From positions 137,343,036 to 137,407,035 of the forward strand of contig NC_085842.1 of NCBI RefSeq assembly GCF_035594765.1: a stretch of DNA of 64,000 bases, in the 5' to 3' direction. Origin of the DNA: Anolis carolinensis (taxonomy: Eukaryota). The notes beneath the pieces were generated by a model. The model made no database searches and was not told where the DNA came from. It was given only the letters and a program-made list of their open reading frames with translations. The position numbers and the translations under genes are program-made. This document shows, one piece after another, positions 1 through 64,000 of the stretch (positions within the stretch are counted from its first letter, which is position 1; every line of letters begins with the position of its first letter).

Positions 1-537
1 TTAAAAGGAAAAAGGTCCCCAGTTATACATTGAGGGTATTGAATAAGTTTGAAGAGGAGGGGGGGGGGATCTCATTTCAGCTGTCTCTAGATAAAATAAC
101 TAGAGGGATCTAGAGTTGTAATTATGGAAGATATACCGGTACTTCATCCATGTCTAGAGTAGATCTTTCTCCTGCCCAAGAAAGGTTAAGGCGGAGTAGG
201 GAGGGAGGGAAACCCACAGTGTCATTGTAATGTATTTTGTCCAGATCAAGAAACGTCATAAGTGAAGAAAAACTTATGACATTTCATGATCTGGATAAAA
301 TCCAATACAATGCAATACAAAAGAAAAACTAGAAAATCTTTATAAAAACCTTTGGACAAAGGGAACTCCACTACACTCTGAAGCAGCATTTTGCACTCTT
401 GGATATCGTTATTCTGATTCAGCCATGGCTCAGACATTGTTATTCTGGCTGGACCTTGACTCAGCATTTTCGATCATCCAGACTCCTTGATCTATTTCCA
501 TGTTTCCCGCAAAAGCCGTATCTACCTCCTCTACTTC

Positions 538-915
538 TTTTTTTTTCTTTTTTAATTTTTTTTTATTTATTTATACTTGAAACGTATACATTCTTAAACA
601 AATTTGCAATACAGAGTTATGTATATCAAGCTCATATAGTATTTTCACTCTCTATATTACATATTATTTACCTTTTATTACCCCTCACTTAGTGCTATCC
701 CTTCACCCCAGACCAGCCAGTTACAATATTTATTTCCAAAATTCCATTGTTTCTTTTACAGGTTTTTTCCCCTTACCTTCTACATATACAAACTCTATAA
801 ATTTTCCCCATATCTTCCCAAAATCATCCTTTTTTAATATCCCTCTTTTAATTTTAATCTTACATGTCAATTTATCATTTATCGCAATATCCCAAATGTC
901 CTTATACCTCCTCTA
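538..915 (-). mobile_element. 5'-truncated L1 LINE (ORF2 C-terminus, 3'UTR and poly(A) tail)
   Basis: Reverse strand reads YKDIWDIAINDKLTCKIKIKRGILKKDDFGKIWGKFIEFVYVEGKG...EFWK*, typical of a vertebrate L1 ORF2 C-terminus; the T-rich run at 538-572 is AATAAA plus poly(A) on the minus strand. Confidence 0.7.
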
Positions 916-2149
916 CTTCAAGAATATGGATTTAGAGACACTGTGGATCTACATTTCACACATACAAAAAACACATCAACTCCATAAACGATTCAGATTT
1001 TGAAGCATTTCAGAACTGTAAATAAGTGATGTTCAAACTATGAACAATTTGCATTTTGGAGCATTTAAGAATTGAAAATAAAGGGATGTTCAAATTATGG
1101 ATGATTTGAAATTGGAGCATTGTGAACCAAAGGAAGCAGAAAAATGATTTAGGAAACATGCTCGAATTGTGGTTCAATATTTATTTTTACAATTTTTTTA
1201 AACGCCCCATGGAGAATGTGGAACACTGAAAATCTCTCTTGACGGAATGAACTCAGTCCATCCCCATCTTGCTGCCCAGAAGAGTTTGCAGCAAAGGGAT
1301 TCCAGTGGACGAAAGGACTGTGATGCCAATGGCTGCCCTGTCCAATTGTCTGAAAGGAAAGAAAGAACGAGTCCAGGTAGGGCAAAGTATGGTCCTAAGA
1401 CCTCACCTTTGGGGCCTTGAAGCACTCCAAAAGTCCCATAAAGCCTTATTTATTTATTTAGAACTAGCTTAGGTAGCCAGCAATGCATTAATTAGGCCAA
1501 CTCCATTATCCAAAACATGTTCCAAACTGGGGTCTAATGGAACCTGTAGTCCAACAGGGGGCACTTATAGCTGGGTTTTTTGGGAATTCTAGTCCAAAAA
1601 GGCCTATGTACCTATGAACACCCATAGACCTCTACAGTTTGTGTCCCCATAGACTGAGCCTCCTTGCCCATGGGCCTCTTTATGAGGAAAAGGAGAGGGA
1701 TCCCTATGGATATTTTCCCTATTAAGTGGGAAATGTTTGGCACCGTGACACCAGGGTGAATCTTAATAGGCTAAAATTTTCCTCTTAATTAAAAACAAGG
1801 GTGAACTGAGATGTTTTCTTCGCCCCCTGTGCGGTAGGAATGCATATTTGTTCGCTTACATAACCTTTATTTTGGCCAGGGTTTTGGGATTGTTGATGGG
1901 GTGCAAATTGATGTAAACATCACAAGATGGATCCTGTAGAGAAACAAAAAAAACGTCAAAATCCGGGCTCCACTCCAAGTCTCCAAAGGGGAAACCAAGC
2001 CAGAGAAATCGCAGCCCAGGAAGGCCAAATATTCCAAAATAGGGAAATTTTATGCTGGGTGAGATGGTCATCTGCTCTGAGGTCATCAAAGAGGCTGGAC
2101 TGATAGACATTCTGCATTGGATTGGCAATTGGCCTCTAGTGTTCTTCCA

Positions 2150-3030
2150 GACAATTGATATCTATATCTAGAGGCCATCTAACCCAGAATCCCATGCATT
2201 TTGGGGGTAGTCAATGGATTCTAGACTCTGTGATACCACTTCTGTGGACCCACCCGCAAATCCACTGGGGTTGCATTAGATGTCCTTTAGGTTTCTTCTA
2301 AACTATGGGTTTCCCTATCTGGAGGTTATCTAAACCAGAAGTCTGGATGCTGGCACTCGGAGATCACTTCAACCCATGCCAAATCCATCACTAGGATTGA
2401 ATTATATGACCTCTCAGATCCTTCCAACTGGGTTTCTATGTCAGGAGGCCATCTAAATCAGAATCCAAACTCTTGGAGGTGGTCAGACTGTTTCAGCAAA
2501 GTAGATGCTGAAGTTTGTGGTCACTCCAAGCCATCCTCAAATCCATCATTGGGGTCAGACTACATAGCCTTTAGGGCCCTTCCAAACAATAGGCTTCTAT
2601 GACTGGAGGCATCTAGAGATTTAGATACTTGTACTTGATGGAATCAGCCTGTTTCAGCAACATGGATGCTGGACTCTGTGGTCATTCAAAAACACTGGAG
2701 TTAGACCTCTGAGGTGCCTCCAGTTATGGATTTCTATATCTAGGGACTGTTTAAACCAGAAACATGGACACTGGACTTTGTGGCCACTCTAACAAATCCA
2801 ACATGGGTTGAACTAGATTACCTCCTGAGTCCCTCCAGTTATGGATTTCTATATCTAGGGACTGTTTAAACCAGAAACATGGACACTGGACTTTGTGGCC
2901 ACTCTAACAAATCCAACATGGGTTGAACTAGATTACCTCCTGAGTCCCTCCAGTTATGGATTTCTATATCCAGTGGTCATCTAAACCAAAGAAGTGGAAG
3001 CTGGGATCTGAAGTTACTCCAGCCAACCCA
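2150..3030 (+). repeat. Degenerate tandem array (~115-150 bp unit) containing a CR1 3'-end-like motif; near-perfect 115-bp copies start at 2717, 2832 and 2947
   Basis: Recurrent tctatatct-ggag-catctaaaccagaa and ggttgaactagat-acctc motifs; cctccagttatggatttctatatc recurs with period 115. Confidence 0.75.
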
Positions 3031-3282
3031 TGAATCCAATACACACAACCCATTTTGCAGCAGTTGGTTCCAAGACCAAAGGTCCAGTTTGTTTGTTCAT
3101 AGCAAGGGCAAATGTTTTGGAAACTGACCTTTGGACATCCAAGCGGGAAATTGGCTGGAGAGAATGGGAATATTTTTTCAGGCTGTTGTTGTCATTGTTC
3201 TTTTCTTTCCACCCTTTTCTCTCTTGCATAACCCATCCTGGGGAGGGAGGGGGAACTAGGCATCCTGCTGACCAGAGTGCAG

Positions 3283-3292
3283 GATAAATAGA
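3283..3292 (+). promoter_or_regulatory. TATA-like box (GATAAATA) of lipocalin gene 1
   Basis: About 85 nt upstream of ATG 3375; equivalent TATA boxes precede genes 2 (TATAAA at 9881) and 3 (TATAAA at ~17107). Confidence 0.5.
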
Positions 3293-3374
3293 GGCCAGGC
3301 AACCAGGGGTCCCTTGCATTTGTTCAGCCGCTCTTCTTTGGACAAGAGGTCAGACAACAAAAGCTACACCAGCC

Positions 3375-4008
3375 ATGCGGAGCAGTTTCTGTGGATTAGG
3401 GGCCCTTGTGCTCCTCTTGGGCCTGGTCCGAGTTCGGGGAGAGGTACCAGTGCAAGTGGACTTCCAGCAAGACCAGGTAGATAGAGTATGGCCCCTTTTC
3501 TTCTTTGGCAAGCAGATGGTTAGCAGAGAGCGGCTTTTGAGGATGAAAGCTCCTATCATTTCACAAACATCAGTTATTGATCATTTAGTCAGTTATCTAT
3601 CTATATAGATAGAATCAACAAGCAGATTTGGTAAACAGTCATTATCATGTAGCTAGTATCTAGACAGACAAACAGATTTATTATTACTGCATTATAGTTA
3701 TTATTCTTTTGTTTATTTATACCCAGCTTTTTCTCTCCACAAAGACTCAAAACGGATTTAGTTTCAGCACATTTAGCACACACTCATTGATAATTTAGCT
3801 GACATCTATTTATCTAGACAGATAGATTGATAGAGAAATTTAATCTCCCAGCCGAATTAACAAACATTAATTATGAAAAATTTACTTGGCATCTAATCAA
3901 CCAGCAGATTTTGTAAACAGTCATTAGTGATCATGTAACTGATCTATCCATCTATCTAGATGTAATCATCCAGAAAACATTTATTATTGATCATTTAGCT
4001 GATATCTA

Positions 4009-4042
<34 letters not shown>

Positions 4043-7000
4043 GAGATATAATCCAGCAGATTTAGCAAACATTCATTATTGATCATTTAGCTGATATCTA
4101 TCTAAGGTAAAGGTAAAGGTTTCCCCTTGATATTAAGTCTAACTTTGGGGGATGGTGCCCATCTGCATTTCTATTCCGAAAAGCCGGTGTTGTCCGTAGA
4201 TGCCTCCTAGGTCATGTGGCATGACTGCATGGAGCATTGTTGCATTCCTGCTGAAGCAGTACCTATTGATCTACTACATTTGCATGTTTTCAAACAGCTA
4301 GGTTGGCAGAAGCTGGGGCTGACAATGGGAGTTCACCCTGTCCTGTGGATTCGAGCTGCCGACCTTCTGGTCTGCAAGTTCTGCAGCTCAGCGGTTTAAC
4401 CCGCTGCATATAGATATAAATAGAATCACCCAACAGATTAAGCAAACATTCAATACTGACACTGTAGCAAATTTCTATCTACCAATCTAGAATCATCCAG
4501 CAGATTTAGCAAAGTCATTATTGATCATTTAGCTGATATCTATCTATCTAGAATCATCCAGCTGATTTAACAAACATTCAATACTGACCATTTAGCTGAT
4601 ATCTAAATAGATAAGAGATAATTACCCACCAGATTTAGCAAATATCCATTATTAATCATGTAGCCAATATTTATCTAGATACAATCACCTAGCAGATGTG
4701 GAAAACATTCATTACAAATCATTTAGCATATACAGTATATGTATGTATGTACACACTCACACATATACAGGCAGTCCCCACATTACTAACAAGATAGGTT
4801 CTGTAGGTTTGTTCTTAAGTTGAATTCATATGTAAATCAGAACAGGTAGATTTTTAAGTGTAACTCCATATGTATATGCATGCATGCCTTGGATAGCATA
4901 GGGAAGGGTAAATATCCCCGTGCTGTTTGTTTTGCTTATCTGTCCCTCTGTCCAGATTTCACCTCACTTTCTGTCCCTGTAATAATTGGATTTTGAAAAA
5001 ATTGGCTTGTTGTGGAAACAAGGATTGGTGAGAAAGCTTCAGTACAGACACCTTTTTCTCATGATAACTCTTTCAGGAGTGAATTTCCCTCACCTATATA
5101 TTTCTCTCACTTCCTGTCATCTTTCTTTGTTCGGATCCAGTTCACTGGGCGCTGGTTCAGCATCGGCTTTGCCTCCAATTCCCGCTGGTTCCAGGAGAAG
5201 AAGTCCGTGATGAAGATGTGCTCCACGGTGGTCTCCCCAACGGCTGAAGGGAACCTGGAGGTTATCTCTACCTACCCCAAGTAAGGGCTTTGGACCCTGA
5301 GAGTGCAAAGAGGCAAACGTTATTTTTCAAGACCACTCTTTTGCCCTGAGATTTCTCGCCTTTGGGAAATCTCAAACTCATGACTCCCAAAGGGGGCATT
5401 TTTATAGACCTGTCCATGCAGATTATATGCCCCTCCTTGTCAAATGCAGGTTAAAGCATAATGTCCCATAGCCCTGTGACCTTCTTTGGCCCCCTGCTTA
5501 GTTAACCAGACCCATGTCTTGACCTTTCTTCCAGAGCAGATAAATGCGAGACCCGAAAGAGCCTCTTCGTCCGGACAGAGGAGGCTGGGCGCTTCCGCTA
5601 CACCAGTTCTTGTAAGTTGGAGGTGCTTTGGGTCCTAGTATCCCCTTTATATGTGGCTGGGACCCCATAAAGTGGCTCCCTCCCTTCTTCCCTCTTTCCT
5701 TTCTAATATGCTTCCTTATTTTTCCCCTTCTTTCCTTNNNNNNNNNNNNNNNNNNNNNNNNNNNNNNNNNNNNNNNNNNNNNNNNNNNNNNNNNNNNNNN
5801 NNNNNNNNNNNNNNNNNNNNNNNNNNNNNNNNNNNNNNNNNNNNNNNNNNNNNNNNNNNNNNNNNNNNNNNNNNNNNNNNNNNNNNCATGTACAACAATG
5901 GACTAGATTAATCTTGTGGGTGCTTTCCAATCTTTTAAGAACGCCAATATAAAATTATAGAATCCTCAGAAAAGGCTAAAGGGGCAAAATATTGCCCTCA
6001 TTTCTGTTCCAGATTCAGGGACCACATCTGACGTCCGTGTCGTAGAGACCAACTACAATGAATACGCTTTGCTGGTGGGGCAGAAAGTCAAAGATGGACA
6101 GACATTCACCATGGTCTCTTTGTATGGTGCGTATCCATATCTGGTTGGATGGCCATCTGTCGGGAGGGTTTTGGTTGTGTTTTCCTGCATTGGCAGAAGG
6201 GGATTGGACTAGATTACCCTTGGAGTCCCCCTCCAACTCTACTGGATGGATCTCTATTCACTTTTGGTCTCTATTAAGATGATGATGATGATGTTGATGA
6301 TGATGATACTAAATAGAATATAGACTTCTTCCTTCTTTAGAGATCTTTAAAGAGGGATCAAATGGACATCTTGCAGGAGGGCTTTAGTTGTCGATGATTG
6401 GCGTTGGACTAGATGATGTTTGGGTTTGACCACCTTGGAGTCTCCTTTGGAGGTCTTTCAACAGTAGTTGGATGGCCATCTGTCAGGAGGGCTTTGATTG
6501 TGTCTTCCTGCATTGGCAGAAGGGGGTTGAACTAGATGTCCTTTGGGGAGCCCTTTTGACTCTAGTGGAAAGAGATGACTCACAGACTGGCAGTCTTTCC
6601 TTTTTTGGAGGCCTTTGAACCATGGTTAGATGGGATTGTGTCTTCCTGTATAGAAGAAAAAGGTTGGACTAGATGACCTTTGGAATCCCCTTCAAATGTT
6701 GATGGAATAGGGAGTGTGATGGACTCTCCTTCTTTCGAGGTCTTTAACAGTGGTTGGATGGCCATTTGTCAGGAGGGCTTTGATTATGTCTTCCTACATT
6801 GGCAGACCTAGATGACCTTTGAACTAGATGACCTTTGTGGATCCCATCCACCTCAAATTGAAAAAGGACTACCTTGGAGGACTCTCTTTTGTAGACCTTT
6901 AGGCCATAGTCAGACTAAATGATCTCTGGTTTCCCCTGTAACTTCATGATTTTTGTTATCTCTTAAAGCCGTGGTTCCTTGACCCTTCTTGTCTTTCTCC

Positions 7001-7372
7001 ATCCATTTTCAGGTCGGACCAAATACCTGAGGCCTGAGCTGGTGGAGAAATTCACCCGCTTTGGTTTGGAGCAGGGTTTGAACCCAGAACAGATCCTTAT
7101 CCTGCCCAGGACCGGTGAGAAGATTCTGGGAGTTGTACCCTAAAGGAAAAGTAACTCAGTCAAGCATTAGCCTGAACAGAAGTGAAGGCAATGGGGAATT
7201 TGGGGTGCAAAAGCGTTACCTGGAAGTATATTTGAGATTGTGTGTGTGTGTGGAATAGAGGACCTCATGATGTCCCTTTCGCCATACCCAAGCATTTATT
7301 CATATCCCTCTTTTCTGACATTTTTCTTTCTGTTTTCCTTCCCCAACAGACCTCTGCATGGAGTCTATATAA
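3375..7372 (+). CDS. PTGDS: Lipocalin-type prostaglandin D synthase-like (L-PGDS / chicken CALgamma-like), 185 aa, secreted
   Basis: Exons 3375-3476, 5141-5280, 5535-5611, 6013-6126, 7013-7114, 7350-7372, all GT-AG, intron phases 0,2,1,1,1. Signal peptide, then [26 protein letters not shown]..MKMC (GxW plus the Cys65 equivalent), ETNYNEYA (SCR2), LYGR (SCR3) and a C-terminal Cys. Probable non-coding last exon from ~9411 with AATAAA at 9475. Confidence 0.9.
3560..4730 (+). repeat. Degenerate ~55-60 bp minisatellite in intron 1 of the PTGDS-like gene, interrupted by a SINE
   Basis: Repeated aatcatccagcagatttagcaaacattcattattgatcatttagctgatatctatc units. Confidence 0.75.
4104..4408 (-). mobile_element. 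Sauria SINE
   Basis: (AAAGGT)n tail (ACCTTT repeats on the minus strand), SINE core, and tRNA-derived head at the right end. Confidence 0.85.
6140..6950 (+). repeat. Tandem CR1 LINE 3'-end fragments
   Basis: About five copies of ttggatggccatctgtc-ggagggctttgattgtg-ttcctgcattggcagaagggggttggactagatg. Confidence 0.75.
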
Positions 7373-7461
7373 TAACAGGTGAGTCTACGGCATTCCTCTA
7401 GCAAGGTCCTGAGTGCAAAACTTTCCATTTCCCCAATTTTGGATCTTTTTCAGGCAGATAT

Positions 7462-7835
7462 CATTATTATTATTTGATACACAACAAGATTAGTACACAA
7501 CAAACAAGATCACTATGCTGGCTGTTGCATTGGATCACATGTTGGACACTTCCCATGTGTCTAGGACTATGTGATGTATCGGCGAATAATGCATGCAGAT
7601 CTGAGTAGGATAGCCTTTTGCAGCTGACAGATGGTAATTTTGTCAGCGACAATTGTGTTTAAGGTCAGGCCAAGGTCTTTAGGCACTGCCCCCAGTGCAC
7701 CGATCACTACTGAGACTGACTTTACTGGCATGTCCCAGAGTCTTTGCTGTTCGATCTTCAAATCCTTGTATCGTGTCAGTTTTTCGAGTTGCTTCTCGTC
7801 AATCCTGATGTTGCCTGGGATTGCAACATCAACAT
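7462..7835 (-). mobile_element. Dong/R4-clade non-LTR retrotransposon 3' fragment (restriction-like endonuclease end)
   Basis: Minus ORF: DVAIPGNIRIDEKQLEKLTRYKDLKIE..RLW....VVIGALG....CQLQKAILLRSACIIRRYIT*; flanked by trinucleotide repeats. Confidence 0.8.
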
Positions 7836-8144
7836 CATAATCATCATCATCATTTTTATTATTAGTAGTAGTAGTAGTATTAACTTTATACCCTGCCTTT
7901 TGTCTCATGGGGGCTTATGGTGGCTAACAGCCACACACTCTAATAGCAATTTAAAACAAAGCAAATACATTTAAAAATAAATAAATATTGGTGTGTTAAA
8001 GTACAATTGAAATATAGTAAATGTAATTAAAAGTAAATGTATAAAAAAATACAGCTCTGAACCCCATTATTTGTTTTGAATAGAATAAACCTACTCAATC
8101 TTCCATGTATTCCAAAATGTGGAATATCATGAATATATATACCG

Positions 8145-8185
<41 letters not shown>

Positions 8186-8507
8186 TATACATACATATAC
8201 AATATTGTCCTATATGATATAATGTTATAATATAATATGGTATTTATTATATTTATTATATTATAGTATATTATATTTATTTATGATATATTATTAGAAA
8301 TATAAATGATGTTATATTTATTATAGCCATTATGTTATATTCTTATAATATATGATATTGTATGATGTGCTATTTATTATTAGAAATACTATATATTAAA
8401 ATATTATAGAATAAATATACCATTATGATATATTTCTCCTAATAGTATGTTTATTATATAACATTAAATTATATTATATTGATTATAAATATTATATATT
8501 ATCTTAT

Positions 8508-8816
8508 GGAGCCCCTGGTGGTGCAGCAGATTAAACTGCTGAGCTGCCGAACTTGTTGACTGAAAGGTATACAGTTCGAATCCAGGGAGTGGGGTGAGCT
8601 CCTGCTGTTAGCCCCAGCTTCTGCCAACCTAGCAGTTCAAAAACAGTAAAGGTGAGTAGATCAATAGATACTGCCTTGGCAGGAAGGTAACAGCACACCA
8701 TGCAGTTATGCCAGCCACATCACCTTGGAGGTGTCTATGGACAACACCGGCTCTTAGAAATGGAGATGAGCAACAACTCCCAGAGTCAGACACAACTAGA
8801 CTTAACTTTACCTTTT
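8508..8816 (+). mobile_element. Sauria SINE
   Basis: ggagcccctggtgg head, gttcgaatcc B-box, ACTTTACCTTT tail. Confidence 0.85.
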
Positions 8817-9038
8817 ATTGTCTTATGCTTATATGAGATTGTATGATATATTTATTATTAAAATATATTATATTTATTATAATAAATATTTGTCCTAATT
8901 GTATATGTATTACATGATATTTTATTAATTATAAATATTATTATATTAACATATGGCATATTATATTTATTATAATATTACATGACATATTTATTATAAA
9001 CATATGATATGGTCTAAAACTCAATAATATTAATAATA

Positions 9039-9361
9039 CAGTAGAGTCTCACTTATCCAAGCTAAACAGGCCGGCAGAAGCTTGGATAAGCGAATATCTT
9101 GGATAATAAGGAGGGATTAAGGAAAAGCCTATTAAACATCAAATTAGATTATGATTTTACAAATTAAGCACCAACACATCATGTTTTACAACACATTTGA
9201 CAGAAAAAGCAGTTCAATACGCAGTAATGTTATGTTGTAATTACTGTATTTACGAATTTAGCACCAAAATATCACGATATATTGAAAACATTAACTACAA
9301 AAATGGCTTGGATAATCCAGAAACATGGATAAGCGAGGCTTGGATAAGTGAGACTCTACTG
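9039..9361. mobile_element. Tc1/mariner-type MITE
   Basis: TIRs cagtagagtctcacttatccaag ... cttggataagtgagactctactg, flanked by TA. Confidence 0.85.
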
Positions 9362-9933
9362 TACTAGTTATCATAATGATCATAATATTTACTCCCCAAT
9401 TGTATCTCAGGAACTGAGACCCAAAGCCATGCACTAAAGCATCTCTGATAATTGAAAAAAAACTTCCATTTGAGAATAAAATATATATTGAGAATATGTA
9501 TTTCTTACTGTATTTTTCCTTTTTTCCCAAGACACCAAAGGGAAGAAGGAAGTGTCCGCCCAATTCCTGGGATTGAGCAAACTCTCTTGATTAATAATAA
9601 AATTAAAATTCAATATACAGCTGTTTCGGTTGCATCTTTTTTTGGTTGGCAATGTTTCCACGACAAAACCAAAGGCAATGCACTATGAATTCAATTCTAT
9701 AGATGTCCAAAAGGCCCAATAGGGGAAAAAAGGGATTTGATGTAAAACCTTTGAAGGCTCTCTTTTCACTTAATCCTCCTGTCCTTCTTAAGGCCACTTT
9801 AATGCCTTAATTAAAGGGTATTAAGTGGTGCCTGGGTTATGGTTATGCAACCGGAGGGGAGGGGAGCATGAGATTTCTAGTATAAATCAGGGTCCTTCCA
9901 AGGAGCTAAAACCATATTTAGGATCTGAAAAAG

Positions 9934-12900
9934 ATGGCTCTCCTGCTGCCACCGCTCTTCCTTTTGCTTTGGGCCTTTGCTGCTCAGGCCGATGTTACTA
10001 TTCAACCGGATTTCGACCTCGAAAAGGTAGGAACTACAACTCCCAGGAAGCAAATGTAAGGGATTGCAGTGCCCTGACATCCTTTAAGGCTGAGAGAGTG
10101 TTACTTAGAAAGTTTCCAGGGTTGAGCGGGGATTCAAACCCAGGTCTCAAAGCCATACTGCTATTTCCCATTTTATAAGGGTTTCTCTTAGAAGGATGTA
10201 TTATACCCAAAGGAAGTTTGCCAACGAGTTCCCATGGCTCAATGGGGATTCGAACAAGCTTTGGACGTTCCCAATGGACACACTTTTCAAATGCAGGATA
10301 TATTGTTTCTGCACAAATTCACTCATACACAATTAAAACTAGGGCATGTTCAAATACTCTACTAACCATAGATACCCAGGGTCCTTAAGCCTGATAGTAA
10401 AAGTTTATAAAGCTAAGATTGTACCTATGATATTATACGGGGCAGAAATTTGGGGTCGAAACAAATTACCGATAATGGAACAGACCCAATCAAAATTTCT
10501 AAGACAAATGCTGGGAGTAGGCATAAGGGCCACCTCTGCGGCTGTCAGAGATGAATTAGAAATATACTCCATCAAAGATCTTGCCAAAATCTGGTCTTCA
10601 ATTATTGGTCAAAAATTACAAATTTGGAAAATGGTAGACTCCCAAAATTATTCTTGGCAGAACAAACTAGTGGTCAGATACAAGCTTCCTTGTATTAATA
10701 ATTAATTAAAGACTCTGTATCTACAGCACCGCTGAAGTTGAAAATTTGAACCACATATTACAAAAATCCTGTCTGTGTGAAAAAAATAAGAAACAACACT
10801 TATGGTCTTTTACTTGTACATAAAACGAGCTGGGATACTTCTGCCAAAACCACATTTTACTAGCTGGTTCTAACCCTGTCTTAACAACAAAAAATGCTCT
10901 TTATCTTATAAAACATCTAAAAGGAGATTAGAGTATATTGATCAGATACGGTGTACAAGGACACCTGATGTACATACTTAGGATTAAGTTACACTTGGCT
11001 ACCAGTAGACCACCTCCATTTTTTCCTTCTGTATATGTATATTTAAATTTATATTTTTATTTGGACTAGATGTATACTGTTCATTGTGATTATATTGCGT
11101 ATTTTGATAAGGCCAATTGGCTGATCAATAAAATCGTTTCGTCTTTGAGGTTGGATGGCCATCTGTCAAGAGGGCTCTGATGGTGCTTTTCCTTCCTGGC
11201 AGAAGAGAGTTGGGCTGGCTTGCCCTTTGAGGTCTCTTCTAACTCTAGGACTCTATGATTCTATGACAGACATCTGTTGGGAGGGATTGGATGGTGTCCT
11301 TTCTGGTAAAAGAGGGTTAAGCTGAATGGCCCTCTTCCAACTCTAGGATTCTATGATCCCGAGTCATATAGTCTAATACTCTATGCCCGCTTCCAAGGAG
11401 GGAGGTTAAATAGAGCAGAAACGACCAAATGACATCAAACTGGTCCTTTTTGTCCAGTTTGCAGGGTCCTGGCACTTGATGGCCGGTGCCTCCGACTGTC
11501 CGATATTCCAGAGCATGAAGAACCTGATGACTACCTCCGTGGCCATCATCCGGCCCCTCCCCAATGGAGACATGACCTTTCTGACTGGCTACCCTCTGTA
11601 AGTATCTGGACCTTAGTCCGCTCTGGGTTTCTGTCCGTACTTTAAAACAGACAGCTCCAAAATAAAACTAAACCTTCAATGGACACCTCTGTACCCCATT
11701 TTAATTTTTTTTAGGTCATCTATATTTCTTTTTCAATGGTATAGTGCAACAATATAGTAAATACGATGCAACAGCATAATAAATCAAATCTGTTGCAACA
11801 ATATAGTAAATCAATATAATGTGAGAAAGAAGATTATGAGTGTTTCAATACAAACAAGGCATTTTGCTTGGATGTAGATTCCATTGTCATGCAAAAAATA
11901 AATTGAGAACACCAGAGAAACATGCTAGAATATTTGGGAAATGATTCCTCCGCCTTGGAAGGTTGGAGTGAACCAATAAAAATAATTAAATATTTCAAAA
12001 TGTTTGAAAAAGTACAAAAAAGTTCAAAAGTTTTTAAAAAGTTCAAACGGTAAAAAAATAAACTGAGGACTGGGCAAATATGCAAGAATGTTCAGAGAAT
12101 GATCTTCTGACTTGTAAGGTCAGAGTGAATCAATTTTCAAAAAAAGTTTTAAAAAAACAATTTAAAGTTCAAAAAAGTTTGAACTGCAAAAAGAAAATAC
12201 CCAAGAATATTTTGAGAATGATCAGCCACCTTGTAAGGTCAAAGTGAATCAACTTTCAAAAAGTTCAAACATTTCAAAAGGTACAAAAAATGCATTAAAA
12301 TCATACTGCAAAAATAGTTTGAGGATTCTGGGCAAATATGCAAGACTATTTGGAGAATTATCCTCCAATATGTAAGGTCAAAGTGAACCAATTTTCAAAT
12401 AAATGTCAAAAAATTTCAAAAATAAACTTTAGACTCTGGACAAATATGAAATAATATTTGGAGACTGGCCTTCTGCCTTGCAAGTGCAGGACAAATAAAT
12501 TTCAAACTTTCACATTTGCTTTATTGTTTTTGTTACATATTTTTCTTTTCATTTACAGCCAGGAGGAATGTAAGCCAATAGAGATACATTTTAAAAAGAC
12601 AGAGCAGCCTGGACGCTTCGTTATTGATGGTAGGTGTGCCTCTGAGTATGCACAAAGTGCCTTTATGTAGGATTGCAGTTTAAAGCATTGCTGATACCAC
12701 TGAGCATGTGAAAAGTATCTTTCAAAATGAAGACGTCCATCTCATTTTGAACTGGGCCATCCTTGAAAGTCTCACTAGTGCCTCTGAGCATGTGCAAAGT
12801 GCCTTTCCCCTTCTTGTAAAATACTATAATGATATCCATTATAAGAATTCAAAATCTGCAGTTCCACATCACTGTGAATGCTATGGAACCCTGGGAGATG

Positions 12901-12938
12901 TAGTTTGGTGCTCTTTGGCAAAGAAGGCCCAAGACCAT

Positions 12939-12985
<47 letters not shown>

Positions 12986-15605
12986 ATAATAACAACAATC
13001 GTAAAACTACAACTCCTTGAATTCCATTGCACTGATTTATGGCACATTCAAGTGGAACCAATCATTTCAAGGTGCAGGTGCACCCTTCTTGCCAAAATGC
13101 ATGCTAGGTACAGTAAATGTAGTTGCTTTTTAAAAAGAAGTTACAATTAAATAAGTTAACTTTTTCTTCCTGCTGAGAAAGGCAAACAAGAGATGCGTGT
13201 AATGGAGACTGACTATTCGGAGGTGGCTTACCTTTATACATTCAAGGAGTCCGAAGGAGAGCCGAGCAGCACCACCGTCCAGGTTCTCAGTTACGTATCA
13301 ATGGGGGATGATGGGAGATGTCATCCGGAATAAGAAGGAAAAGGAATTGATTTCTGGGAGATGATGGGAGCCGCCATCCAATGAAAGAGGAAGGGAATTT
13401 TGTTATCTATGGGATTATAGGAGCTGTTATCCAAAAAAGGGGAGAAGCTTTCCCAGCTGGAAGGTGATGGGAGCTGTCATCCAAAAAGAGGGGAATGATC
13501 TCTGGTGGATGATAAGATTTGTCATTTCAAGAAAGAGGAAAGCAGTATTGCTAGTTGGAGGTTGATGGGAGATGTCATCAAAAGAAGAAGAGGGCTGTTT
13601 TGGTAGCTGAGAGATGATGGGAGCTATCATTCAAAAAGGAATTCAGCATTGCTAGCTGGGGAATAATGTGAACTGTCATCCAAAAACATTTTTGAAAATG
13701 GCATTCATAACCTTTTGGAGATCATAATTTTTTTACATAAGCATGATCTTTCAGAGAAGAGCCAAAACCCTTTTGAGTAGAATCTTCTCTTATGATATAC
13801 AATCAGATAAAGATATGCAAGGCAATGGTTTCAGTTGACCTGTTATCTCTGATTTGTTAGGAAAACAGAGATTTTGCCAGTGCATAAAAAACAGCAGTGC
13901 TTCAGAAATGTTTTTCAGTTCCATATACTCTTCCATAAAAAAAACTTGTTTTATAACATGCACTCAAGAGCCAAAAATGAAGCAGACTTTGATTAAAAAA
14001 AACATATTTGGTTTACTCACAACCATTATGTGTTCAGCATACACAGGTACAAAACTTATCAGTCCAGTTTCAGATATGTTTGAGATAATTATCTGTGCCA
14101 TCTGCCAGGACATCTCTTACAGCAAAAACAGCAAGTAAGTGTGTGATATGAGGTCTGAAGTAGTCTGTAGCCTGTCTGCAGTAGTTTGTCAGTCTGCTGT
14201 GATCATGTGATCTTCAGCCCCTTTTATAACTTCTCAGGAACCATAGAGTAAAGGAAGCTGCACACCAGAACATACATACAAACAGTAAGCAACAGGATCA
14301 TCACATGACTAGAGAATGCGTGGAGAAGGTTGTAATTTCTAATAAAAAGGAAGGCAATAATTACTAAGTGGTTATGGGCCCTAATATTGATTTTTCACTG
14401 ACATTCAGCCCGAAATCCAGAACTGACTCCAGAGATATTGGAGAAATTCAAGGCGTACTATCACAGCGTTGGACTCAGTGATGACATGATGGCAATCCTG
14501 CCCAAGTCTGGTGAGTTCAAAGGAGGCTGAGAGAGTGTGATCTCCCCAATGCGTTTCAGTGGCTGATTAAAGATTCGAAACTGGGTCATTTAGTATCATA
14601 GCCCAAACCATGTTGGCTCTCAAGGCAACTATGAAAATATTGGGCTAGAAACCTCATCCTTAGTCCTTATTAGGTTAGACCCCCTTGAATCAGGAAGGGT
14701 CAGAGTTTGAATTCTTCACCAATTACGGTAGCAAATCCCCGAATAACTCACTCCATGGCTCCTTAGTTTTTTTTACTCATTCACCTTTTCCCTTTTTGCT
14801 TTCCAGATGTGTGCTTCAGGGCTCTCAGGTGAGTGGGGAGATAGGAGATCTGTAGTTTCCCAAGATCTGTTCTTGGAGAAGCCTATGAAACATTTGTAGC
14901 AACAGGCAAAAACTGAGGGAGAACAGAAAGGGGAATGTTTTGAAGACAAAGAATTAATCAAATTAAGACCATTGGATGGACTTGATTCGAAAGCATGATC
15001 TGGTGCTTACTCACATATTATTAATACAAGTAATCATATTATTATAAATAATAATTATCATCATTAATAGCAATAATGCAGTATGTATCCTTAATAATTA
15101 TTATTATTACAAATAACAATAATAACGATTATCTTTAAAATTAATACTGATTTGTGTCATTATAAATAATAATATTTACTATTACAAACAATCATAAGGT
15201 TTCTCGTCATAAATATTGTTACAAATAATAGTATTTATATGTTGTCAAAGGTTTTCGTGGCCGCAATCATTGGGTTTCTGTGAGTTTTCTGGGCTGTAAG
15301 GCCATGTTCCAGAAGCATTCTCTCCTGACATTTCGACTGCCAATTGCAACCATTCACACTTATCTCAAACAGACAAGAGCTCTTTCTCTCACCCTGGACC
15401 TTCCACAGATATATAAACCCCACTTGCCTACCTCTGAGGATGCCTGCCATAGATGTGGGCGAAATGTCAGGAGATAATGTTTCTGGGACATGGCCATACA
15501 TCCCGGAAAACTCACAGCAACCCAATAGTATTTATAATTACAAGTAATAATAATATTTATTCTTACAAATAATAATGATATTTATTATTATTTTTCAGTG
15601 GATGA
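9934..15605 (+). CDS. LCN15: Lipocalin-15 / CALbeta-like secreted lipocalin, ~180 aa
   Basis: Exons 9934-10026, 11458-11597, 12559-12629, 13182-13289 (atypical splice sites), 14409-14510, 14807-14828, 15599-15605. Protein MALLLPPLFLLLWAFAAQADVTIQPDFDLEKFAGSWHLMAGASDCPIF...METDYSEVAY...TRNPEL...LPKSDVC; the ASDC motif is typical of LCN15; AATAAA at 15730. Orthology name is tentative. Confidence 0.8.
10320..11140 (+). mobile_element. Decayed non-LTR retrotransposon RT C-terminal fragment
   Basis: ORF 10346-10705 KAKIVPMILYGAEIWG...QSKFLRQMLGV..TSAAVRDEL; ends near AATAAA at ~11128. Confidence 0.65.
11850..12500 (+). repeat. Degenerate ~120 bp tandem repeat in intron 2 of the LCN15-like gene
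   Basis: Recurrent gggcaaatatgcaaga...gagaatgatc...ttgtaaggtcaaagtgaatcaattttcaaa. Confidence 0.7.
13300..13690 (+). repeat. ~60 bp minisatellite in intron 4 of the LCN15-like gene
   Basis: Repeated gatgatgggagctgtcatccaaaaagagg units. Confidence 0.75.
15240..15525. mobile_element. Penelope-like non-autonomous element (inverted pseudo-LTR arms)
   Basis: Left arm gagttttctgggctgtaaggccatgttccagaagc is inverted relative to right arm ttctgggacatggccatacatcccggaaaactc; contains a hammerhead core. Confidence 0.75.
15431..15471 (+). ncRNA. Minimal hammerhead ribozyme (Penelope-derived)
   Basis: cct-CTGAGGA-t-gcctgc-catagat-gtgggc-GAAA-tGTC-agg. Confidence 0.6.
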
Positions 15606-16319
15606 AGAAGACAGCTAAAGCTCTGGACCTCCTCCAAATCAGAAATCGCACATTTCCCCTTCCTCTTTCACATCTTCTGCAATTTTTGACCTGGCTCTTC
15701 AATTCCCCAATTCCTTCTTGCTGAATAATAATAAACATAATTTCAAAATATATTTTTCTTTGTATCATTTGGTCCATGGGAGGGAAATCCACAAATAACG
15801 CACAGAATGTCTTTGTTTACCTATCAAAGAAGGCTTGCGCCATGCTTCAGCCATACTGAAGTTGGATAGAGATAGTTATATGGAATATACTATATACATA
15901 CACACACAAGGCTGAAAATCAGAGAGATGTATTCTGAGCATATGCAGAGTGCTTTCTCTTATCCATAGCAAGTTTGTCTTATTATAGGAGTTTATGTACA
16001 TAAATATATCTAATTATAGCAGGATATATGTGTGTGTGGATAAGATTCAAAATCAGGGAGCCTCTGAGCATATGCAGAATGTGTTCCCTGATCCACAGCT
16101 ATTAAGAAAGAGGAATGAGTTTATCCAAGTATAGAAGTATATGTGTGTGTGTGTATAAACATATACACACGGTTGAAAATCAGGGAAACTATGACCATAG
16201 GCAGAGTGCTTTCCCTGATCATCGAAGAGTAGCAAGATTATGGGAATTCATGTCTATAAATGTATGTGATTATAAATATATATATATATATATATACACA
16301 TAAATTCATCTTATGTCAG

Positions 16320-16352
<33 letters not shown>

Positions 16353-17188
16353 ATTTACACTTACATATACACAAAGGGTTGAAAATCAGGGAGACTCTGA
16401 CCATGTGCAGAGTGAGTTCCCAAAACCACAAAGAGGAACAAATTGATTCATTTATAGGATCCTACTCATTGAATGGTCATGGCTCCATGTATTTGTCTTT
16501 TCTTGTCTTGGGATGCATCTACATTGTCAAGTCAATGTAGTTTGACCCTATGTTAACTGCCATGGCTTCAAGAAAATGGGATCCTGGGAGCTGTAGTTTC
16601 CCAAGCTCTCTGGCAAACTCTAATGGACCTCCTAGGAGGTATCTCCTTCTTTGGAGGCCTTTCGAACATCTGTTGGATTGAGGGCTTTAGTTGTGGATCC
16701 CTTGCAGGGCAGAAGGCAATTGGACTAGATGCTCTTTGGGGTCCCCTTCCTGGGTCTTATGACCTTCCAAGGTCCTGTGATTCCTCTCAAGAACAATTTG
16801 TACGAAATGTCAATCTGTCGACCTGTGCTTCAATGAAGGCCCTGTCCCGGCTTATCTTCCTAGCCTGGCATCAACTCTTATCCCTTCTTAGATAAGGGTG
16901 ACCTTTTGAAGTTGACCGCTGGCCAAATGCTTATTGGGTCCGGGGCCAAAGCAAATGCCCAACTCCAAGGGCCCTTTGTGGGGTTGGAGGTCCACTGTGG
17001 CCACTGTAAGGCCAAGAACAATCTGGCCATCTCTGCAGCATTGGCACAGGGTCATCAGATAGGTAAGGAAAGGAAGAGGTCAGCTAAGGACAAGGTCTGG
17101 GCTGAGTATAAAGAGAGGACTTCTTCGTTGAATCAAGTCATTCTTCTTCTGTTCTAAGAACATTCATCCAAGAAAAGGAAGAAGGCCC

Positions 17189-20100
17189 ATGCAAAAGATG
17201 AACATCTGGCTGCTTGGACTGGGCATTGCCCTTCTCTGGACCGTCCATGCCGAGGATGATGGGCCCTCTGATACCGTCAATGAGAAGGTAATGGACCCTG
17301 GCTGGGATGGGATTGGCACCACAATGTTGGGCTTTGCTATGACCCCTCCCTCCCTCCCTCTAACCTCTCCAGGGTCCGAAGGAGATGTACGCTTTGGGGG
17401 TTGCCACCAATGACCCGAAGTTGTTCCAGCACGTGAAAACGATGAACAACATGGCCAAGGTCACCTATGAGGAGCTGGAGGACGGTAGCCTCTCAGTGAC
17501 CGCCATGATCCCACTGTAAGTGTCAAGCAGATCTTCATGGCAGATCTTCCTCTTCCTCCCTTCTCCTTCTCCTTCCTTTTCCCTCTCCTTCTCTTCTTCC
17601 TCAGCCTCCTCCTTTCTCCCTCCTCTCCTCTTCCTTCTCCCTCTCTTTCTGCTCTTTTAACTTCTCGACTTCTCCTCCTCCTCCTTAACTTCTCATCCCT
17701 TCAGAAACTAAAACGGGTTTCCTGGTAAAAATACAGGCCTTTGCTCTGAACCCTCAAAATTCTTCATATCTATTTCAATAATCAGTTGTTTGTGGGTAAA
17801 GTATGTCTGCTTTTAAATGTAGTCTTTAATACCTCACAACCTCTGAGGATGCCTGCCATAGATGTGGGCGAAACGTCAGGAGAGAATGCTTCTGGAACAT
17901 GGCCACACAGCCCGAAAGACATACAACAACCCTGTGATCCCGGCCATGAAAGCCTTCGACGACACGTAGTCTTTAATGCTTAAAATAAAGTCAGGCTTGG
18001 CTAAATGCAATACTATAGGGTATTTCAAACAGATGCACCTAATTTGAAATTGCTAGATCTCTGCAACCACAAACCTCCCACAAATAAAACTCTTACCCCT
18101 TGAAAGGGTGGGACATAGAGATTCACATGATTACTGGTAGATGCCCCTCCGCCCCCTCCTGACCTTCCGAAAGAGAGTGAAAATGTGGCTTTGGGATCAA
18201 GGCTTTGGAGAATAATTGTAGTGCAATAGATAGATATGGAATATTATGTGCAATGACTACTGGAATGGCCCGAATTACTATTGTGGATAGTGTGGTTTTA
18301 ATAGTGAATGTAACATTTATAAATGTTTTAATGCATTTTAAATCCAATTTAAAATATTTATTTTAATTGTACATTGTTTTAAGGCATCAGTGGCACAGCG
18401 GTTTAAACCACTAAGCTGCTGAACTTGCTGACCACAAGGTTGGTGGTTCGAATTTGGGGGGTGGGGTGAGCTCTTGCTGTTAGCTCCAGCTTCTGCCAAC
18501 CTAGCAGTTCAAAAAAATGCAAATGTGAGTAGATCATTAGTTACCACTCCAGCAGGAAGGCAACAGTGCTGTATGCACTCATGCTGGCCACAAGACCTTG
18601 AAGACGTCTACGGACAACGCTGGCTCTTCGGCTTAGAAATGGAGATGAGCACCAACTCCCAGAGTTGGACATGACTAGACTTAATGTCAGGGGAAAACCT
18701 TTACCTTTACCTAAGCTTCTTTGAGTCCCCTTTGGGATTGAGAAGTGCAGGGTATAAATATGGAAAACAAAGAAATACATTCTGCTTTTTTTCTTTTTTC
18801 TTCCTCTTCCTAATTTTTCTCCTCCTCTTCCTTCCATTGTTCCTCCACCTTGACTTCTCTTCTTCCTCTTCCTTTCTTCTTCTTTTGCCTTTTTCCTCCT
18901 CCTTCTCTTCTTTCCGCTCTTCTTCCTTTTCTCCCTTAATTTCTACTCCACCTTTATTCCTCTTTCTTTCTTTCCACCTCTTCCCTTCTACTTCCTTCTT
19001 GACCTCCTCCTCCTCCTCCTGCCTATCTTCTTTTGTCTTCTCCTTTCTTCTCTTCCTTTCCTCCTCCTCTCTTTCTTCTTCTTTCCTCATCTCTTTTTTC
19101 TTCCTTTTCTCTCTCCTCCTCCTGTTCCTTTTCCTCTTCCTTTCTTTCTCTCTTCATCATCTTCTTCTTTTTCTTCTTCTTCCTTGACTTCTTCCTCTTC
19201 TTTCTTCTTTCCCCCTCTTCCTTCCTTCCTCTCTTCCTCCTCCTCCCTCTTCTCTTTCTCTTCTCTCTTCTTATTCTGCGATGTCTCTGCTTTTCTTCTG
19301 CAGGAAAGAACGCTGCAAGTCTTTCACAGAGACCTTCAAGAAGACTGAAGATGGGAAATATGTTAAAATGTGCAGTCAGTATGGGGCAGACTTTTTTTGG
19401 GGGGGGGGGGGTAAACTGGGGCACCCTCCCATTCAGGGACCCCATGGTTTGGGTTCCTCTAGGTCCGGCTCAGAGCGGCCCTTGGTGTTGAGTTTGTTTT
19501 GGGTTTCAGTCAGATCCAAGGCCCTCCTGACCCACTTCTCCCTCTTTTTTCCTCTAGAATGGGGCCAGAAAGTTCTCCATATTATCCATGAGGCGGATGG
19601 ATCCTTCTCCACTGTGGTTGTGACTATAAAGAAGGAGGGCCAGGAACCCAAAGTGATGGTTATACTTTTGGGTAACATTTCCACTCCTTTTCCTAAATTA
19701 ATGCGGAATTAATGCAGTTTGACACCATTTTAATTGCCATGACTCAATGCTACGTGGTTCTGGCAGTGGTGGTTTTGCAAGGTCTATAGCCTTCTCTGTC
19801 AAAGAGGGCCAATCTACAACCTTCACAGTATTGCACCAGGACAGTTAAAGTGGTGCCAAATTGCATTAATTCAACTGTGTAGGCAAGTGATTCCCAAAGT
19901 GGGCGCTACCGCCCCCTAGTGGGCGCTGGAGCGATCCAGGGGGGCGGTGATGGCACCTATTAGGACACGGGGATGGGGGATGGGGCGGGGCCAGGGGAGG
20001 GGCGGGGCCTCTTCCCAAGTGCCGGAGACAGGGCTGAGCACCTGAGGCACCTGTTAGGACACAGGGGGGGGGGGGGGAGCTAGAGGAGTGGGCGTGGCTT

Positions 20101-20634
20101 CTTCCCAAGAGCCTGAGACAGGGCTGAGCTGTATACCTCTCCTGAGAGGTCTTTTAGGACTAAAGGCTGGGGGTAGGGGTGGGGGCAGGGCCTCTTCCCA
20201 AGAGCACGAGACAGGGCTGAGCCTCTGTATACCTCCCCTGAAGCGCTTGTTAGAACATAGGGGCGGGGTATAGAGGTTCAGCCCCGCCAGGCACTTGGTA
20301 AGAGCCCCCGCCCCCTTCCCTAGCCCTGTCCCCTGTGTCCTGGCAGGCACCACAGGACAGGGATAGAAGCTCAGCCCTGTCTCAGAGCTCGTAATTCCAG
20401 CCATCCCAGTCCTGGCCGCCCATTTGTGGCCCCGCCCACCTCCCCTCCCAGCCCTGCATCTTGGACTAGGGGAGAGGCTCAGCTCTGCCCTCTTGAGCAG
20501 GAGCCACGCCCACCCCTCTAAGCTATGCCCCCTTTCCAGGGGGTGCTGAGTCATATTTTTTCTGGAAAGGGTGCGGCAGGCTAAATAAGTTTGGGAACCA
20601 CTGGTGTAGACACATCCCAAGTGGGGGTGTACCA

Positions 20635-20672
<38 letters not shown>

Positions 20673-22060
20673 CCACCACATTATGATGATGATATTGATG
20701 ATGCATGGAATTATAAATTATTTTAAATTATTATGATATAATTATGATTATGTATGGGTTATGAACCGTTTTTGAATTATTATTTATTGACAATGAAAGT
20801 GATTTATTTTTATTGTGTCCGAAGTTTTTTCCCCCTTGCTGCCAGTTAGAAGGGTAGGCTCCGCCCACTTCGTCTCCTAGCAACTGTATGCCATGGTTTC
20901 TTGGTTCGTAAATGATCTTTGTGGCTTTGAAAAATCCCTGGGTATCTGCAAAGTGTTGGATTTCTTCAGCCTTCTTTGTCCACCAGATGTTCTTGAGTTC
21001 TCTGGTCCTTCTTTGGACCTCAGCTTTTGCACTAACAGAGATCTTTTTCTTAGCAGCACAGTTGGTGTCTCTCTGCCATGTTTGCAAGGCTTTCCTTTTG
21101 TTATCAATTAACTGTTGGATCTCTTTATCATTATCGTCAAACCAGTCTTGATGTTTCTTAGTTTGATATCCAATGGTTTATTCGCAGGCCTTGATGATGG
21201 AGGTCTTCAGTTTGTTCCAGTGTTCCTCAACGTTTTGTTGCCATATAATCCAGTTCAGTGTGGATTTTATACAGCTGTGTAGAAGGGGCCTCATATAATC
21301 GAGGTCTAAGCTGATAATATAAGATTATAAATATAATATCTAAAATTACTGTGATATAATAATACAGAACAATATAATCTCTAAAATCAGGATAGTAAAT
21401 AAAGAGCAACACTCTGAAAACAGGGGAATTCCAGAAAGGAAATAACCAGGGTCAGCTACCTCCTCCAAACAAAGGATTCCCCCAGGCAGGAAGCAGCCAG
21501 GCTTTGAAGCTGCAAGGCCATTAAATGCTAATCAAGGTGACTAATGGCAGCATGCATACTTGCTGCACTGAGACTATTCAGTGCTATTTAACCTGGCCAA
21601 CCAAGATCCCCTAGATAGAAAACCCTCAGGTTTTGAAGCTACGAGGCTACTCTGTCCCATTCAACCTGCCCAAGGAAGGATGCCCCTATACAGAAAACGG
21701 CCAGGCTTTGAAGCAGCAAGGCTATTCAGTGCAATTCAAATTGGCCAAAAAAACCATTCCCCTAGAATGCAAGTACCCAGCCTTCCAAGCAGCAAGCCTA
21801 TTCCATTGTATTCCAGCTCACCAAACAAGGATTCGCAGAAGAAGAAAACTGCCAGGCTTTGAGGCTGCAAGGCTATTCACTACTACTGTATTCCATCTGG
21901 CCAACAAATGAGTCCCATAAGCCACAGCAATGCGTGGCCGGGCACAGCTAGTAATATATAATATCAATATAAAATAATAATTATAAAAATAACAACGTGA
22001 TTATAATAATACATAGTATCTTAAAATAATAAAATATAATAATAAATATGACAATTATCT

Positions 22061-22123
<63 letters not shown>

Positions 22124-22760
22124 TACTGCACCTAAAGCAGGCAAACCCATGAATGCACCTGGCTGCAAATGTGATTTCTCTGGTTTTGAAAAACTGATGT
22201 CCAAACCCCCTGGGTTTTCATGGCAGATGTCTTGCAAACAATCTCAAACTCTCAGGACCATCACTCTCTCTTTTCTTTTCTGTAGCCAAAGATCCTAGCA
22301 TTATCCCAGAAGAGAAATTTATGAAGAGGGTAAAGGAATACGGTTTGGCAAAGGAACACACAAAGATCTTCTCCAGCGGGAAAAGTAAGTACTACTTTGG
22401 AAGACGTAGTTCAATCCCATGGATGGCAAGGTGAACTGGGTCGCCCAACCTGACACCAAACTCAGGCATAAAGGCCTGAATGTGAGGTTTTGACATTGCC
22501 TGGACTGGGTCCTTCACCTTGTTTGTGGAGAGTGGTGCCGCTGGGCATACAAAGAGTGCCTGCCTTTCACTCAGAGATATGGATACCATTCTGGATGGAA
22601 GGCAGCTCTTGGCAAAGGCTGGGAAAGACCTTTTTGAAACTATAACTTCCAAGATTCTGGATCCAATTGAGTTGGGCGGGGGATTCTGGGAGTTCTAGTC
22701 CCATAAGATCACTTTTGCTCCTTCTTTCTCTTTGCAGTGTCTTGCGCAGAATCAAACTAG
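17189..22760 (+). CDS. Highly divergent (outlier) secreted lipocalin, 182 aa
   Basis: Exons 17189-17287, 17373-17515, 19304-19374, 19558-19671, 22286-22384, 22738-22760. Sizes (99,143,71,114,99,23) and phases (0,2,1,1,1) match the neighbouring lipocalins; signal peptide; conserved exon-3 and C-terminal Cys; TATAAA at ~17107; probable 3'UTR exon from ~23237 with AATAAA at ~23305. Confidence 0.8.
17831..17965 (+). mobile_element. Penelope 3' fragment with 12-bp TSD
   Basis: GTAGTCTTTAAT is duplicated at 17819-17830 and 17966-17977. Confidence 0.8.
17840..17880 (+). ncRNA. Minimal hammerhead ribozyme, intact core (Penelope-derived)
   Basis: Stem I cct/agg; CUGAGGA 17843-17849; stem II gcctgc/gtgggc; GAAAC-GUC cleavage triplet ending at 17877. 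Confidence 0.75.
18383..18712 (+). mobile_element. Sauria SINE
   Basis: tRNA-like head, conserved core, ACCTTT tail. Confidence 0.85.
18780..19300 (+). repeat. ~520 bp polypyrimidine (CT-rich) low-complexity tract
   Basis: Almost exclusively C/T, ending at the exon-3 acceptor of lipocalin gene 3. Confidence 0.9.
19885..20603. mobile_element. GC-rich non-autonomous hAT transposon
   Basis: TIRs (c/a)agtgattcccaaa ... tttgggaaccactg; imperfect 8-bp TSD gtgtaggc/gtgtagac; subterminal gagacagggctgagc repeats in both orientations. Confidence 0.7.
20870..21226 (-). mobile_element. RTE (BovB-like) LINE fragment
   Basis: Minus ORF KAEVQRRTRELKNIWWTKKAEEIQHFAD..GFFKATKIIYEPRNHG. Confidence 0.75.
21227..21951 (+). 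mobile_element. Non-autonomous Helitron (3' part) carrying Penelope-derived repeats
   Basis: 3' hairpin gccac-agcaatgc-gtggc (21921-21938) followed by CTAG (21948-21951). Confidence 0.65.
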
Positions 22761-23810
22761 GTGAGTTTGAGCAAATTTGGACTGGGATTTGAGGACATGA
22801 ATTTGGGGTCATTTGGGGACAGGAAAAAACTAAAATGAGCAGCTGTCAATCAGCCTAAATCCATCAATGAAGGAAAGTATTATGAGATAGCAGCAATTGG
22901 CTTGAGACTGTAACGTCACCAGCACATTTCCTCCCCAAATTAGATATTTAATGCAATGTCTAGGGACTTTTGAAAACAGCTATGGAAGACTGGGAGTTGT
23001 AGTTTGCCGCTCCACAAAGCTTGGAAAATTACAACTCCCAGGATGCCATCACATTCGTCCATTTTGGTTAAAGTGGCATCAAATTGCATTAATTTGACCG
23101 TGTAGGCGCACTCAGAGAAGGTGGTGGCCCTTGGAAAACTGCAGATCCTTGGATGCCATTGTACTGAGCCATGGCGGTCAAAAGTGGCCTCAAAGTACAA
23201 CTTCCTATGCTGACTTTGCCGACTTCCTCTTCCATAGGTTTCTTCCAAAGGTCTGGAAGATGGAATCCTTGTGGCCTGAAGGGAATGCTCCATCTAATTC
23301 TATTAATAAACCAGATCCAGAAACTACACTTGATGTCTGTTGTTTGGGTCGGGGGAACTACAACTCCCAAAGTGAGAAAAGTCAAAAGAACCTTTTCTGA
23401 GGGTCAACCTCTTGGCTTTAACCCAGTAACACAAGCATGATAAGAGCCAAGATGACTAAACTGAGAATTTTGTACTTGGAACACATCAACAGAAGACAGG
23501 ACACACTAGAAAAGTATTAATACTTGGTAAGGAAAAGGACAGTAGGAAAAGAGGGCAGGCCTGTAGCCAGGAGAGGTTTTAAGGGTTCAACCCCCCCCCC
23601 AACCCCAAAATGTTTCAGGTTAAAAAAACCAGGTTTAATCAAGAATTTTAACAGGTTAATCCATGAGTAAACCAGTTTTTTTTTAAAAAAAACATGAAAC
23701 ATTTTGGGGGGAAATGTTGAACCCTTCAAACCCCCTTCTGGCTACAGGCCTGAAAATGGGAGCTGGGCCTGTTTTGCCAGGAGAAAGAGAAGATAGGACA
23801 TGACAGCCAT

Positions 23811-24893
23811 GGGTTGCTATGAGTTTTCCAGGCTGTATGGCCATATTCCAGAAGCATTCTCTCCTGACGTTTCACCTAAATCTATGGCAGGCATCCACAG
23901 AGGTTGTGAGGTATATTGGGAAATTATGTAAGTGGAATTTATATATCTGTGGAAGGTCTAAGGTGGGAGAAAGAAATCTTGTCTGCTTGAGGCAAGTATG
24001 AATGATGCAATTGGCCAGCTTGATTAGCACTGAATGGCCTTGTAGCTTCAAAGTCTGGCTTCTTCCTGCCTAGGGGAATCCTTTGTTGAGAGGTGTTAGC
24101 CGTCCTGATTGTTTCATGTCTGAAATTTTTCTGAGTGTTGCCCTTTATTGACTGTCCTGATTTTAGAGTTTTTTTTAATACTGGTAGCCAGATTTTGTTC
24201 ATTTTCATGGTTTCCTCCTTTCTGTTGAAATTGTCCACATGCTTGTGCATTTCAATGGCTTCTCTGTGTAGTCTAGCATGGTGGTTGTTAAAGTAGTCCA
24301 GCATTTCAGTGTTGTGTCCAGGTTGCTGTGTCCAGGTTGGTTCATCAAGGGCTCTGCTATGGTTGACTTCTCTGGCTGAGTTAGTCTGCATTGCCTTTCA
24401 TGTTCCTTGATTTGTGTCTGGGCAATGCTGCTGCGTTTGGTGGTCCCTATGTAGACTTGTACTCAGCTGCATGGTATACAGTAGACTCCTGTAGATGTGA
24501 GAGGAACTCTCTTGTCCTTTGCTGAACGTAGCATTTGCAAATTCCAGACATGAAACAATTGGCTAGCTAACACCTCCCAACAAAGCAGGAAGAAGCCAGG
24601 CTTTGAAGCTACAAGGCCATTCAATGCTAATCAAGGTGGCTGATTGGACCATTCACACTTGCCTCAAGCAGACAAGAGTTCTTTCTCCCACCCTGGGCCT
24701 TCCACAGATATATAAACCCCACCATTTTCCAACATACCTCGCAACTTCTGAGGATGCTTCTGGAACATGGACCATCACCCTCGAACTACGAGGGATTGCC
24801 TTAGTAAGTAAGTAAGCTTCTGGAACATGGCCATACAGCCAGAAAAACTCGCAGCAACCTAGCAATTCCTGCCATGAGAGCCTTTGACAACAC
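23811..24893 (-). mobile_element. Penelope-like retroelement fragment (GIY-YIG endonuclease) with inverted pseudo-LTR
   Basis: Minus strand encodes GVYCIPC..VYIGTTKR and ..ARLHREAIEMHKHVDNFNRKEE; inverted terminal arms. Confidence 0.8.
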
Positions 24894-24974
24894 ATGACAG
24901 CCATGTTTAAATATTGGAAAGAATGTCACATTGAGGGGGAGAGGAAACTTGTCTTCTGCTGTTCTGGAAACTAG

Positions 24975-25205
24975 GATGGGGCAAGGATTCAAACTTCAGG
25001 AAAAGAGAGTCCACATAAACATTAGGAAGAATTTGGCGAACAATGCCGTTCGGCAGTGGAATGTGCTGCATTACAAGTTGAAGTCTCCTGCTCTGGTGGT
25101 TTTTAAGCAGAGGCGGGATGGCCATCTGCTGGGGTAGCTTTGACTGTGTGTTCCTGTCTGACAGGATGGCCCTGGAGTCTCTTCCAACTCTGGGGTTCTA
25201 TGAAA
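24975..25205 (+). mobile_element. CR1 LINE 3' fragment
   Basis: GQGFKLQEKRVHINIRKN...AVRQWN RT tail and ttccaactct...ttctatga 3' end. Confidence 0.75.
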
Positions 25206-25439
25206 GTCACCCAGTGGATTCTGGAGGCCCAATAGGAATGCGAACCATGTTCTTCAGAGCTCTGCACCAATGCTCACACCACTACATCATGCTGCCATGG
25301 GAATGACTCCTTGGCTATGTTGGAAGAGGCCACAATCAAAGCACCCCCGACAGATGGCCACCCAGCCTCAGCTTAAAAACCTTCACATAAGGAAAATCCA
25401 CCGAAATGCCTCTGATAAACCCAGCCAGGAAAAAAAACA

Positions 25440-25600
25440 CACGACGGAAGTGAGATGAAAGAGGGCGGGGCCCCCATTTGCTATAATCAAGCAGGATCCC
25501 TCCAGCTCAGCGCGATGGTTTTTCTTAGTCCCGCCCTTTTCAAGGCTGGGCAGGGATTGGCTATCTCGCGGAAAGACGCTATGGGAGGCTATTGGCCGAA
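25440..25600 (+). promoter_or_regulatory. METTL23 promoter
   Basis: ETS motif cggaagtg, GC boxes (gggcgggg, cccgccc), inverted CCAAT boxes (gattgg, tattgg) and a tctcgcg motif, directly upstream of exon 1. Confidence 0.6.
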
Positions 25601-25633
25601 ATGGTCTCACCCAACATCACCTCAACCTAGGAA

Positions 25634-26398
25634 ATGGCTTCAGTAGGGCTACCTGGCCTAATGCGAAGGGAAGCCCGGATGTGCCAGCAGGAGCCCCCAT
25701 GCAATGTGCGGGAATACAGGTTCCTGGGCGAGGGGGAGGAAGAGGAGGAAGGAGGAAGTCAGCTGCAGCCAGAGCTGGTGGTGCTCATCCCCGAGGTGCT
25801 GATCTATTTTTATCATCATCATCATCATCATTGGAATTTGTAGGAAGTAATGCAGGAGAAAAATATTTCCAAGATCTGCATACTTCAATATTATTTTTGT
25901 TATTATATTGTTACATACATACCCCACTTATAATTTCTGCAAAATTATAAGGTAGTCTTCAAGGTCTTGTTTGATCTTGGAAGCTAAGCAGGGCCCTGGT
26001 TGGCACCTGGTTGGCATCTGGATGGGAGAATGCAAGTGAAGACCAGGCTGTATTTCCAAGGAAGGAACTGGCAGAACTTCCTTTACCCTCCCATGCCTAG
26101 GAATACTCTATGAAAGCATGGATTAACACAGGGGTCCCCAAACTAAGGCCCGGGGGCCGGATGCGGCCCATCGAAGCTATCTATCCGGCCCCCACGGCAC
26201 AAGGGCAGAAGGGGGTTGGGCTAAATGACCCAAGGGGTCTCTTCTTCTCTTACAACCCTTATTATTATTATTATTACTGTATTATTATTAACATTGAGGC
26301 TGGGTGGCCATCTGTCAGGGGTGCTTTGCTTGTGCTTTTGCTGCACAAAGGCAGAAAGGGGTTGGACTAAATGGCCCAAGGAGTCTCTTCCAACGCTC

Positions 26399-26446
<48 letters not shown>

Positions 26447-29400
26447 ATTGAGGCTGGGTGGCCATCTGTCAGGGGTGCTTTGCTTGTGCTTTTGCTGCAC
26501 AAAGGCAGAAAGGGAATGGACTCAATGGCCCAAAGGGTCTCTTTCAACTCTTTTATTATTGTTGTTGTTGTTATTATTATTATTGCTCAGTGGCCAACTA
26601 TAGTCCGGCCCTCCAACGGTCTGAAGGATCGTGAACTGGCCCCCTGTTTAAAAAGTTTGGGGACCCCTGGATTAACAAGTGACTTGGAGGCACAGACACA
26701 TCCAGAAAGGAGTATTTCTTGTCCTAATGTGACCTATTATAATATCTTCATTTTTATTTAAAACTGTTAAATCCTGGGTGTTGACCTGAAATCAGCGAAG
26801 TGCAATGGTATATACATACCTACTTATTGAAATCCACATACATTTTTGTGTGTGTCAGGAGCAACTTGAATCGCTTCTGGAGAGAATTGGCCATCTGCAA
26901 GGATTTTGCCCAGGGGACGCACGGATGTTTTGATGTTTTTACCATCCTTGTGGGAGGCTTCTCTCATGTCCCCGCATGGAGCTGGAGCTGATAGAGGGAG
27001 CTCATCCACACTGTCCCTGGGTGGGATTCGAACCTGGCAGCTTTCAGGTCAGCAACCCACCCTTCAAGTCACTTAGTCCACTACGCCATCTAATCCTAAC
27101 TAGACCTACTAAACCAATTATTGGAAATAAGTCAACATGTTGTCGAAGGTTTTCATGGCTGGAATCACTGGGTTGCTGTGAGTTTTCTGGGCTGTATGGC
27201 CATGTTCCAGAAGCATTTTTCCTACATCTATAGCAGGCATCCTCAAAAGTAAGGTTGGGAACTAGGCAAATGAAGTTTATATATCTGTGGAAAGTCCAGG
27301 GTGGGAGAAAGAACTCTCATCTATCTGAGACAAGATCTAATCTAAAACCTCCCAACAAAGGATTTTCTGAGGCAAGAAGCAGCCAGGCTTTGGATCTGCA
27401 AGGCCATTAAATGCTAATCAAGCTGGATAATTGCAACATTTACACTTGCCTCTTACAGACAAGAATTCTTCCTTCCAAGCTGGACTTTCCACAGATATAT
27501 AAACCCCACTTGCCTAGTTTCAACAGACCTCACAACCTCTGAGGATGTCTGTCATAGATGTGGGCAAAACATCAGGAGAGAATGCTTCTGGAACATGGCC
27601 ATACAGCCCGGAAAACTTACATCTACCCAATAAGTCAACAGTTAACATGAATATCTTTGATACGACAGATCTATTCTGGTTATGAACACCAGCTGGATTT
27701 AGGACCTAGTGTACAGTTGTTTACCTCGCTCTCCTTGGGAGCTAATCCTAAAATTTATTAGGCCTTACTCTCAGGGTGCTTCCTGAATCCCTTTGCTTTG
27801 AGACTGGAAGCACTTTGAAAGGAATGCAGACAAGTCAAAGCATGGTCCACCTCCTCCAGGAATGTAAACTAGTAGCAGATCGCTAGGGTTTTGGACACTA
27901 TTGTTTCCTAACCTGGCCTACAGCAGTTATGGGTAAACTTTGGCCCTCCAGGTGTTATGGACTTCAGCTCTCACAAGTTCTAACAGCCTTCTGAGAATTG
28001 TGGGAGTTGAAGTCCAAAACACCTGGAGGGCCAAGGTTTGCCAATGCCGGGCCTACAATCCCTCCAACAAAATGTGTGTCTTCGAGTGGAGTGGGTTTCT
28101 CATGATCCAGTGACACATTTGGGGTTAGTTATTTGTACACTGCTGACACAGGGCTGAAGAAATGATTTAACAGATGTGGTTGTTGTGTGTCTTCAAGTTA
28201 TTTCTGATGTATGGCAACCCTAAGAGGTTTTCTTGGAAAGATTTGTCCAAAAGGGTTTTGCCATTGCCTTCTTTTGAGGCTGAGAGAGCGACTCTTCCCA
28301 AGGTCATCCAGTGGGTTTTCTTGGGGATTTGAACCTTCCAGGGTCACAGTCCAGTGCTCAAAGTATGTTATCATGCTGTCTCTTAATAGAGGGAGAGTCT
28401 TTAACCATGGACTGGGTAATCCTTGTCAGTTTTTCTATTCCCCTTTTCAATGTCTGCCTGCTCTGCATTCTCACAACTAAAATTGACACATTTGTACATG
28501 CACAGGCCCAGAACCATTTGCCCTTCTTTGTATGCATGATATCTATTCTCACGATGCTACTTTAATCCCTAGAACCAGGATTACAGAAGGGCATGCTTGC
28601 TCTCTTTTCATCCAGAAGGTTTGGACAGTGGTTGCACATGGGTCTTGCTTGAAGCTCTCCAGGGCGAACGAAGTGTGGTCCTACTGGAATCTTTTGTTCA
28701 TTTTTGCTGAAACTTTTCTTTTTGACCCAACTACCTTCAACACAGTACAAAATCCAAGGGCCCATTGAATGCAGCCAGGGCTGTCAAAAATGGAACCAGT
28801 GTTTAAGAGCCCCTCTCTCCAGACAACTTTTTATTAAAAAGTATTTATACTTTTTTCAGGTCCTTGACCCTCAATATGGCATGTATGTCTGGCCCTGTGC
28901 GGTGGTTTTGGCTCAGTATATCTGGTTTCATAGAAGACTTGTCTGCGGCAAGAATGTTTTGGAGGTAAATGTTAACATTTTACACAGTTCATGTACTTAA
29001 TGAAAGTAGAAGGCTTGCAGAAAGATAATTATTTTTCTTAAAATGTATCTTGATAAAATGCAGGGTTGTTTCAAATCCCAAGTACAGTAGAGTCTCACTT
29101 ATCCAAGATAAATGGGCCAGCAGAACATTGGATAAGCGAAAATCTTGGATAATGAGGGATTAAGAAAAAAAGCCAATTAAACATAAAATTACATTATGAT
29201 TTTACAAATTAAGCACCAAAACATCATGTTTTACAAGAAATTGACAGAAAAAGCAGTTCAATACACAGTAATGTTATGTAGTAATTACTGTATTTACGAA
29301 TTTAGCACCAAAACATTGCAACATTTTGTAGTGCCAAGGCATAGCACTGAATAGTATAGTTAGTACTGGCCAATGTTTTTCCAACGTATTTCCAATGTTT

Positions 29401-29785
29401 ATGTATACTTGTGACAGTGGACAGTGAAGCTGATCGATAGAAAATACATTTCTTTGAAATGTGATGTTGGAGAAGACTTCTACTGTCTTTCCATTACTGC
29501 TAGAAAAGACAGTAATGCTTACTAAGGGAGAAGGTAGTAGGAAGTCCATATCCCATATGGATAGACTCAATCAAGAAAGTGATGACCCAGGGTCTGCCCG
29601 ATGTGAACAGAGCTCTGGATGATAGGTTGACTTAGATGTCTCTCTTACTCAATATGACTGCAGTTATCAACATACTTTTTATAATATCTGTTGGTAAAAT
29701 TAGATTTGGCTCTTCAGCAATTAAAGTGTTTATTCTAGGATGTTTCATGGCATCCTGCACCAAAAAACTCAAGTATTTTAGAGAC

Positions 29786-29845
<60 letters not shown>

Positions 29846-32405
29846 TATTTATAACCCACCCTCTCTCCCGAAGGGATTCTGGGCAGTTTCATTCCAGCTC
29901 TGCAAAGAATGTCAGTGGAAGCAATCAGTTTGCATATGTTCACTATTTAAGAGTATGGGATATTTTACGTTCTGACTGCCATACCAGATACATGCAAGAA
30001 TGTGAACCTGTCATATGTAGGTTCTCTAACTACAGCATGCATTGGCAGCTCAAGACAAAACATAAGCCATATACCATTAGTTGTGGCTCTTCATCACTCA
30101 GATGAAGCACATCAATTAAAAAAATGAAGATATAACTGGCTTGCATAAAGGAACAGACTTCTAGTAATAGGTGATTAATAAATTGTTACATTAGATAGTC
30201 ATTCTAGAAGTAAAAAGAATCAACCAAATTTGAATGGCTTCATAACCTGTTAGATGTGTTATCATTAGAAATGATGAATTACAAACCAGTATTTATCATC
30301 CAGCTTGGTGCAGGTGTGAGTCTTCCCGGAATCGTAGCAGCAAAATGTGGAGCAAAAATGACATTGTCAGATAATGCAGAATTCCCTCAGTGTTTGGACA
30401 ATTGTCGAAGAAGCTGTCAGATGAATAACCTTGCAAGCGTATCTGTCACAGGAATCACCTGGGGTCATATATCACCTAGCTTGTTGGCTTTATCTCTAGT
30501 GGACATTATTGTGGCATCCGATGTATTTTTTGAACCAGAAGGTAAGTTGTTTATGACAACTGCGATTCATATTCAATGTATGTAGATGCTCCTGTTACAT
30601 CTTTGAAAAAACTTTTACATAATTTATACCCCAGAGGGCGTCCCTCCCTTGTCTAGCTGGAAGGGTTTTTTTTTTTGAAAAAGTAACACCAGATTGGCAA
30701 GATGGTGGAGCTGGAGAAAAAAGTGTCTTGTTGCAGCAGTCTGTCACCAGTAAACAATGCAATAACAGCATGAGCGAAAAATCCCATTTTCTGTTTAAGT
30801 TACTGTGACTTTCTGCAACAGGTAAAGGAAGAAGCATGCTTCTTCAAGATCCATTACCAAGTATGTATTAACAAGAGAACAGAAGGGAGAAAGGCAATGT
30901 TTGGCCAACAAACGAGAATTCGTGGTGAAATAAATCATTTCTGGGTACATTTTGGAAAAGGCCCTTGAGTGGCCTCCAAGTTTGAAACAGGCTTGCTTAT
31001 ACCAGGAATACCTTTCCCCATTTGTTCAATTTGATATTATTTTGAATAAAGCTTTGCCAAAGCATGTTTTTTTAAATGCTATAACTGTTTTTTTTCTGTT
31101 TGTTCCATGTTATTCTGCTTCTGGTAGCACATTTTCTTTTAAAGGCTGTATGTCAATTTAAAAAGATCTGAAACTATATTTCATGGCAATATCTACTTGC
31201 AACTATTTGACTTCGCCACTTAAACATTTTCCACAACATATCATTGGTTTGCATCTCTTTTTTGCGCAACAATTCATCACTACTGCTTAGTAGATTTAAG
31301 GCACATGACCCTTCAGTGGAAGAACTGCCCATCTGGTATTTGTTTTGCTGAAAACCGAACAAAACTCTATGTATTTATTTTAAATCTACAGATCTCAATG
31401 TTCCCTTGCTATACTGTGCCATTAAAAGGATATTCATTGGCATGTAGATACCAATATCCTTTTTCCCTCCCAGAAATGCAGTTACAAGCCTTTCTCGGGG
31501 AACATGCTTTTGTCCCTTGCCTTGAAGTAGGGACTCCACATTATGGAGTCCCAACTCTTGTAGTTTGATCATGGACGAGGCAATAGAGGGCTTAAATTTT
31601 TCAGGCTTTACCACTCCTCAGCACTTTGTGACACATTATGCTAAAATGCTTTTATATATTAATATATTCATTTAAAGTATACTAGAAGTTCAATAGTTTC
31701 CCTGAAAATAAGACCTATCATGATTTTTCAGCATTTCTGAGGATGCTCGAAATATAAGCCGTAGATATTATAGTTCATTTAAAAAGTCAACTTGGAAAAA
31801 TAAGACTGCTCCTGAAAACAAGCCTTAACACATTTTTGGAGCAAAAATTAGTATAAGACCCTGTCATATTTTTGGGGAAACAGGGTGTGCGCACTACAGT
31901 ATATCACCCCCCCCCCAAAAAAAACCCCTAGTGTAACTTATATGTACTCACAGTCCACTTGCATTTCAGACTTTGAAGACATTCTAAGTACAGTACACTA
32001 CTTGATGAGGAAGAACCGACATGCTCAGTTCTGGACAACTTACCAAGTCCGAAGGTATGGCTGTGCTAATTTATTCACTTTTGAGCCAAGCTTCAAACAC
32101 TTTCAGAGGCCCATGTTATCAGGTGGATGTGATAAAAGAAAAGCTCACCTGAATTCCATTTGTGAACAGGTTGAATTTCTGAGATACCAAATGACAAGCC
32201 CAGGCATTGCAATATAATAAAATGTTAACTATTTTTCAGTGCCGATTGGTCTATTGAAGGACTACTCTACAAGTGGGAGATGGAATGCATCTGTGTGCCC
32301 TTACAGTCTTTCGAGGCCAACAAAGAACAACTGGTAGGCTCTTTCCTTCCAGGGACACATACTGTTGAAATGATGGTCATCACCCCCAAAAAAGTAATAT
32401 TGTGA
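25634..32405 (+). CDS. METTL23: Methyltransferase-like protein 23, ~251 aa (start codon could also be 25661 or 25679)
   Basis: Exons 25634-25795, 28860-28964, 30304-30541, 31970-32054, 32240-32405; motifs VLDPQYGMYVWPCAVVLAQY, VLELGAGVSLPG (SAM-binding motif I), ASDVFFEPEDFEDIL, YQVRSADWSIE; AATAAA at 32443. Confidence 0.95.
26129..26669. mobile_element. Non-autonomous hAT transposon in METTL23 intron 1 carrying CR1-tail plus (TTA)n tandem units
   Basis: TIRs caggggtccccaaact/agtttggggacccctg; perfect 8-bp TSD GATTAACA. Confidence 0.85.
27140..27625. mobile_element. Penelope-like non-autonomous element
   Basis: Same inverted arms as 15240-15525; degenerate hammerhead at ~27539. Confidence 0.7.
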
Positions 32406-33529
32406 AGCATCTTCAGGACAGATATACTCCTATTTTTTAAAAAATAAATATTTGGAAATCTAAGCTGGTTGTCACTGAATGAATATCATTGCTGAAAATT
32501 GTTCTCAGTGGATATTACCCTAAACATACAAAGTAACTGAACATTAATTACCTCTTCTATTAGTAACCATTTCTTCACTGAGGTAGAGAAGCAAGACTCT
32601 GGAAGGACACCAATTCCTTGGGAGAATATTTGAGGCTGGGAGAAGGCATGACATCTTCTTCCTTACCGCTTTATTAGTAGACCTGTCTCGTCAGCAGTAT
32701 TATGTATAATGGCCAGACATATTGAAGTTTAAAAGTCGTATTTGTCTACTATATTTTGCAACCTCTCATGAAATTCTCCTTATACTGGGTATTAATTTTT
32801 GCTGATATATAACATGCTCCCCTACTTTAATACATAAAACGGATTCAAGACATTAGATTTCAAAAAACTGAACACCAAGAAAGTGTTTTATTGAACTACA
32901 GACAGTGGTTATAGTACAGAACGTTTTAAGAGATACTCCAAATTGATACTTAAGAGGAATGAATTAAATGCTTTAACATTACATTTTTATATGCAAGTTC
33001 ACATATGTAGATGGTCTAAATTTACCATTCTGGAAAAATAANNNNNNNNNNNNNNNNNNNNNNNNNNNNNNNNNNNNNNNNNNNNNNNNNNNNNNNNNNN
33101 NNNNNNNNNNNNNNNNNNNNNNNNNNNNNNNNNNNNNNNNNNNNNNNNNNNNNNNNNNNNNNNNNNNNNNNNNNNNNNAGGNNNNNNNNNNNNNNNNNNN
33201 NNNNNNNNNNNNNNNNNNNNNNNNNNNNNNNNNNNNNNNNNNNNNNNNNNNNNNNNNNNNNNNNNNNNNNNNNNNNNNNNNNNNNNNNNNNNNNNNNNNN
33301 NNNNNNNNNNNNNNNNNNNNNNNNNNNNNACAAATCTTTCAAAATAATCTGTCAGCTGCAAAGTCTACTGTTTTGACTCCATACAATTTCACCTGAAGTA
33401 TTTGCAAACGCATTGGAATTTAAAATGTCAGAACTTGAGAAGAAAGGCGGGATTTTAATATTTGGACAGCATTAAGCTATTCAGCATACTAAAGCTTCAG
33501 ATTGAACCTCCAGGCAGCAAGTCAGTTAC

Positions 33530-33780
33530 CAGTTTTATTAGCAAACAAGTCAGCACTATATGAACAAAAATGAAGTTTTACCTCAAATATCCAAGCCAAT
33601 AATGAAATCTGTAGTCGCTCACATCACTAAATTACAAGAAATTTGAATAATAGCAACAAAATGGCACATAAAAGTAATAGTCTGCCATCTGAGGCTCAAA
33701 AAGTAAAATAAAAACTTAGACAAAGTGTTACAAAATAACCTTTTTCAACAGCTGGTTGCTTGTGCTGGGGTCTTTCCAAT
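33530..33780 (-). other. SRSF2: Deeply conserved SRSF2 distal 3'UTR with poly(A) signal
   Basis: Minus strand aaggttattttgtaaca...tgtgccattttgttgct-attcaaatttcttgtaatttagtga matches the mammalian SRSF2 3'UTR as recalled; AATAAA on the minus strand at 33534-33539. Confidence 0.7.
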
Positions 33781-34409
33781 GGACCGGCGATTCAAATGAT
33801 CGGCTCTCTCCTCCAAAGGCATCCTTTATGTCGATTTGTCATCTATTTGATGTATCTAGGTTTGAAAAATGTAGACGTCAGCAAGGAAAATCCTCTCACT
33901 CCTTCCACATTTTGTGGATCGTTTCCTAGTAAGTATTGGCCTTGCCTTGACACATCTGGGTATGTATTACCCACCTCCCACCAGGCACTAATTGTTGGTG
34001 CAATGAGACTTTTTGAGGTACACTACTGTGGATTCTCCATTAACCACAGACCATCATGTTGGGGAACACTCTTAATACAAGACTAGCCCAAGTATGTTAA
34101 GTTACGGATGAGTTCTTATACAAAACCTTGAACAGTCATTAAACAGTCGCATTTCCATAACAGTTCTAGGCCCCCTTCTTTGAAAAAAAACAGGACCAAA
34201 AATTTGAGGGAGGTTAAAGACACACTATCCATTTTGCCCACCTAGCATATCTTTTGAGCCCGCAATTGCAGTGTAAAGCACCTGGTTTCCATGAAAGTTT
34301 CCTTTTCAACTTTGGTTTCTAACAACATTGGAAGCCATTGAACTCTGTGTGGCCACAGGACTGTTTGCCCATTAACAGGATAGTGTATCTTTAACGTGTA
34401 AAGACAAAC

Positions 34410-34513
34410 CTGCTCCAACACACGCCCACAGAAACTGGTCCCTGGAGGATCAGCCAAATCAGTTAAAATCTGCAATACTGGCCAATATTCTTTAAGCAAA
34501 CAGGAGACCGCAG
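34410..34513 (-). other. SRSF2: SRSF2 104-nt 3'UTR poison (NMD) cassette exon
   Basis: Minus strand aaag|ctgcggtctcctgtttg...gtgttggagcag|gtttgt, exactly 104 nt and closely matching the human autoregulatory exon as recalled. Confidence 0.85.
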
Positions 34514-34789
34514 CTTTAGAGGGGAAAATGCAGATGTTGGGTAAGAACAGTAAGAAAGTCATTTTCAGAAACAGGTTGCGTCGCAAACAATAGATATTAA
34601 AAAGCAAGCTATCAACAAAAGAAGATATCCTTGTATTAACTTGATCTAAAACACCCTCCTCAGAAGTAAAAACATGCCCCATTAGCATTTACCAGCTCTA
34701 AAATACTCCAGGAAGGACCCCAAATGCCATCAAATGAAAAAGGGGCACACATGCAGGGCCACTCACCCAACTGGCACCTTACCATTGCC

Positions 34790-36909
34790 TTAAGAGGACA
34801 CGGCTCCTTCCTCTTCGGGAGACTTGGGCGGGCTCTTAGACCGGGAGCGTGACTTGGACTCCCTCTTGGAGACCGGCGGGGGGCTTCTCGACCGGGAACG
34901 GGATCTGGATCGGGACCGAGATCTAGAGGGGGAGGAAGACTTGGACTTCGATCTCCGGGCTGAGCGGGACTTGGAAGTGGAGCGAGATCGTGACCGGGTG
35001 CGAGAGCGAGACTTGGAGCGGCTGTAGCGTGATCGGCTGCGGGATCGGGACCGGCTTCTGCTCCGGGATCGGCTGCGGCGCCGCCTCCTGGGGCTGCAAG
35101 AGAAGGGAGAGAGGGGTTGAGGGGGAAACAACCTTAAGAAATGGGGCCACAAAGCAGAGTCCGCGAGTGTGGAGAAGAACAAACCACAGCCCCCCTATTA
35201 CAATGCAGTCTAAGCCCTGCCACATGCACAATGGAGGACCTTTTAACACCAGAGGCACTCTTAAGTAGCCAGCTACTGGTTAAAGGACATTTAGCATTAA
35301 TGACAACTTTTTAATTTTGTGTTCCTAAATAAATTACAACTGTCCCCTTGGTTCGCATGTGACACGATAAATAAATAAGGGGAAACACAAGCAGCAAGGC
35401 GGACTTGCACAATGTTGCAACACCTTAGTTTTTTTGCCTGGGCAGTTTAATTCAAAGGGTGGGGAGGGAGGCACCCCCCATCACGTGGCCCTTCCCCACC
35501 ACCACTGCCTCAGGGTGCAACTTCCCGCTTCCCGGGCCTCCTTCCGCCCTTCTCTCCTCTCCATCTTCATGCCGCCAGGCACTAAGAGCGCACCTACACT
35601 GTAGAATTAATGCAGTGGTGGGCAGTTCCACACCAACAGAACCATTATCATTGAAAGAGTGGGGGATGACTCCTTCCTTGGAGGCTTTTAAGCAGAGGCT
35701 GGATGGCCATCTGTCGGGGGTGCTTTGAATGCGATTTCCTGCTTCTTAGCAGGGGGTTGGACTAGATGGCCCATGTGGTCTCTTCCAACTCTACTATTCT
35801 ATGATCCTTCATGACAAGAGATGAAGCAAGGTGGTTTTGCTGTGGCTTGCACGAATCGTGCATGGGTGTAAAACAGGCCTGGCAAACTTGAAGTCCAAAA
35901 CACCTGGAGGGCCCAAGTTTGCCCAGGCCGATCTTGCCTAATTCCTCAATGTCTGACGAAATACCAGAAAACAAGTTTGCCCATGTCGGCTCTAAAAGGT
36001 TTCTTCTTGCAGGCAGAAAAAATCCTCGACTATTATAACTGAAAACTGTTTCCACACCAACATCATTAGACCGTAATGGTTTTCCGTTTCCACCCAGCTG
36101 GGCCTGACACCTCCCATAAAAGAGTCAGGGAAAAATCCTTCGAAGGTAGAATGACTGCAGTTTGGCTGAAGGCGTTGGGATCTTGGGGCGCCACCGCCAT
36201 TTGGCGACGAAAAATGTTGAAACTACCCCGTGACTTTCCCTTTTTTGTAAACAGCAAACGGATTACTTAATTTTCATGAATCCTAACCCTACACGTTCAA
36301 GCTGTGCTCCGTGAGTACAACGGAGGCCGTTTGGCGCCACTGCCTGCCGCGGCTGAGGGCGGGGCCCGTGCCTGCAGGGGAGGCCAATGCGCACCTACAC
36401 TGTAGAGTTTACGCTTTAGCGGCTGAGGGGGAAAAGGAAGGGGCCTGAGGCTGTGAGGAATGGTGGGAGTTGAAGTCCAAAAGGCCTGGAGGGACGGGCC
36501 AAGTTGGCACAGGCCTGCCTTAAGGGTTTTCTGTTTTCCCGCCTCACCTCCTGCTGCGCCGCCCGTACCCTCCGCTGCCGTAGCGTCGAGGCGGGGGCCC
36601 GCGCCGGCTGTGGTGGGAGTCCGGGGGCCGCCCGTAGCGCGCCATCTGGACGCGGAGCTCCCTCCCGTCGAGCACGGCCCCGTCCATGGCGTCCATAGCG
36701 TCCTCGGCGTCGCGCTTGTCGTGGAAGCGGACGAAGGCGAAGCCGCGGCTCTCCTTGGTGTAGCGGTCTCGGGGGATGTAGACGTCGCCGACGCGGCCGT
36801 ACTTCTCGAAGACGCGGCGAAGCGTGTCCGGGGAGGTGCGGTAGGTCAGGTTGTCCACCTTCAGCGAGGTCATGCCCTCCACGTCCGGCGGCGGGCGCCC
36901 GTAGCTCAT
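34790..36909 (-). CDS. SRSF2: Serine/arginine-rich splicing factor 2 (SC35), 221 aa
   Basis: Exons 36909-36548 (362 nt; [21 protein letters not shown]... RRM) and 35093-34790 (304 nt; RS domain ending PEEEGAVSS*). Confidence 0.98.
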
Positions 36910-37750
36910 GATGGCGGCGAAAGAAGGCAGAGAAGAACGACGCTGGTGACAACGGACGAGGACCTGGTTGAAGGACCCGGATGGAAGCACGCGGCGCTGG
37001 GCCTCAGTCGCGAGCCGCCATCTCCGATCGGCGCCACGAGCGAATGAGCCAGGGCCCGCCCTTCCTCCCGCACTTAAGCGCCACAAAATGGCCGACGACA
37101 ATAACCCGGATGTAACCCCTCGGCGCCACCCACCCACACGCCCTCCTCCGTTATACCTCAGAGGCTCATTATTTCGTATTTATTCGTGAGCTAAACTGTC
37201 GCGGTAGGCTGTTAGGAATTGTGGGACTTGAAGTCCTGGAGGTCCGAAGTTTGCTCATGCCTGCTTTATGTATTTTTCATTATTGCGTTCCAAGGCTCGG
37301 ATTTCCGTTAGGACGCAACCCGGAAGGGGATGATGTATATTCGCCCCGCGCTTTCCCTCTCTCCACTCTAGAGAAAATCATTTTCAAATCGCTCTGAATG
37401 TGACAGAAGTTTATACTGGAGTTCCCTTTTTTAAAAAAAAAAAATCTACGTCTTCTATTCTTGACGTGTGTGTGCTAAGGTGCCTGAACGGATAAGAATG
37501 CGTTTGTCATCCCACCTTCAAAATGGCGCCCAAAGAAAGAACGGAGAACACTGCTCTCCTCCCTCAGGCGCGCGCACGGCGCCGGGGACGCGCACGTAAC
37601 ACATAGGCAAAAGAGCGCCTTGGGGGAAGCCATCCCTTTCTGAGCCGCGGTGAAGAGGCGCCAGCGAGTCCCAGGGGGGCGTGGCTATGCTTTGCCCCGC
37701 CCCCTGCGTCTTCGCGGAATGAGGCCTAAGAGGCGCGCCTGGCTCACCTT
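36910..37750. promoter_or_regulatory. CpG-island bidirectional promoter of SRSF2/MFSD11
   Basis: High CpG density; YY1-type motifs (aaaatggccg ~37085, aaaatggcgcc ~37520), ETS motifs (ccggaag ~37320, ccggatgt ~37106) and GC boxes. Confidence 0.75.
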
Positions 37751-37879
37751 GACAGAAATGGAGGCTATTGTTTTCATTTCTCTCGCATTAGTTTACTCTT
37801 GAATGCCAAAGCACAACTAGTAGAGGGAAGGATCGAAAGCACCAGAGAAAGGCAACCCAAATCATGAGAGAATAGGGAG

Positions 37880-38345
37880 GAGGGAGTAAGCTTGTTTTCT
37901 GCTGCCTTGGAGACTGGGACACGGAACAATGGCTTCATACTACAGGACAGAAAAGATTCCACCTGAACATTAGGAAGAACTTACTCACCGTGAGAGCTGT
38001 TCAGCAGTGGAACTCTTTGCCCGGGAGTGTGGTGGAGGCTCCTTTTTTGGAGGCTTTTAAGCATAGGCTTGGATGGCCATCTGTCTGGAGTGCTTTGAAT
38101 GCGATTTTCCTGCTTCTTGCGGTGGGGGGGGGGGGATGTTGGACTGGATGGCCCACGCGGTCTCTTCCAACTCTTCCAATTTTTCTCCCACCCTGGGCAT
38201 TCCAGATATATAAACCCCACTTGCATAGTTTTCCAACAGACCTCAAAACCTCTGAGGATGCCTGCCATAGATGCAGGGGAAACGTCGGGAAAGAATGCTT
38301 CTGGAATATGGCCATACAGCCTGGAAAACTCACAGCAACCCATGA
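37880..38345 (+). mobile_element. CR1 3' fragment followed by a Penelope fragment with a hammerhead core (38249-38289)
   Basis: CR1 RT tail (..AVQQWNSLPGSVVEAP..) followed by cctCTGAGGAtgcctgccatagatgcagggGAAAcGTCggg. Confidence 0.7.
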
Positions 38346-40370
38346 GCAATCCATGATTTCCACCTCAAAGTACACATGCCATGGTTTGTGATTTGAACAA
38401 GGTGGGGGCCAGTTTGAACAGAAGCAATACAGTTGGGTCCTCCATATCAATGGATTCAATCATCAATTTGAAAATACTCCATTTAAAAGATCCCCAAAGG
38501 GAAACCTTGACTTTCCTATTTTATTTAAGGAACATTATTTGACTATATCATGAGGCATGAATTTTTGTATCCACTGGAGTCCTGAAACCAAACCCCCGTG
38601 TATCCTGAAGGCCCACAATAATTATTTGCAGGTGGAGCATAGACACTCGAGGATATGATGAAAACTGTGCTGCCGCTCCCAGAAAACCTGCATACAGGTT
38701 TTTTAAGAATATTGGATTAGAAACATTTCCTTCATAGATCAGTCTTTAATGAAAACAAATCTAATGAGTGTTTGGAAAGCCTGATTTATTTACTTACATT
38801 AATGTAATTATTAAATGATTTAATATTTAATTTATATACTGTTTTTCTCCATATAGATTCCAAAGTGGCCTTTTTACTACCTTAAATTACATTGCGATAA
38901 GAAAAATTAACCATAACAAGGAAACTGAAGAAAGCCAATCATTTCTAAAAAAAACGTTTATGGATCCCTGAGGACAAACCACTGGACCCCAGGAAGGATT
39001 TTATATTAAAAAGCTTCATATCTAATAGCTGAAGATCCAACAGCATCTGGAAATGTATGCTTGGGAAATCACTAAGTGTGCATCGAAAAACTAGAATTAA
39101 TGTGGTGTGACATCACTGACTGCCATGGCTCATTGCTATGGAATCTTGGGAGCTGTATTTTTATAAAGCCTTTAGCCTTCTCAGCCAAAAAGCACTGGGG
39201 TCTCATCAAATTACATCTCCCACTATTCCATAGCATTAAGCCATGGTAGTTAAAATGGTGTCAAACTGCATTAACTCTACAATATAGATGCACCCATGGT
39301 CTGCCTATTGTCTTTGTGACCCCCCCTCCCTTTAGTGGCATGAGGAAAGGCTGTAATTAGGACTGTTAGAAGAAATACTCCAATGAAGACAAAAAGTCAT
39401 AGCTTTTAACCATTTCTAGCATATTCAAACCTAGAAAAAACTGTAGTAGATCAAATCAAAATATTTTCTTTTCCACCAACTGAATGATCTTGATCAACTT
39501 GCCTCAAGCTTTTAACAGAGAGGGAAAGAAAATATGCATCCGTGGCTGGTTTTACACTGTAAAATTAATGAGATTTGACAGTACTGTACTTTAACTGCCC
39601 TGGCTCAATGCTAGGGAATCCTGGGATTTGTAGTTTGTTGAAGCACCAGCAGTCTTGGCCAGAGGGAGCTAAAGGCCATGTAAAACTAAAACCCCCAGGA
39701 TTGAGTCATGGCAGTGAAAGTGATCTGAAACTTCATTCTTTCTCCAGTGTAGATGCACCCCAAGCGTGTCTTAAGACAGTTTACTACTTTTGAGATTGTA
39801 AAGCCATTTCAATGAAATTAAAGCCTTCTTTAAAGTTTATCATCGAAGCAGGTCACCACGCATACTAGCCATGTGCTTGTTCTTCCTGCTTTTAGAACTG
39901 CATTTCCCAGAGTTCACCTCTGCTTTCTGTCATTTGATCAGCTGACCTGACATGTGAGCTAGTCTTTATTTCCTGTCCTGAATAAATGGAAATTATCCGA
40001 GTTCCATTTGTTGTCAGATGATTTATCGTATTTGAGGCAAAAACTGATTCAGAGATATGATGAAGTGTCCAAGAAGGTCATCTGAGGCCGAAGGTTTCTT
40101 CTTTATAGGGAATCTACTCTTATTCTGAGCGTGAAAGGTAGAGAGAGTCTTGTATGATCTTTTATTGATTAGCATGTTTTCCCTGCTGCTGTTGTTGTTG
40201 GTGTTACATTCATAAATAAATAGTCTCAGTTAATGCAGTACTAGGGCTGAAGCTTTCTTTACTGTGATCTTTTTTGTATTCTCTTGGCAGAAACCTAAAA
40301 AGAGAAGGAAGTTTTAAAGGGAGACACTCCTACATTTCAGTTTGACAGCCTCCGGTGGAAACAGACAAAA

Positions 40371-43300
40371 ATGAATTCTGAAACAAAAAAACAATTGAAC
40401 ATTATTGTTCTAGGAACAGCCTTTATGTTTATGTTCACTGCCTTCCAGACATGTGGAAATGTTGCGGTAAGCATAAATATGTCTGTACTCTTGTCTTCTT
40501 TCACTTTTCCTTTCTTTGTGGTGTTTTGGAAAATCTCTGTTTTTCTTGGGGGCTACTGCCATATGTAATATGTTTCTCTATTGATTGTTTTTCTGTATTT
40601 ATTTACATTCATTGCTGAAGCAATTTGCTACTTTTGTCTGGCAGTGACAAAAATGCTGTTAATGAAAGTGGAAATGCGTGTGTTCTTAAATATATTTAAT
40701 AGGGAGGAAGGCCCTTTGGGCATCTGAAGATTGAGTTTCAGGTAAAAAAAAAGATACTTGTGCAGTGTTTTTTAATTGAAATAGAGTGTCAAAATTTTAC
40801 ATATCTTTTCATATATATAAGAATTTAGTTGTTTCCATATTATTGAGTATTGTGTAAAATAGAATTTGATAAAAAAGCATTTTTAACACTAAATTCACAT
40901 GTTGGAATTTACTTTTCTTCCAGGAAATTTTAAAGGGTTCCTAGTCTTTCTTGAATTTGAAGGTTTTTTTAAATCTAAAGATACCTTGTCAAAATGCCAA
41001 TTTCTGCTATTTCAGCTACGTTTACTATCCATTCTTCCATTTTTGGTGTTTCTTCTAGTTTCCATGTCCGCGCATACACCATTCTTGCTGCAGTTGTTAG
41101 CAGAATGAAAAGTCTGTCATATGTCTTCGTAGCTTTTGGAATTTGATGCAGCTGACTGCTAACAGTTGTACCTCTTTGTAAAACTCTGTCTTTCACACGA
41201 CCCTGAGGCCTATGTGAAGCTTTCCTGACTATTAGATAAGTGAGAAGAAGGATAATTGGGTTGTTCTTGCCTTTGTTATTTTATTGGAACAATAGGCATT
41301 TGGGAAAGGCTGTCTGATGAAACAATATGTAGCCTTCCCATCTGGAGAAGCAAAAATGGATCATTTAGGGAAACCAATGGGCAAAAGGGATTAATTTACT
41401 CAGATTTACTTTTATAGTCCCTCTCTACAGAATTTTGGTGATAGCATGTTTGACGCCTGATTGAGTAATTCCTCTTATCTGTGAAAGGGTGGTTATAGAA
41501 GTGTCTACCTTATTCAGACAATTGCTTTGAAGTTGTGAACAAAAGTATCTGTTGTTAATGTATCTGCATCACATTACTCTTTTGCATTAAAAAAATCTGG
41601 TAAACCATTCCATGTAATTAATGTTGTGTATTTCTTTCTAAAACAGCAAACTGTTATCACAAATTTAAACAACACTGATTTCCATGGCAGTGGCTACACA
41701 AGGTATTTCATGATGATATTTTAATATTTTTGTTGCTTTTCCACTGCATTCAGGCTCCTTCTACACTGCCACATTAAATCCAGATATCTGCTTTGAACTG
41801 GATTATATGGCAGTATAGACTTATATAATCCAGGTCAAAGTAGATAATGTGGATTATTTTCTTTGATAATATGGATTATATGGCAGTATAGGTAAAGGGT
41901 AAAGGTTTCCCCTGATGTTAAGTCCAGTCGTGTCCGACTCTGGAGGTTGGTGCTCATCTCCATTTCTAAGAGCCGGCGTTGTCCGTAGACACCTCCAAGG
42001 TAATGCAGCCGGCATGACTGCATGGAACGCTGTTACCTTCCCGCCAGAGCGGTACCTATTGATCTACTTACATTGGCATGTTTTTGAACTGCTAGGTTGG
42101 CAGAAGCTGGAGCTAACAGCGGGTGCTCACTCTGCTCCCCGGATTTGAACCTGGGACCTTTCGGTCTGCAAGTTCAGCAGCTTAGCAGTTTAACACACTG
42201 AGCCACCGGATTATATGAGTCTATACTGCCATATAATCCAGTTCAAAGCAGATATCTGGATTTAATATGGCAGTATAGAAGGAGTCAAAGTCTCTACATT
42301 CATGGATAATGTGAAAGTGTGGCATTCTCCAGGGTCTAGGATAGTGGTTCTCAATCTGCGGGTCCCCAGGTGTTTTGACCTGCAACTCCCAAAAATCCCA
42401 GCAAGTTTACCAGCTGTTAGGATTTCTGGGAGATGAAGGCCAAAAACATGGGGACCTCAGGTTGAGAACCGTTGGTCTAGGATAAAGAGCTCATGTTCCT
42501 CCATGGTTCTTTTTATGTTTGAAGACTCTTTTTAACATTATGTGTAGTTCAGTGGTTCTCAACCTGGGGTCCCCAGATGTTTTTGGCTTACAACTCCCAG
42601 AAATCCCAGCCAGTTTACCAGCTGTTAGGATTTCTGGGAGATGAAGGCCAAAAACATGGGGACCTCAGGTTGAGAACCATTGGTCTAGTTGAACAGTGAG
42701 AGGATTGTGAAAAGTTATTAATATCTATGAAATAATCTGAAATGGCATCTTTTAAAATGAACTTTACAAAAATGCTTGGATTTTAGTTGACATGCTTGTT
42801 AATTGTTTCTTTCTGCAGTATGGCTGTTATTTATGGGGTGTTTTCAGCATCAAATTTGATTTCGCCTTCAGTGGTTGCTATACTTGGTCCACAATTATCC
42901 ATGTTCATCGGTGGCATCTTTTATAGGTAAACAACATGTTTCAAATTCTTAATATTTCATTCTTGCTGTCTGCTTTTTATGTACTCATGTCTATATGATT
43001 TGCTTACTTGGTGAAGACTGGTATTAGCTGGAGAAAAAGGATTTAAATTGCCAAAGAGAAAGAAAAGCAGCAATGATTTGTTTTTCTACTACAAAACGCA
43101 TACCATTGCACCCCCTGAAACAAAAATGTGGACTTCCTGTGCCACATTTCACATTGGGCCTACTAGGTCTGTCCATCAAGCCTTTTGGGAAGGGATTTCC
43201 CTTCTCTCAAGATAAATTCCCCAGTTGGATCCCTCTTTGCAGGGTGCCTGAAATCTGTTTAAGGCTCAGTGGCTAATCCTTGACTTTCCACTTTAAGGCA

Positions 43301-45285
43301 TTATCTGGCATCACCACTGTTGTTTTAGTTACCTTCTATTGCCTTCCCAATGAAGAAGATGGGAATTGAATAAATTGATATCGGTTCAAATGTCTGTACA
43401 GCAGACTGCAGCCTTCCAGCTGTTTGGGTTTCCAACTTCAAGAATTCTGACCATTTAACAAGCTGGCTAGGACTTCTGTGAGTTGGAGGCCAAAACGGCT
43501 GGAGGACTGCCATTTGAGGATGCCTGCTGTACCGTTATAACACTCACTTCATAGATGAAGGGAGGAATTAGATAGGCAGCCTGAATGTAAATGAATTCCT
43601 CAGGATTATTATTGCAAGGGCAGAAGGTCTACTCTTTGCTTCTTGAAGGGTGCAGAGAAAATAATGCACTACTTTGAATGATTGTCAAAATGTGACATTG
43701 TGTGTTTTAGGGATGAGCATCCCCCCCAATGTACTGACTTGCAGGCTTTTGGAGTTTAGGAATACTACATTCACTTAGTCAAGTGGTGTATTCTTCTATT
43801 ATGTAAAGTATATCTGTTAACTAGGAGAGGTAGGTTGTAGACTTGACTGGAGGAGGCAATGCTAATTAAGTTCTATAAAATACAGGCAATTCCCAGTTCA
43901 AGTTGGGAATTCTTTTATTAAAGTGTCATGAGCATGGTATCATCACTGTTAACACTGAATACCATACATGGTCATTTTTTCAGCATATATATTGCCGTTT
44001 TTATCCAGCCTTCTACATGGACTTTCTACACAGCCTCCGTTTTCCTTGGAATAGCAGCTGCTGGTAAGCTATTTTCCCAATAAAAATAAGCATTCCTAAT
44101 CTTATTAAGCAAAAGATGGAATAGCAAACAGAAATGTGTAGTATCGTGGCTATTTGTTTCACTTGTACCACATAATCTGGGAATTGACAGAGCTGTGTCT
44201 TGAATATGAAACAGTTCATAAGGCATATAATAAATGGCCCAAGTTATGGTTCATATATTCCAGTGAAGAGATATTAAAAAAAATTACGCTGCAATCCTAA
44301 AAAGCATTATTTAGGAAGGATGCCATGTTGAATGCATTGGAGATTTATTTAATCTTTATTCACTTTTTGTTGCGCTGGGATCAATGGAGTGCTACTTGGG
44401 GTTGTATTTCAAATTTCTAATGATTAATTCATTGTCAAAATAGCATCTAAATTGGATGTCATAATTCATGCATCTTAGAAAGTATGTACTGTATGTTATA
44501 GATTTGTTACTGCCCAAAACTTGTGGCAAAATGAAGTAGCACTGCATTTAAGTGGAATAATGTCTAGGATACTCTGTAGTAATGAAATGCAATGTTCTTA
44601 TATTTGTTGATGCCTGTGAATTTGTGGATGCCTGCGGATATGTGATTCCAGTAGGCCCTCCACTTTTTTAAGGGTGCAAGTGCCTGCAAAATGGAAAAAT
44701 GTGAATAATAAAAATGCAGTTTTATTACTTTCTAAGAATCACTAGGTCCTTCAGGGCGACTCTATGATTAAATTCCACTACCGTGTTTCCCCGAAAATAA
44801 GACAGTGTCTTACATTATTTTTTACTCCCAAAGATGCTCTAGGTCTTATTTTCAGGGGATGTCTTATTTTTACATGAAGAATTCATATTCATTGTTGAAC
44901 AAAAAAAAATTGAACATTTTTTCTATACTGTACAGTAGTTGTCATTACAAACCAACATAACTAAACCGGACAAACTGTGACTCCTGTCAAGAATTTCTTG
45001 TTACTACCATTATTTCCATATACAACTGGTATGTAAGCCGCCCCAAGTTCCTATGGGGAGATGGAGGTGGGGTATAAAAATAAATTTATTGTTTTATTAT
45101 GACACAGCAAACAAGATAGATATGCTGGATGTCGTATCACAAAATCAGAAGTCGAACACTTCCCAAGTGTCTAGGACTGTGTGATGTATTTTCGGATGAT
45201 GCGCGCAGATCCCAGTAGGGTGGCCTTTTGCAGTTGGCAGATCGTGACTTTGTCAATGTCTATTGTTTCCAAATGCCGGCTGAGA

Positions 45286-45354
<69 letters not shown>

Positions 45355-46044
45355 CATTTACCAATCCTGCATGCTATGGTGTTTTCTTTGGCGGGCGCCG
45401 GGCATGCTTCCAAACAAAAACATTGCTAGGGCTTACTTTCGGGGGAGGCCTTATATTTAGCAATTCTACTAGGTCTTATTTTTTGGGGATGTCTTATTTT
45501 CAGGGAAACAGGGTAGAGGTTGACCATATTATTGCACTGGAGGACCTAGATATTCCTAAAAAATGTGCTTTCCATAAATCTCAAGGTTCTCTAGCACAGT
45601 GGTTCTCAAAGTGTGCTCCGTGGAGCCCTTGGGGCTCTGCGAAGCATACTGAGGAGCTCCATGGCTCCCTCCTTCTCCTCGCTCTCCAAGGTTTTCCTTC
45701 TCTTTCTTGCTCCTCCCCCTTCCCTGTCTCCTTTGCCTCCAAGCCTCCCCCACCTCCCTTGCTGCCAAAAGCCTTTTTTCCTCACCTTCCTTGCAGATTC
45801 TTTCCCCCTCTCCTTCCTTGATTCCAAAACACTATTTAGCTCCCACTGCTCAGGGGGTGCTTTGATTGTGTTTCCTGCTGGACAGAAGGGAGTTGACGTG
45901 GGGGTATTGATTTCCACATGGAAGGCAGTCACCATAAGGGTTGGCTTGATGCACCTTCCTCTTGACATGTTTCAACCTTTCTCCCTCCGTTTGTGCCTTT
46001 TAGAATTCCACAGCACTGCTGGTAACCCCTGGGGTTTCTGCTGC

Positions 46045-46092
<48 letters not shown>

Positions 46093-49000
46093 AAAGGCTG
46101 GGTGGCCATCTGTTGGGGATGCTTTGATTGTGCTTTCCCCGCATGGCACAAGGGGGTTGGACTTGATGGCCCCTCAGGTTGCTCCTATTACTGATATAAT
46201 ATATATAATACTAGCTGTGCCCGGCCACGCGTTGCTGTGGCGAAGTATGGTGGTATGGGAAATAAAGTACAGTAGAATCTCACTTATCCAACACTCGCTT
46301 ATCCAACATTCTGGATTATCCAACGCATTTTTGTAGTCAATGTTTTCAGTACATCATGATATTTTGGTGCTAAATTCATAAATACAATAATTACTACATA
46401 GCATTACTGAGTATTGAACTACTTTTTCTGTCAAATTTGTTGTATAACATGATGTTTTGGTGCTTAATTTGTATAATGATTACCTAATTTGATGTTTAAT
46501 AGGCTTTCCCTTAATCCCTTCTTATTATCCAACATATTCACTTATTCTGCCGGCCTGTTTAAGTTGGATAAGTGAGAGTCTACTGTATATTGATAATCTT
46601 ATATTATCTGCTTAGAAATGGATTATATGAGGCCCCTTCTACACAGCTGTATGAAATGCACACTGAAGTGGATTATAGGGCAGTGTGGAGTCAAGATAAT
46701 CCAGTTCAAAGCAGATAATATAAGATTATAAATGGGTTATATAGCTGTGTGGAAGGGCCTTGAGTCTACACTGCCATGTAATCCAGTGCAAATTAGATAA
46801 TCTGTGGAAGAAGCCTAAGTGAGGCCTAACTGTGCCTGTCCCCTGGGCTGAGTGGGTTGCTAGGAGACCAAGTGGGCAGAGATTAGCCCTCTAACTGGCA
46901 GCAATTGGATAAAAACAATTATTAATTTCCCTCTAATTAGGACTTTATTTTTCTTTTCTTTTTGTTGTATCAACCTAGAGGCATGGATGATGGGTTGTGT
47001 TGTCAAATTTTGAGGTTGGGGGGCCTGTAGTTTTTTTGTTTTGTGGGTCGCCGTGATGCCATCACTCATTTATATATATAGATAATACATAAATATTTAT
47101 TGTGGCTCCATGAGAAACTTTTGCTTCACAAAAGGCTCCATGGCCGAAAAGGTTTGAGAACCTCTACTCTAGCGTGACCATAGTGCCATTCTGGAAAACC
47201 TAGAGTTTCCTAGAAAGAACATACTGTATTAATAAAAATCTACAAATCTGGAGGACTCATCTGCAATTTCAGACTTAAGAAAGGGTTTCCCTAAATCCCA
47301 GATTTTAGTCATGCATATGTCATTTGTACACACAGCCAAAAATGTTTGAATCAGCTCTAAAATGTGCCCTAAAATTCCAGTCTGAATGAACTGTCTCTGT
47401 ATGCTCACACAGATACTCAGTGTGAAAAACTTAAACGAACATACTTCTGCACCATTTACTAATGTTTTGATTTACCCTTCAGTATTGTGGACTGCTCAGG
47501 GAAACTGCCTGACAATAAACTCCAATGAAAACACAATTGGCAGGAACAGTGGGATATTCTGGGCGTTACTGCAGTCCAGGTAAGGAGTAATGCTACTTCA
47601 TTTGGTTATATCCACATGCGACTTGTTAGGTTTATTGATATGTCCTTTACTATTAATATTTGCTGGGTTTATAACTTTTGTCTTTTCTGAAATATCCATA
47701 CTGAGTGATAACTTAAAAACTTACTCAGGTTGCTATCCTGTAGACCAGTGTTTCTCAAACTCTGCTTCTCCAGGTGTTTTGGACTTCAGTACCCAGAAAT
47801 CTCAGCCAGCTTACCAGCTGTTAGGACCTGTGGGAGCAGAAGTCCAAAACACCCGGAGGGGCAGAGTTCGAGAAACACTGCTGCAGACAATTACTTGGAA
47901 GCAAATTACATTTTAAGCAAACATGGGTAAAACTGAGTTGTTAGGGTCTTACTTGATGATTACGATGGATATTTGCTTGATAGATGAGCTTCTGTATGAT
48001 GTATCCTGATTTTGAAAGATTTTTTTAAAGAAATCTGGGTGACAAGCTCCAAAGGTTTGAGGAACATCCCATCTCTATGTCTGAGACGTGTCATGAGCTA
48101 CTCCAGGCTCTCAAAGTGATTCTGGAAGTAGCCAGAAAACTACTTTTATTTTTATAAAGACGGAGAAAGCAAATTTTGGGGGAAGAGCTGTGCCATGTTT
48201 TAAAGGAGAATAATTATTTTTTTAGGTTCCCAGGAGCAGGATTGTACTAATGTTTTTGGTTTGGTTCAGAAGTCTGAAAAGTCATATAAATGAGTAGGAC
48301 ACAGGCAATGTATGGGCTGTTTGTTGTCCACCCTTGTACATAAATAGGCAGACAATTTAAAGTTGCCTAAGATGGCAAGCCTTTAGAAAGTTAGTTTCAG
48401 ATGTTAGTGTATTACAATTCCTAGATCGAAACCATAAGAACCCAGATTCAGCTCCTAACTTTATCCATGAAGCTTTGTGAATAATCTTGAAACAGTAATT
48501 CTTTGTCTGGCCTTCTATTGGGATAGTAAGGATAAATTTACATGTATGTGGGGCCATGGGGCAGGAGGAAAGCAATGGGGGCATGTCATAAATTATGCAA
48601 ACATAGTATTTGTTAGTACATCCTGAAATTGACCCACTATGTGGATGTTGTGTTTTATCCCACTTCTTCATTTGAAATAATCTATTCCTTATAATTGCTG
48701 AACTACAGTAAGATAGAAGAGAACAATTTAAAAGTAGTGCAATCTTAAAATGGTAGACTGAGTGCATTTAAGAAACAAGTGCTAAAGCTTCCTAGTTTGA
48801 AATGAGAAGACAGAAGGTCACAGATTAGCAGTGATCTGAAGTGAAAAGGTCTTTGCTGGCTGCTTAAAGATTGAAAAAGAGGAAGAGAAACACCCCAAGA
48901 AAGAGCTGGACAATCACAGCCCAGGATTCTTAAATTTGCTTGCCTGATTTTTGTATATGAGCAGAACATATGAGCATATAGGCAGGTTCATATGAGAAGG

Positions 49001-52000
49001 AACACATGGTTTCTGTGGTAACATAGTCCTATGGCTTTGAAGGCTTTATGGGTCACCCCAGTAACCTGCATCCAGTGATCAAAGGTTTCCTAGAACAAAC
49101 TCTGAAATCTGTCAGTCAAGCAAAATAAACCCTACAGAGCAAAGGGCACACAGTTTCCAGCCTATCTGGATTTTGAAGCATATATTTTGCTTTCACATAT
49201 ATTCAACTATGTTCCCTATGAGAAGCAATTTATTGGATACTTATTCAGCCAGGCAATTTTTTACTTTTAACATACATGAATATAACAGGGGGAAAGCATA
49301 CAATATTGGGGAGCATGAGCTTGTTATCTTTTTCTGTTATCTTTTTCTGTTTGAATCTGCCTGCAATTCCAACCCAGTTGACCTTATTCAAGGAAATTCT
49401 TGTGAGGATGGGGGAAGTTGTTTAGAATTGACTAGGATTTGTAGTGTAAGATGAACTGTTGCTTACATTCTTCCTGTTGTAATTCAGCTAGCTAGTTTTA
49501 ACAACTTACCCAATTTCTTGTTTTCTCAGCTTGTTTTTTGGCAACCTCTATATATACTTTGCCTGGCAAGGGAAATTACATATAACAGGTTGGTTTTATT
49601 AATAAGATATATATGTATATATTTGTAGCAGCAGGATTGAGGGTGAAATAATAATAGATTTGCTGTATTGCAGACAGAATTTTAAGAACACAATTTGCAG
49701 AATATATTTGCAGCTCATTTTAAATAGCTTCTAAACACTTATTTTAATTTTAATATATACCAATGTAACTGTAAACACTGAATATTTTGTTGTCTGTTCT
49801 CTGTATTTCTTGCTTAAATTCCACGTGTGTGCATCTGGCTCTCATTCTTCAAATTGTAATCCTTCTTGAAACTAGCTACAGTGGGCCCTTGGTATTCACT
49901 ATGGGTTGGTTCCAGGACCCTCACTTGGATGTCAAAATCCAAGCATGCTCAGGTCCCATTAAATACCATGGTGGAGTATAAAAGTGGCAAAATCAAGGTT
50001 TCTCTTTGGATTAAAAAAAATCAAGCTGTGGATGGTTGAATCTGTGGATGCAGAATCCATGGATACAGAGGGCCAACTATAAATTGATATGTGTGACTAC
50101 TAATGCTAAGCACTTTCTCTTCTTGACCTCACCTTGACCAGTCTTTTGGTTCTTACCCTGCCTTAGTTCTTACTGTTTATCTTCCAAATCCCTCCTCAAA
50201 TTACACTGTCTTCTTGAACTTCCCCTCCGCTTGCCCTGTCTACTAGAAAATTCAGTTAAGCCAAATCCTATTTCTGCTTCCGAGACTTATACCACCTTTT
50301 GTATTTCCTTTATCTGTGATACCAAGGTGAAAAGTGCATTCGCTGCAATATGCATATGATTTTGAAGTGACCGATTTCCACTTTAGAAAACTATCTCACT
50401 TTGCATGTGATATAGTCCAGATTAAAAATTATAATTAAAATCTGATTACATTTATTTATGTGTTTGTTTTGGGAAATTCTTTCTCACTCTTCATATTCTT
50501 TGGCTGTAAAAATACAAAGACATACAATCACCCTGTAAAAAGACAATAAAATAGTTCATATTTTCTTCTGTTAATTTAATGTCATGGTTTCTAGTACAGA
50601 TAGTGCTCATGGTCGCTAACCATTAAAATGTGAATAAAATTATCATTTAAAGTTACCAATATAGTTGTGATAGGTTTTTACCCCCTTTTTTATTAAGAAG
50701 GAGAATAGGCTGGCTGTTGCTCTGCTAGCCTAGCCTGAAGATTATACATTATTTAATTGGACTGCATTATATGAGTTTTGGCTGAAACTAGAATAGTTGC
50801 ACAAGGGTCAATCCATGACAACTCAAGGCAAGGCTTACAAAGAATTCTAGCCAGATTTGATGGTGATGAGCTAGAGCAGTGATTCCCAAACTTGAGTTTT
50901 CAGCATTTTCAGGAATGTGACCCAATGAGATTAATGTGGATTTGAACCCAGGACATTCATAGCCATTGTTTCATGACCCTTCCTTTTTCTAAAATGATTT
51001 TATTTTATATTCACATTTTACTGCCAACTTTCTGTTGCTTTTATTATATATTGACGTTGTTGAGTGGGGGACAATGACTAGAGAAGTAGCATAAAAAGTT
51101 TCGAATACAATTCAAAATACCACAACCCTGTGACAAATCACCCATCTTGCCGGATTTTGGGGGCTAAGGAAGACTAGACCTAGCTTGAATGTGGGTGGTA
51201 GAGCACCAGGAAATATCAGGGTTATTTAATACCATCAGTGTGTGAGTTTTAAATACATAATGTTTCATTAGTGAAGAGCTTGAACAATAGGTTGAAGTGT
51301 ACATTTCTTTAGGTATGTTTCTCTTTGCTTCAACACAGAAATATCATCAGTAATGTGATGAGTCTGAATAGATGTGCCACTGTTTGTTGATGAAGGTATA
51401 ACACACTGTTTTTCTCTTCTCAGAAAGAGACCGTAGGACTGTCTTCATTGCTTTGACAGTGATCAGTCTTGTGGGCACAGTTTTGTTTTTTCTTATTCGG
51501 ACCCCAGAAGAATCAAATTCAGATGAAGAAGAATCCAGTACTGACAACCTTGTGGAACGCACGTAGGTGTTTATGGCTAAGCCTATTAAATCAGCATGTT
51601 CCTGATACCATGATTTCTGTGTTTATAAGAAATGTGTCTCACACATAAAAGGAATTGTGCATACTCTCTTGTATAAGGTATGACAACTTAAATAATTGTG
51701 CTTCTCTATTAATTGATTGCTTGGGGTGGGATGTTGCTGAAAAGACAATCTGTCTAACGTGCCAGGATAAAATGGATTATAGCTCTCCGATATGTGAGTT
51801 CTACATTTTTGGAGCTACCATTTGTAGTAGACATGTGAAGGAAATAACCATGGTCTGGATGAAGGTTTTACCCTGTCTGATGCAAATGAATTTGGATTCC
51901 TTGTTTAAAGAAGCAGTAGATTATTGGTCTCACTGTGGCTAATCAAGCTAGGACTGGGCTGAGTCAGGTGCACATTCACATTAATGAATGCTTCCCCATG

Positions 52001-55000
52001 CATCCTGCAATTCCAGTCCATAGAAAACTAACATGCCACAGAGAAGAGTGAGCTAAGCCCCTTCTCCCTGGCATCTATTTTTTTCCTATTCATGTGGAAA
52101 TGTTTAGTGATGAGGCAAGTAAGTCTATTCATGCATATAGTATTTTTAAGGCTTATTAGGGTGGTAGGCAGGGCTTATTTATTAAGGTAAAGAGCTCATA
52201 GACAATTCTAAAGGGAAAAATTTGATTCATATATTATTTAGTTCAATAGCTCCCTTTCTTATTTTCCTCCATTTTATCTATACTCTGCCTGTTTCACAAA
52301 ATTGGGATTTAAGAAGGCTTACAGTTTAAATAAGTCTAATTTCTGAATGGAATGTTATTTCTCATATTGATACTCATATTTTTCCAGTAGAAGAGGGGAA
52401 AAAACATTAGCAAATGAACATGGCTATAATTTATTTCCTCAGTTCACTATTTATTTTCTGACTTTAAGCAAACATCTGTTTTTAAACAGGTCTGGCCATA
52501 GCAGAATGACAAAGGCTGTAGATGCATTTAGTAAGTAAAATTCCAGGGAATAAATTCCTCAGAAATATTTATGATATTTACACATTTCATTGTGCCCAGC
52601 CACAGTCAGCTGTGATTTCTTCCTGCAAAACTTACTGAGCGAGATTCTTAAGAGTTACAAGAGATCTACTTTATTTCCTTTCTGCAGATATTAACACTTT
52701 CCCTGCATTGTAAATGCTGCTGCTGCTGTTTTTGTTTTTGTTGTTGTTGTGTGTGTGTCTTTGAGTTATGCTTGACCTATGGCGACCCTAAGGAAGAGCT
52801 ATCATAAGCCAAGATTTGTTTAGAGGAACTTTGCCATAGCTTTCTTCTGTGGCTGGAAGAGTGTGTGACTTGTCAAGGCTACTCGGTGGATTTTATGGCT
52901 AAGTTGGGATTCAAATCCCAGTCCCTAGCAGTCCCAGTCTAATATTTAGACAACTACACCATGTTTGTTTTCATTTCTTTTTAGTATCAGGACATAGTGA
53001 AATATATTTATTTTTAATATCAGGACAAACTTCTCCCCATGGAACAGAAATTATTTTTGGTTCTCTCAGACAATGGTTTCCTTAGAAGTTTTTTTTGCTC
53101 AGTGAATGCAGACTGTCATCTTAGTATGAGAACAGTTGCAGTTTTTCCATTGTGGTGATGTGTGATGACTCATGGGCCATGTAGTCTCGTTCCTAGTATT
53201 ATTGTGGCAGATGAAGAGGAAAACTTGGGTTTCCCACCGTTTCAGCCAGAATTGGAGCCCTTGCACCTGCAGGATATCTGCCCTCCAGAAGCCAGCCAAA
53301 CAAGCCTTGAGCAGAAATCTCCCCCATTTTCTCGCCAAGATTATTATAATCAACAAAGAGGCGCTCGCGAGGCGACTCGCCGGAGCGCCAGGATCGCTGC
53401 CAGACAATTAGATGATTAAGTCTGTTTCCCTTGGGAAACTTTAGGGAGTCATGCATCTGGACACAGAATGGCTTTCGGTTCTTGTTCCCCAGAGAAAGTG
53501 TTCTTTGGCGGGAAAACGAGATCCTATTTAGGTGTTTGCCCTCGTAGGAAACCTTGCGGAGTCAATTCGTCAGCTCGTGGAGTGAGATCGTGTGTAGACT
53601 TCTACTCCAGTTCCCAGCTCTTGAATCAAGTTCCCAGCCCTGCCTTGTTCCACGGATTTCTATGGACTCAGTTCTTGTTCCACAATTGCCTTGCTTCAAG
53701 TTGGACCTTGTTACGTCTCAAGTCTTGCCTTGCCTTGCGTTTTAACCACGGACCTTGCTTCTCGGATTCAAGCCTTGTTTTCTATTCCTTCGGATTTACC
53801 TTAAGCCTCTAAGACTATGGACAGTTCCCCACACTATTGTTTGCCAAATAGTGTGTGTTTCGGTGAAGTGGATTATAACTTTGGGCTTTAATATCATATA
53901 TTGGACATTGTTTTCCTGGACTATAATTGACCTTTCCTGAAAGGTCTATTTCTGAACTATATTCTACACTTGTTTTTATTGACTTTATATATTCCTTTAA
54001 TAAAGATATTAGATAGAATCTGGCCTCTGCGCATGGTTATTGGTGCTCTGCAGCCTGGGTCCTGACAGTTTGACTCCGCCACCCTTAAGCACCAATTAAT
54101 CTAGGCCAGAATGTCCACTGGAACCGGGGCGGAAGCCCAACCACTCAGCTATACCATCTCCAAGGATGAAGTGGACAGAATCCGTGATATGCTCCACACG
54201 CAGGAGGGAGAAATACGGGGCTTGAAGGAACGCGGAACCCGTCTCCCTGCCCTGGCGTTACCAACCAAGTTTTCCGGGGAAGCTTCCAAGGTTCATGTTT
54301 TCCGTCGCCAGTGCCAGGCATACCTAGAAGCCCGTCAGGCCGAGTTTCCTCAAGAAGACATCAAGGTAGCGTGGATCTACAGTCTCCTAGACGGGCCAGC
54401 GGCCAATTGGGCGACGGCGCTATTTGATGAAGCCTCCCCACACCTAAGTTCCGCGCAAAACTTCCTGGATCACCTTAAGGCGACTTGGGGGATCGAGGAC
54501 AATTTAGAGGCGGCCGGCCACAAACTCCGGCGCCTTCTTCAAGGGGACAGGCCCATGTCCCAGTCCATAGCCGAGTTCCGAGTGCTGGCCCAAAACACCG
54601 GCTGGAATGACGTAGCCCTCAGGGGACAGTTTCGGGAGGGTCTCAACATCGAGATGTTGGAAGAAATCTCCAAGGTGGATCCCCCAAACTCTCTTGAGAG
54701 ACTTATTGACCAATGTTTACGAGCCGAAGTCATGCTTGCCAACAGAAAACAGTGGCTCTGAGGCCAGAGTGGAAGAGCAGGAGTAAAACCTCCCGCTCCC
54801 GCCGGCATCCAACCACGTCCAATGTGGAGACCCCCGCCACCAGGCCCATACCCCAGAGGAAGCGAGGAGGTGCCGATGCAATTGGGCAATGTGCGCCCCA
54901 GATTAGATGTTGCCGAGAAGGCCCGCCGCCAACGTTTAAACCTCTGTTGGTACTGCGGGAACGGGGGCCACTTTGCCAGAGAGTGTCCAGCCAAAGGAAA

Positions 55001-58000
55001 GCCCGCCGCTCGTTTGGCGGCGGCGTCCTCCGTGGAGACTGAGACGGCCGAGGCGGCAGGCGCAAAGCCGGCGGGGGAAGCCAGCGACCGGGCGTAGAGA
55101 GGCTCGCCAACCCGGTCAAAAACCCCACTCAAGAGCCGCAAACTGGGGTCCTAGTGGTCACCTTGTGGTCAGCGAAAAAAGGACCCGTCATGATCCATGC
55201 CATGATAGACTCAGGAGCAACAAACAATTTCATCGATAGAGAGTATGCCGACTCTCTGGGATTACAATATCACGATTTCAAGAACGCCCGGGTGGTGCAA
55301 GCCATAGATGGCCGCCCCCTAAAGACAGGTCCAGTAAGCCAATGGTCTGAATCCACCAGAATGTGGATAAGGGAACACATGGAAGAGATTTCCTTCTTTG
55401 TTACCGAGGTTCCTCACTTCCCTGTGATTTTGGGAATTCCATGGCTGACACTCCACGACCCCAGCATCTCTTGGGCCAACAGAGAACTGCAGTTTGCTTC
55501 TAAATATTGCCAAAACCATTGTCTTGTAGCCAAGGTCTGCCATGCCACAGACGCTGAACCCATCATCACCTTACCCAAGAAATATTCAGACTTTTGGGAT
55601 GTTTTCAATGAAAAGGAAGCCGAGAAACTACCCCCGCATAGGCCCTATGATTGTGCCATTGACTTGGTGGAGGGGGCCCCGATTCCGCGAGGACACCTCT
55701 ACTCCCTGACTGAACCAGAGCAAGAAGCTCTCTGGGAGTTCATAGAGTCAACCCTCCGCAAGGGGTTCATCAGACCCTCTCAATCCCCAGCCGCTTCCCC
55801 AGTGATGTTTGTGAAAAAGAAGTCAGGGGACCTACGCTTGGTTGTGGACTATAGAGCATTGAACAATATCACTAAATGGAACCGTTATCCCCTGCCTTTG
55901 ATCTCGGACTTATCAGACCGGCTTCGAGGGGCCAAGATTTACACCAAGCTGGATCTTCGGGGAGCTTACAATCTAGTTCGCATCAGGGAGGGGGACGAGT
56001 GGAAAACCGCCTTCCAGACTAAATTCGGATTATTCGAGTCCCTAGTCATGAATTACGGTTTATGTGGAGCTCCCGCAACGTTCCAGCACTTTGTTAATGA
56101 TATCTTTCAGGATTATCTAGATCGGTTCTTGATCATCTACTTGGACGATTTTTTGGTGTTTTCTAGATCACAATCAGAACATGAGAAACACGTCAGAATG
56201 GTGTTACAACGATTGCGGGATCATGGACTATATGCCAAGTTGGAAAAATGCGCTTTTGATCTACAAGAGGTAGAATTCCTGGGATACCGTGTCTCGCCAC
56301 AAGGGCTCTCCATGGACCCGGCAAAGGTTTCAACAGTATTGGAATGGCGGGCGCCAACCAACAAGAAAGAGGTGCAGCGTTTCTTGGGGTTCGCGAACTA
56401 CTACCGCAAGTTCATTCCAGACTTTGCCCGCTGGTCTGATCCAATCACCAGCTGCATCCGTGGAAAACAGCCCTTCCGCTGGACGGAGCAAGCAGAGGAA
56501 GGGTTCCAGCAACTAAAGAAACTATTCACGTCCCAGCCAATTCTACAGCACCCTGATCCTAAGACCCCTTTTGTTGTGCAGGCTGACGCCTCCGATGTGG
56601 CAATCGGGGCTGTACTCATGCAACCAGTGGGAGAACATCTTCACCCTTGTGCCTTTTACTCCCGTCAACTAACAGCCCCAGAGAGAAATTATACTATTTG
56701 GGAAAAGGAACTTTTGGCCATAAAGGCAGCCTTTGAAAATTGGAGACATTGGTTAGAAGGGGCCAAATTTCCCATTGAGGTTCATACTGATCATCGTAAT
56801 TTGGAGCATCTAAGAACTGCCCGCAAGTTAAATCAAAGGCAGCAGCGCTGGGCTTTGTTTTTTGAGCGTTTTGACTTCCAGATCCATTATGTAACCCCTG
56901 CTCAGACCAAGCAAGCAGATGCTCTTTCACGAAAACCAGAGTATGCTGCAGGGCGCAGAGAGACCTTCGAATCCCAATTGCTACAGCCTGAAAACTTTGC
57001 CACGCTCACAGTGGGAAGCACCAAATCCACTGCAGTTGAACCAACTCCCTCTACCCCAGGACCCCTTTGTGCTCAAGAAATTAGAGCCAGCCAACAGACG
57101 GATGCCTGGGCTCAAGACCAAATTCGCCAAGGACTACGTTTTCCTTTCTCACTTAAGGATGGGCTACTATGCTACAGAAATCATGTCTACATCCCTCCAG
57201 GACCTGGCAGAGAAAAGGCACTTCATCTATGTCATGACTGCAAGCCAGCAGGGCATTTTGGGCTATTCAAAACCATGCATTTGATCCTACGGGATTTCTG
57301 GTGGCCCAAGATCCGTAAGGATGTGGAGAAATATGTCAATACCTGCCCGGTATGCCAGCGTTCCAAGACAAGAAGGGAGAAGCCCTCAGGGCTACTGCAT
57401 CCCCTTCCTACTCCATCTCGCCCATGGGAGATAATTTCTGCGGATTTTATCACTGACCTACCACCCTCCCTTGGATTCACCACGATCCTAGTGGTGGTGG
57501 ACCTTTTTACCAAGTTGGCCCATTTCATTCCCTGCGATGGCCTTCCCACGGCCAAAGAGACTGCAGATTTATTCCTTCAGCATGTTTTCAGACTACATGG
57601 ATTGCCCAAGAGTTTAGTCACAGACCGTGGATCTCAATTCACCTCTCGTTTCTGGAAGGCACTACAAAAACTATTGGGCATAGACTCTCGTTTATCTTCA
57701 GCTCACCATCCCCAAACGGATGGACAAACTGAGCGCACCAATGCCACTTTGGAACAATACCTTCGCTGTTATGTAAACTACCAGCAGGACAATTGGGCTT
57801 CCCTGTTACCTCTGTCAGAGTTTGCCTACAACAACGGTGTCCAGGCTTCAACTAAAGAAACCCCGTTCTTTGCAAACTACGGCTTCCATCCACGTTTCTT
57901 TCCTTCTGTCATTGAAACCTCAGAGGTCCCCGCAGCGGAGGACTGGCTGCAAGAACTCACAGCGGTGCAACAACTATTGCTCCAGCAATTGGACCAAGCC

Positions 58001-61000
58001 AAGGAGGACTATAAACGCCACGCTGACCATCATCGCCAGCCGGGCCCCGAAATCAAGGTAGGAGATCGGGTTCTTCTGTCCACTCGCTTTTTGCCCTCCC
58101 ACCGTCCCTGCCGGAAGCTAGATGCCCGTTTCATTGGTCCCTATCCAGTGGTGGCGCAACTTAACCCCGTGACTTTCAAACTCCAACTTCCGCGCTCTAT
58201 GCGCATTCATCCAGTGTTTCATCGCTCTCTGCTCCTTCCGGCGGATGGTGTGCGCCCTGATGCAGACCGGCCGGCCCCCACCCCTGTTTTGGTGGATGGG
58301 GAGGAGGAATTCGAGGTTCAGGACATTTTGGATTCCCGCTTCCACCGCTGCCGCCTTCAGTATCTCATTGACTGGGTGGGTTTTGGCCCCGAAGAACGCT
58401 CTTGGGAAGACGCCTCCACAGTCCATGCCCCCGACCTAGTCCGCCGCTTCCATCAGGCCTACCCTGCCAAGCCGCGGCCCCGCACCTTGGGAAGAGGGCC
58501 CATTTTGGAGAGGGGGCTTGAGGAGGGGGATAGTGTGATGACTCATGGGCCATGTAGTCCCGTTCCTAGTATTATTGTGGCAGATGAAGAGGAAAACTTG
58601 GGTTTCCCACCGTTTCAGCCAGAATTGGAGCCCTTGCACCTGCAGGATATCTGCCCTCCAGAAGCCAGCCAAACAAGCCTTGAGCAGAAATCTCCCCCAT
58701 TTTCTCGCCAAGATTATTATAATCAACAAAGAGGCGCTCGCGAGGCGACTCGCCGGAGCGCCAGGATTGCTGCCAGACAATTAGATGATTAAGTCTGTTT
58801 CCCTTGGGAAACTTTAGGGAGTCATGCATCTGGACTCAGAATGGCTTTCGGTTCTTGTTCCCCAGAGAAAGTGTTCTTTGGTGGGAAAACGAGATCTTAT
58901 TTAGGTGTTTGCCCTCGTAGGAAACCTTGCGGAGTCAATTCGTCAGCTCGTGGAGTGAGATCGTGTGTAGACTTCTACTCCAGTTCCCAGCTCTTGAATC
59001 AAGTTCCCAGCCCTGCCTTGTTCCACGGATTTCTATGGACTCAGTTCTTGTTCCACGATTGCCTTGCTTCAAGTTGGACCTTGTTACGTCTCAAGTCTTG
59101 CCTTGCCTTGCGTTTTAACCACGGACCTTGCTTCTCGGATTCAAGCCTTGTTTTCTATTCCTTCGGATTTACCTTAAGCCTCTGTTTTAACCACGGACCT
59201 TGCTTCTCGGATTCAAGCCTTGTTTTCTATTCCTTCGGATTTACCTTAAGCCTCTAAGACTATGGACAGTTCCCCACACTATTGTTTGCCAAATAGTGTG
59301 TGTTTCGGTGAAGTGGATTATAACTTTGGGCTTTAATATCATATATTGGACATTGTTTTCCTGGACTATAATTGACCTTTCCTGAAAGGTCTATTTCTGA
59401 ACTATATTCTACACTTGTTTTTATTGACTTTATATATTCCTTTAATAAAGATATTAGATAGAATCTGGCCTCTGCGCATGGTTATTGGTGTTCTGCAGCC
59501 TGGGTCCTGACATGATGAGAGTTTGAAATCTGGCTTGCTTAATGTTGGATTGTGTTTTCTATAATATAGTTTGTTTCAGATGTTGAATAGGCAAGAAGAG
59601 AGCCTAGTAGGGTGGTTTATCTTGCCTGATTCAAACAATAGAATGTCCTACCCTTATGCCTTCTTATTCCCTATGGTTTCTTGATTTTATATTCAGCCTC
59701 TTGTACTAATAGAGAAGACGTTATTATCATGGGTGAAGGAGGAGTTAGACCAATTATTTTCCCTCTTAACCCAGTATTAATTGAGGATTGTTATGAAAGA
59801 TGTATATGCATGCATGTTTTTTTTTAAATACTGTGGCTTCTTTGCAGAAAGATCTATCAAGCTGTGTGTCACAAAAGAGATTCTGCTGCTCAGCATAACA
59901 ACAGCCTATACAGGTAATTGAAGAACAAATTGAAGGAGCCTCTACATGTCCTTCAAATAGAGCCTTTTTCTTGATCAATATTAGCTTTCTATTATATCAT
60001 TGCTCAATAAAATAAAAATCCCTAAAGGGTCATGGCCTCTTGATAAATGGACTGAGCTGTGGTTCAAAGGAGATTCCTGAATATCTGGACATCTCAGATA
60101 GCTGGGCCTTTCAATTCAAGGAAAGTATGTGTTGTGTCAAATGCTCTAGAGTGCCTAGGTAGCAGTGGAAAATCAAAGTTTCTCAATGCTCATCTGGCTC
60201 TGTCATTTCAAATCCCACTGCTTTTGGCTACACAATGCAAATCTGTAGGCACTCATCCTATATTTCTTTCTCCCAAATTATTTTGTCAGGCTTTCTCCAA
60301 ATGTTTCTTTGCAGCCAAAAGATAGCTTTATGTATTTTTACAGCAAACAGCTGCTCATTTTGATTATTGGAGTGGCTCTGCGTAAAAGACCTTGAGTGGT
60401 TTCCTTGTGCACATTTAAAAGGTTTCGGACTGTGGCTCTTAAGAATTCTTTTCCAACCTATTTGTCTGTTCAGTACTTCTAAGCTTTTCATTTCCTTTTG
60501 TAGGATGTGTTGTATGATTGCCATCTGGTGGCTACAGTGAACCTTATCTGTCGTCTCTTAGACTGCAGCCATATTTTCCAATGTTGTCCTTTAAATATGA
60601 AAGCTAGAAGGTTCTCCTTATTGCATGGAACTTTTAATAGGTGTGATTGTCTGTATTAAAAAAGAGAAATCAATTAAATTGTGGATTTCAGTGAACTTAA
60701 GTGCCTCATCTCAATACTTTGTTTCTAATTTCAAAAACACTCCCTAATTTCTGCATCACAACATCTTTTGTTAGATTTTGCCTAAAGTCACTGTAGACTG
60801 GTAGGATATGAATGGAAGACATATACACATGCTAAAGAACCTCCCCAGTGCTCTAGGAAGAGGAGGCCACGGGAATTTGTTTACATTTGTTATTTAGTGC
60901 CAGTTGGTAAAATTTTATTTTATTTATCCAATCTATATCCCACATATCCTTCAAGAAACACAATGTACTCCCACCCCCAGTTTAAGAGTGGGTATGTAGG

Positions 61001-63001
61001 ACTGTAGAGGTCCAGAGTAAATGTTTCTCTGGGGCTGTTTTTATTGCCAAATTTTACTTGAGTGTCTTGGTGATTGTTACAGTTGGGTATTCTTAGCATT
61101 TCCCTGCACAGGCATTTCCTCTCTGCCTTTCTTGCTGCTTCCTTGCTGCTTCCTTGGGGTAGTTACAATATGCAATGCCACAGGCTATCACTGCAGCGTA
61201 CATTTACAAACAGCTCTGTTAAAGAAGCTACTATATTGTATTGTCTGAAAAATGCTATTCTTACAATTTAATCAACTTTTGTTTCAGGGCCATTTTGACA
61301 CTGTTATCTGTATATATATAAATGTAATGTACGTTTGTAGGACTGAGTAAACAACAAAACCACTGAACCAAATCACACCAAATTTGGCCACAATACACCA
61401 ACACATCCAAGGTATGTCCTTCACTCAAGCCCCCTCCCCCCCCAAAAAACAGATTGGCCTAGGTATAACACAGCCAGGCATTGAAGCTGCAAGGCTATTC
61501 AGTGCAATTCAACCAGACCAACAAAGGATTAACCTTGGTAGAAGGCAGCCATACTACTCTGTACTATTGAAGCTGGCCAACCAAAGATTCCCCTAGGCAG
61601 CAAGCTGCCAGGCTTTGAACCGGCGAGGCTATTAATTGCAATTCTAGCAGCCCAAAAAAGCCATTCCCCTAGAACGCAAGTACTCAGCCTTCCAAGCAGC
61701 AAGCCTATTCCTTTGTATTCCAGCTCACCAAACAAGGATTCCCATGAGAAGAAAACAGCCAGGCTTTGAGGCTGTAAAGCTATTCACTTTTATTCCACCT
61801 GGCCAACAAAGGATTCTCATAAGCCACAGCAGCGCATGGCTGGGCACAGCTACCGTAGAGTCTCGCTTATCCAACAAAAACGGGTCAGCAGAACGTTGGA
61901 TAAGCAAAAATGTTGGATAATAAGGATGGATTAAGGAAAAGCCTATTACACATCAAATTACATTATGATTTTACAAATTAAGCACCAAAACATGTTTTTA
62001 CAACAAATCGACAGAAAAAGCAGTTCAATACATGGTAACGTTATGTAGTAATTACTGTATTTCTGGACTTAGCACCAAAACATGGCAATGTATTGAAAAC
62101 ATTGACTACAAAAACATTGACTACTAAAAGGCAGACTGCGTTGGATAATACAGAACCTTGGATAAGCGAAGGTTGGATAAGTGAGACTCTACTGTAGTTG
62201 TATTATAAGTCTTAAATGTGACCTCTTTGCTTCTAACCTATGGAGTTAGTGCAATCTATAATTTAAAAATTCATACATTTAGTGTAAATTTCAATATTAG
62301 CAACACAGTTTGCTTACGACAGAAACGTAAGAAATGTTCTGTTCCCAAATGTTCTTTGGGAGACACAGTAGATTATGATAGAAACTAGGTTACTTCTGGC
62401 CTTGTATGCAGCAAACGTTTTAGGTTCTAACAAAAGAGAATCAATTCTTGCATTTGTGGATGCCTGCTCCCAAGACAAGAAATGTCTGATTCTCCCACCT
62501 CTTGCATGGCTGACTAGCATTATATAGATCCCTTGGTATACTTTAATACTGCTGAATGCCTCAGTGGCAGTAAAACACTGCCCCAAAAGGGTTTCCCAGT
62601 TATTTAAGATGCATTTCTAGGTTATATGGGGATTTGTAGAAACAGAGGGGAGGTGCGTCTGGCAGAAGCAGCAGGATCCAGCTAGTAATGTATAATTTAT
62701 TTGTTAATTGTATGGTTTGTTGTTGGGCTCCTACTTAGTTCCTTAAACTGAGTCTTATGAACTTCTCATTATAGTATCTGAAGAAATGGTTCTGATTCTT
62801 TTTGAAGTCTCCTCTACTGTGGTGAAAGATAAAACAATTGTGGATAATCAAGTCTGAAATACTATTCTTTTAAAGGTCTGGAATTAACATTCTTCTCTGG
62901 AGTGTATGGAACCTGCATAGGTGCTGTAAATAAATTTGGTAATGAAGAAAAAAGCCTCATTGGACTCTCTGGTATTTTTATTGGTGTTGGAGAAATATTA
63001 G
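40371..63001 (+). CDS. MFSD11: Major facilitator superfamily domain-containing protein 11 (UNC93-like), 5' part; gene continues beyond the window
   Basis: Exons 40371-40466, 41647-41702, 42819-42926, 43984-44063, 47483-47579, 49530-49588, 51424-51562, 52490-52530, 59848-59913, 62876-63001; [36 protein letters not shown]..., [29 protein letters not shown]; frame is continuous across all junctions. Confidence 0.95.
40750..41160 (-). mobile_element. L1 LINE 3' fragment
   Basis: Minus [37 protein letters not shown]. Confidence 0.65.
41753..42287. mobile_element. Palindromic MITE with nested Sauria SINE (41890-42208, minus strand)
   Basis: Long TIRs ggctccttctacactgccacattaaatccagatatctgctttgaactgg / ccagttcaaagcagatatctggatttaatatggcagtatagaaggagtc. 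Confidence 0.75.
45085..45350 (-). mobile_element. Dong/R4 3' fragment abutting a (TTA)n microsatellite
   Basis: Same 3' sequence as 7462-7835 (acacttcccaagtgtctaggactgtgtgatgtat...). Confidence 0.75.
46211..47082 (-). mobile_element. Non-autonomous Helitron with nested mariner MITE (46270-46585)
   Basis: Minus strand starts TC (tctatatatataaatg) and ends with a hairpin plus CTAG; inserted between A and T. Confidence 0.7.
53161..54067 (+). repeat. 5' LTR (907 bp)
   Basis: Direct repeat of 58534-59512; TATA-like tattta at 53525; AATAAA at 53999. Confidence 0.95.
54111..55097 (+). pseudogene. Retrotransposon gag with one in-frame nonsense codon (TGA 54759-54761)
   Basis: PTKFSGE...FRRQC capsid-like domain; the same frame resumes to the zinc knuckle [14 protein letters not shown] and TAG at 55095-55097. 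Confidence 0.9.
55154..58792 (+). CDS. Retrotransposon pol polyprotein (protease, RT, RNase H, integrase, chromodomain, LTR-encoded tail), in the -1 frame relative to gag
   Basis: AMIDSGA, YLDD, ADASD, HHCC zinc finger plus DDE triad, GPY, chromodomain [27 protein letters not shown]; uninterrupted 1212-aa ORF. Confidence 0.95.
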   Translation: MVTLWSAKKGPVMIHAMIDSGATNNFIDREYADSLGLQYHDFKNARVVQAIDGRPLKTGPVSQWSESTRMWIREHMEEISFFVTEVPHFPVILGIPWLTLHDPSISWANRELQFASKYCQNHCLVAKVCHATDAEPIITLPKKYSDFWDVFNEKEAEKLPPHRPYDCAIDLVEGAPIPRGHLYSLTEPEQEALWEFIESTLRKGFIRPSQSPAASPVMFVKKKSGDLRLVVDYRALNNITKWNRYPLPLISDLSDRLRGAKIYTKLDLRGAYNLVRIREGDEWKTAFQTKFGLFESLVMNYGLCGAPATFQHFVNDIFQDYLDRFLIIYLDDFLVFSRSQSEHEKHVRMVLQRLRDHGLYAKLEKCAFDLQEVEFLGYRVSPQGLSMDPAKVSTVLEWRAPTNKKEVQRFLGFANYYRKFIPDFARWSDPITSCIRGKQPFRWTEQAEEGFQQLKKLFTSQPILQHPDPKTPFVVQADASDVAIGAVLMQPVGEHLHPCAFYSRQLTAPERNYTIWEKELLAIKAAFENWRHWLEGAKFPIEVHTDHRNLEHLRTARKLNQRQQRWALFFERFDFQIHYVTPAQTKQADALSRKPEYAAGRRETFESQLLQPENFATLTVGSTKSTAVEPTPSTPGPLCAQEIRASQQTDAWAQDQIRQGLRFPFSLKDGLLCYRNHVYIPPGPGREKALHLCHDCKPAGHFGLFKTMHLILRDFWWPKIRKDVEKYVNTCPVCQRSKTRREKPSGLLHPLPTPSRPWEIISADFITDLPPSLGFTTILVVVDLFTKLAHFIPCDGLPTAKETADLFLQHVFRLHGLPKSLVTDRGSQFTSRFWKALQKLLGIDSRLSSAHHPQTDGQTERTNATLEQYLRCYVNYQQDNWASLLPLSEFAYNNGVQASTKETPFFANYGFHPRFFPSVIETSEVPAAEDWLQELTAVQQLLLQQLDQAKEDYKRHADHHRQPGPEIKVGDRVLLSTRFLPSHRPCRKLDARFIGPYPVVAQLNPVTFKLQLPRSMRIHPVFHRSLLLPADGVRPDADRPAPTPVLVDGEEEFEVQDILDSRFHRCRLQYLIDWVGFGPEERSWEDASTVHAPDLVRRFHQAYPAKPRPRTLGRGPILERGLEEGDSVMTHGPCSPVPSIIVADEEENLGFPPFQPELEPLHLQDICPPEASQTSLEQKSPPFSRQDYYNQQRGAREATRRSARIAARQLDD
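58534..59512 (+). repeat. 3' LTR (979 bp; contains a 72-bp tandem duplication at 59112-59255)
   Basis: Matches the 5' LTR except for about 7 substitutions and the duplication. Confidence 0.95.
61307..62197 (+). mobile_element. Non-autonomous Helitron whose terminal CTAG is split by a mariner MITE (61853-62194)
   Basis: 5' A|TC start; 3' gccacagcagcgcatggctgggcacagCTA[MITE]taG. Confidence 0.7.
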
Positions 63002-64000
63002 GTGAGTCCAGACTGGATCTGAAATTGCAAATATATGTATTTTCCTATACAGTTTTTTTGGCATGCATTTGGAATAACACAGCAAAAGAAATTGGATTTG
63101 CTCAGAATTGTAAGGCATAACATGTTGATACAAAGACATTGAAAACAAATATTCAGTAAATGTGGTGAATATTCTTAAATAAGAGCTGGGACACAGTCCA
63201 GCAAGTGTATATTTAATGATACTAGAGCTTTAATAGCAAGCAGTGTGTTGTGCTTACTATAGAGCATGCAAGTTGGGCTGTAAGAGACGTCTAACAGCCA
63301 AGGCAAGCAACTGATCAGAACAAAAAGCAGATTGTCTTCCTGGTTGCTGGAGGAAGGGCATAGTGCAACTAGAACTCACAAACAGCAAATGAGGTGGTGA
63401 ACTTGTGTTTTGTCTACACCAGTTTAGACTACAGGTGGGGGCTCTCATACTGCATGGCGTTCTGTTTAACCAAGGCAAAACTCCAAGCAAGAAAACAAAA
63501 TGGATTTTACAGAAGCATTCAAACCTTCTAATATACCTAACGTATATTTGATACTGAATACTCCCCTGAATTGTTTCCATGTACCTTAATAAAACAGTAT
63601 AGTTAGGGTTACCATGGCATAGTACCTTGAATGTTGCACTACGACTCTGGGAGAACAGGGTTTGAGTACTCATTTAGCCACAGAAATACATTGGGCAAGT
63701 CATATGTTCTCATGTTCAGAGTACAGACTGCCTCTGAATGAATCCTATGGGTAGGGTCAGATTGACAGCGCATGAAGCAATATAGTGGAGTGTTCAGTTA
63801 TATGATCCTCTGCCTTGCAGCTGGAAGTTTCCTCCTGTGTTTGGGCATATAATCTAGTTTAATGCAGTTAAACTGCATTCTGAAGCTGCATTATTTGTCT
63901 TTAGCGCTCTGGGCTGTTGGACTAGTGTCCCACTGCTGAGGTGGCTCAAGAACAGGCATTTTTCTTATTGGTTTTGACTTTGAGTTATATGCCTGTGTAG

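Follow-up and report, generated by a model that had tools for sequence, protein, structure and literature searches.

The gene at positions 17189 to 22760 of the 64,000-nucleotide stretch of Anolis carolinensis DNA analysed here (the window) is probably the anole counterpart of bird Ex-FABP/Q83, as judged from gene position and from best matches at 23% identity, and it is not a plain or conserved copy thereof. The encoded protein is devoid of the three lipocalin signature motifs, and aligned residues suggest with good probability that its ligand pocket changed from basic to apolar. Family, locus and an annotated relative are already known, and the protein constitutes a variant within the known lipocalin family, not an orphan. 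Overall, we lean towards an Ex-FABP counterpart that is predicted to be a secreted eight-stranded barrel and to transport hydrophobic molecules (a fatty acid, another lipid or a semiochemical) instead of acting as a siderocalin.

Gene structure and splicing

Six exons with GT-AG boundaries, all on the forward (+) strand, yield a 549-nt open reading frame of 182 residues, the translation of which equals that of the first-pass annotation, where an intact spliced lipocalin had been claimed. All five introns are of the GT..AG type, and their phases, 0,2,1,1,1, are common to this gene and both neighbouring lipocalin genes; these phases and a disulfide linking the barrel to the C-terminus represent a pattern generally found in chordate lipocalins. 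A TATA box (TATAAA, 17107..17112, +) is located 82 nt 5' of the ATG, as had been noted before. Exon 1 (17189..17287) comprises the start codon, a likely signal peptide (about residues 1-21) and an acidic N-terminus, exon 2 (17373..17515) covers strands A-C, exon 3 (19304..19374) strands D-E, exon 4 (19558..19671) strands F-H, and exon 5 (22286..22384) the main helix and the last strand, while exon 6 (22738..22760) provides the C-terminal Cys178 and the stop codon, directly followed by a splice donor. The poly(A) signal that had also been reported, AATAAA at 23305, resides in a probable non-coding exon 7 (23238..23330, +, 3' end approximate), which lies beyond the gene coordinates claimed initially. 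The N-terminus appears hydrophobic by eye and aligns with the N-termini of both neighbouring gene products, and the protein is likely secreted. Its cysteines are Cys85 and Cys104, both encoded by exon 3, and Cys178; in line with the disulfide pair and extra cysteine described earlier, Cys85 and Cys178 correspond in the alignment to the conserved lipocalin pair, and Cys104 is supernumerary. No further copies of the gene were found in the 64-kb window. Two ARE-like and one ERE-like promoter element, each at 2 mismatches, occur at about the background rate of the window and were discarded as hormone-response elements.

Splicing takes place at the first two junctions. Four public runs, taken to be RNA by guess only, were compared over 17040-17545. 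In run X4, one contig ends exon 1 at its donor and skips exactly the 85-nt intron 1 (17288..17372, +, GT..AG), the short side of 25 letters being below the 31-letter bar of the tool; in contigs of both X4 and X8, exon 2 runs into letters identical to exon 3. Run X7 contributed one unspliced piece of this region, and X10 had no contig over it. Junctions 3-5 are colinear with the related Anolis sagrei protein, as seen in the protein alignment and not in reads. A synonymous T>C difference at 17411 is present in all three covering runs. Contig depth over the gene amounts to 7,100-8,900 in X4 vs 4.4 in X8, a poor measure of expression, so that the X4 value gives a hint only of high expression.

Cluster position, family and fold

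The gene is the third of a cluster, following an intact PTGDS-like gene (gene A, 3375..7372, +; three motifs kept, E 2e-14 to L-PGDS) and an intact LCN15-like gene (gene B, 9934..15605, +; last exon assigned by eye), which is 93% identical to an A. sagrei lipocalin-15-like protein that in turn has human LCN15 as its closest match (E 1e-31). The chicken ExFABP gene likewise adjoins LCN15-like and PGDS genes according to the accessible part of PMC4256799, in which the exact order is not given; hence the anole gene occupies the position of the Ex-FABP/Q83 group beside LCN15-like and PTGDS.

Similarity to both neighbours is not due to chance, since blastp yields E values of 7e-13 and 9e-10 to A and B, shuffle Z scores amount to 17.5 and 14.2, and none of 1000 shuffles reaches either neighbour score. 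Database searches brought up just one close relative, a RefSeq prediction from A. sagrei called 'Ex-FABP-like', which is 66% identical over the whole length and owes its name to automatic annotation. This relative scores 52.6 bits against Pfam PF00061 vs a cut-off of 23, so the earlier expectation that motif-based annotation could miss such a gene was not borne out. Scanned one at a time, none of five exons of the A. carolinensis gene matched the Pfam Lipocalin family, and a three-sequence lipocalin profile scores the whole protein at 54 bits. The Pfam matches obtained on single exons (EF-hand, omega-toxin, DUF2767, microprotein; E 0.01-0.15) are all below the cut-off and, like a single PDB match of exon 2 at E 0.28, were attributed to chance.

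An eight-stranded antiparallel lipocalin barrel with a C-terminal helix is predicted from a model of the 66% identical A. sagrei protein. This model (mean pLDDT 73.8, pTM 0.71; residues 1-31 below pLDDT 50) comprises the eight strands that the first-pass annotation expected from a structural check, the main helix and a short last strand. It matches alpha-1-microglobulin at Z 19.5 (rmsd 2.3, 153 aligned), L-PGDS at Z 19.0 and Ex-FABP at Z 18.3 (rmsd 2.5, 144 aligned), the 23% identity to the latter being the highest among the best 50 rows; an Atlas model of the same relative reaches TM 0.73 to PTGDS. A homodimer prediction for the A. sagrei protein scored 0.04, which says nothing either way.

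Among solved lipocalins, the Ex-FABP/Q83 group provides the best matches. Searching PDB sequences with the A. sagrei protein returned quail Q83 at E 1.4e-9 and chicken Ex-FABP at 2.7e-6, followed by the next family at 1.6e-5 and PTGDS at 0.015, and a profile built from the A. sagrei protein and exons 2-5 of the A. carolinensis gene gave Q83 at 2.1e-10, Ex-FABP at 8.5e-8 and the next match at 1.1e-4; human LCN15 was among neither the 27 matches of the protein nor the 40 of the profile. With chicken Ex-FABP (Ch21, p20K; 3sao) and quail Q83 (1jzu), the anole protein shares the gene trio, the fold including a loop 1 helix in the A. sagrei model, the disulfide cysteines and Lys82, but identity is only about 23% and the SCR1 Trp, TDY and SCR3 Arg of the birds are absent. 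Consequently, of the early proviso that the gene might prove to be a well-characterised, plain Ex-FABP orthologue, the kinship stands, as position and best matches indicate, and the plain, conserved character does not. LCN15 and lipocalin-type prostaglandin D synthase, the neighbours, resemble the protein in intron phases, at 24-29% identity and in fold (Z 17-19), yet they keep the three motifs as well as diagnostic cysteines of their own.

Signature motifs, ligand pocket and divergence

Neither the SCR1 Gly-x-Trp nor the SCR2 Thr-Asp-Tyr of kernel lipocalins is present anywhere in the protein (no GxW, no T[DN]Y), the former being missing from exon 2 and the latter from exon 4, while SCR3 after strand H, encoded by exon 5, reads LLAK, with Lys144 replacing the usual Arg. 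These losses, which had been recognised at first sight, recur in the A. sagrei protein and thus affect two anole species, whereas each of the nine lipocalins compared with them (genes A, B and seven others) keeps all three motifs. At the SCR1 Trp site, Met38 is found in A. carolinensis and Gly in A. sagrei. Two additional AG sites near the intron 1 acceptor were considered as alternative acceptors, neither of which restores the Trp. In the accessible part of PMC2254393, SCR1 Gly and Trp are described as invariant in ten distantly related lipocalin structures, and the Trp as packing on the SCR3 basic residue. The previously suggested coupled loss of Trp and Arg holds only in part: the Trp is replaced, but a basic residue, Lys, remains at SCR3. 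A precedent for the fold devoid of SCR1 Gly and Trp is the tick histamine-binding protein RaHBP2 (1QFT), an outlier lipocalin that, as far as the same source goes, differs in being from an arthropod, in keeping an aromatic residue (Tyr) at the Trp site and in binding a hydrophilic ligand (PMC2254393). In the anole protein, the Cys85-Cys178 disulfide together with the hydrophobic strands G-H would hold the barrel without the Trp.

In Ex-FABP, siderophores are bound by K82/R101/R112 and LPA by Y50/K82/R112/Y114 (PMC6584246), and a mutant carrying R101A/R112A no longer inhibits growth (PMC9363672). Mapping these residues by sequence alignment, not by superposition, reveals that 4 of the 5 published contacts are replaced, Tyr50, Arg101, Arg112 and Tyr114 by Ala77 (exon 2) and Ile128, Ile140 and Leu142 (exon 4, 19558..19671, +), respectively. 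In both anole proteins, only the Lys equivalent to Lys82 (Lys109, exon 4) survives, i.e. one of three residues of the basic calyx triad Lys82/Arg101/Arg112 and one of the four LPA head-group contacts Tyr50/Lys82/Arg112/Tyr114. The two species alike have Ile or Leu in place of each Arg, and identical flanking residues anchor the alignment. Because both key arginines are replaced, a siderophore, one of the ligands proposed initially, is disfavoured; a hydrophobic cargo, fatty or odorous, is predicted instead, since most siderophore-trapping residues of the birds are lost.

The rapid evolution surmised earlier is supported by sequence comparison between the anoles. Mature identity of the Ex-FABP-like pair is 105/157, vs 148/159 for the LCN15 pair (Fisher p 3e-9; the tail of gene B beyond residue 178 was left out of these counts and of the tree), corresponding to Poisson distances of 0.40 and 0.07, i.e. 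about six times more, a contrast that would be inflated if the A. sagrei protein were a paralogue. The LCN15-like gene hence evolves far more slowly. The A. sagrei protein shares the extra cysteine and the apolar substitutions, and several small indels separate the two. Loop 1 has 6/14 identical residues, compared with 7/11 in strand D and 7/8 in strand H, and the signal peptide (18/21) does not differ significantly from the mature part (p 0.13). Cys104 and the nearby Trp106 are kept in both species at the turn between strands E and F of the A. sagrei model, presumably the open end of the barrel.

Consistent with the lineage specificity considered possible before, no close relative outside Anolis was found in protein database searches. 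A word-index search with exon 2 returned none of 6 candidates, and a full HMMER search with this exon yielded a single match, the A. sagrei protein; given the weak 47-residue query, the gene need not be confined to anoles. Although the search profile scores the A. carolinensis protein itself at 158 bits, this protein was not among 8 matches from 670 candidates. No paper on the gene was found by title or abstract start in a search outside of which most subscription journals lie.

Alternative readings and biological meaning

The assignment to Ex-FABP competes with a less likely reading in which a fast-evolving LCN15 duplicate, or a separate squamate gland lipocalin lineage (LESP, snake oral-gland), occupies the same slot. 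Identity to squamate LCN15-like proteins is 21-29% (best E 4e-14), and by fold Ex-FABP does not stand out, alpha-1-microglobulin and L-PGDS scoring as high or higher. Moreover, highly expressed squamate gland lipocalins exist according to the accessible part of PMC4999846, and LESP is cited in a partly available source as an androgen-regulated lizard epididymal lipocalin family; as far as such descriptions go, these proteins are tied to one gland or duct and the snake venom-gland ones are very highly expressed. What tips the balance is that Q83 and Ex-FABP lead both PDB searches, from whose matches human LCN15 is missing, and that the protein lacks the LCN15-type loop-1 Cys. In addition, an 11-row tree places the anole pair outside the group of gene A and LCN15-like proteins, a weak placement because the pair has a long branch (1.96) and the tree, which omits Ex-FABP, has no outgroup. 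Under this reading, too, the function would still be that of a secreted carrier.

Retention of an antibacterial, acute-phase siderocalin role by way of other basic residues is improbable: the Lys82 equivalent is kept in both anoles, 24 of 182 residues are Lys and the locus is that of a chicken gene described as infection-induced in the accessible part of PMC4256799, but both Arg sites are apolar between identical flanks in the two species, and Ex-FABP loses its activity when mutated to Arg101Ala/Arg112Ala (PMC9363672). Hardly more credible is a mainly surface-based role, in which the protein would itself be a signal or would be linked via Cys104 to a partner or second copy by a covalent bond, its pocket being partly degenerate; the conservation of Cys104 and Trp106 in a mature protein of which one third has changed speaks for it, whereas inward changes to uniformly apolar residues fit a working hydrophobic pocket and no partner gene is evident within the window. 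Least probable is drift under relaxed selection with motif loss as early decay, to which the six-fold protein distance, the Trp site differing between the anoles and the indels would conform. An open frame, all three cysteines and strands D and H are kept in two species, however, spliced contigs stem from two studies and the barrel model is confident.

For the favoured hydrophobic-ligand carrier, the protein would be secreted, its pocket would have turned from basic to apolar, and it would be made in quantity by a single tissue, probably as part of an exocrine or reproductive secretion, while rapid evolution of the loop that covers the pocket would retune contacts to ligand or receptor. As bird Ex-FABP binds fatty acids (accessible part of PMC4256799), lipid carriage may be ancestral, not new. 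A further-reaching proposal, to be regarded as doubtful, is that anoles co-opted a siderocalin gene of innate immunity and, under positive selection, turned its product into an abundant glandular pheromone or lipid carrier, with pocket and closed barrel end rebuilt.

A vertebrate lipocalin without SCR1 Gly and Trp in two species that is still a barrel in the model offers a natural test of the role of the Trp-SCR3 contact. The name 'Ex-FABP-like' should not transfer siderocalin function to lizards, and whether siderophore binding was gained in birds or lost in anoles becomes a testable question. Should the transcript turn out to be gland-specific, this model lizard genus would offer a ready candidate gene for chemical signalling or for a reproductive secretion. 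If co-option is true, a vertebrate lipocalin would fold with none of the three motifs, and it would give access, at the molecular level, to the chemical signals of lizards that are commonly regarded as visual animals.

Gene structure, transcript evidence and closest relative

The lipocalin gene at 17189..22760 (forward strand) comprises six exons joined across GT..AG introns of phases 0,2,1,1,1, and its spliced translation yields a 182-aa ORF identical to that claimed in the first-pass annotation. A TATA box is located at 17107; the poly(A) signal, at 23305, falls within a probable non-coding seventh exon. The reported loss of three lipocalin signature motifs is likewise accurate: the protein lacks both GxW (SCR1) and T[DN]Y (SCR2) and reads LLAK at SCR3, while all three motifs are present in nine of nine other lipocalins examined. 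No alternative acceptor of intron 1 was found that would supply a Trp at SCR1.

One close relative was found, P0003, the RefSeq 'extracellular fatty acid-binding protein-like' of Anolis sagrei, which is identical in 123/185 columns and is the only one of 1.84 billion representatives that exon 2 matched (E 9e-6). Since P0003 is devoid of the same three motifs and retains the extra Cys, the losses are not assembly errors. Motif patterns would indeed miss the gene, as had been proposed, but profile annotation catches its lineage, given that P0003 reaches 52.6 bits against Pfam PF00061, above the cut-off of 23. The top solved-structure sequence matches of P0003 are quail Q83 and chicken Ex-FABP; a profile of P0003 plus exons 2-5 of the A. 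carolinensis gene gave 2e-10 and 9e-8, respectively, with the next match at 1e-4, a wider gap than with P0003 alone. The gene is real and was correctly described, though its family and locus were already known and a relative annotated. A literature search, with subscription journals mostly outside its reach, found no paper on this gene, and the accessible part of bioRxiv 10.1101/2025.11.07.687289 does not mention a lipocalin.

Contigs of four public sequencing runs, all presumed to be RNA by guess only, were compared with 17040-17545. In X4, one contig stops at the exon-1 donor, and a second omits exactly the 85-nt intron 1, its short side of 25 letters lying below the 31-letter threshold; the latter extends about 255 letters further, of which the initial 30 correspond to exon 3, and X8 displays the same continuation from exon 2 to exon 3. 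X7 provides an unspliced piece and X10 no contig in this interval. Contig depth, a poor measure of expression, amounts to 7,100-8,900 in X4 versus 4.4 in X8, which hints at one strongly expressing sample. Position 17411 is T in the window and C in all three covering runs, a synonymous difference.

Barrel and ligand pocket

The eight-stranded barrel expected from AlphaFold was recovered on P0003, whose AlphaFold2 model (12-row alignment; mean pLDDT 73.8, residues 1-31 below 50) consists of a short helix, eight strands, the main helix and a last strand. Structure searches with this model returned lipocalins only among the matches listed, including alpha-1-microglobulin (Z 19.5), L-PGDS (Z 19.0) and Ex-FABP (Z 18.3, rmsd 2.5, 144 aligned), the latter with 23% identity, the highest among the matches listed. 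As modelled, the fold alone does not pick out the subfamily.

According to PMC2254393, the Gly and Trp of SCR1 are the only strictly identical residues across ten distant lipocalin structures, in which the Trp touches the basic residue of SCR3, whereas tick RaHBP2 retains the fold without this Gly and Trp. The Trp site is Met in the A. carolinensis protein and Gly in P0003, which supports release of this contact in the anole proteins. The proposal that coupled Trp and Arg loss remodels the barrel base holds to this extent, but the SCR3 site remains basic in both (Lys), and any repacking of the base is putative. Trp106 (19558-19566), conserved in both anoles, lies in the strand E-F turn beside Cys104; by eye its position approximates that of Trp112 in human L-PGDS, for which a solved-structure match shows a W112F mutant.

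Ex-FABP contacts siderophores via Lys82, Arg101 and Arg112 and LPA via Tyr50, Lys82, Arg112 and Tyr114 (PMC6584246), growth inhibition of E. coli is lost in an Arg101Ala/Arg112Ala mutant (PMC9363672), and the bird protein binds unsaturated fatty acids too (PMC4256799). Counting along a sequence alignment, which reproduced the published Ex-FABP numbering, placed Ala77, Lys109, Ile128, Ile140 and Leu142 at Tyr50, Lys82, Arg101, Arg112 and Tyr114, with Ala, Lys, Leu, Ile and Leu in P0003. Thus, one of five ligand sites is kept and the remaining four are apolar, a change more telling about function than the motif loss. The pocket is predicted from sequence to be hydrophobic and unable to act as a bird-type siderocalin. 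Because bird Ex-FABP binds fatty acids, lipid binding may be a retained ancestral activity. The arginine difference may reflect loss on the anole side or gain on the bird side.

Gene neighbourhood and evolutionary rate

Two intact lipocalin genes on the same strand, sharing the intron phases, precede the gene: gene A (3375..7372), which is PTGDS-like (exon 2, E 2e-14), and gene B (9934..15605), 93% identical to A. sagrei lipocalin-15-like, whose top solved-structure relative is human LCN15 (E 1e-31). Homology to these neighbours is evident at E 7e-13 and 9e-10, and 1000 shuffles give Z scores of 17.5 and 14.2. In chicken, LCN15-like and PGDS genes are reported next to ExFABP (PMC4256799). Within 5141-5280, gene A keeps a Cys aligned with the Cys of mouse L-PGDS that we take to be catalytic Cys65, so gene A may, judging by this residue, encode an active prostaglandin D synthase. 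Exon 4 of gene B (13182-13289) has weak splice sites, with an acceptor after GAGAAAG and the donor GTTACG, and its model is backed by the A. sagrei protein.

On the 3' side follow a methyltransferase gene and an RRM/RS gene (Pfam), presumably METTL23 and SRSF2, with a gene we take to be MFSD11 also downstream; the lipocalin trio thus adjoins METTL23-SRSF2-MFSD11-like genes (3375-40470). In chicken and human these genes presumably reside beside JMJD6, on another chromosome. P0003 is encoded on a 304-Mb contig and the LCN15-like genes of five other lizards on 12-98-Mb contigs; relocation of the lipocalin cluster in anoles is possible. An intron of the MFSD11-like gene harbours an LTR retrotransposon of Ty3/gypsy order (53160-59512), likely a recent insertion. 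Across the 300-nt blocks compared, its two LTRs are 99-100% alike, and the 3' LTR carries a 72-nt duplication; the gag frame spans 218 codons, and the pol frame, open over 1249 codons, matches protease, RT, RNase H, integrase and SH3.

Between A. carolinensis and A. sagrei, 105 of 157 mature residues are identical, compared with 148 of 159 in the LCN15-like neighbour (Poisson distances 0.40 and 0.07; p 3e-9). Change is greatest in loop 1 (6/14 identical) and smallest in strand H (7/8). The gene thus evolves faster than this neighbour, provided that P0003 is a one-to-one orthologue, and these counts do not separate positive from relaxed selection. An 11-row tree lacking Ex-FABP resolved the anole pair as one long-branched group and nothing further. 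Motifs, pocket and rate together mark the gene as an unusual variant.

Proposed function

The product would very probably be a lipocalin barrel that is secreted and stems from the Ex-FABP locus. That its pocket is apolar and, in some tissue secretion, carries a lipid or another small hydrophobic molecule is probable in its own right; both together are somewhat favoured. A different squamate gland lineage or a duplicate of LCN15, whose anole counterpart lies next door, is unlikely, the solved-structure sequence matches being led by Q83 and Ex-FABP. A retained siderocalin, with Lys109 on its side and both Arg contacts replaced, is highly doubtful, and action through the surface or the conserved extra Cys, rather than the pocket, slightly more so. 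Least probable is a decaying gene: fast change would fit, an intact ORF and Cys residues retained in both anoles would not.

Squamate glands offer precedents, LESP reportedly being a lizard epididymal lipocalin. In snake glands, lipocalins account for up to 29% of reads (PMC4999846). By analogy with these precedents, and from the rate and the depth hint, a chemosignal or reproductive role in anoles is plausible.

Follow-up and report, generated by a model that had tools for sequence, protein, structure and literature searches.

A lizard Tf1/sushi-group retrotransposon with a predicted self-primer in its own LTR

How is reverse transcription primed in an LTR retrotransposon that has no tRNA-type primer-binding site (PBS)? 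The question is raised by an element in a 64,000-nt stretch of Anolis carolinensis DNA (the window). As a sequence-only reading had noted, the TGG that would pair with the CCA end of a tRNA is missing after its 5′ LTR; it does not occur anywhere in 54068–54110, and a full tRNA 3′ end is thereby excluded as primer. A different kind of priming has been described for the Tf1/sushi group. In the available text of the literature on this group and on priming (PMC3601003, PMC6317226, bioRxiv 2022.12.06.519325, PMC4600332, PMC7175516, PMC4340606, PMC2864245), self-priming is given as a common feature of the group, vertebrates included, with direct demonstration in yeast Tf1 and the vertebrate cases resting on inference. 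The Tf1 primer is 11 bases long and is released by an RNase H cut between bases 11 and 12; three duplexes are needed, two of which join PBS-adjacent sequence to LTR sequence. Self-priming and a “pretzel” layout have also been proposed for vertebrate members, namely sushi-ichi of Takifugu (Butler et al., 2001, as cited in these sources). No description of the primer site of the squamate family was found in the literature covered, which did not extend to subscription journals.

Judging from its sequence, the window element is a young member of the Tf1/sushi group. Its putative PBS can pair without a mismatch with a 10-base stretch of its own LTR, so that reverse transcription is very probably primed by the ten bases at the 5′ end of the element's RNA and not by a tRNA. 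The mechanism is a known one, here in a squamate family, and leaves the picture of the group unchanged. What a young, high-copy lizard family offers is predictions exact to the base: a start at G53556, a 10-base primer, and a U5-leader duplex reaching up to the AUG.

Element anatomy and relatives

A full-length LTR retrotransposon of the chromovirus (Tf1/sushi) type occupies 53161–59512 and has the following parts:

53156..53160, + strand: left target-site duplication, TGATG; the same 5-mer is found at 59513–59517
53161..54067, + strand: 5′ LTR, 907 bp, TG..CA, with bounds set by the 3′ copy and the 5-bp target duplication
54111..55097, + strand: gag, with DUF4939, Retrotrans_gag, and zinc knuckle; in-frame stop at 54759–54761
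55043..58792, + strand: open pol frame, −1 relative to gag, with protease, reverse transcriptase (RT), RNase H, integrase, and chromodomain
58520..58533, + strand: polypurine tract region, 5′ of the 3′ LTR (read from the sequence)
58534..59512, + strand: 3′ LTR, 979 bp, with 7 substitutions relative to the 5′ LTR and a 72-bp tandem duplication

The LTR end at 54067 agrees with 73 contigs from one sequencing run (X1), whose flanks past this position are unlike one another. The small difference between the LTRs (seven substitutions and the 72-bp duplication) implies a young insertion. The duplication is perfect, lies at 59112–59255 in the predicted R region, and is found in the 3′ LTR only, the two copies otherwise differing at 7 of 907 positions. 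The gag stop is situated 5′ of the zinc knuckle, whereas the pol frame is open; with this stop, Gag from another copy would be needed. The two frames overlap at 55043–55097 in a −1 relation, with no canonical XXXYYYZ slippery heptamer in 55040–55160, and there is no U1-like donor in 53556–54800. The pol frame extends past the start of the 3′ LTR, covering 259 bases of its U3 (58534–58792), and the polypurine tract is within coding sequence. Elsewhere in the window (21459–21899, 61436–61806, and 6134–46150) lie families of dispersed repeats together with (TAA)n arrays, as is typical of interspersed repeats.

The order protease-RT-RNase H-integrase followed by a C-terminal chromodomain is that of Ty3/gypsy chromoviruses. 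In a quick tree built from 77 RT rows, which did not include Tf1 or sushi-ichi themselves, the window element grouped with squamate elements at an SH-aLRT of 99 and with these fell within a vertebrate group (89); the fungal/vertebrate chromovirus clade holding it was separate from seed-plant elements (support 99), the plant chromoviruses being tRNA-primed. The nearest proteins are A. carolinensis gypsy products in UniRef (P0006, P0007, and P0008, with 98, 94, and 95% identity over RT-RNase H and cluster sizes of 1, 366, and 94 members, respectively), and on this protein similarity the window element is assigned to the same high-copy family. These records carry protein annotation, and no priming annotation was seen in them. 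A scan of viral contigs with a single protein yielded no relative.

Vertebrate Tf1/sushi elements belong to the same clade, and their published descriptions, as far as available, share several features with the window element: a −1 relation of gag and pol, an AATAAA close to the LTR 3′ end, and an LTR end fitting the Sushi motif CNTNACA. The LTR is longer, however: 907 bp, whereas LTRs of the Sushi training set average 572. Tf1 and Tf2 of Schizosaccharomyces pombe (with Tj1, Tosmo1-3, and Tcry1) are described as likewise chromodomain Ty3/gypsy elements with a site complementary to the predicted RNA 5′ end; Tf1 has one ORF without CCHC, whereas the window element has a CCHC knuckle in Gag and separate gag and pol frames. 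Self-priming is described as a group-wide trait of Tf1/sushi chromoviruses and is the expected state here.

The candidate primer site and its partner in the LTR

The sequence-only reading had proposed a Tf1-type self-priming structure built from five short stretches, all of which lie where it placed them: TATTTA (53525–53530), GCGGAGTCAA (53556–53565), GTCAG (53569–53573), CTGAC (54062–54066), and TTGACTCCGC (54070–54079). Three of them define the putative primer and its site:

53525..53530, + strand: TATA-like hexamer of putative function; the LTR has two TATWWA hexamers, of which this is one
53556..53565, + strand: predicted self-primer, the predicted first 10 bases of the RNA, with a pyrimidine/purine start (T/G)
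54070..54079, + strand: predicted PBS, 2 bases past the LTR, complementary to 53556–53565

The pairing between the last two is exact over 10 bp, as had been claimed, and the TATA-like hexamer does lie upstream of the partner, beginning 31 bases before 53556. The complementarity ends exactly at the T/G step 31 bases past the hexamer. The available text of PMC6317226 uses as its criterion at least 10 bp, starting 0–5 bases after the LTR, complementary to the element's own LTR; the window element has such a stretch.

Ten bases is a short match, and the complementarity could in principle be due to chance. The RNA as a whole (53556–54085) is no more stable than its shuffles (z −0.34), although when it is folded the primer helix and a second, 5-bp helix are paired in both the minimum free energy (MFE) and centroid structures. 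Against chance, a perfect LTR partner of at least 10 bp for a 10-mer starting 0–5 bases past the LTR was obtained in just 43 of 20,000 dinucleotide shuffles.

Another explanation is that a host tRNA half or other small cellular RNA primes at 54070–54079, the LTR complement forming a blocking or regulatory helix. The tRNA anticodon loop has the consensus pyrimidine-U, which the complement of 54070–54079 does not fit. An Rfam search of 53100–54300 gave no significant match to tRNA or any other family, just two below threshold. Half-tRNA priming does occur in other LTR elements according to the literature, but the available text of one plant survey places such sites in Ty1/copia only. Relatives of the element bear on both of these explanations.

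Recurrence in relatives

For comparison, 164 loci were gathered. In 18 elements, counting the one in the window, the LTR end could be fixed from two LTR copies, blind to stems; five further loci were excluded for want of a shared CA end. A partner of at least 9 bp in the element's own LTR is present in 11 of the 18, where 0.27 would be expected. Pairing is specific: between the sites and LTRs of different elements there was one match in 306 combinations, and that was between two loci of one family. With sites matching the LTR of their own family and not those of others, a tRNA-type reading would need many different host RNAs, and priming by a cellular RNA at this site is considered highly improbable.

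The pairing is also kept with other letters. The fish-clade elements L006, L007, and L026 pair 11, 10, and 9 bp with their own LTRs, and their primers differ from that of the window element at 3/10, 5/10, and 6/9 positions, respectively (ungapped reading). Covariation of the two 10-mers, which the sequence-only reading had put forward as a check, is thus seen across families, but within the lizard family there was no compensatory change in the 40 of 125 variant rows covered.

No partner of at least 9 bp was found in the other 7 of the 18 LTR-defined elements. In one of these (L067) the LTR end had been mis-set, and there are 10 bp of pairing at the true end; L120 reaches 8 bp; L135 and L163 are outside the clade; and L023, L102, and L132 lack an explanation. 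A further locus, L066, has a candidate at a contig edge only. Loci L086–L164 are eukaryotic LTR retrotransposon contigs within prokaryote genome bins, some of which (L087, L090, and L125) belong to the fish clade or the wider vertebrate clade; contamination is likely.

An unrestricted stem scan, with a candidate in 71 of 107 loci, proved too noisy and was superseded by offset, motif, and TATA controls. In a blind scan of 108 loci from 84 families, ACA followed by two bases and a stem was found in 32 families, compared to 7–9 at offsets of 0, 1, 3, and 4. This was the highest of 320 motif/offset cells (median 5). An ACT control at the same offset, with 17 loci from 16 families, was also above background. 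Between the pairing of relatives with their own LTRs and the offset-2 peak, chance complementarity is effectively refuted and is hardly a credible reading.

There remains the question of what the duplex does. It could be real and selected, with the primer an internal fragment, cut at both ends, of a transcript started further upstream, or with the helix serving packaging or dimerization and priming proceeding in some other way. The window hexamer is TATTTA rather than TATAAA, and some relatives have weak TATA matches (the hexamers upstream of L006 and L007 are poor ones), as such a reading would allow. However, a TATA hexamer lies upstream of the partner in 13 of 31 offset-2 cases compared to 1 of 60 controls (p = 1e-6), and a pyrimidine/purine step is found at 26 of 37 partner starts compared to 18 of 68. 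The end of the complementarity at the T/G step, 31 bases past the hexamer, and the constant 2-base offset from the LTR end, as for a priming site, also speak against an internal fragment or a non-priming helix, either of which is regarded as quite unlikely. The TATA enrichment upstream of the partners gives indirect support to the partner being the RNA start, and hence the self-primer.

Flanking duplexes and a possible course of priming

Two further pairs of complementary segments flank the primer duplex; they are listed here with the predicted poly(A) signal:

53569..53573, + strand: 5′ strand of the 5-bp second duplex; pair probability 0.98–0.99 once the primer duplex forms
53999..54004, + strand: predicted poly(A) signal, the sole AATAAA/ATTAAA of the LTR
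54019..54026, + strand: third duplex, outer helix, LTR strand (8 bp with 54103–54110)
54039..54047, + strand: third duplex, inner helix, U5 strand (9 bp with 54088–54096)
54062..54066, + strand: second duplex (5 bp), 3′ strand, located at the end of the LTR
54088..54096, + strand: third duplex, inner helix, leader strand
54103..54110, + strand: third duplex, outer helix, leader strand, ending directly before the gag ATG

The second duplex (GTCAG/CTGAC) had been read as a continuation of the primer duplex across a 3×3 internal loop. Both strands are present, but on its own the extension is not beyond chance (p = 0.30, and below 0.05 in none of 30 elements); the loop was located as well, with the correction that, judging from the sequence, one U-G pair is possible at its centre, between 53567 and 54068.

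The third duplex, which the earlier reading did not include, would join U5 to the leader in two colinear helices of 9 and 8 bp. Its 17 Watson-Crick pairs were reached in none of 3000 shuffles; by energy it is less distinct (p = 0.085 in the window, and below 0.05 in only 7 of 30 elements). In nested folding to 54200 it displaces the primer duplex (probability 0.04), with the choice varying with RNA length; the two duplexes cross, and the folding program cannot draw crossing helices. That they coexist is suggested by the likeness to Tf1. With both flanking duplexes present in the sequence, the third would complete the Tf1 “pretzel.” Tf1 and Tf2 are described as having the same three-duplex layout, in which each flanking duplex joins sequence next to the PBS to a part of the LTR lying downstream of the primer. 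The primer pairing is 10 bp here and 11 in Tf1, and in the sources available primer cleavage is proven for Tf1 only. As a whole, the proposed Tf1-type self-priming is supported by clade membership, recurrence with other letters, the fixed 2-base offset, the position of the partners downstream of TATA boxes, and the third duplex, and may be taken as the probable mode.

Variation within the lizard family was surveyed in contigs of four runs aligned to 53400–54300; these are only guessed to be RNA and cannot show RNA ends. In the 40 of 125 variant rows covered, the paired strands, TATA, and AATAAA, 76 bases in all, are free of variants, where about three would be expected by length. Substitutions and indels lie instead in the TATA-primer spacer and in unpaired linkers (54030, 54032, 54082, and 54085). 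At 54018 and 54100, the frequent alternative letters would allow additional third-duplex pairing. One group of loose ends, in run X15, has a canonical TATA hexamer equally far from the primer. Among the 24 of 424 loose ends listed, there was neither a poly(A) end nor a pile-up of starts, which has no bearing on expression.

Under self-priming, RNA polymerase II would start at G53556, 31 bases past the TATA-like hexamer. The RNA 5′ end would then fold onto 54070–54079, held by the 5-bp duplex at the LTR end and the 9 + 8 bp U5-leader duplex. By analogy to Tf1, the element's RNase H, a domain of which is encoded in pol, would cut after base 10, where pairing stops at a U-U mismatch. RT would extend the cut 3′ end through the 2-base spacer, U5 (~30–50 bases), and R (~460–480 bases).

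The long R and short U5, similar to what the sequence-only reading had predicted, follow only from the predicted start and the AATAAA at 53999. On this model R + U5 comes to 512 bases in the window element, 306–415 in five vertebrate-clade relatives, and a median of 140 in 25 others; a long R + U5 appears to be usual in the vertebrate clade. It is conceivable, if rather doubtful, that in vertebrate sushi elements the third duplex is a single RNA switch coupling priming, read-through of the first poly(A) signal, and Gag translation. The long R would put the poly(A) signal about 440 bases past the start, forcing a second job on the third duplex: once 54017–54047 is paired with the leader, neither the cleavage site nor the GU-rich downstream element would be accessible, an effect confined to the 5′ LTR. 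In the window element, as in L007 and L026, this helix extends as far as the gag AUG.

A weak hairpin is predicted at 53971–54009 (−7 kcal/mol for 53965–54035), with the AATAAA in its 3′ arm; it is found in the centroid of the 53556–54085 fold as well and is reminiscent of retroviral poly(A) hairpins.
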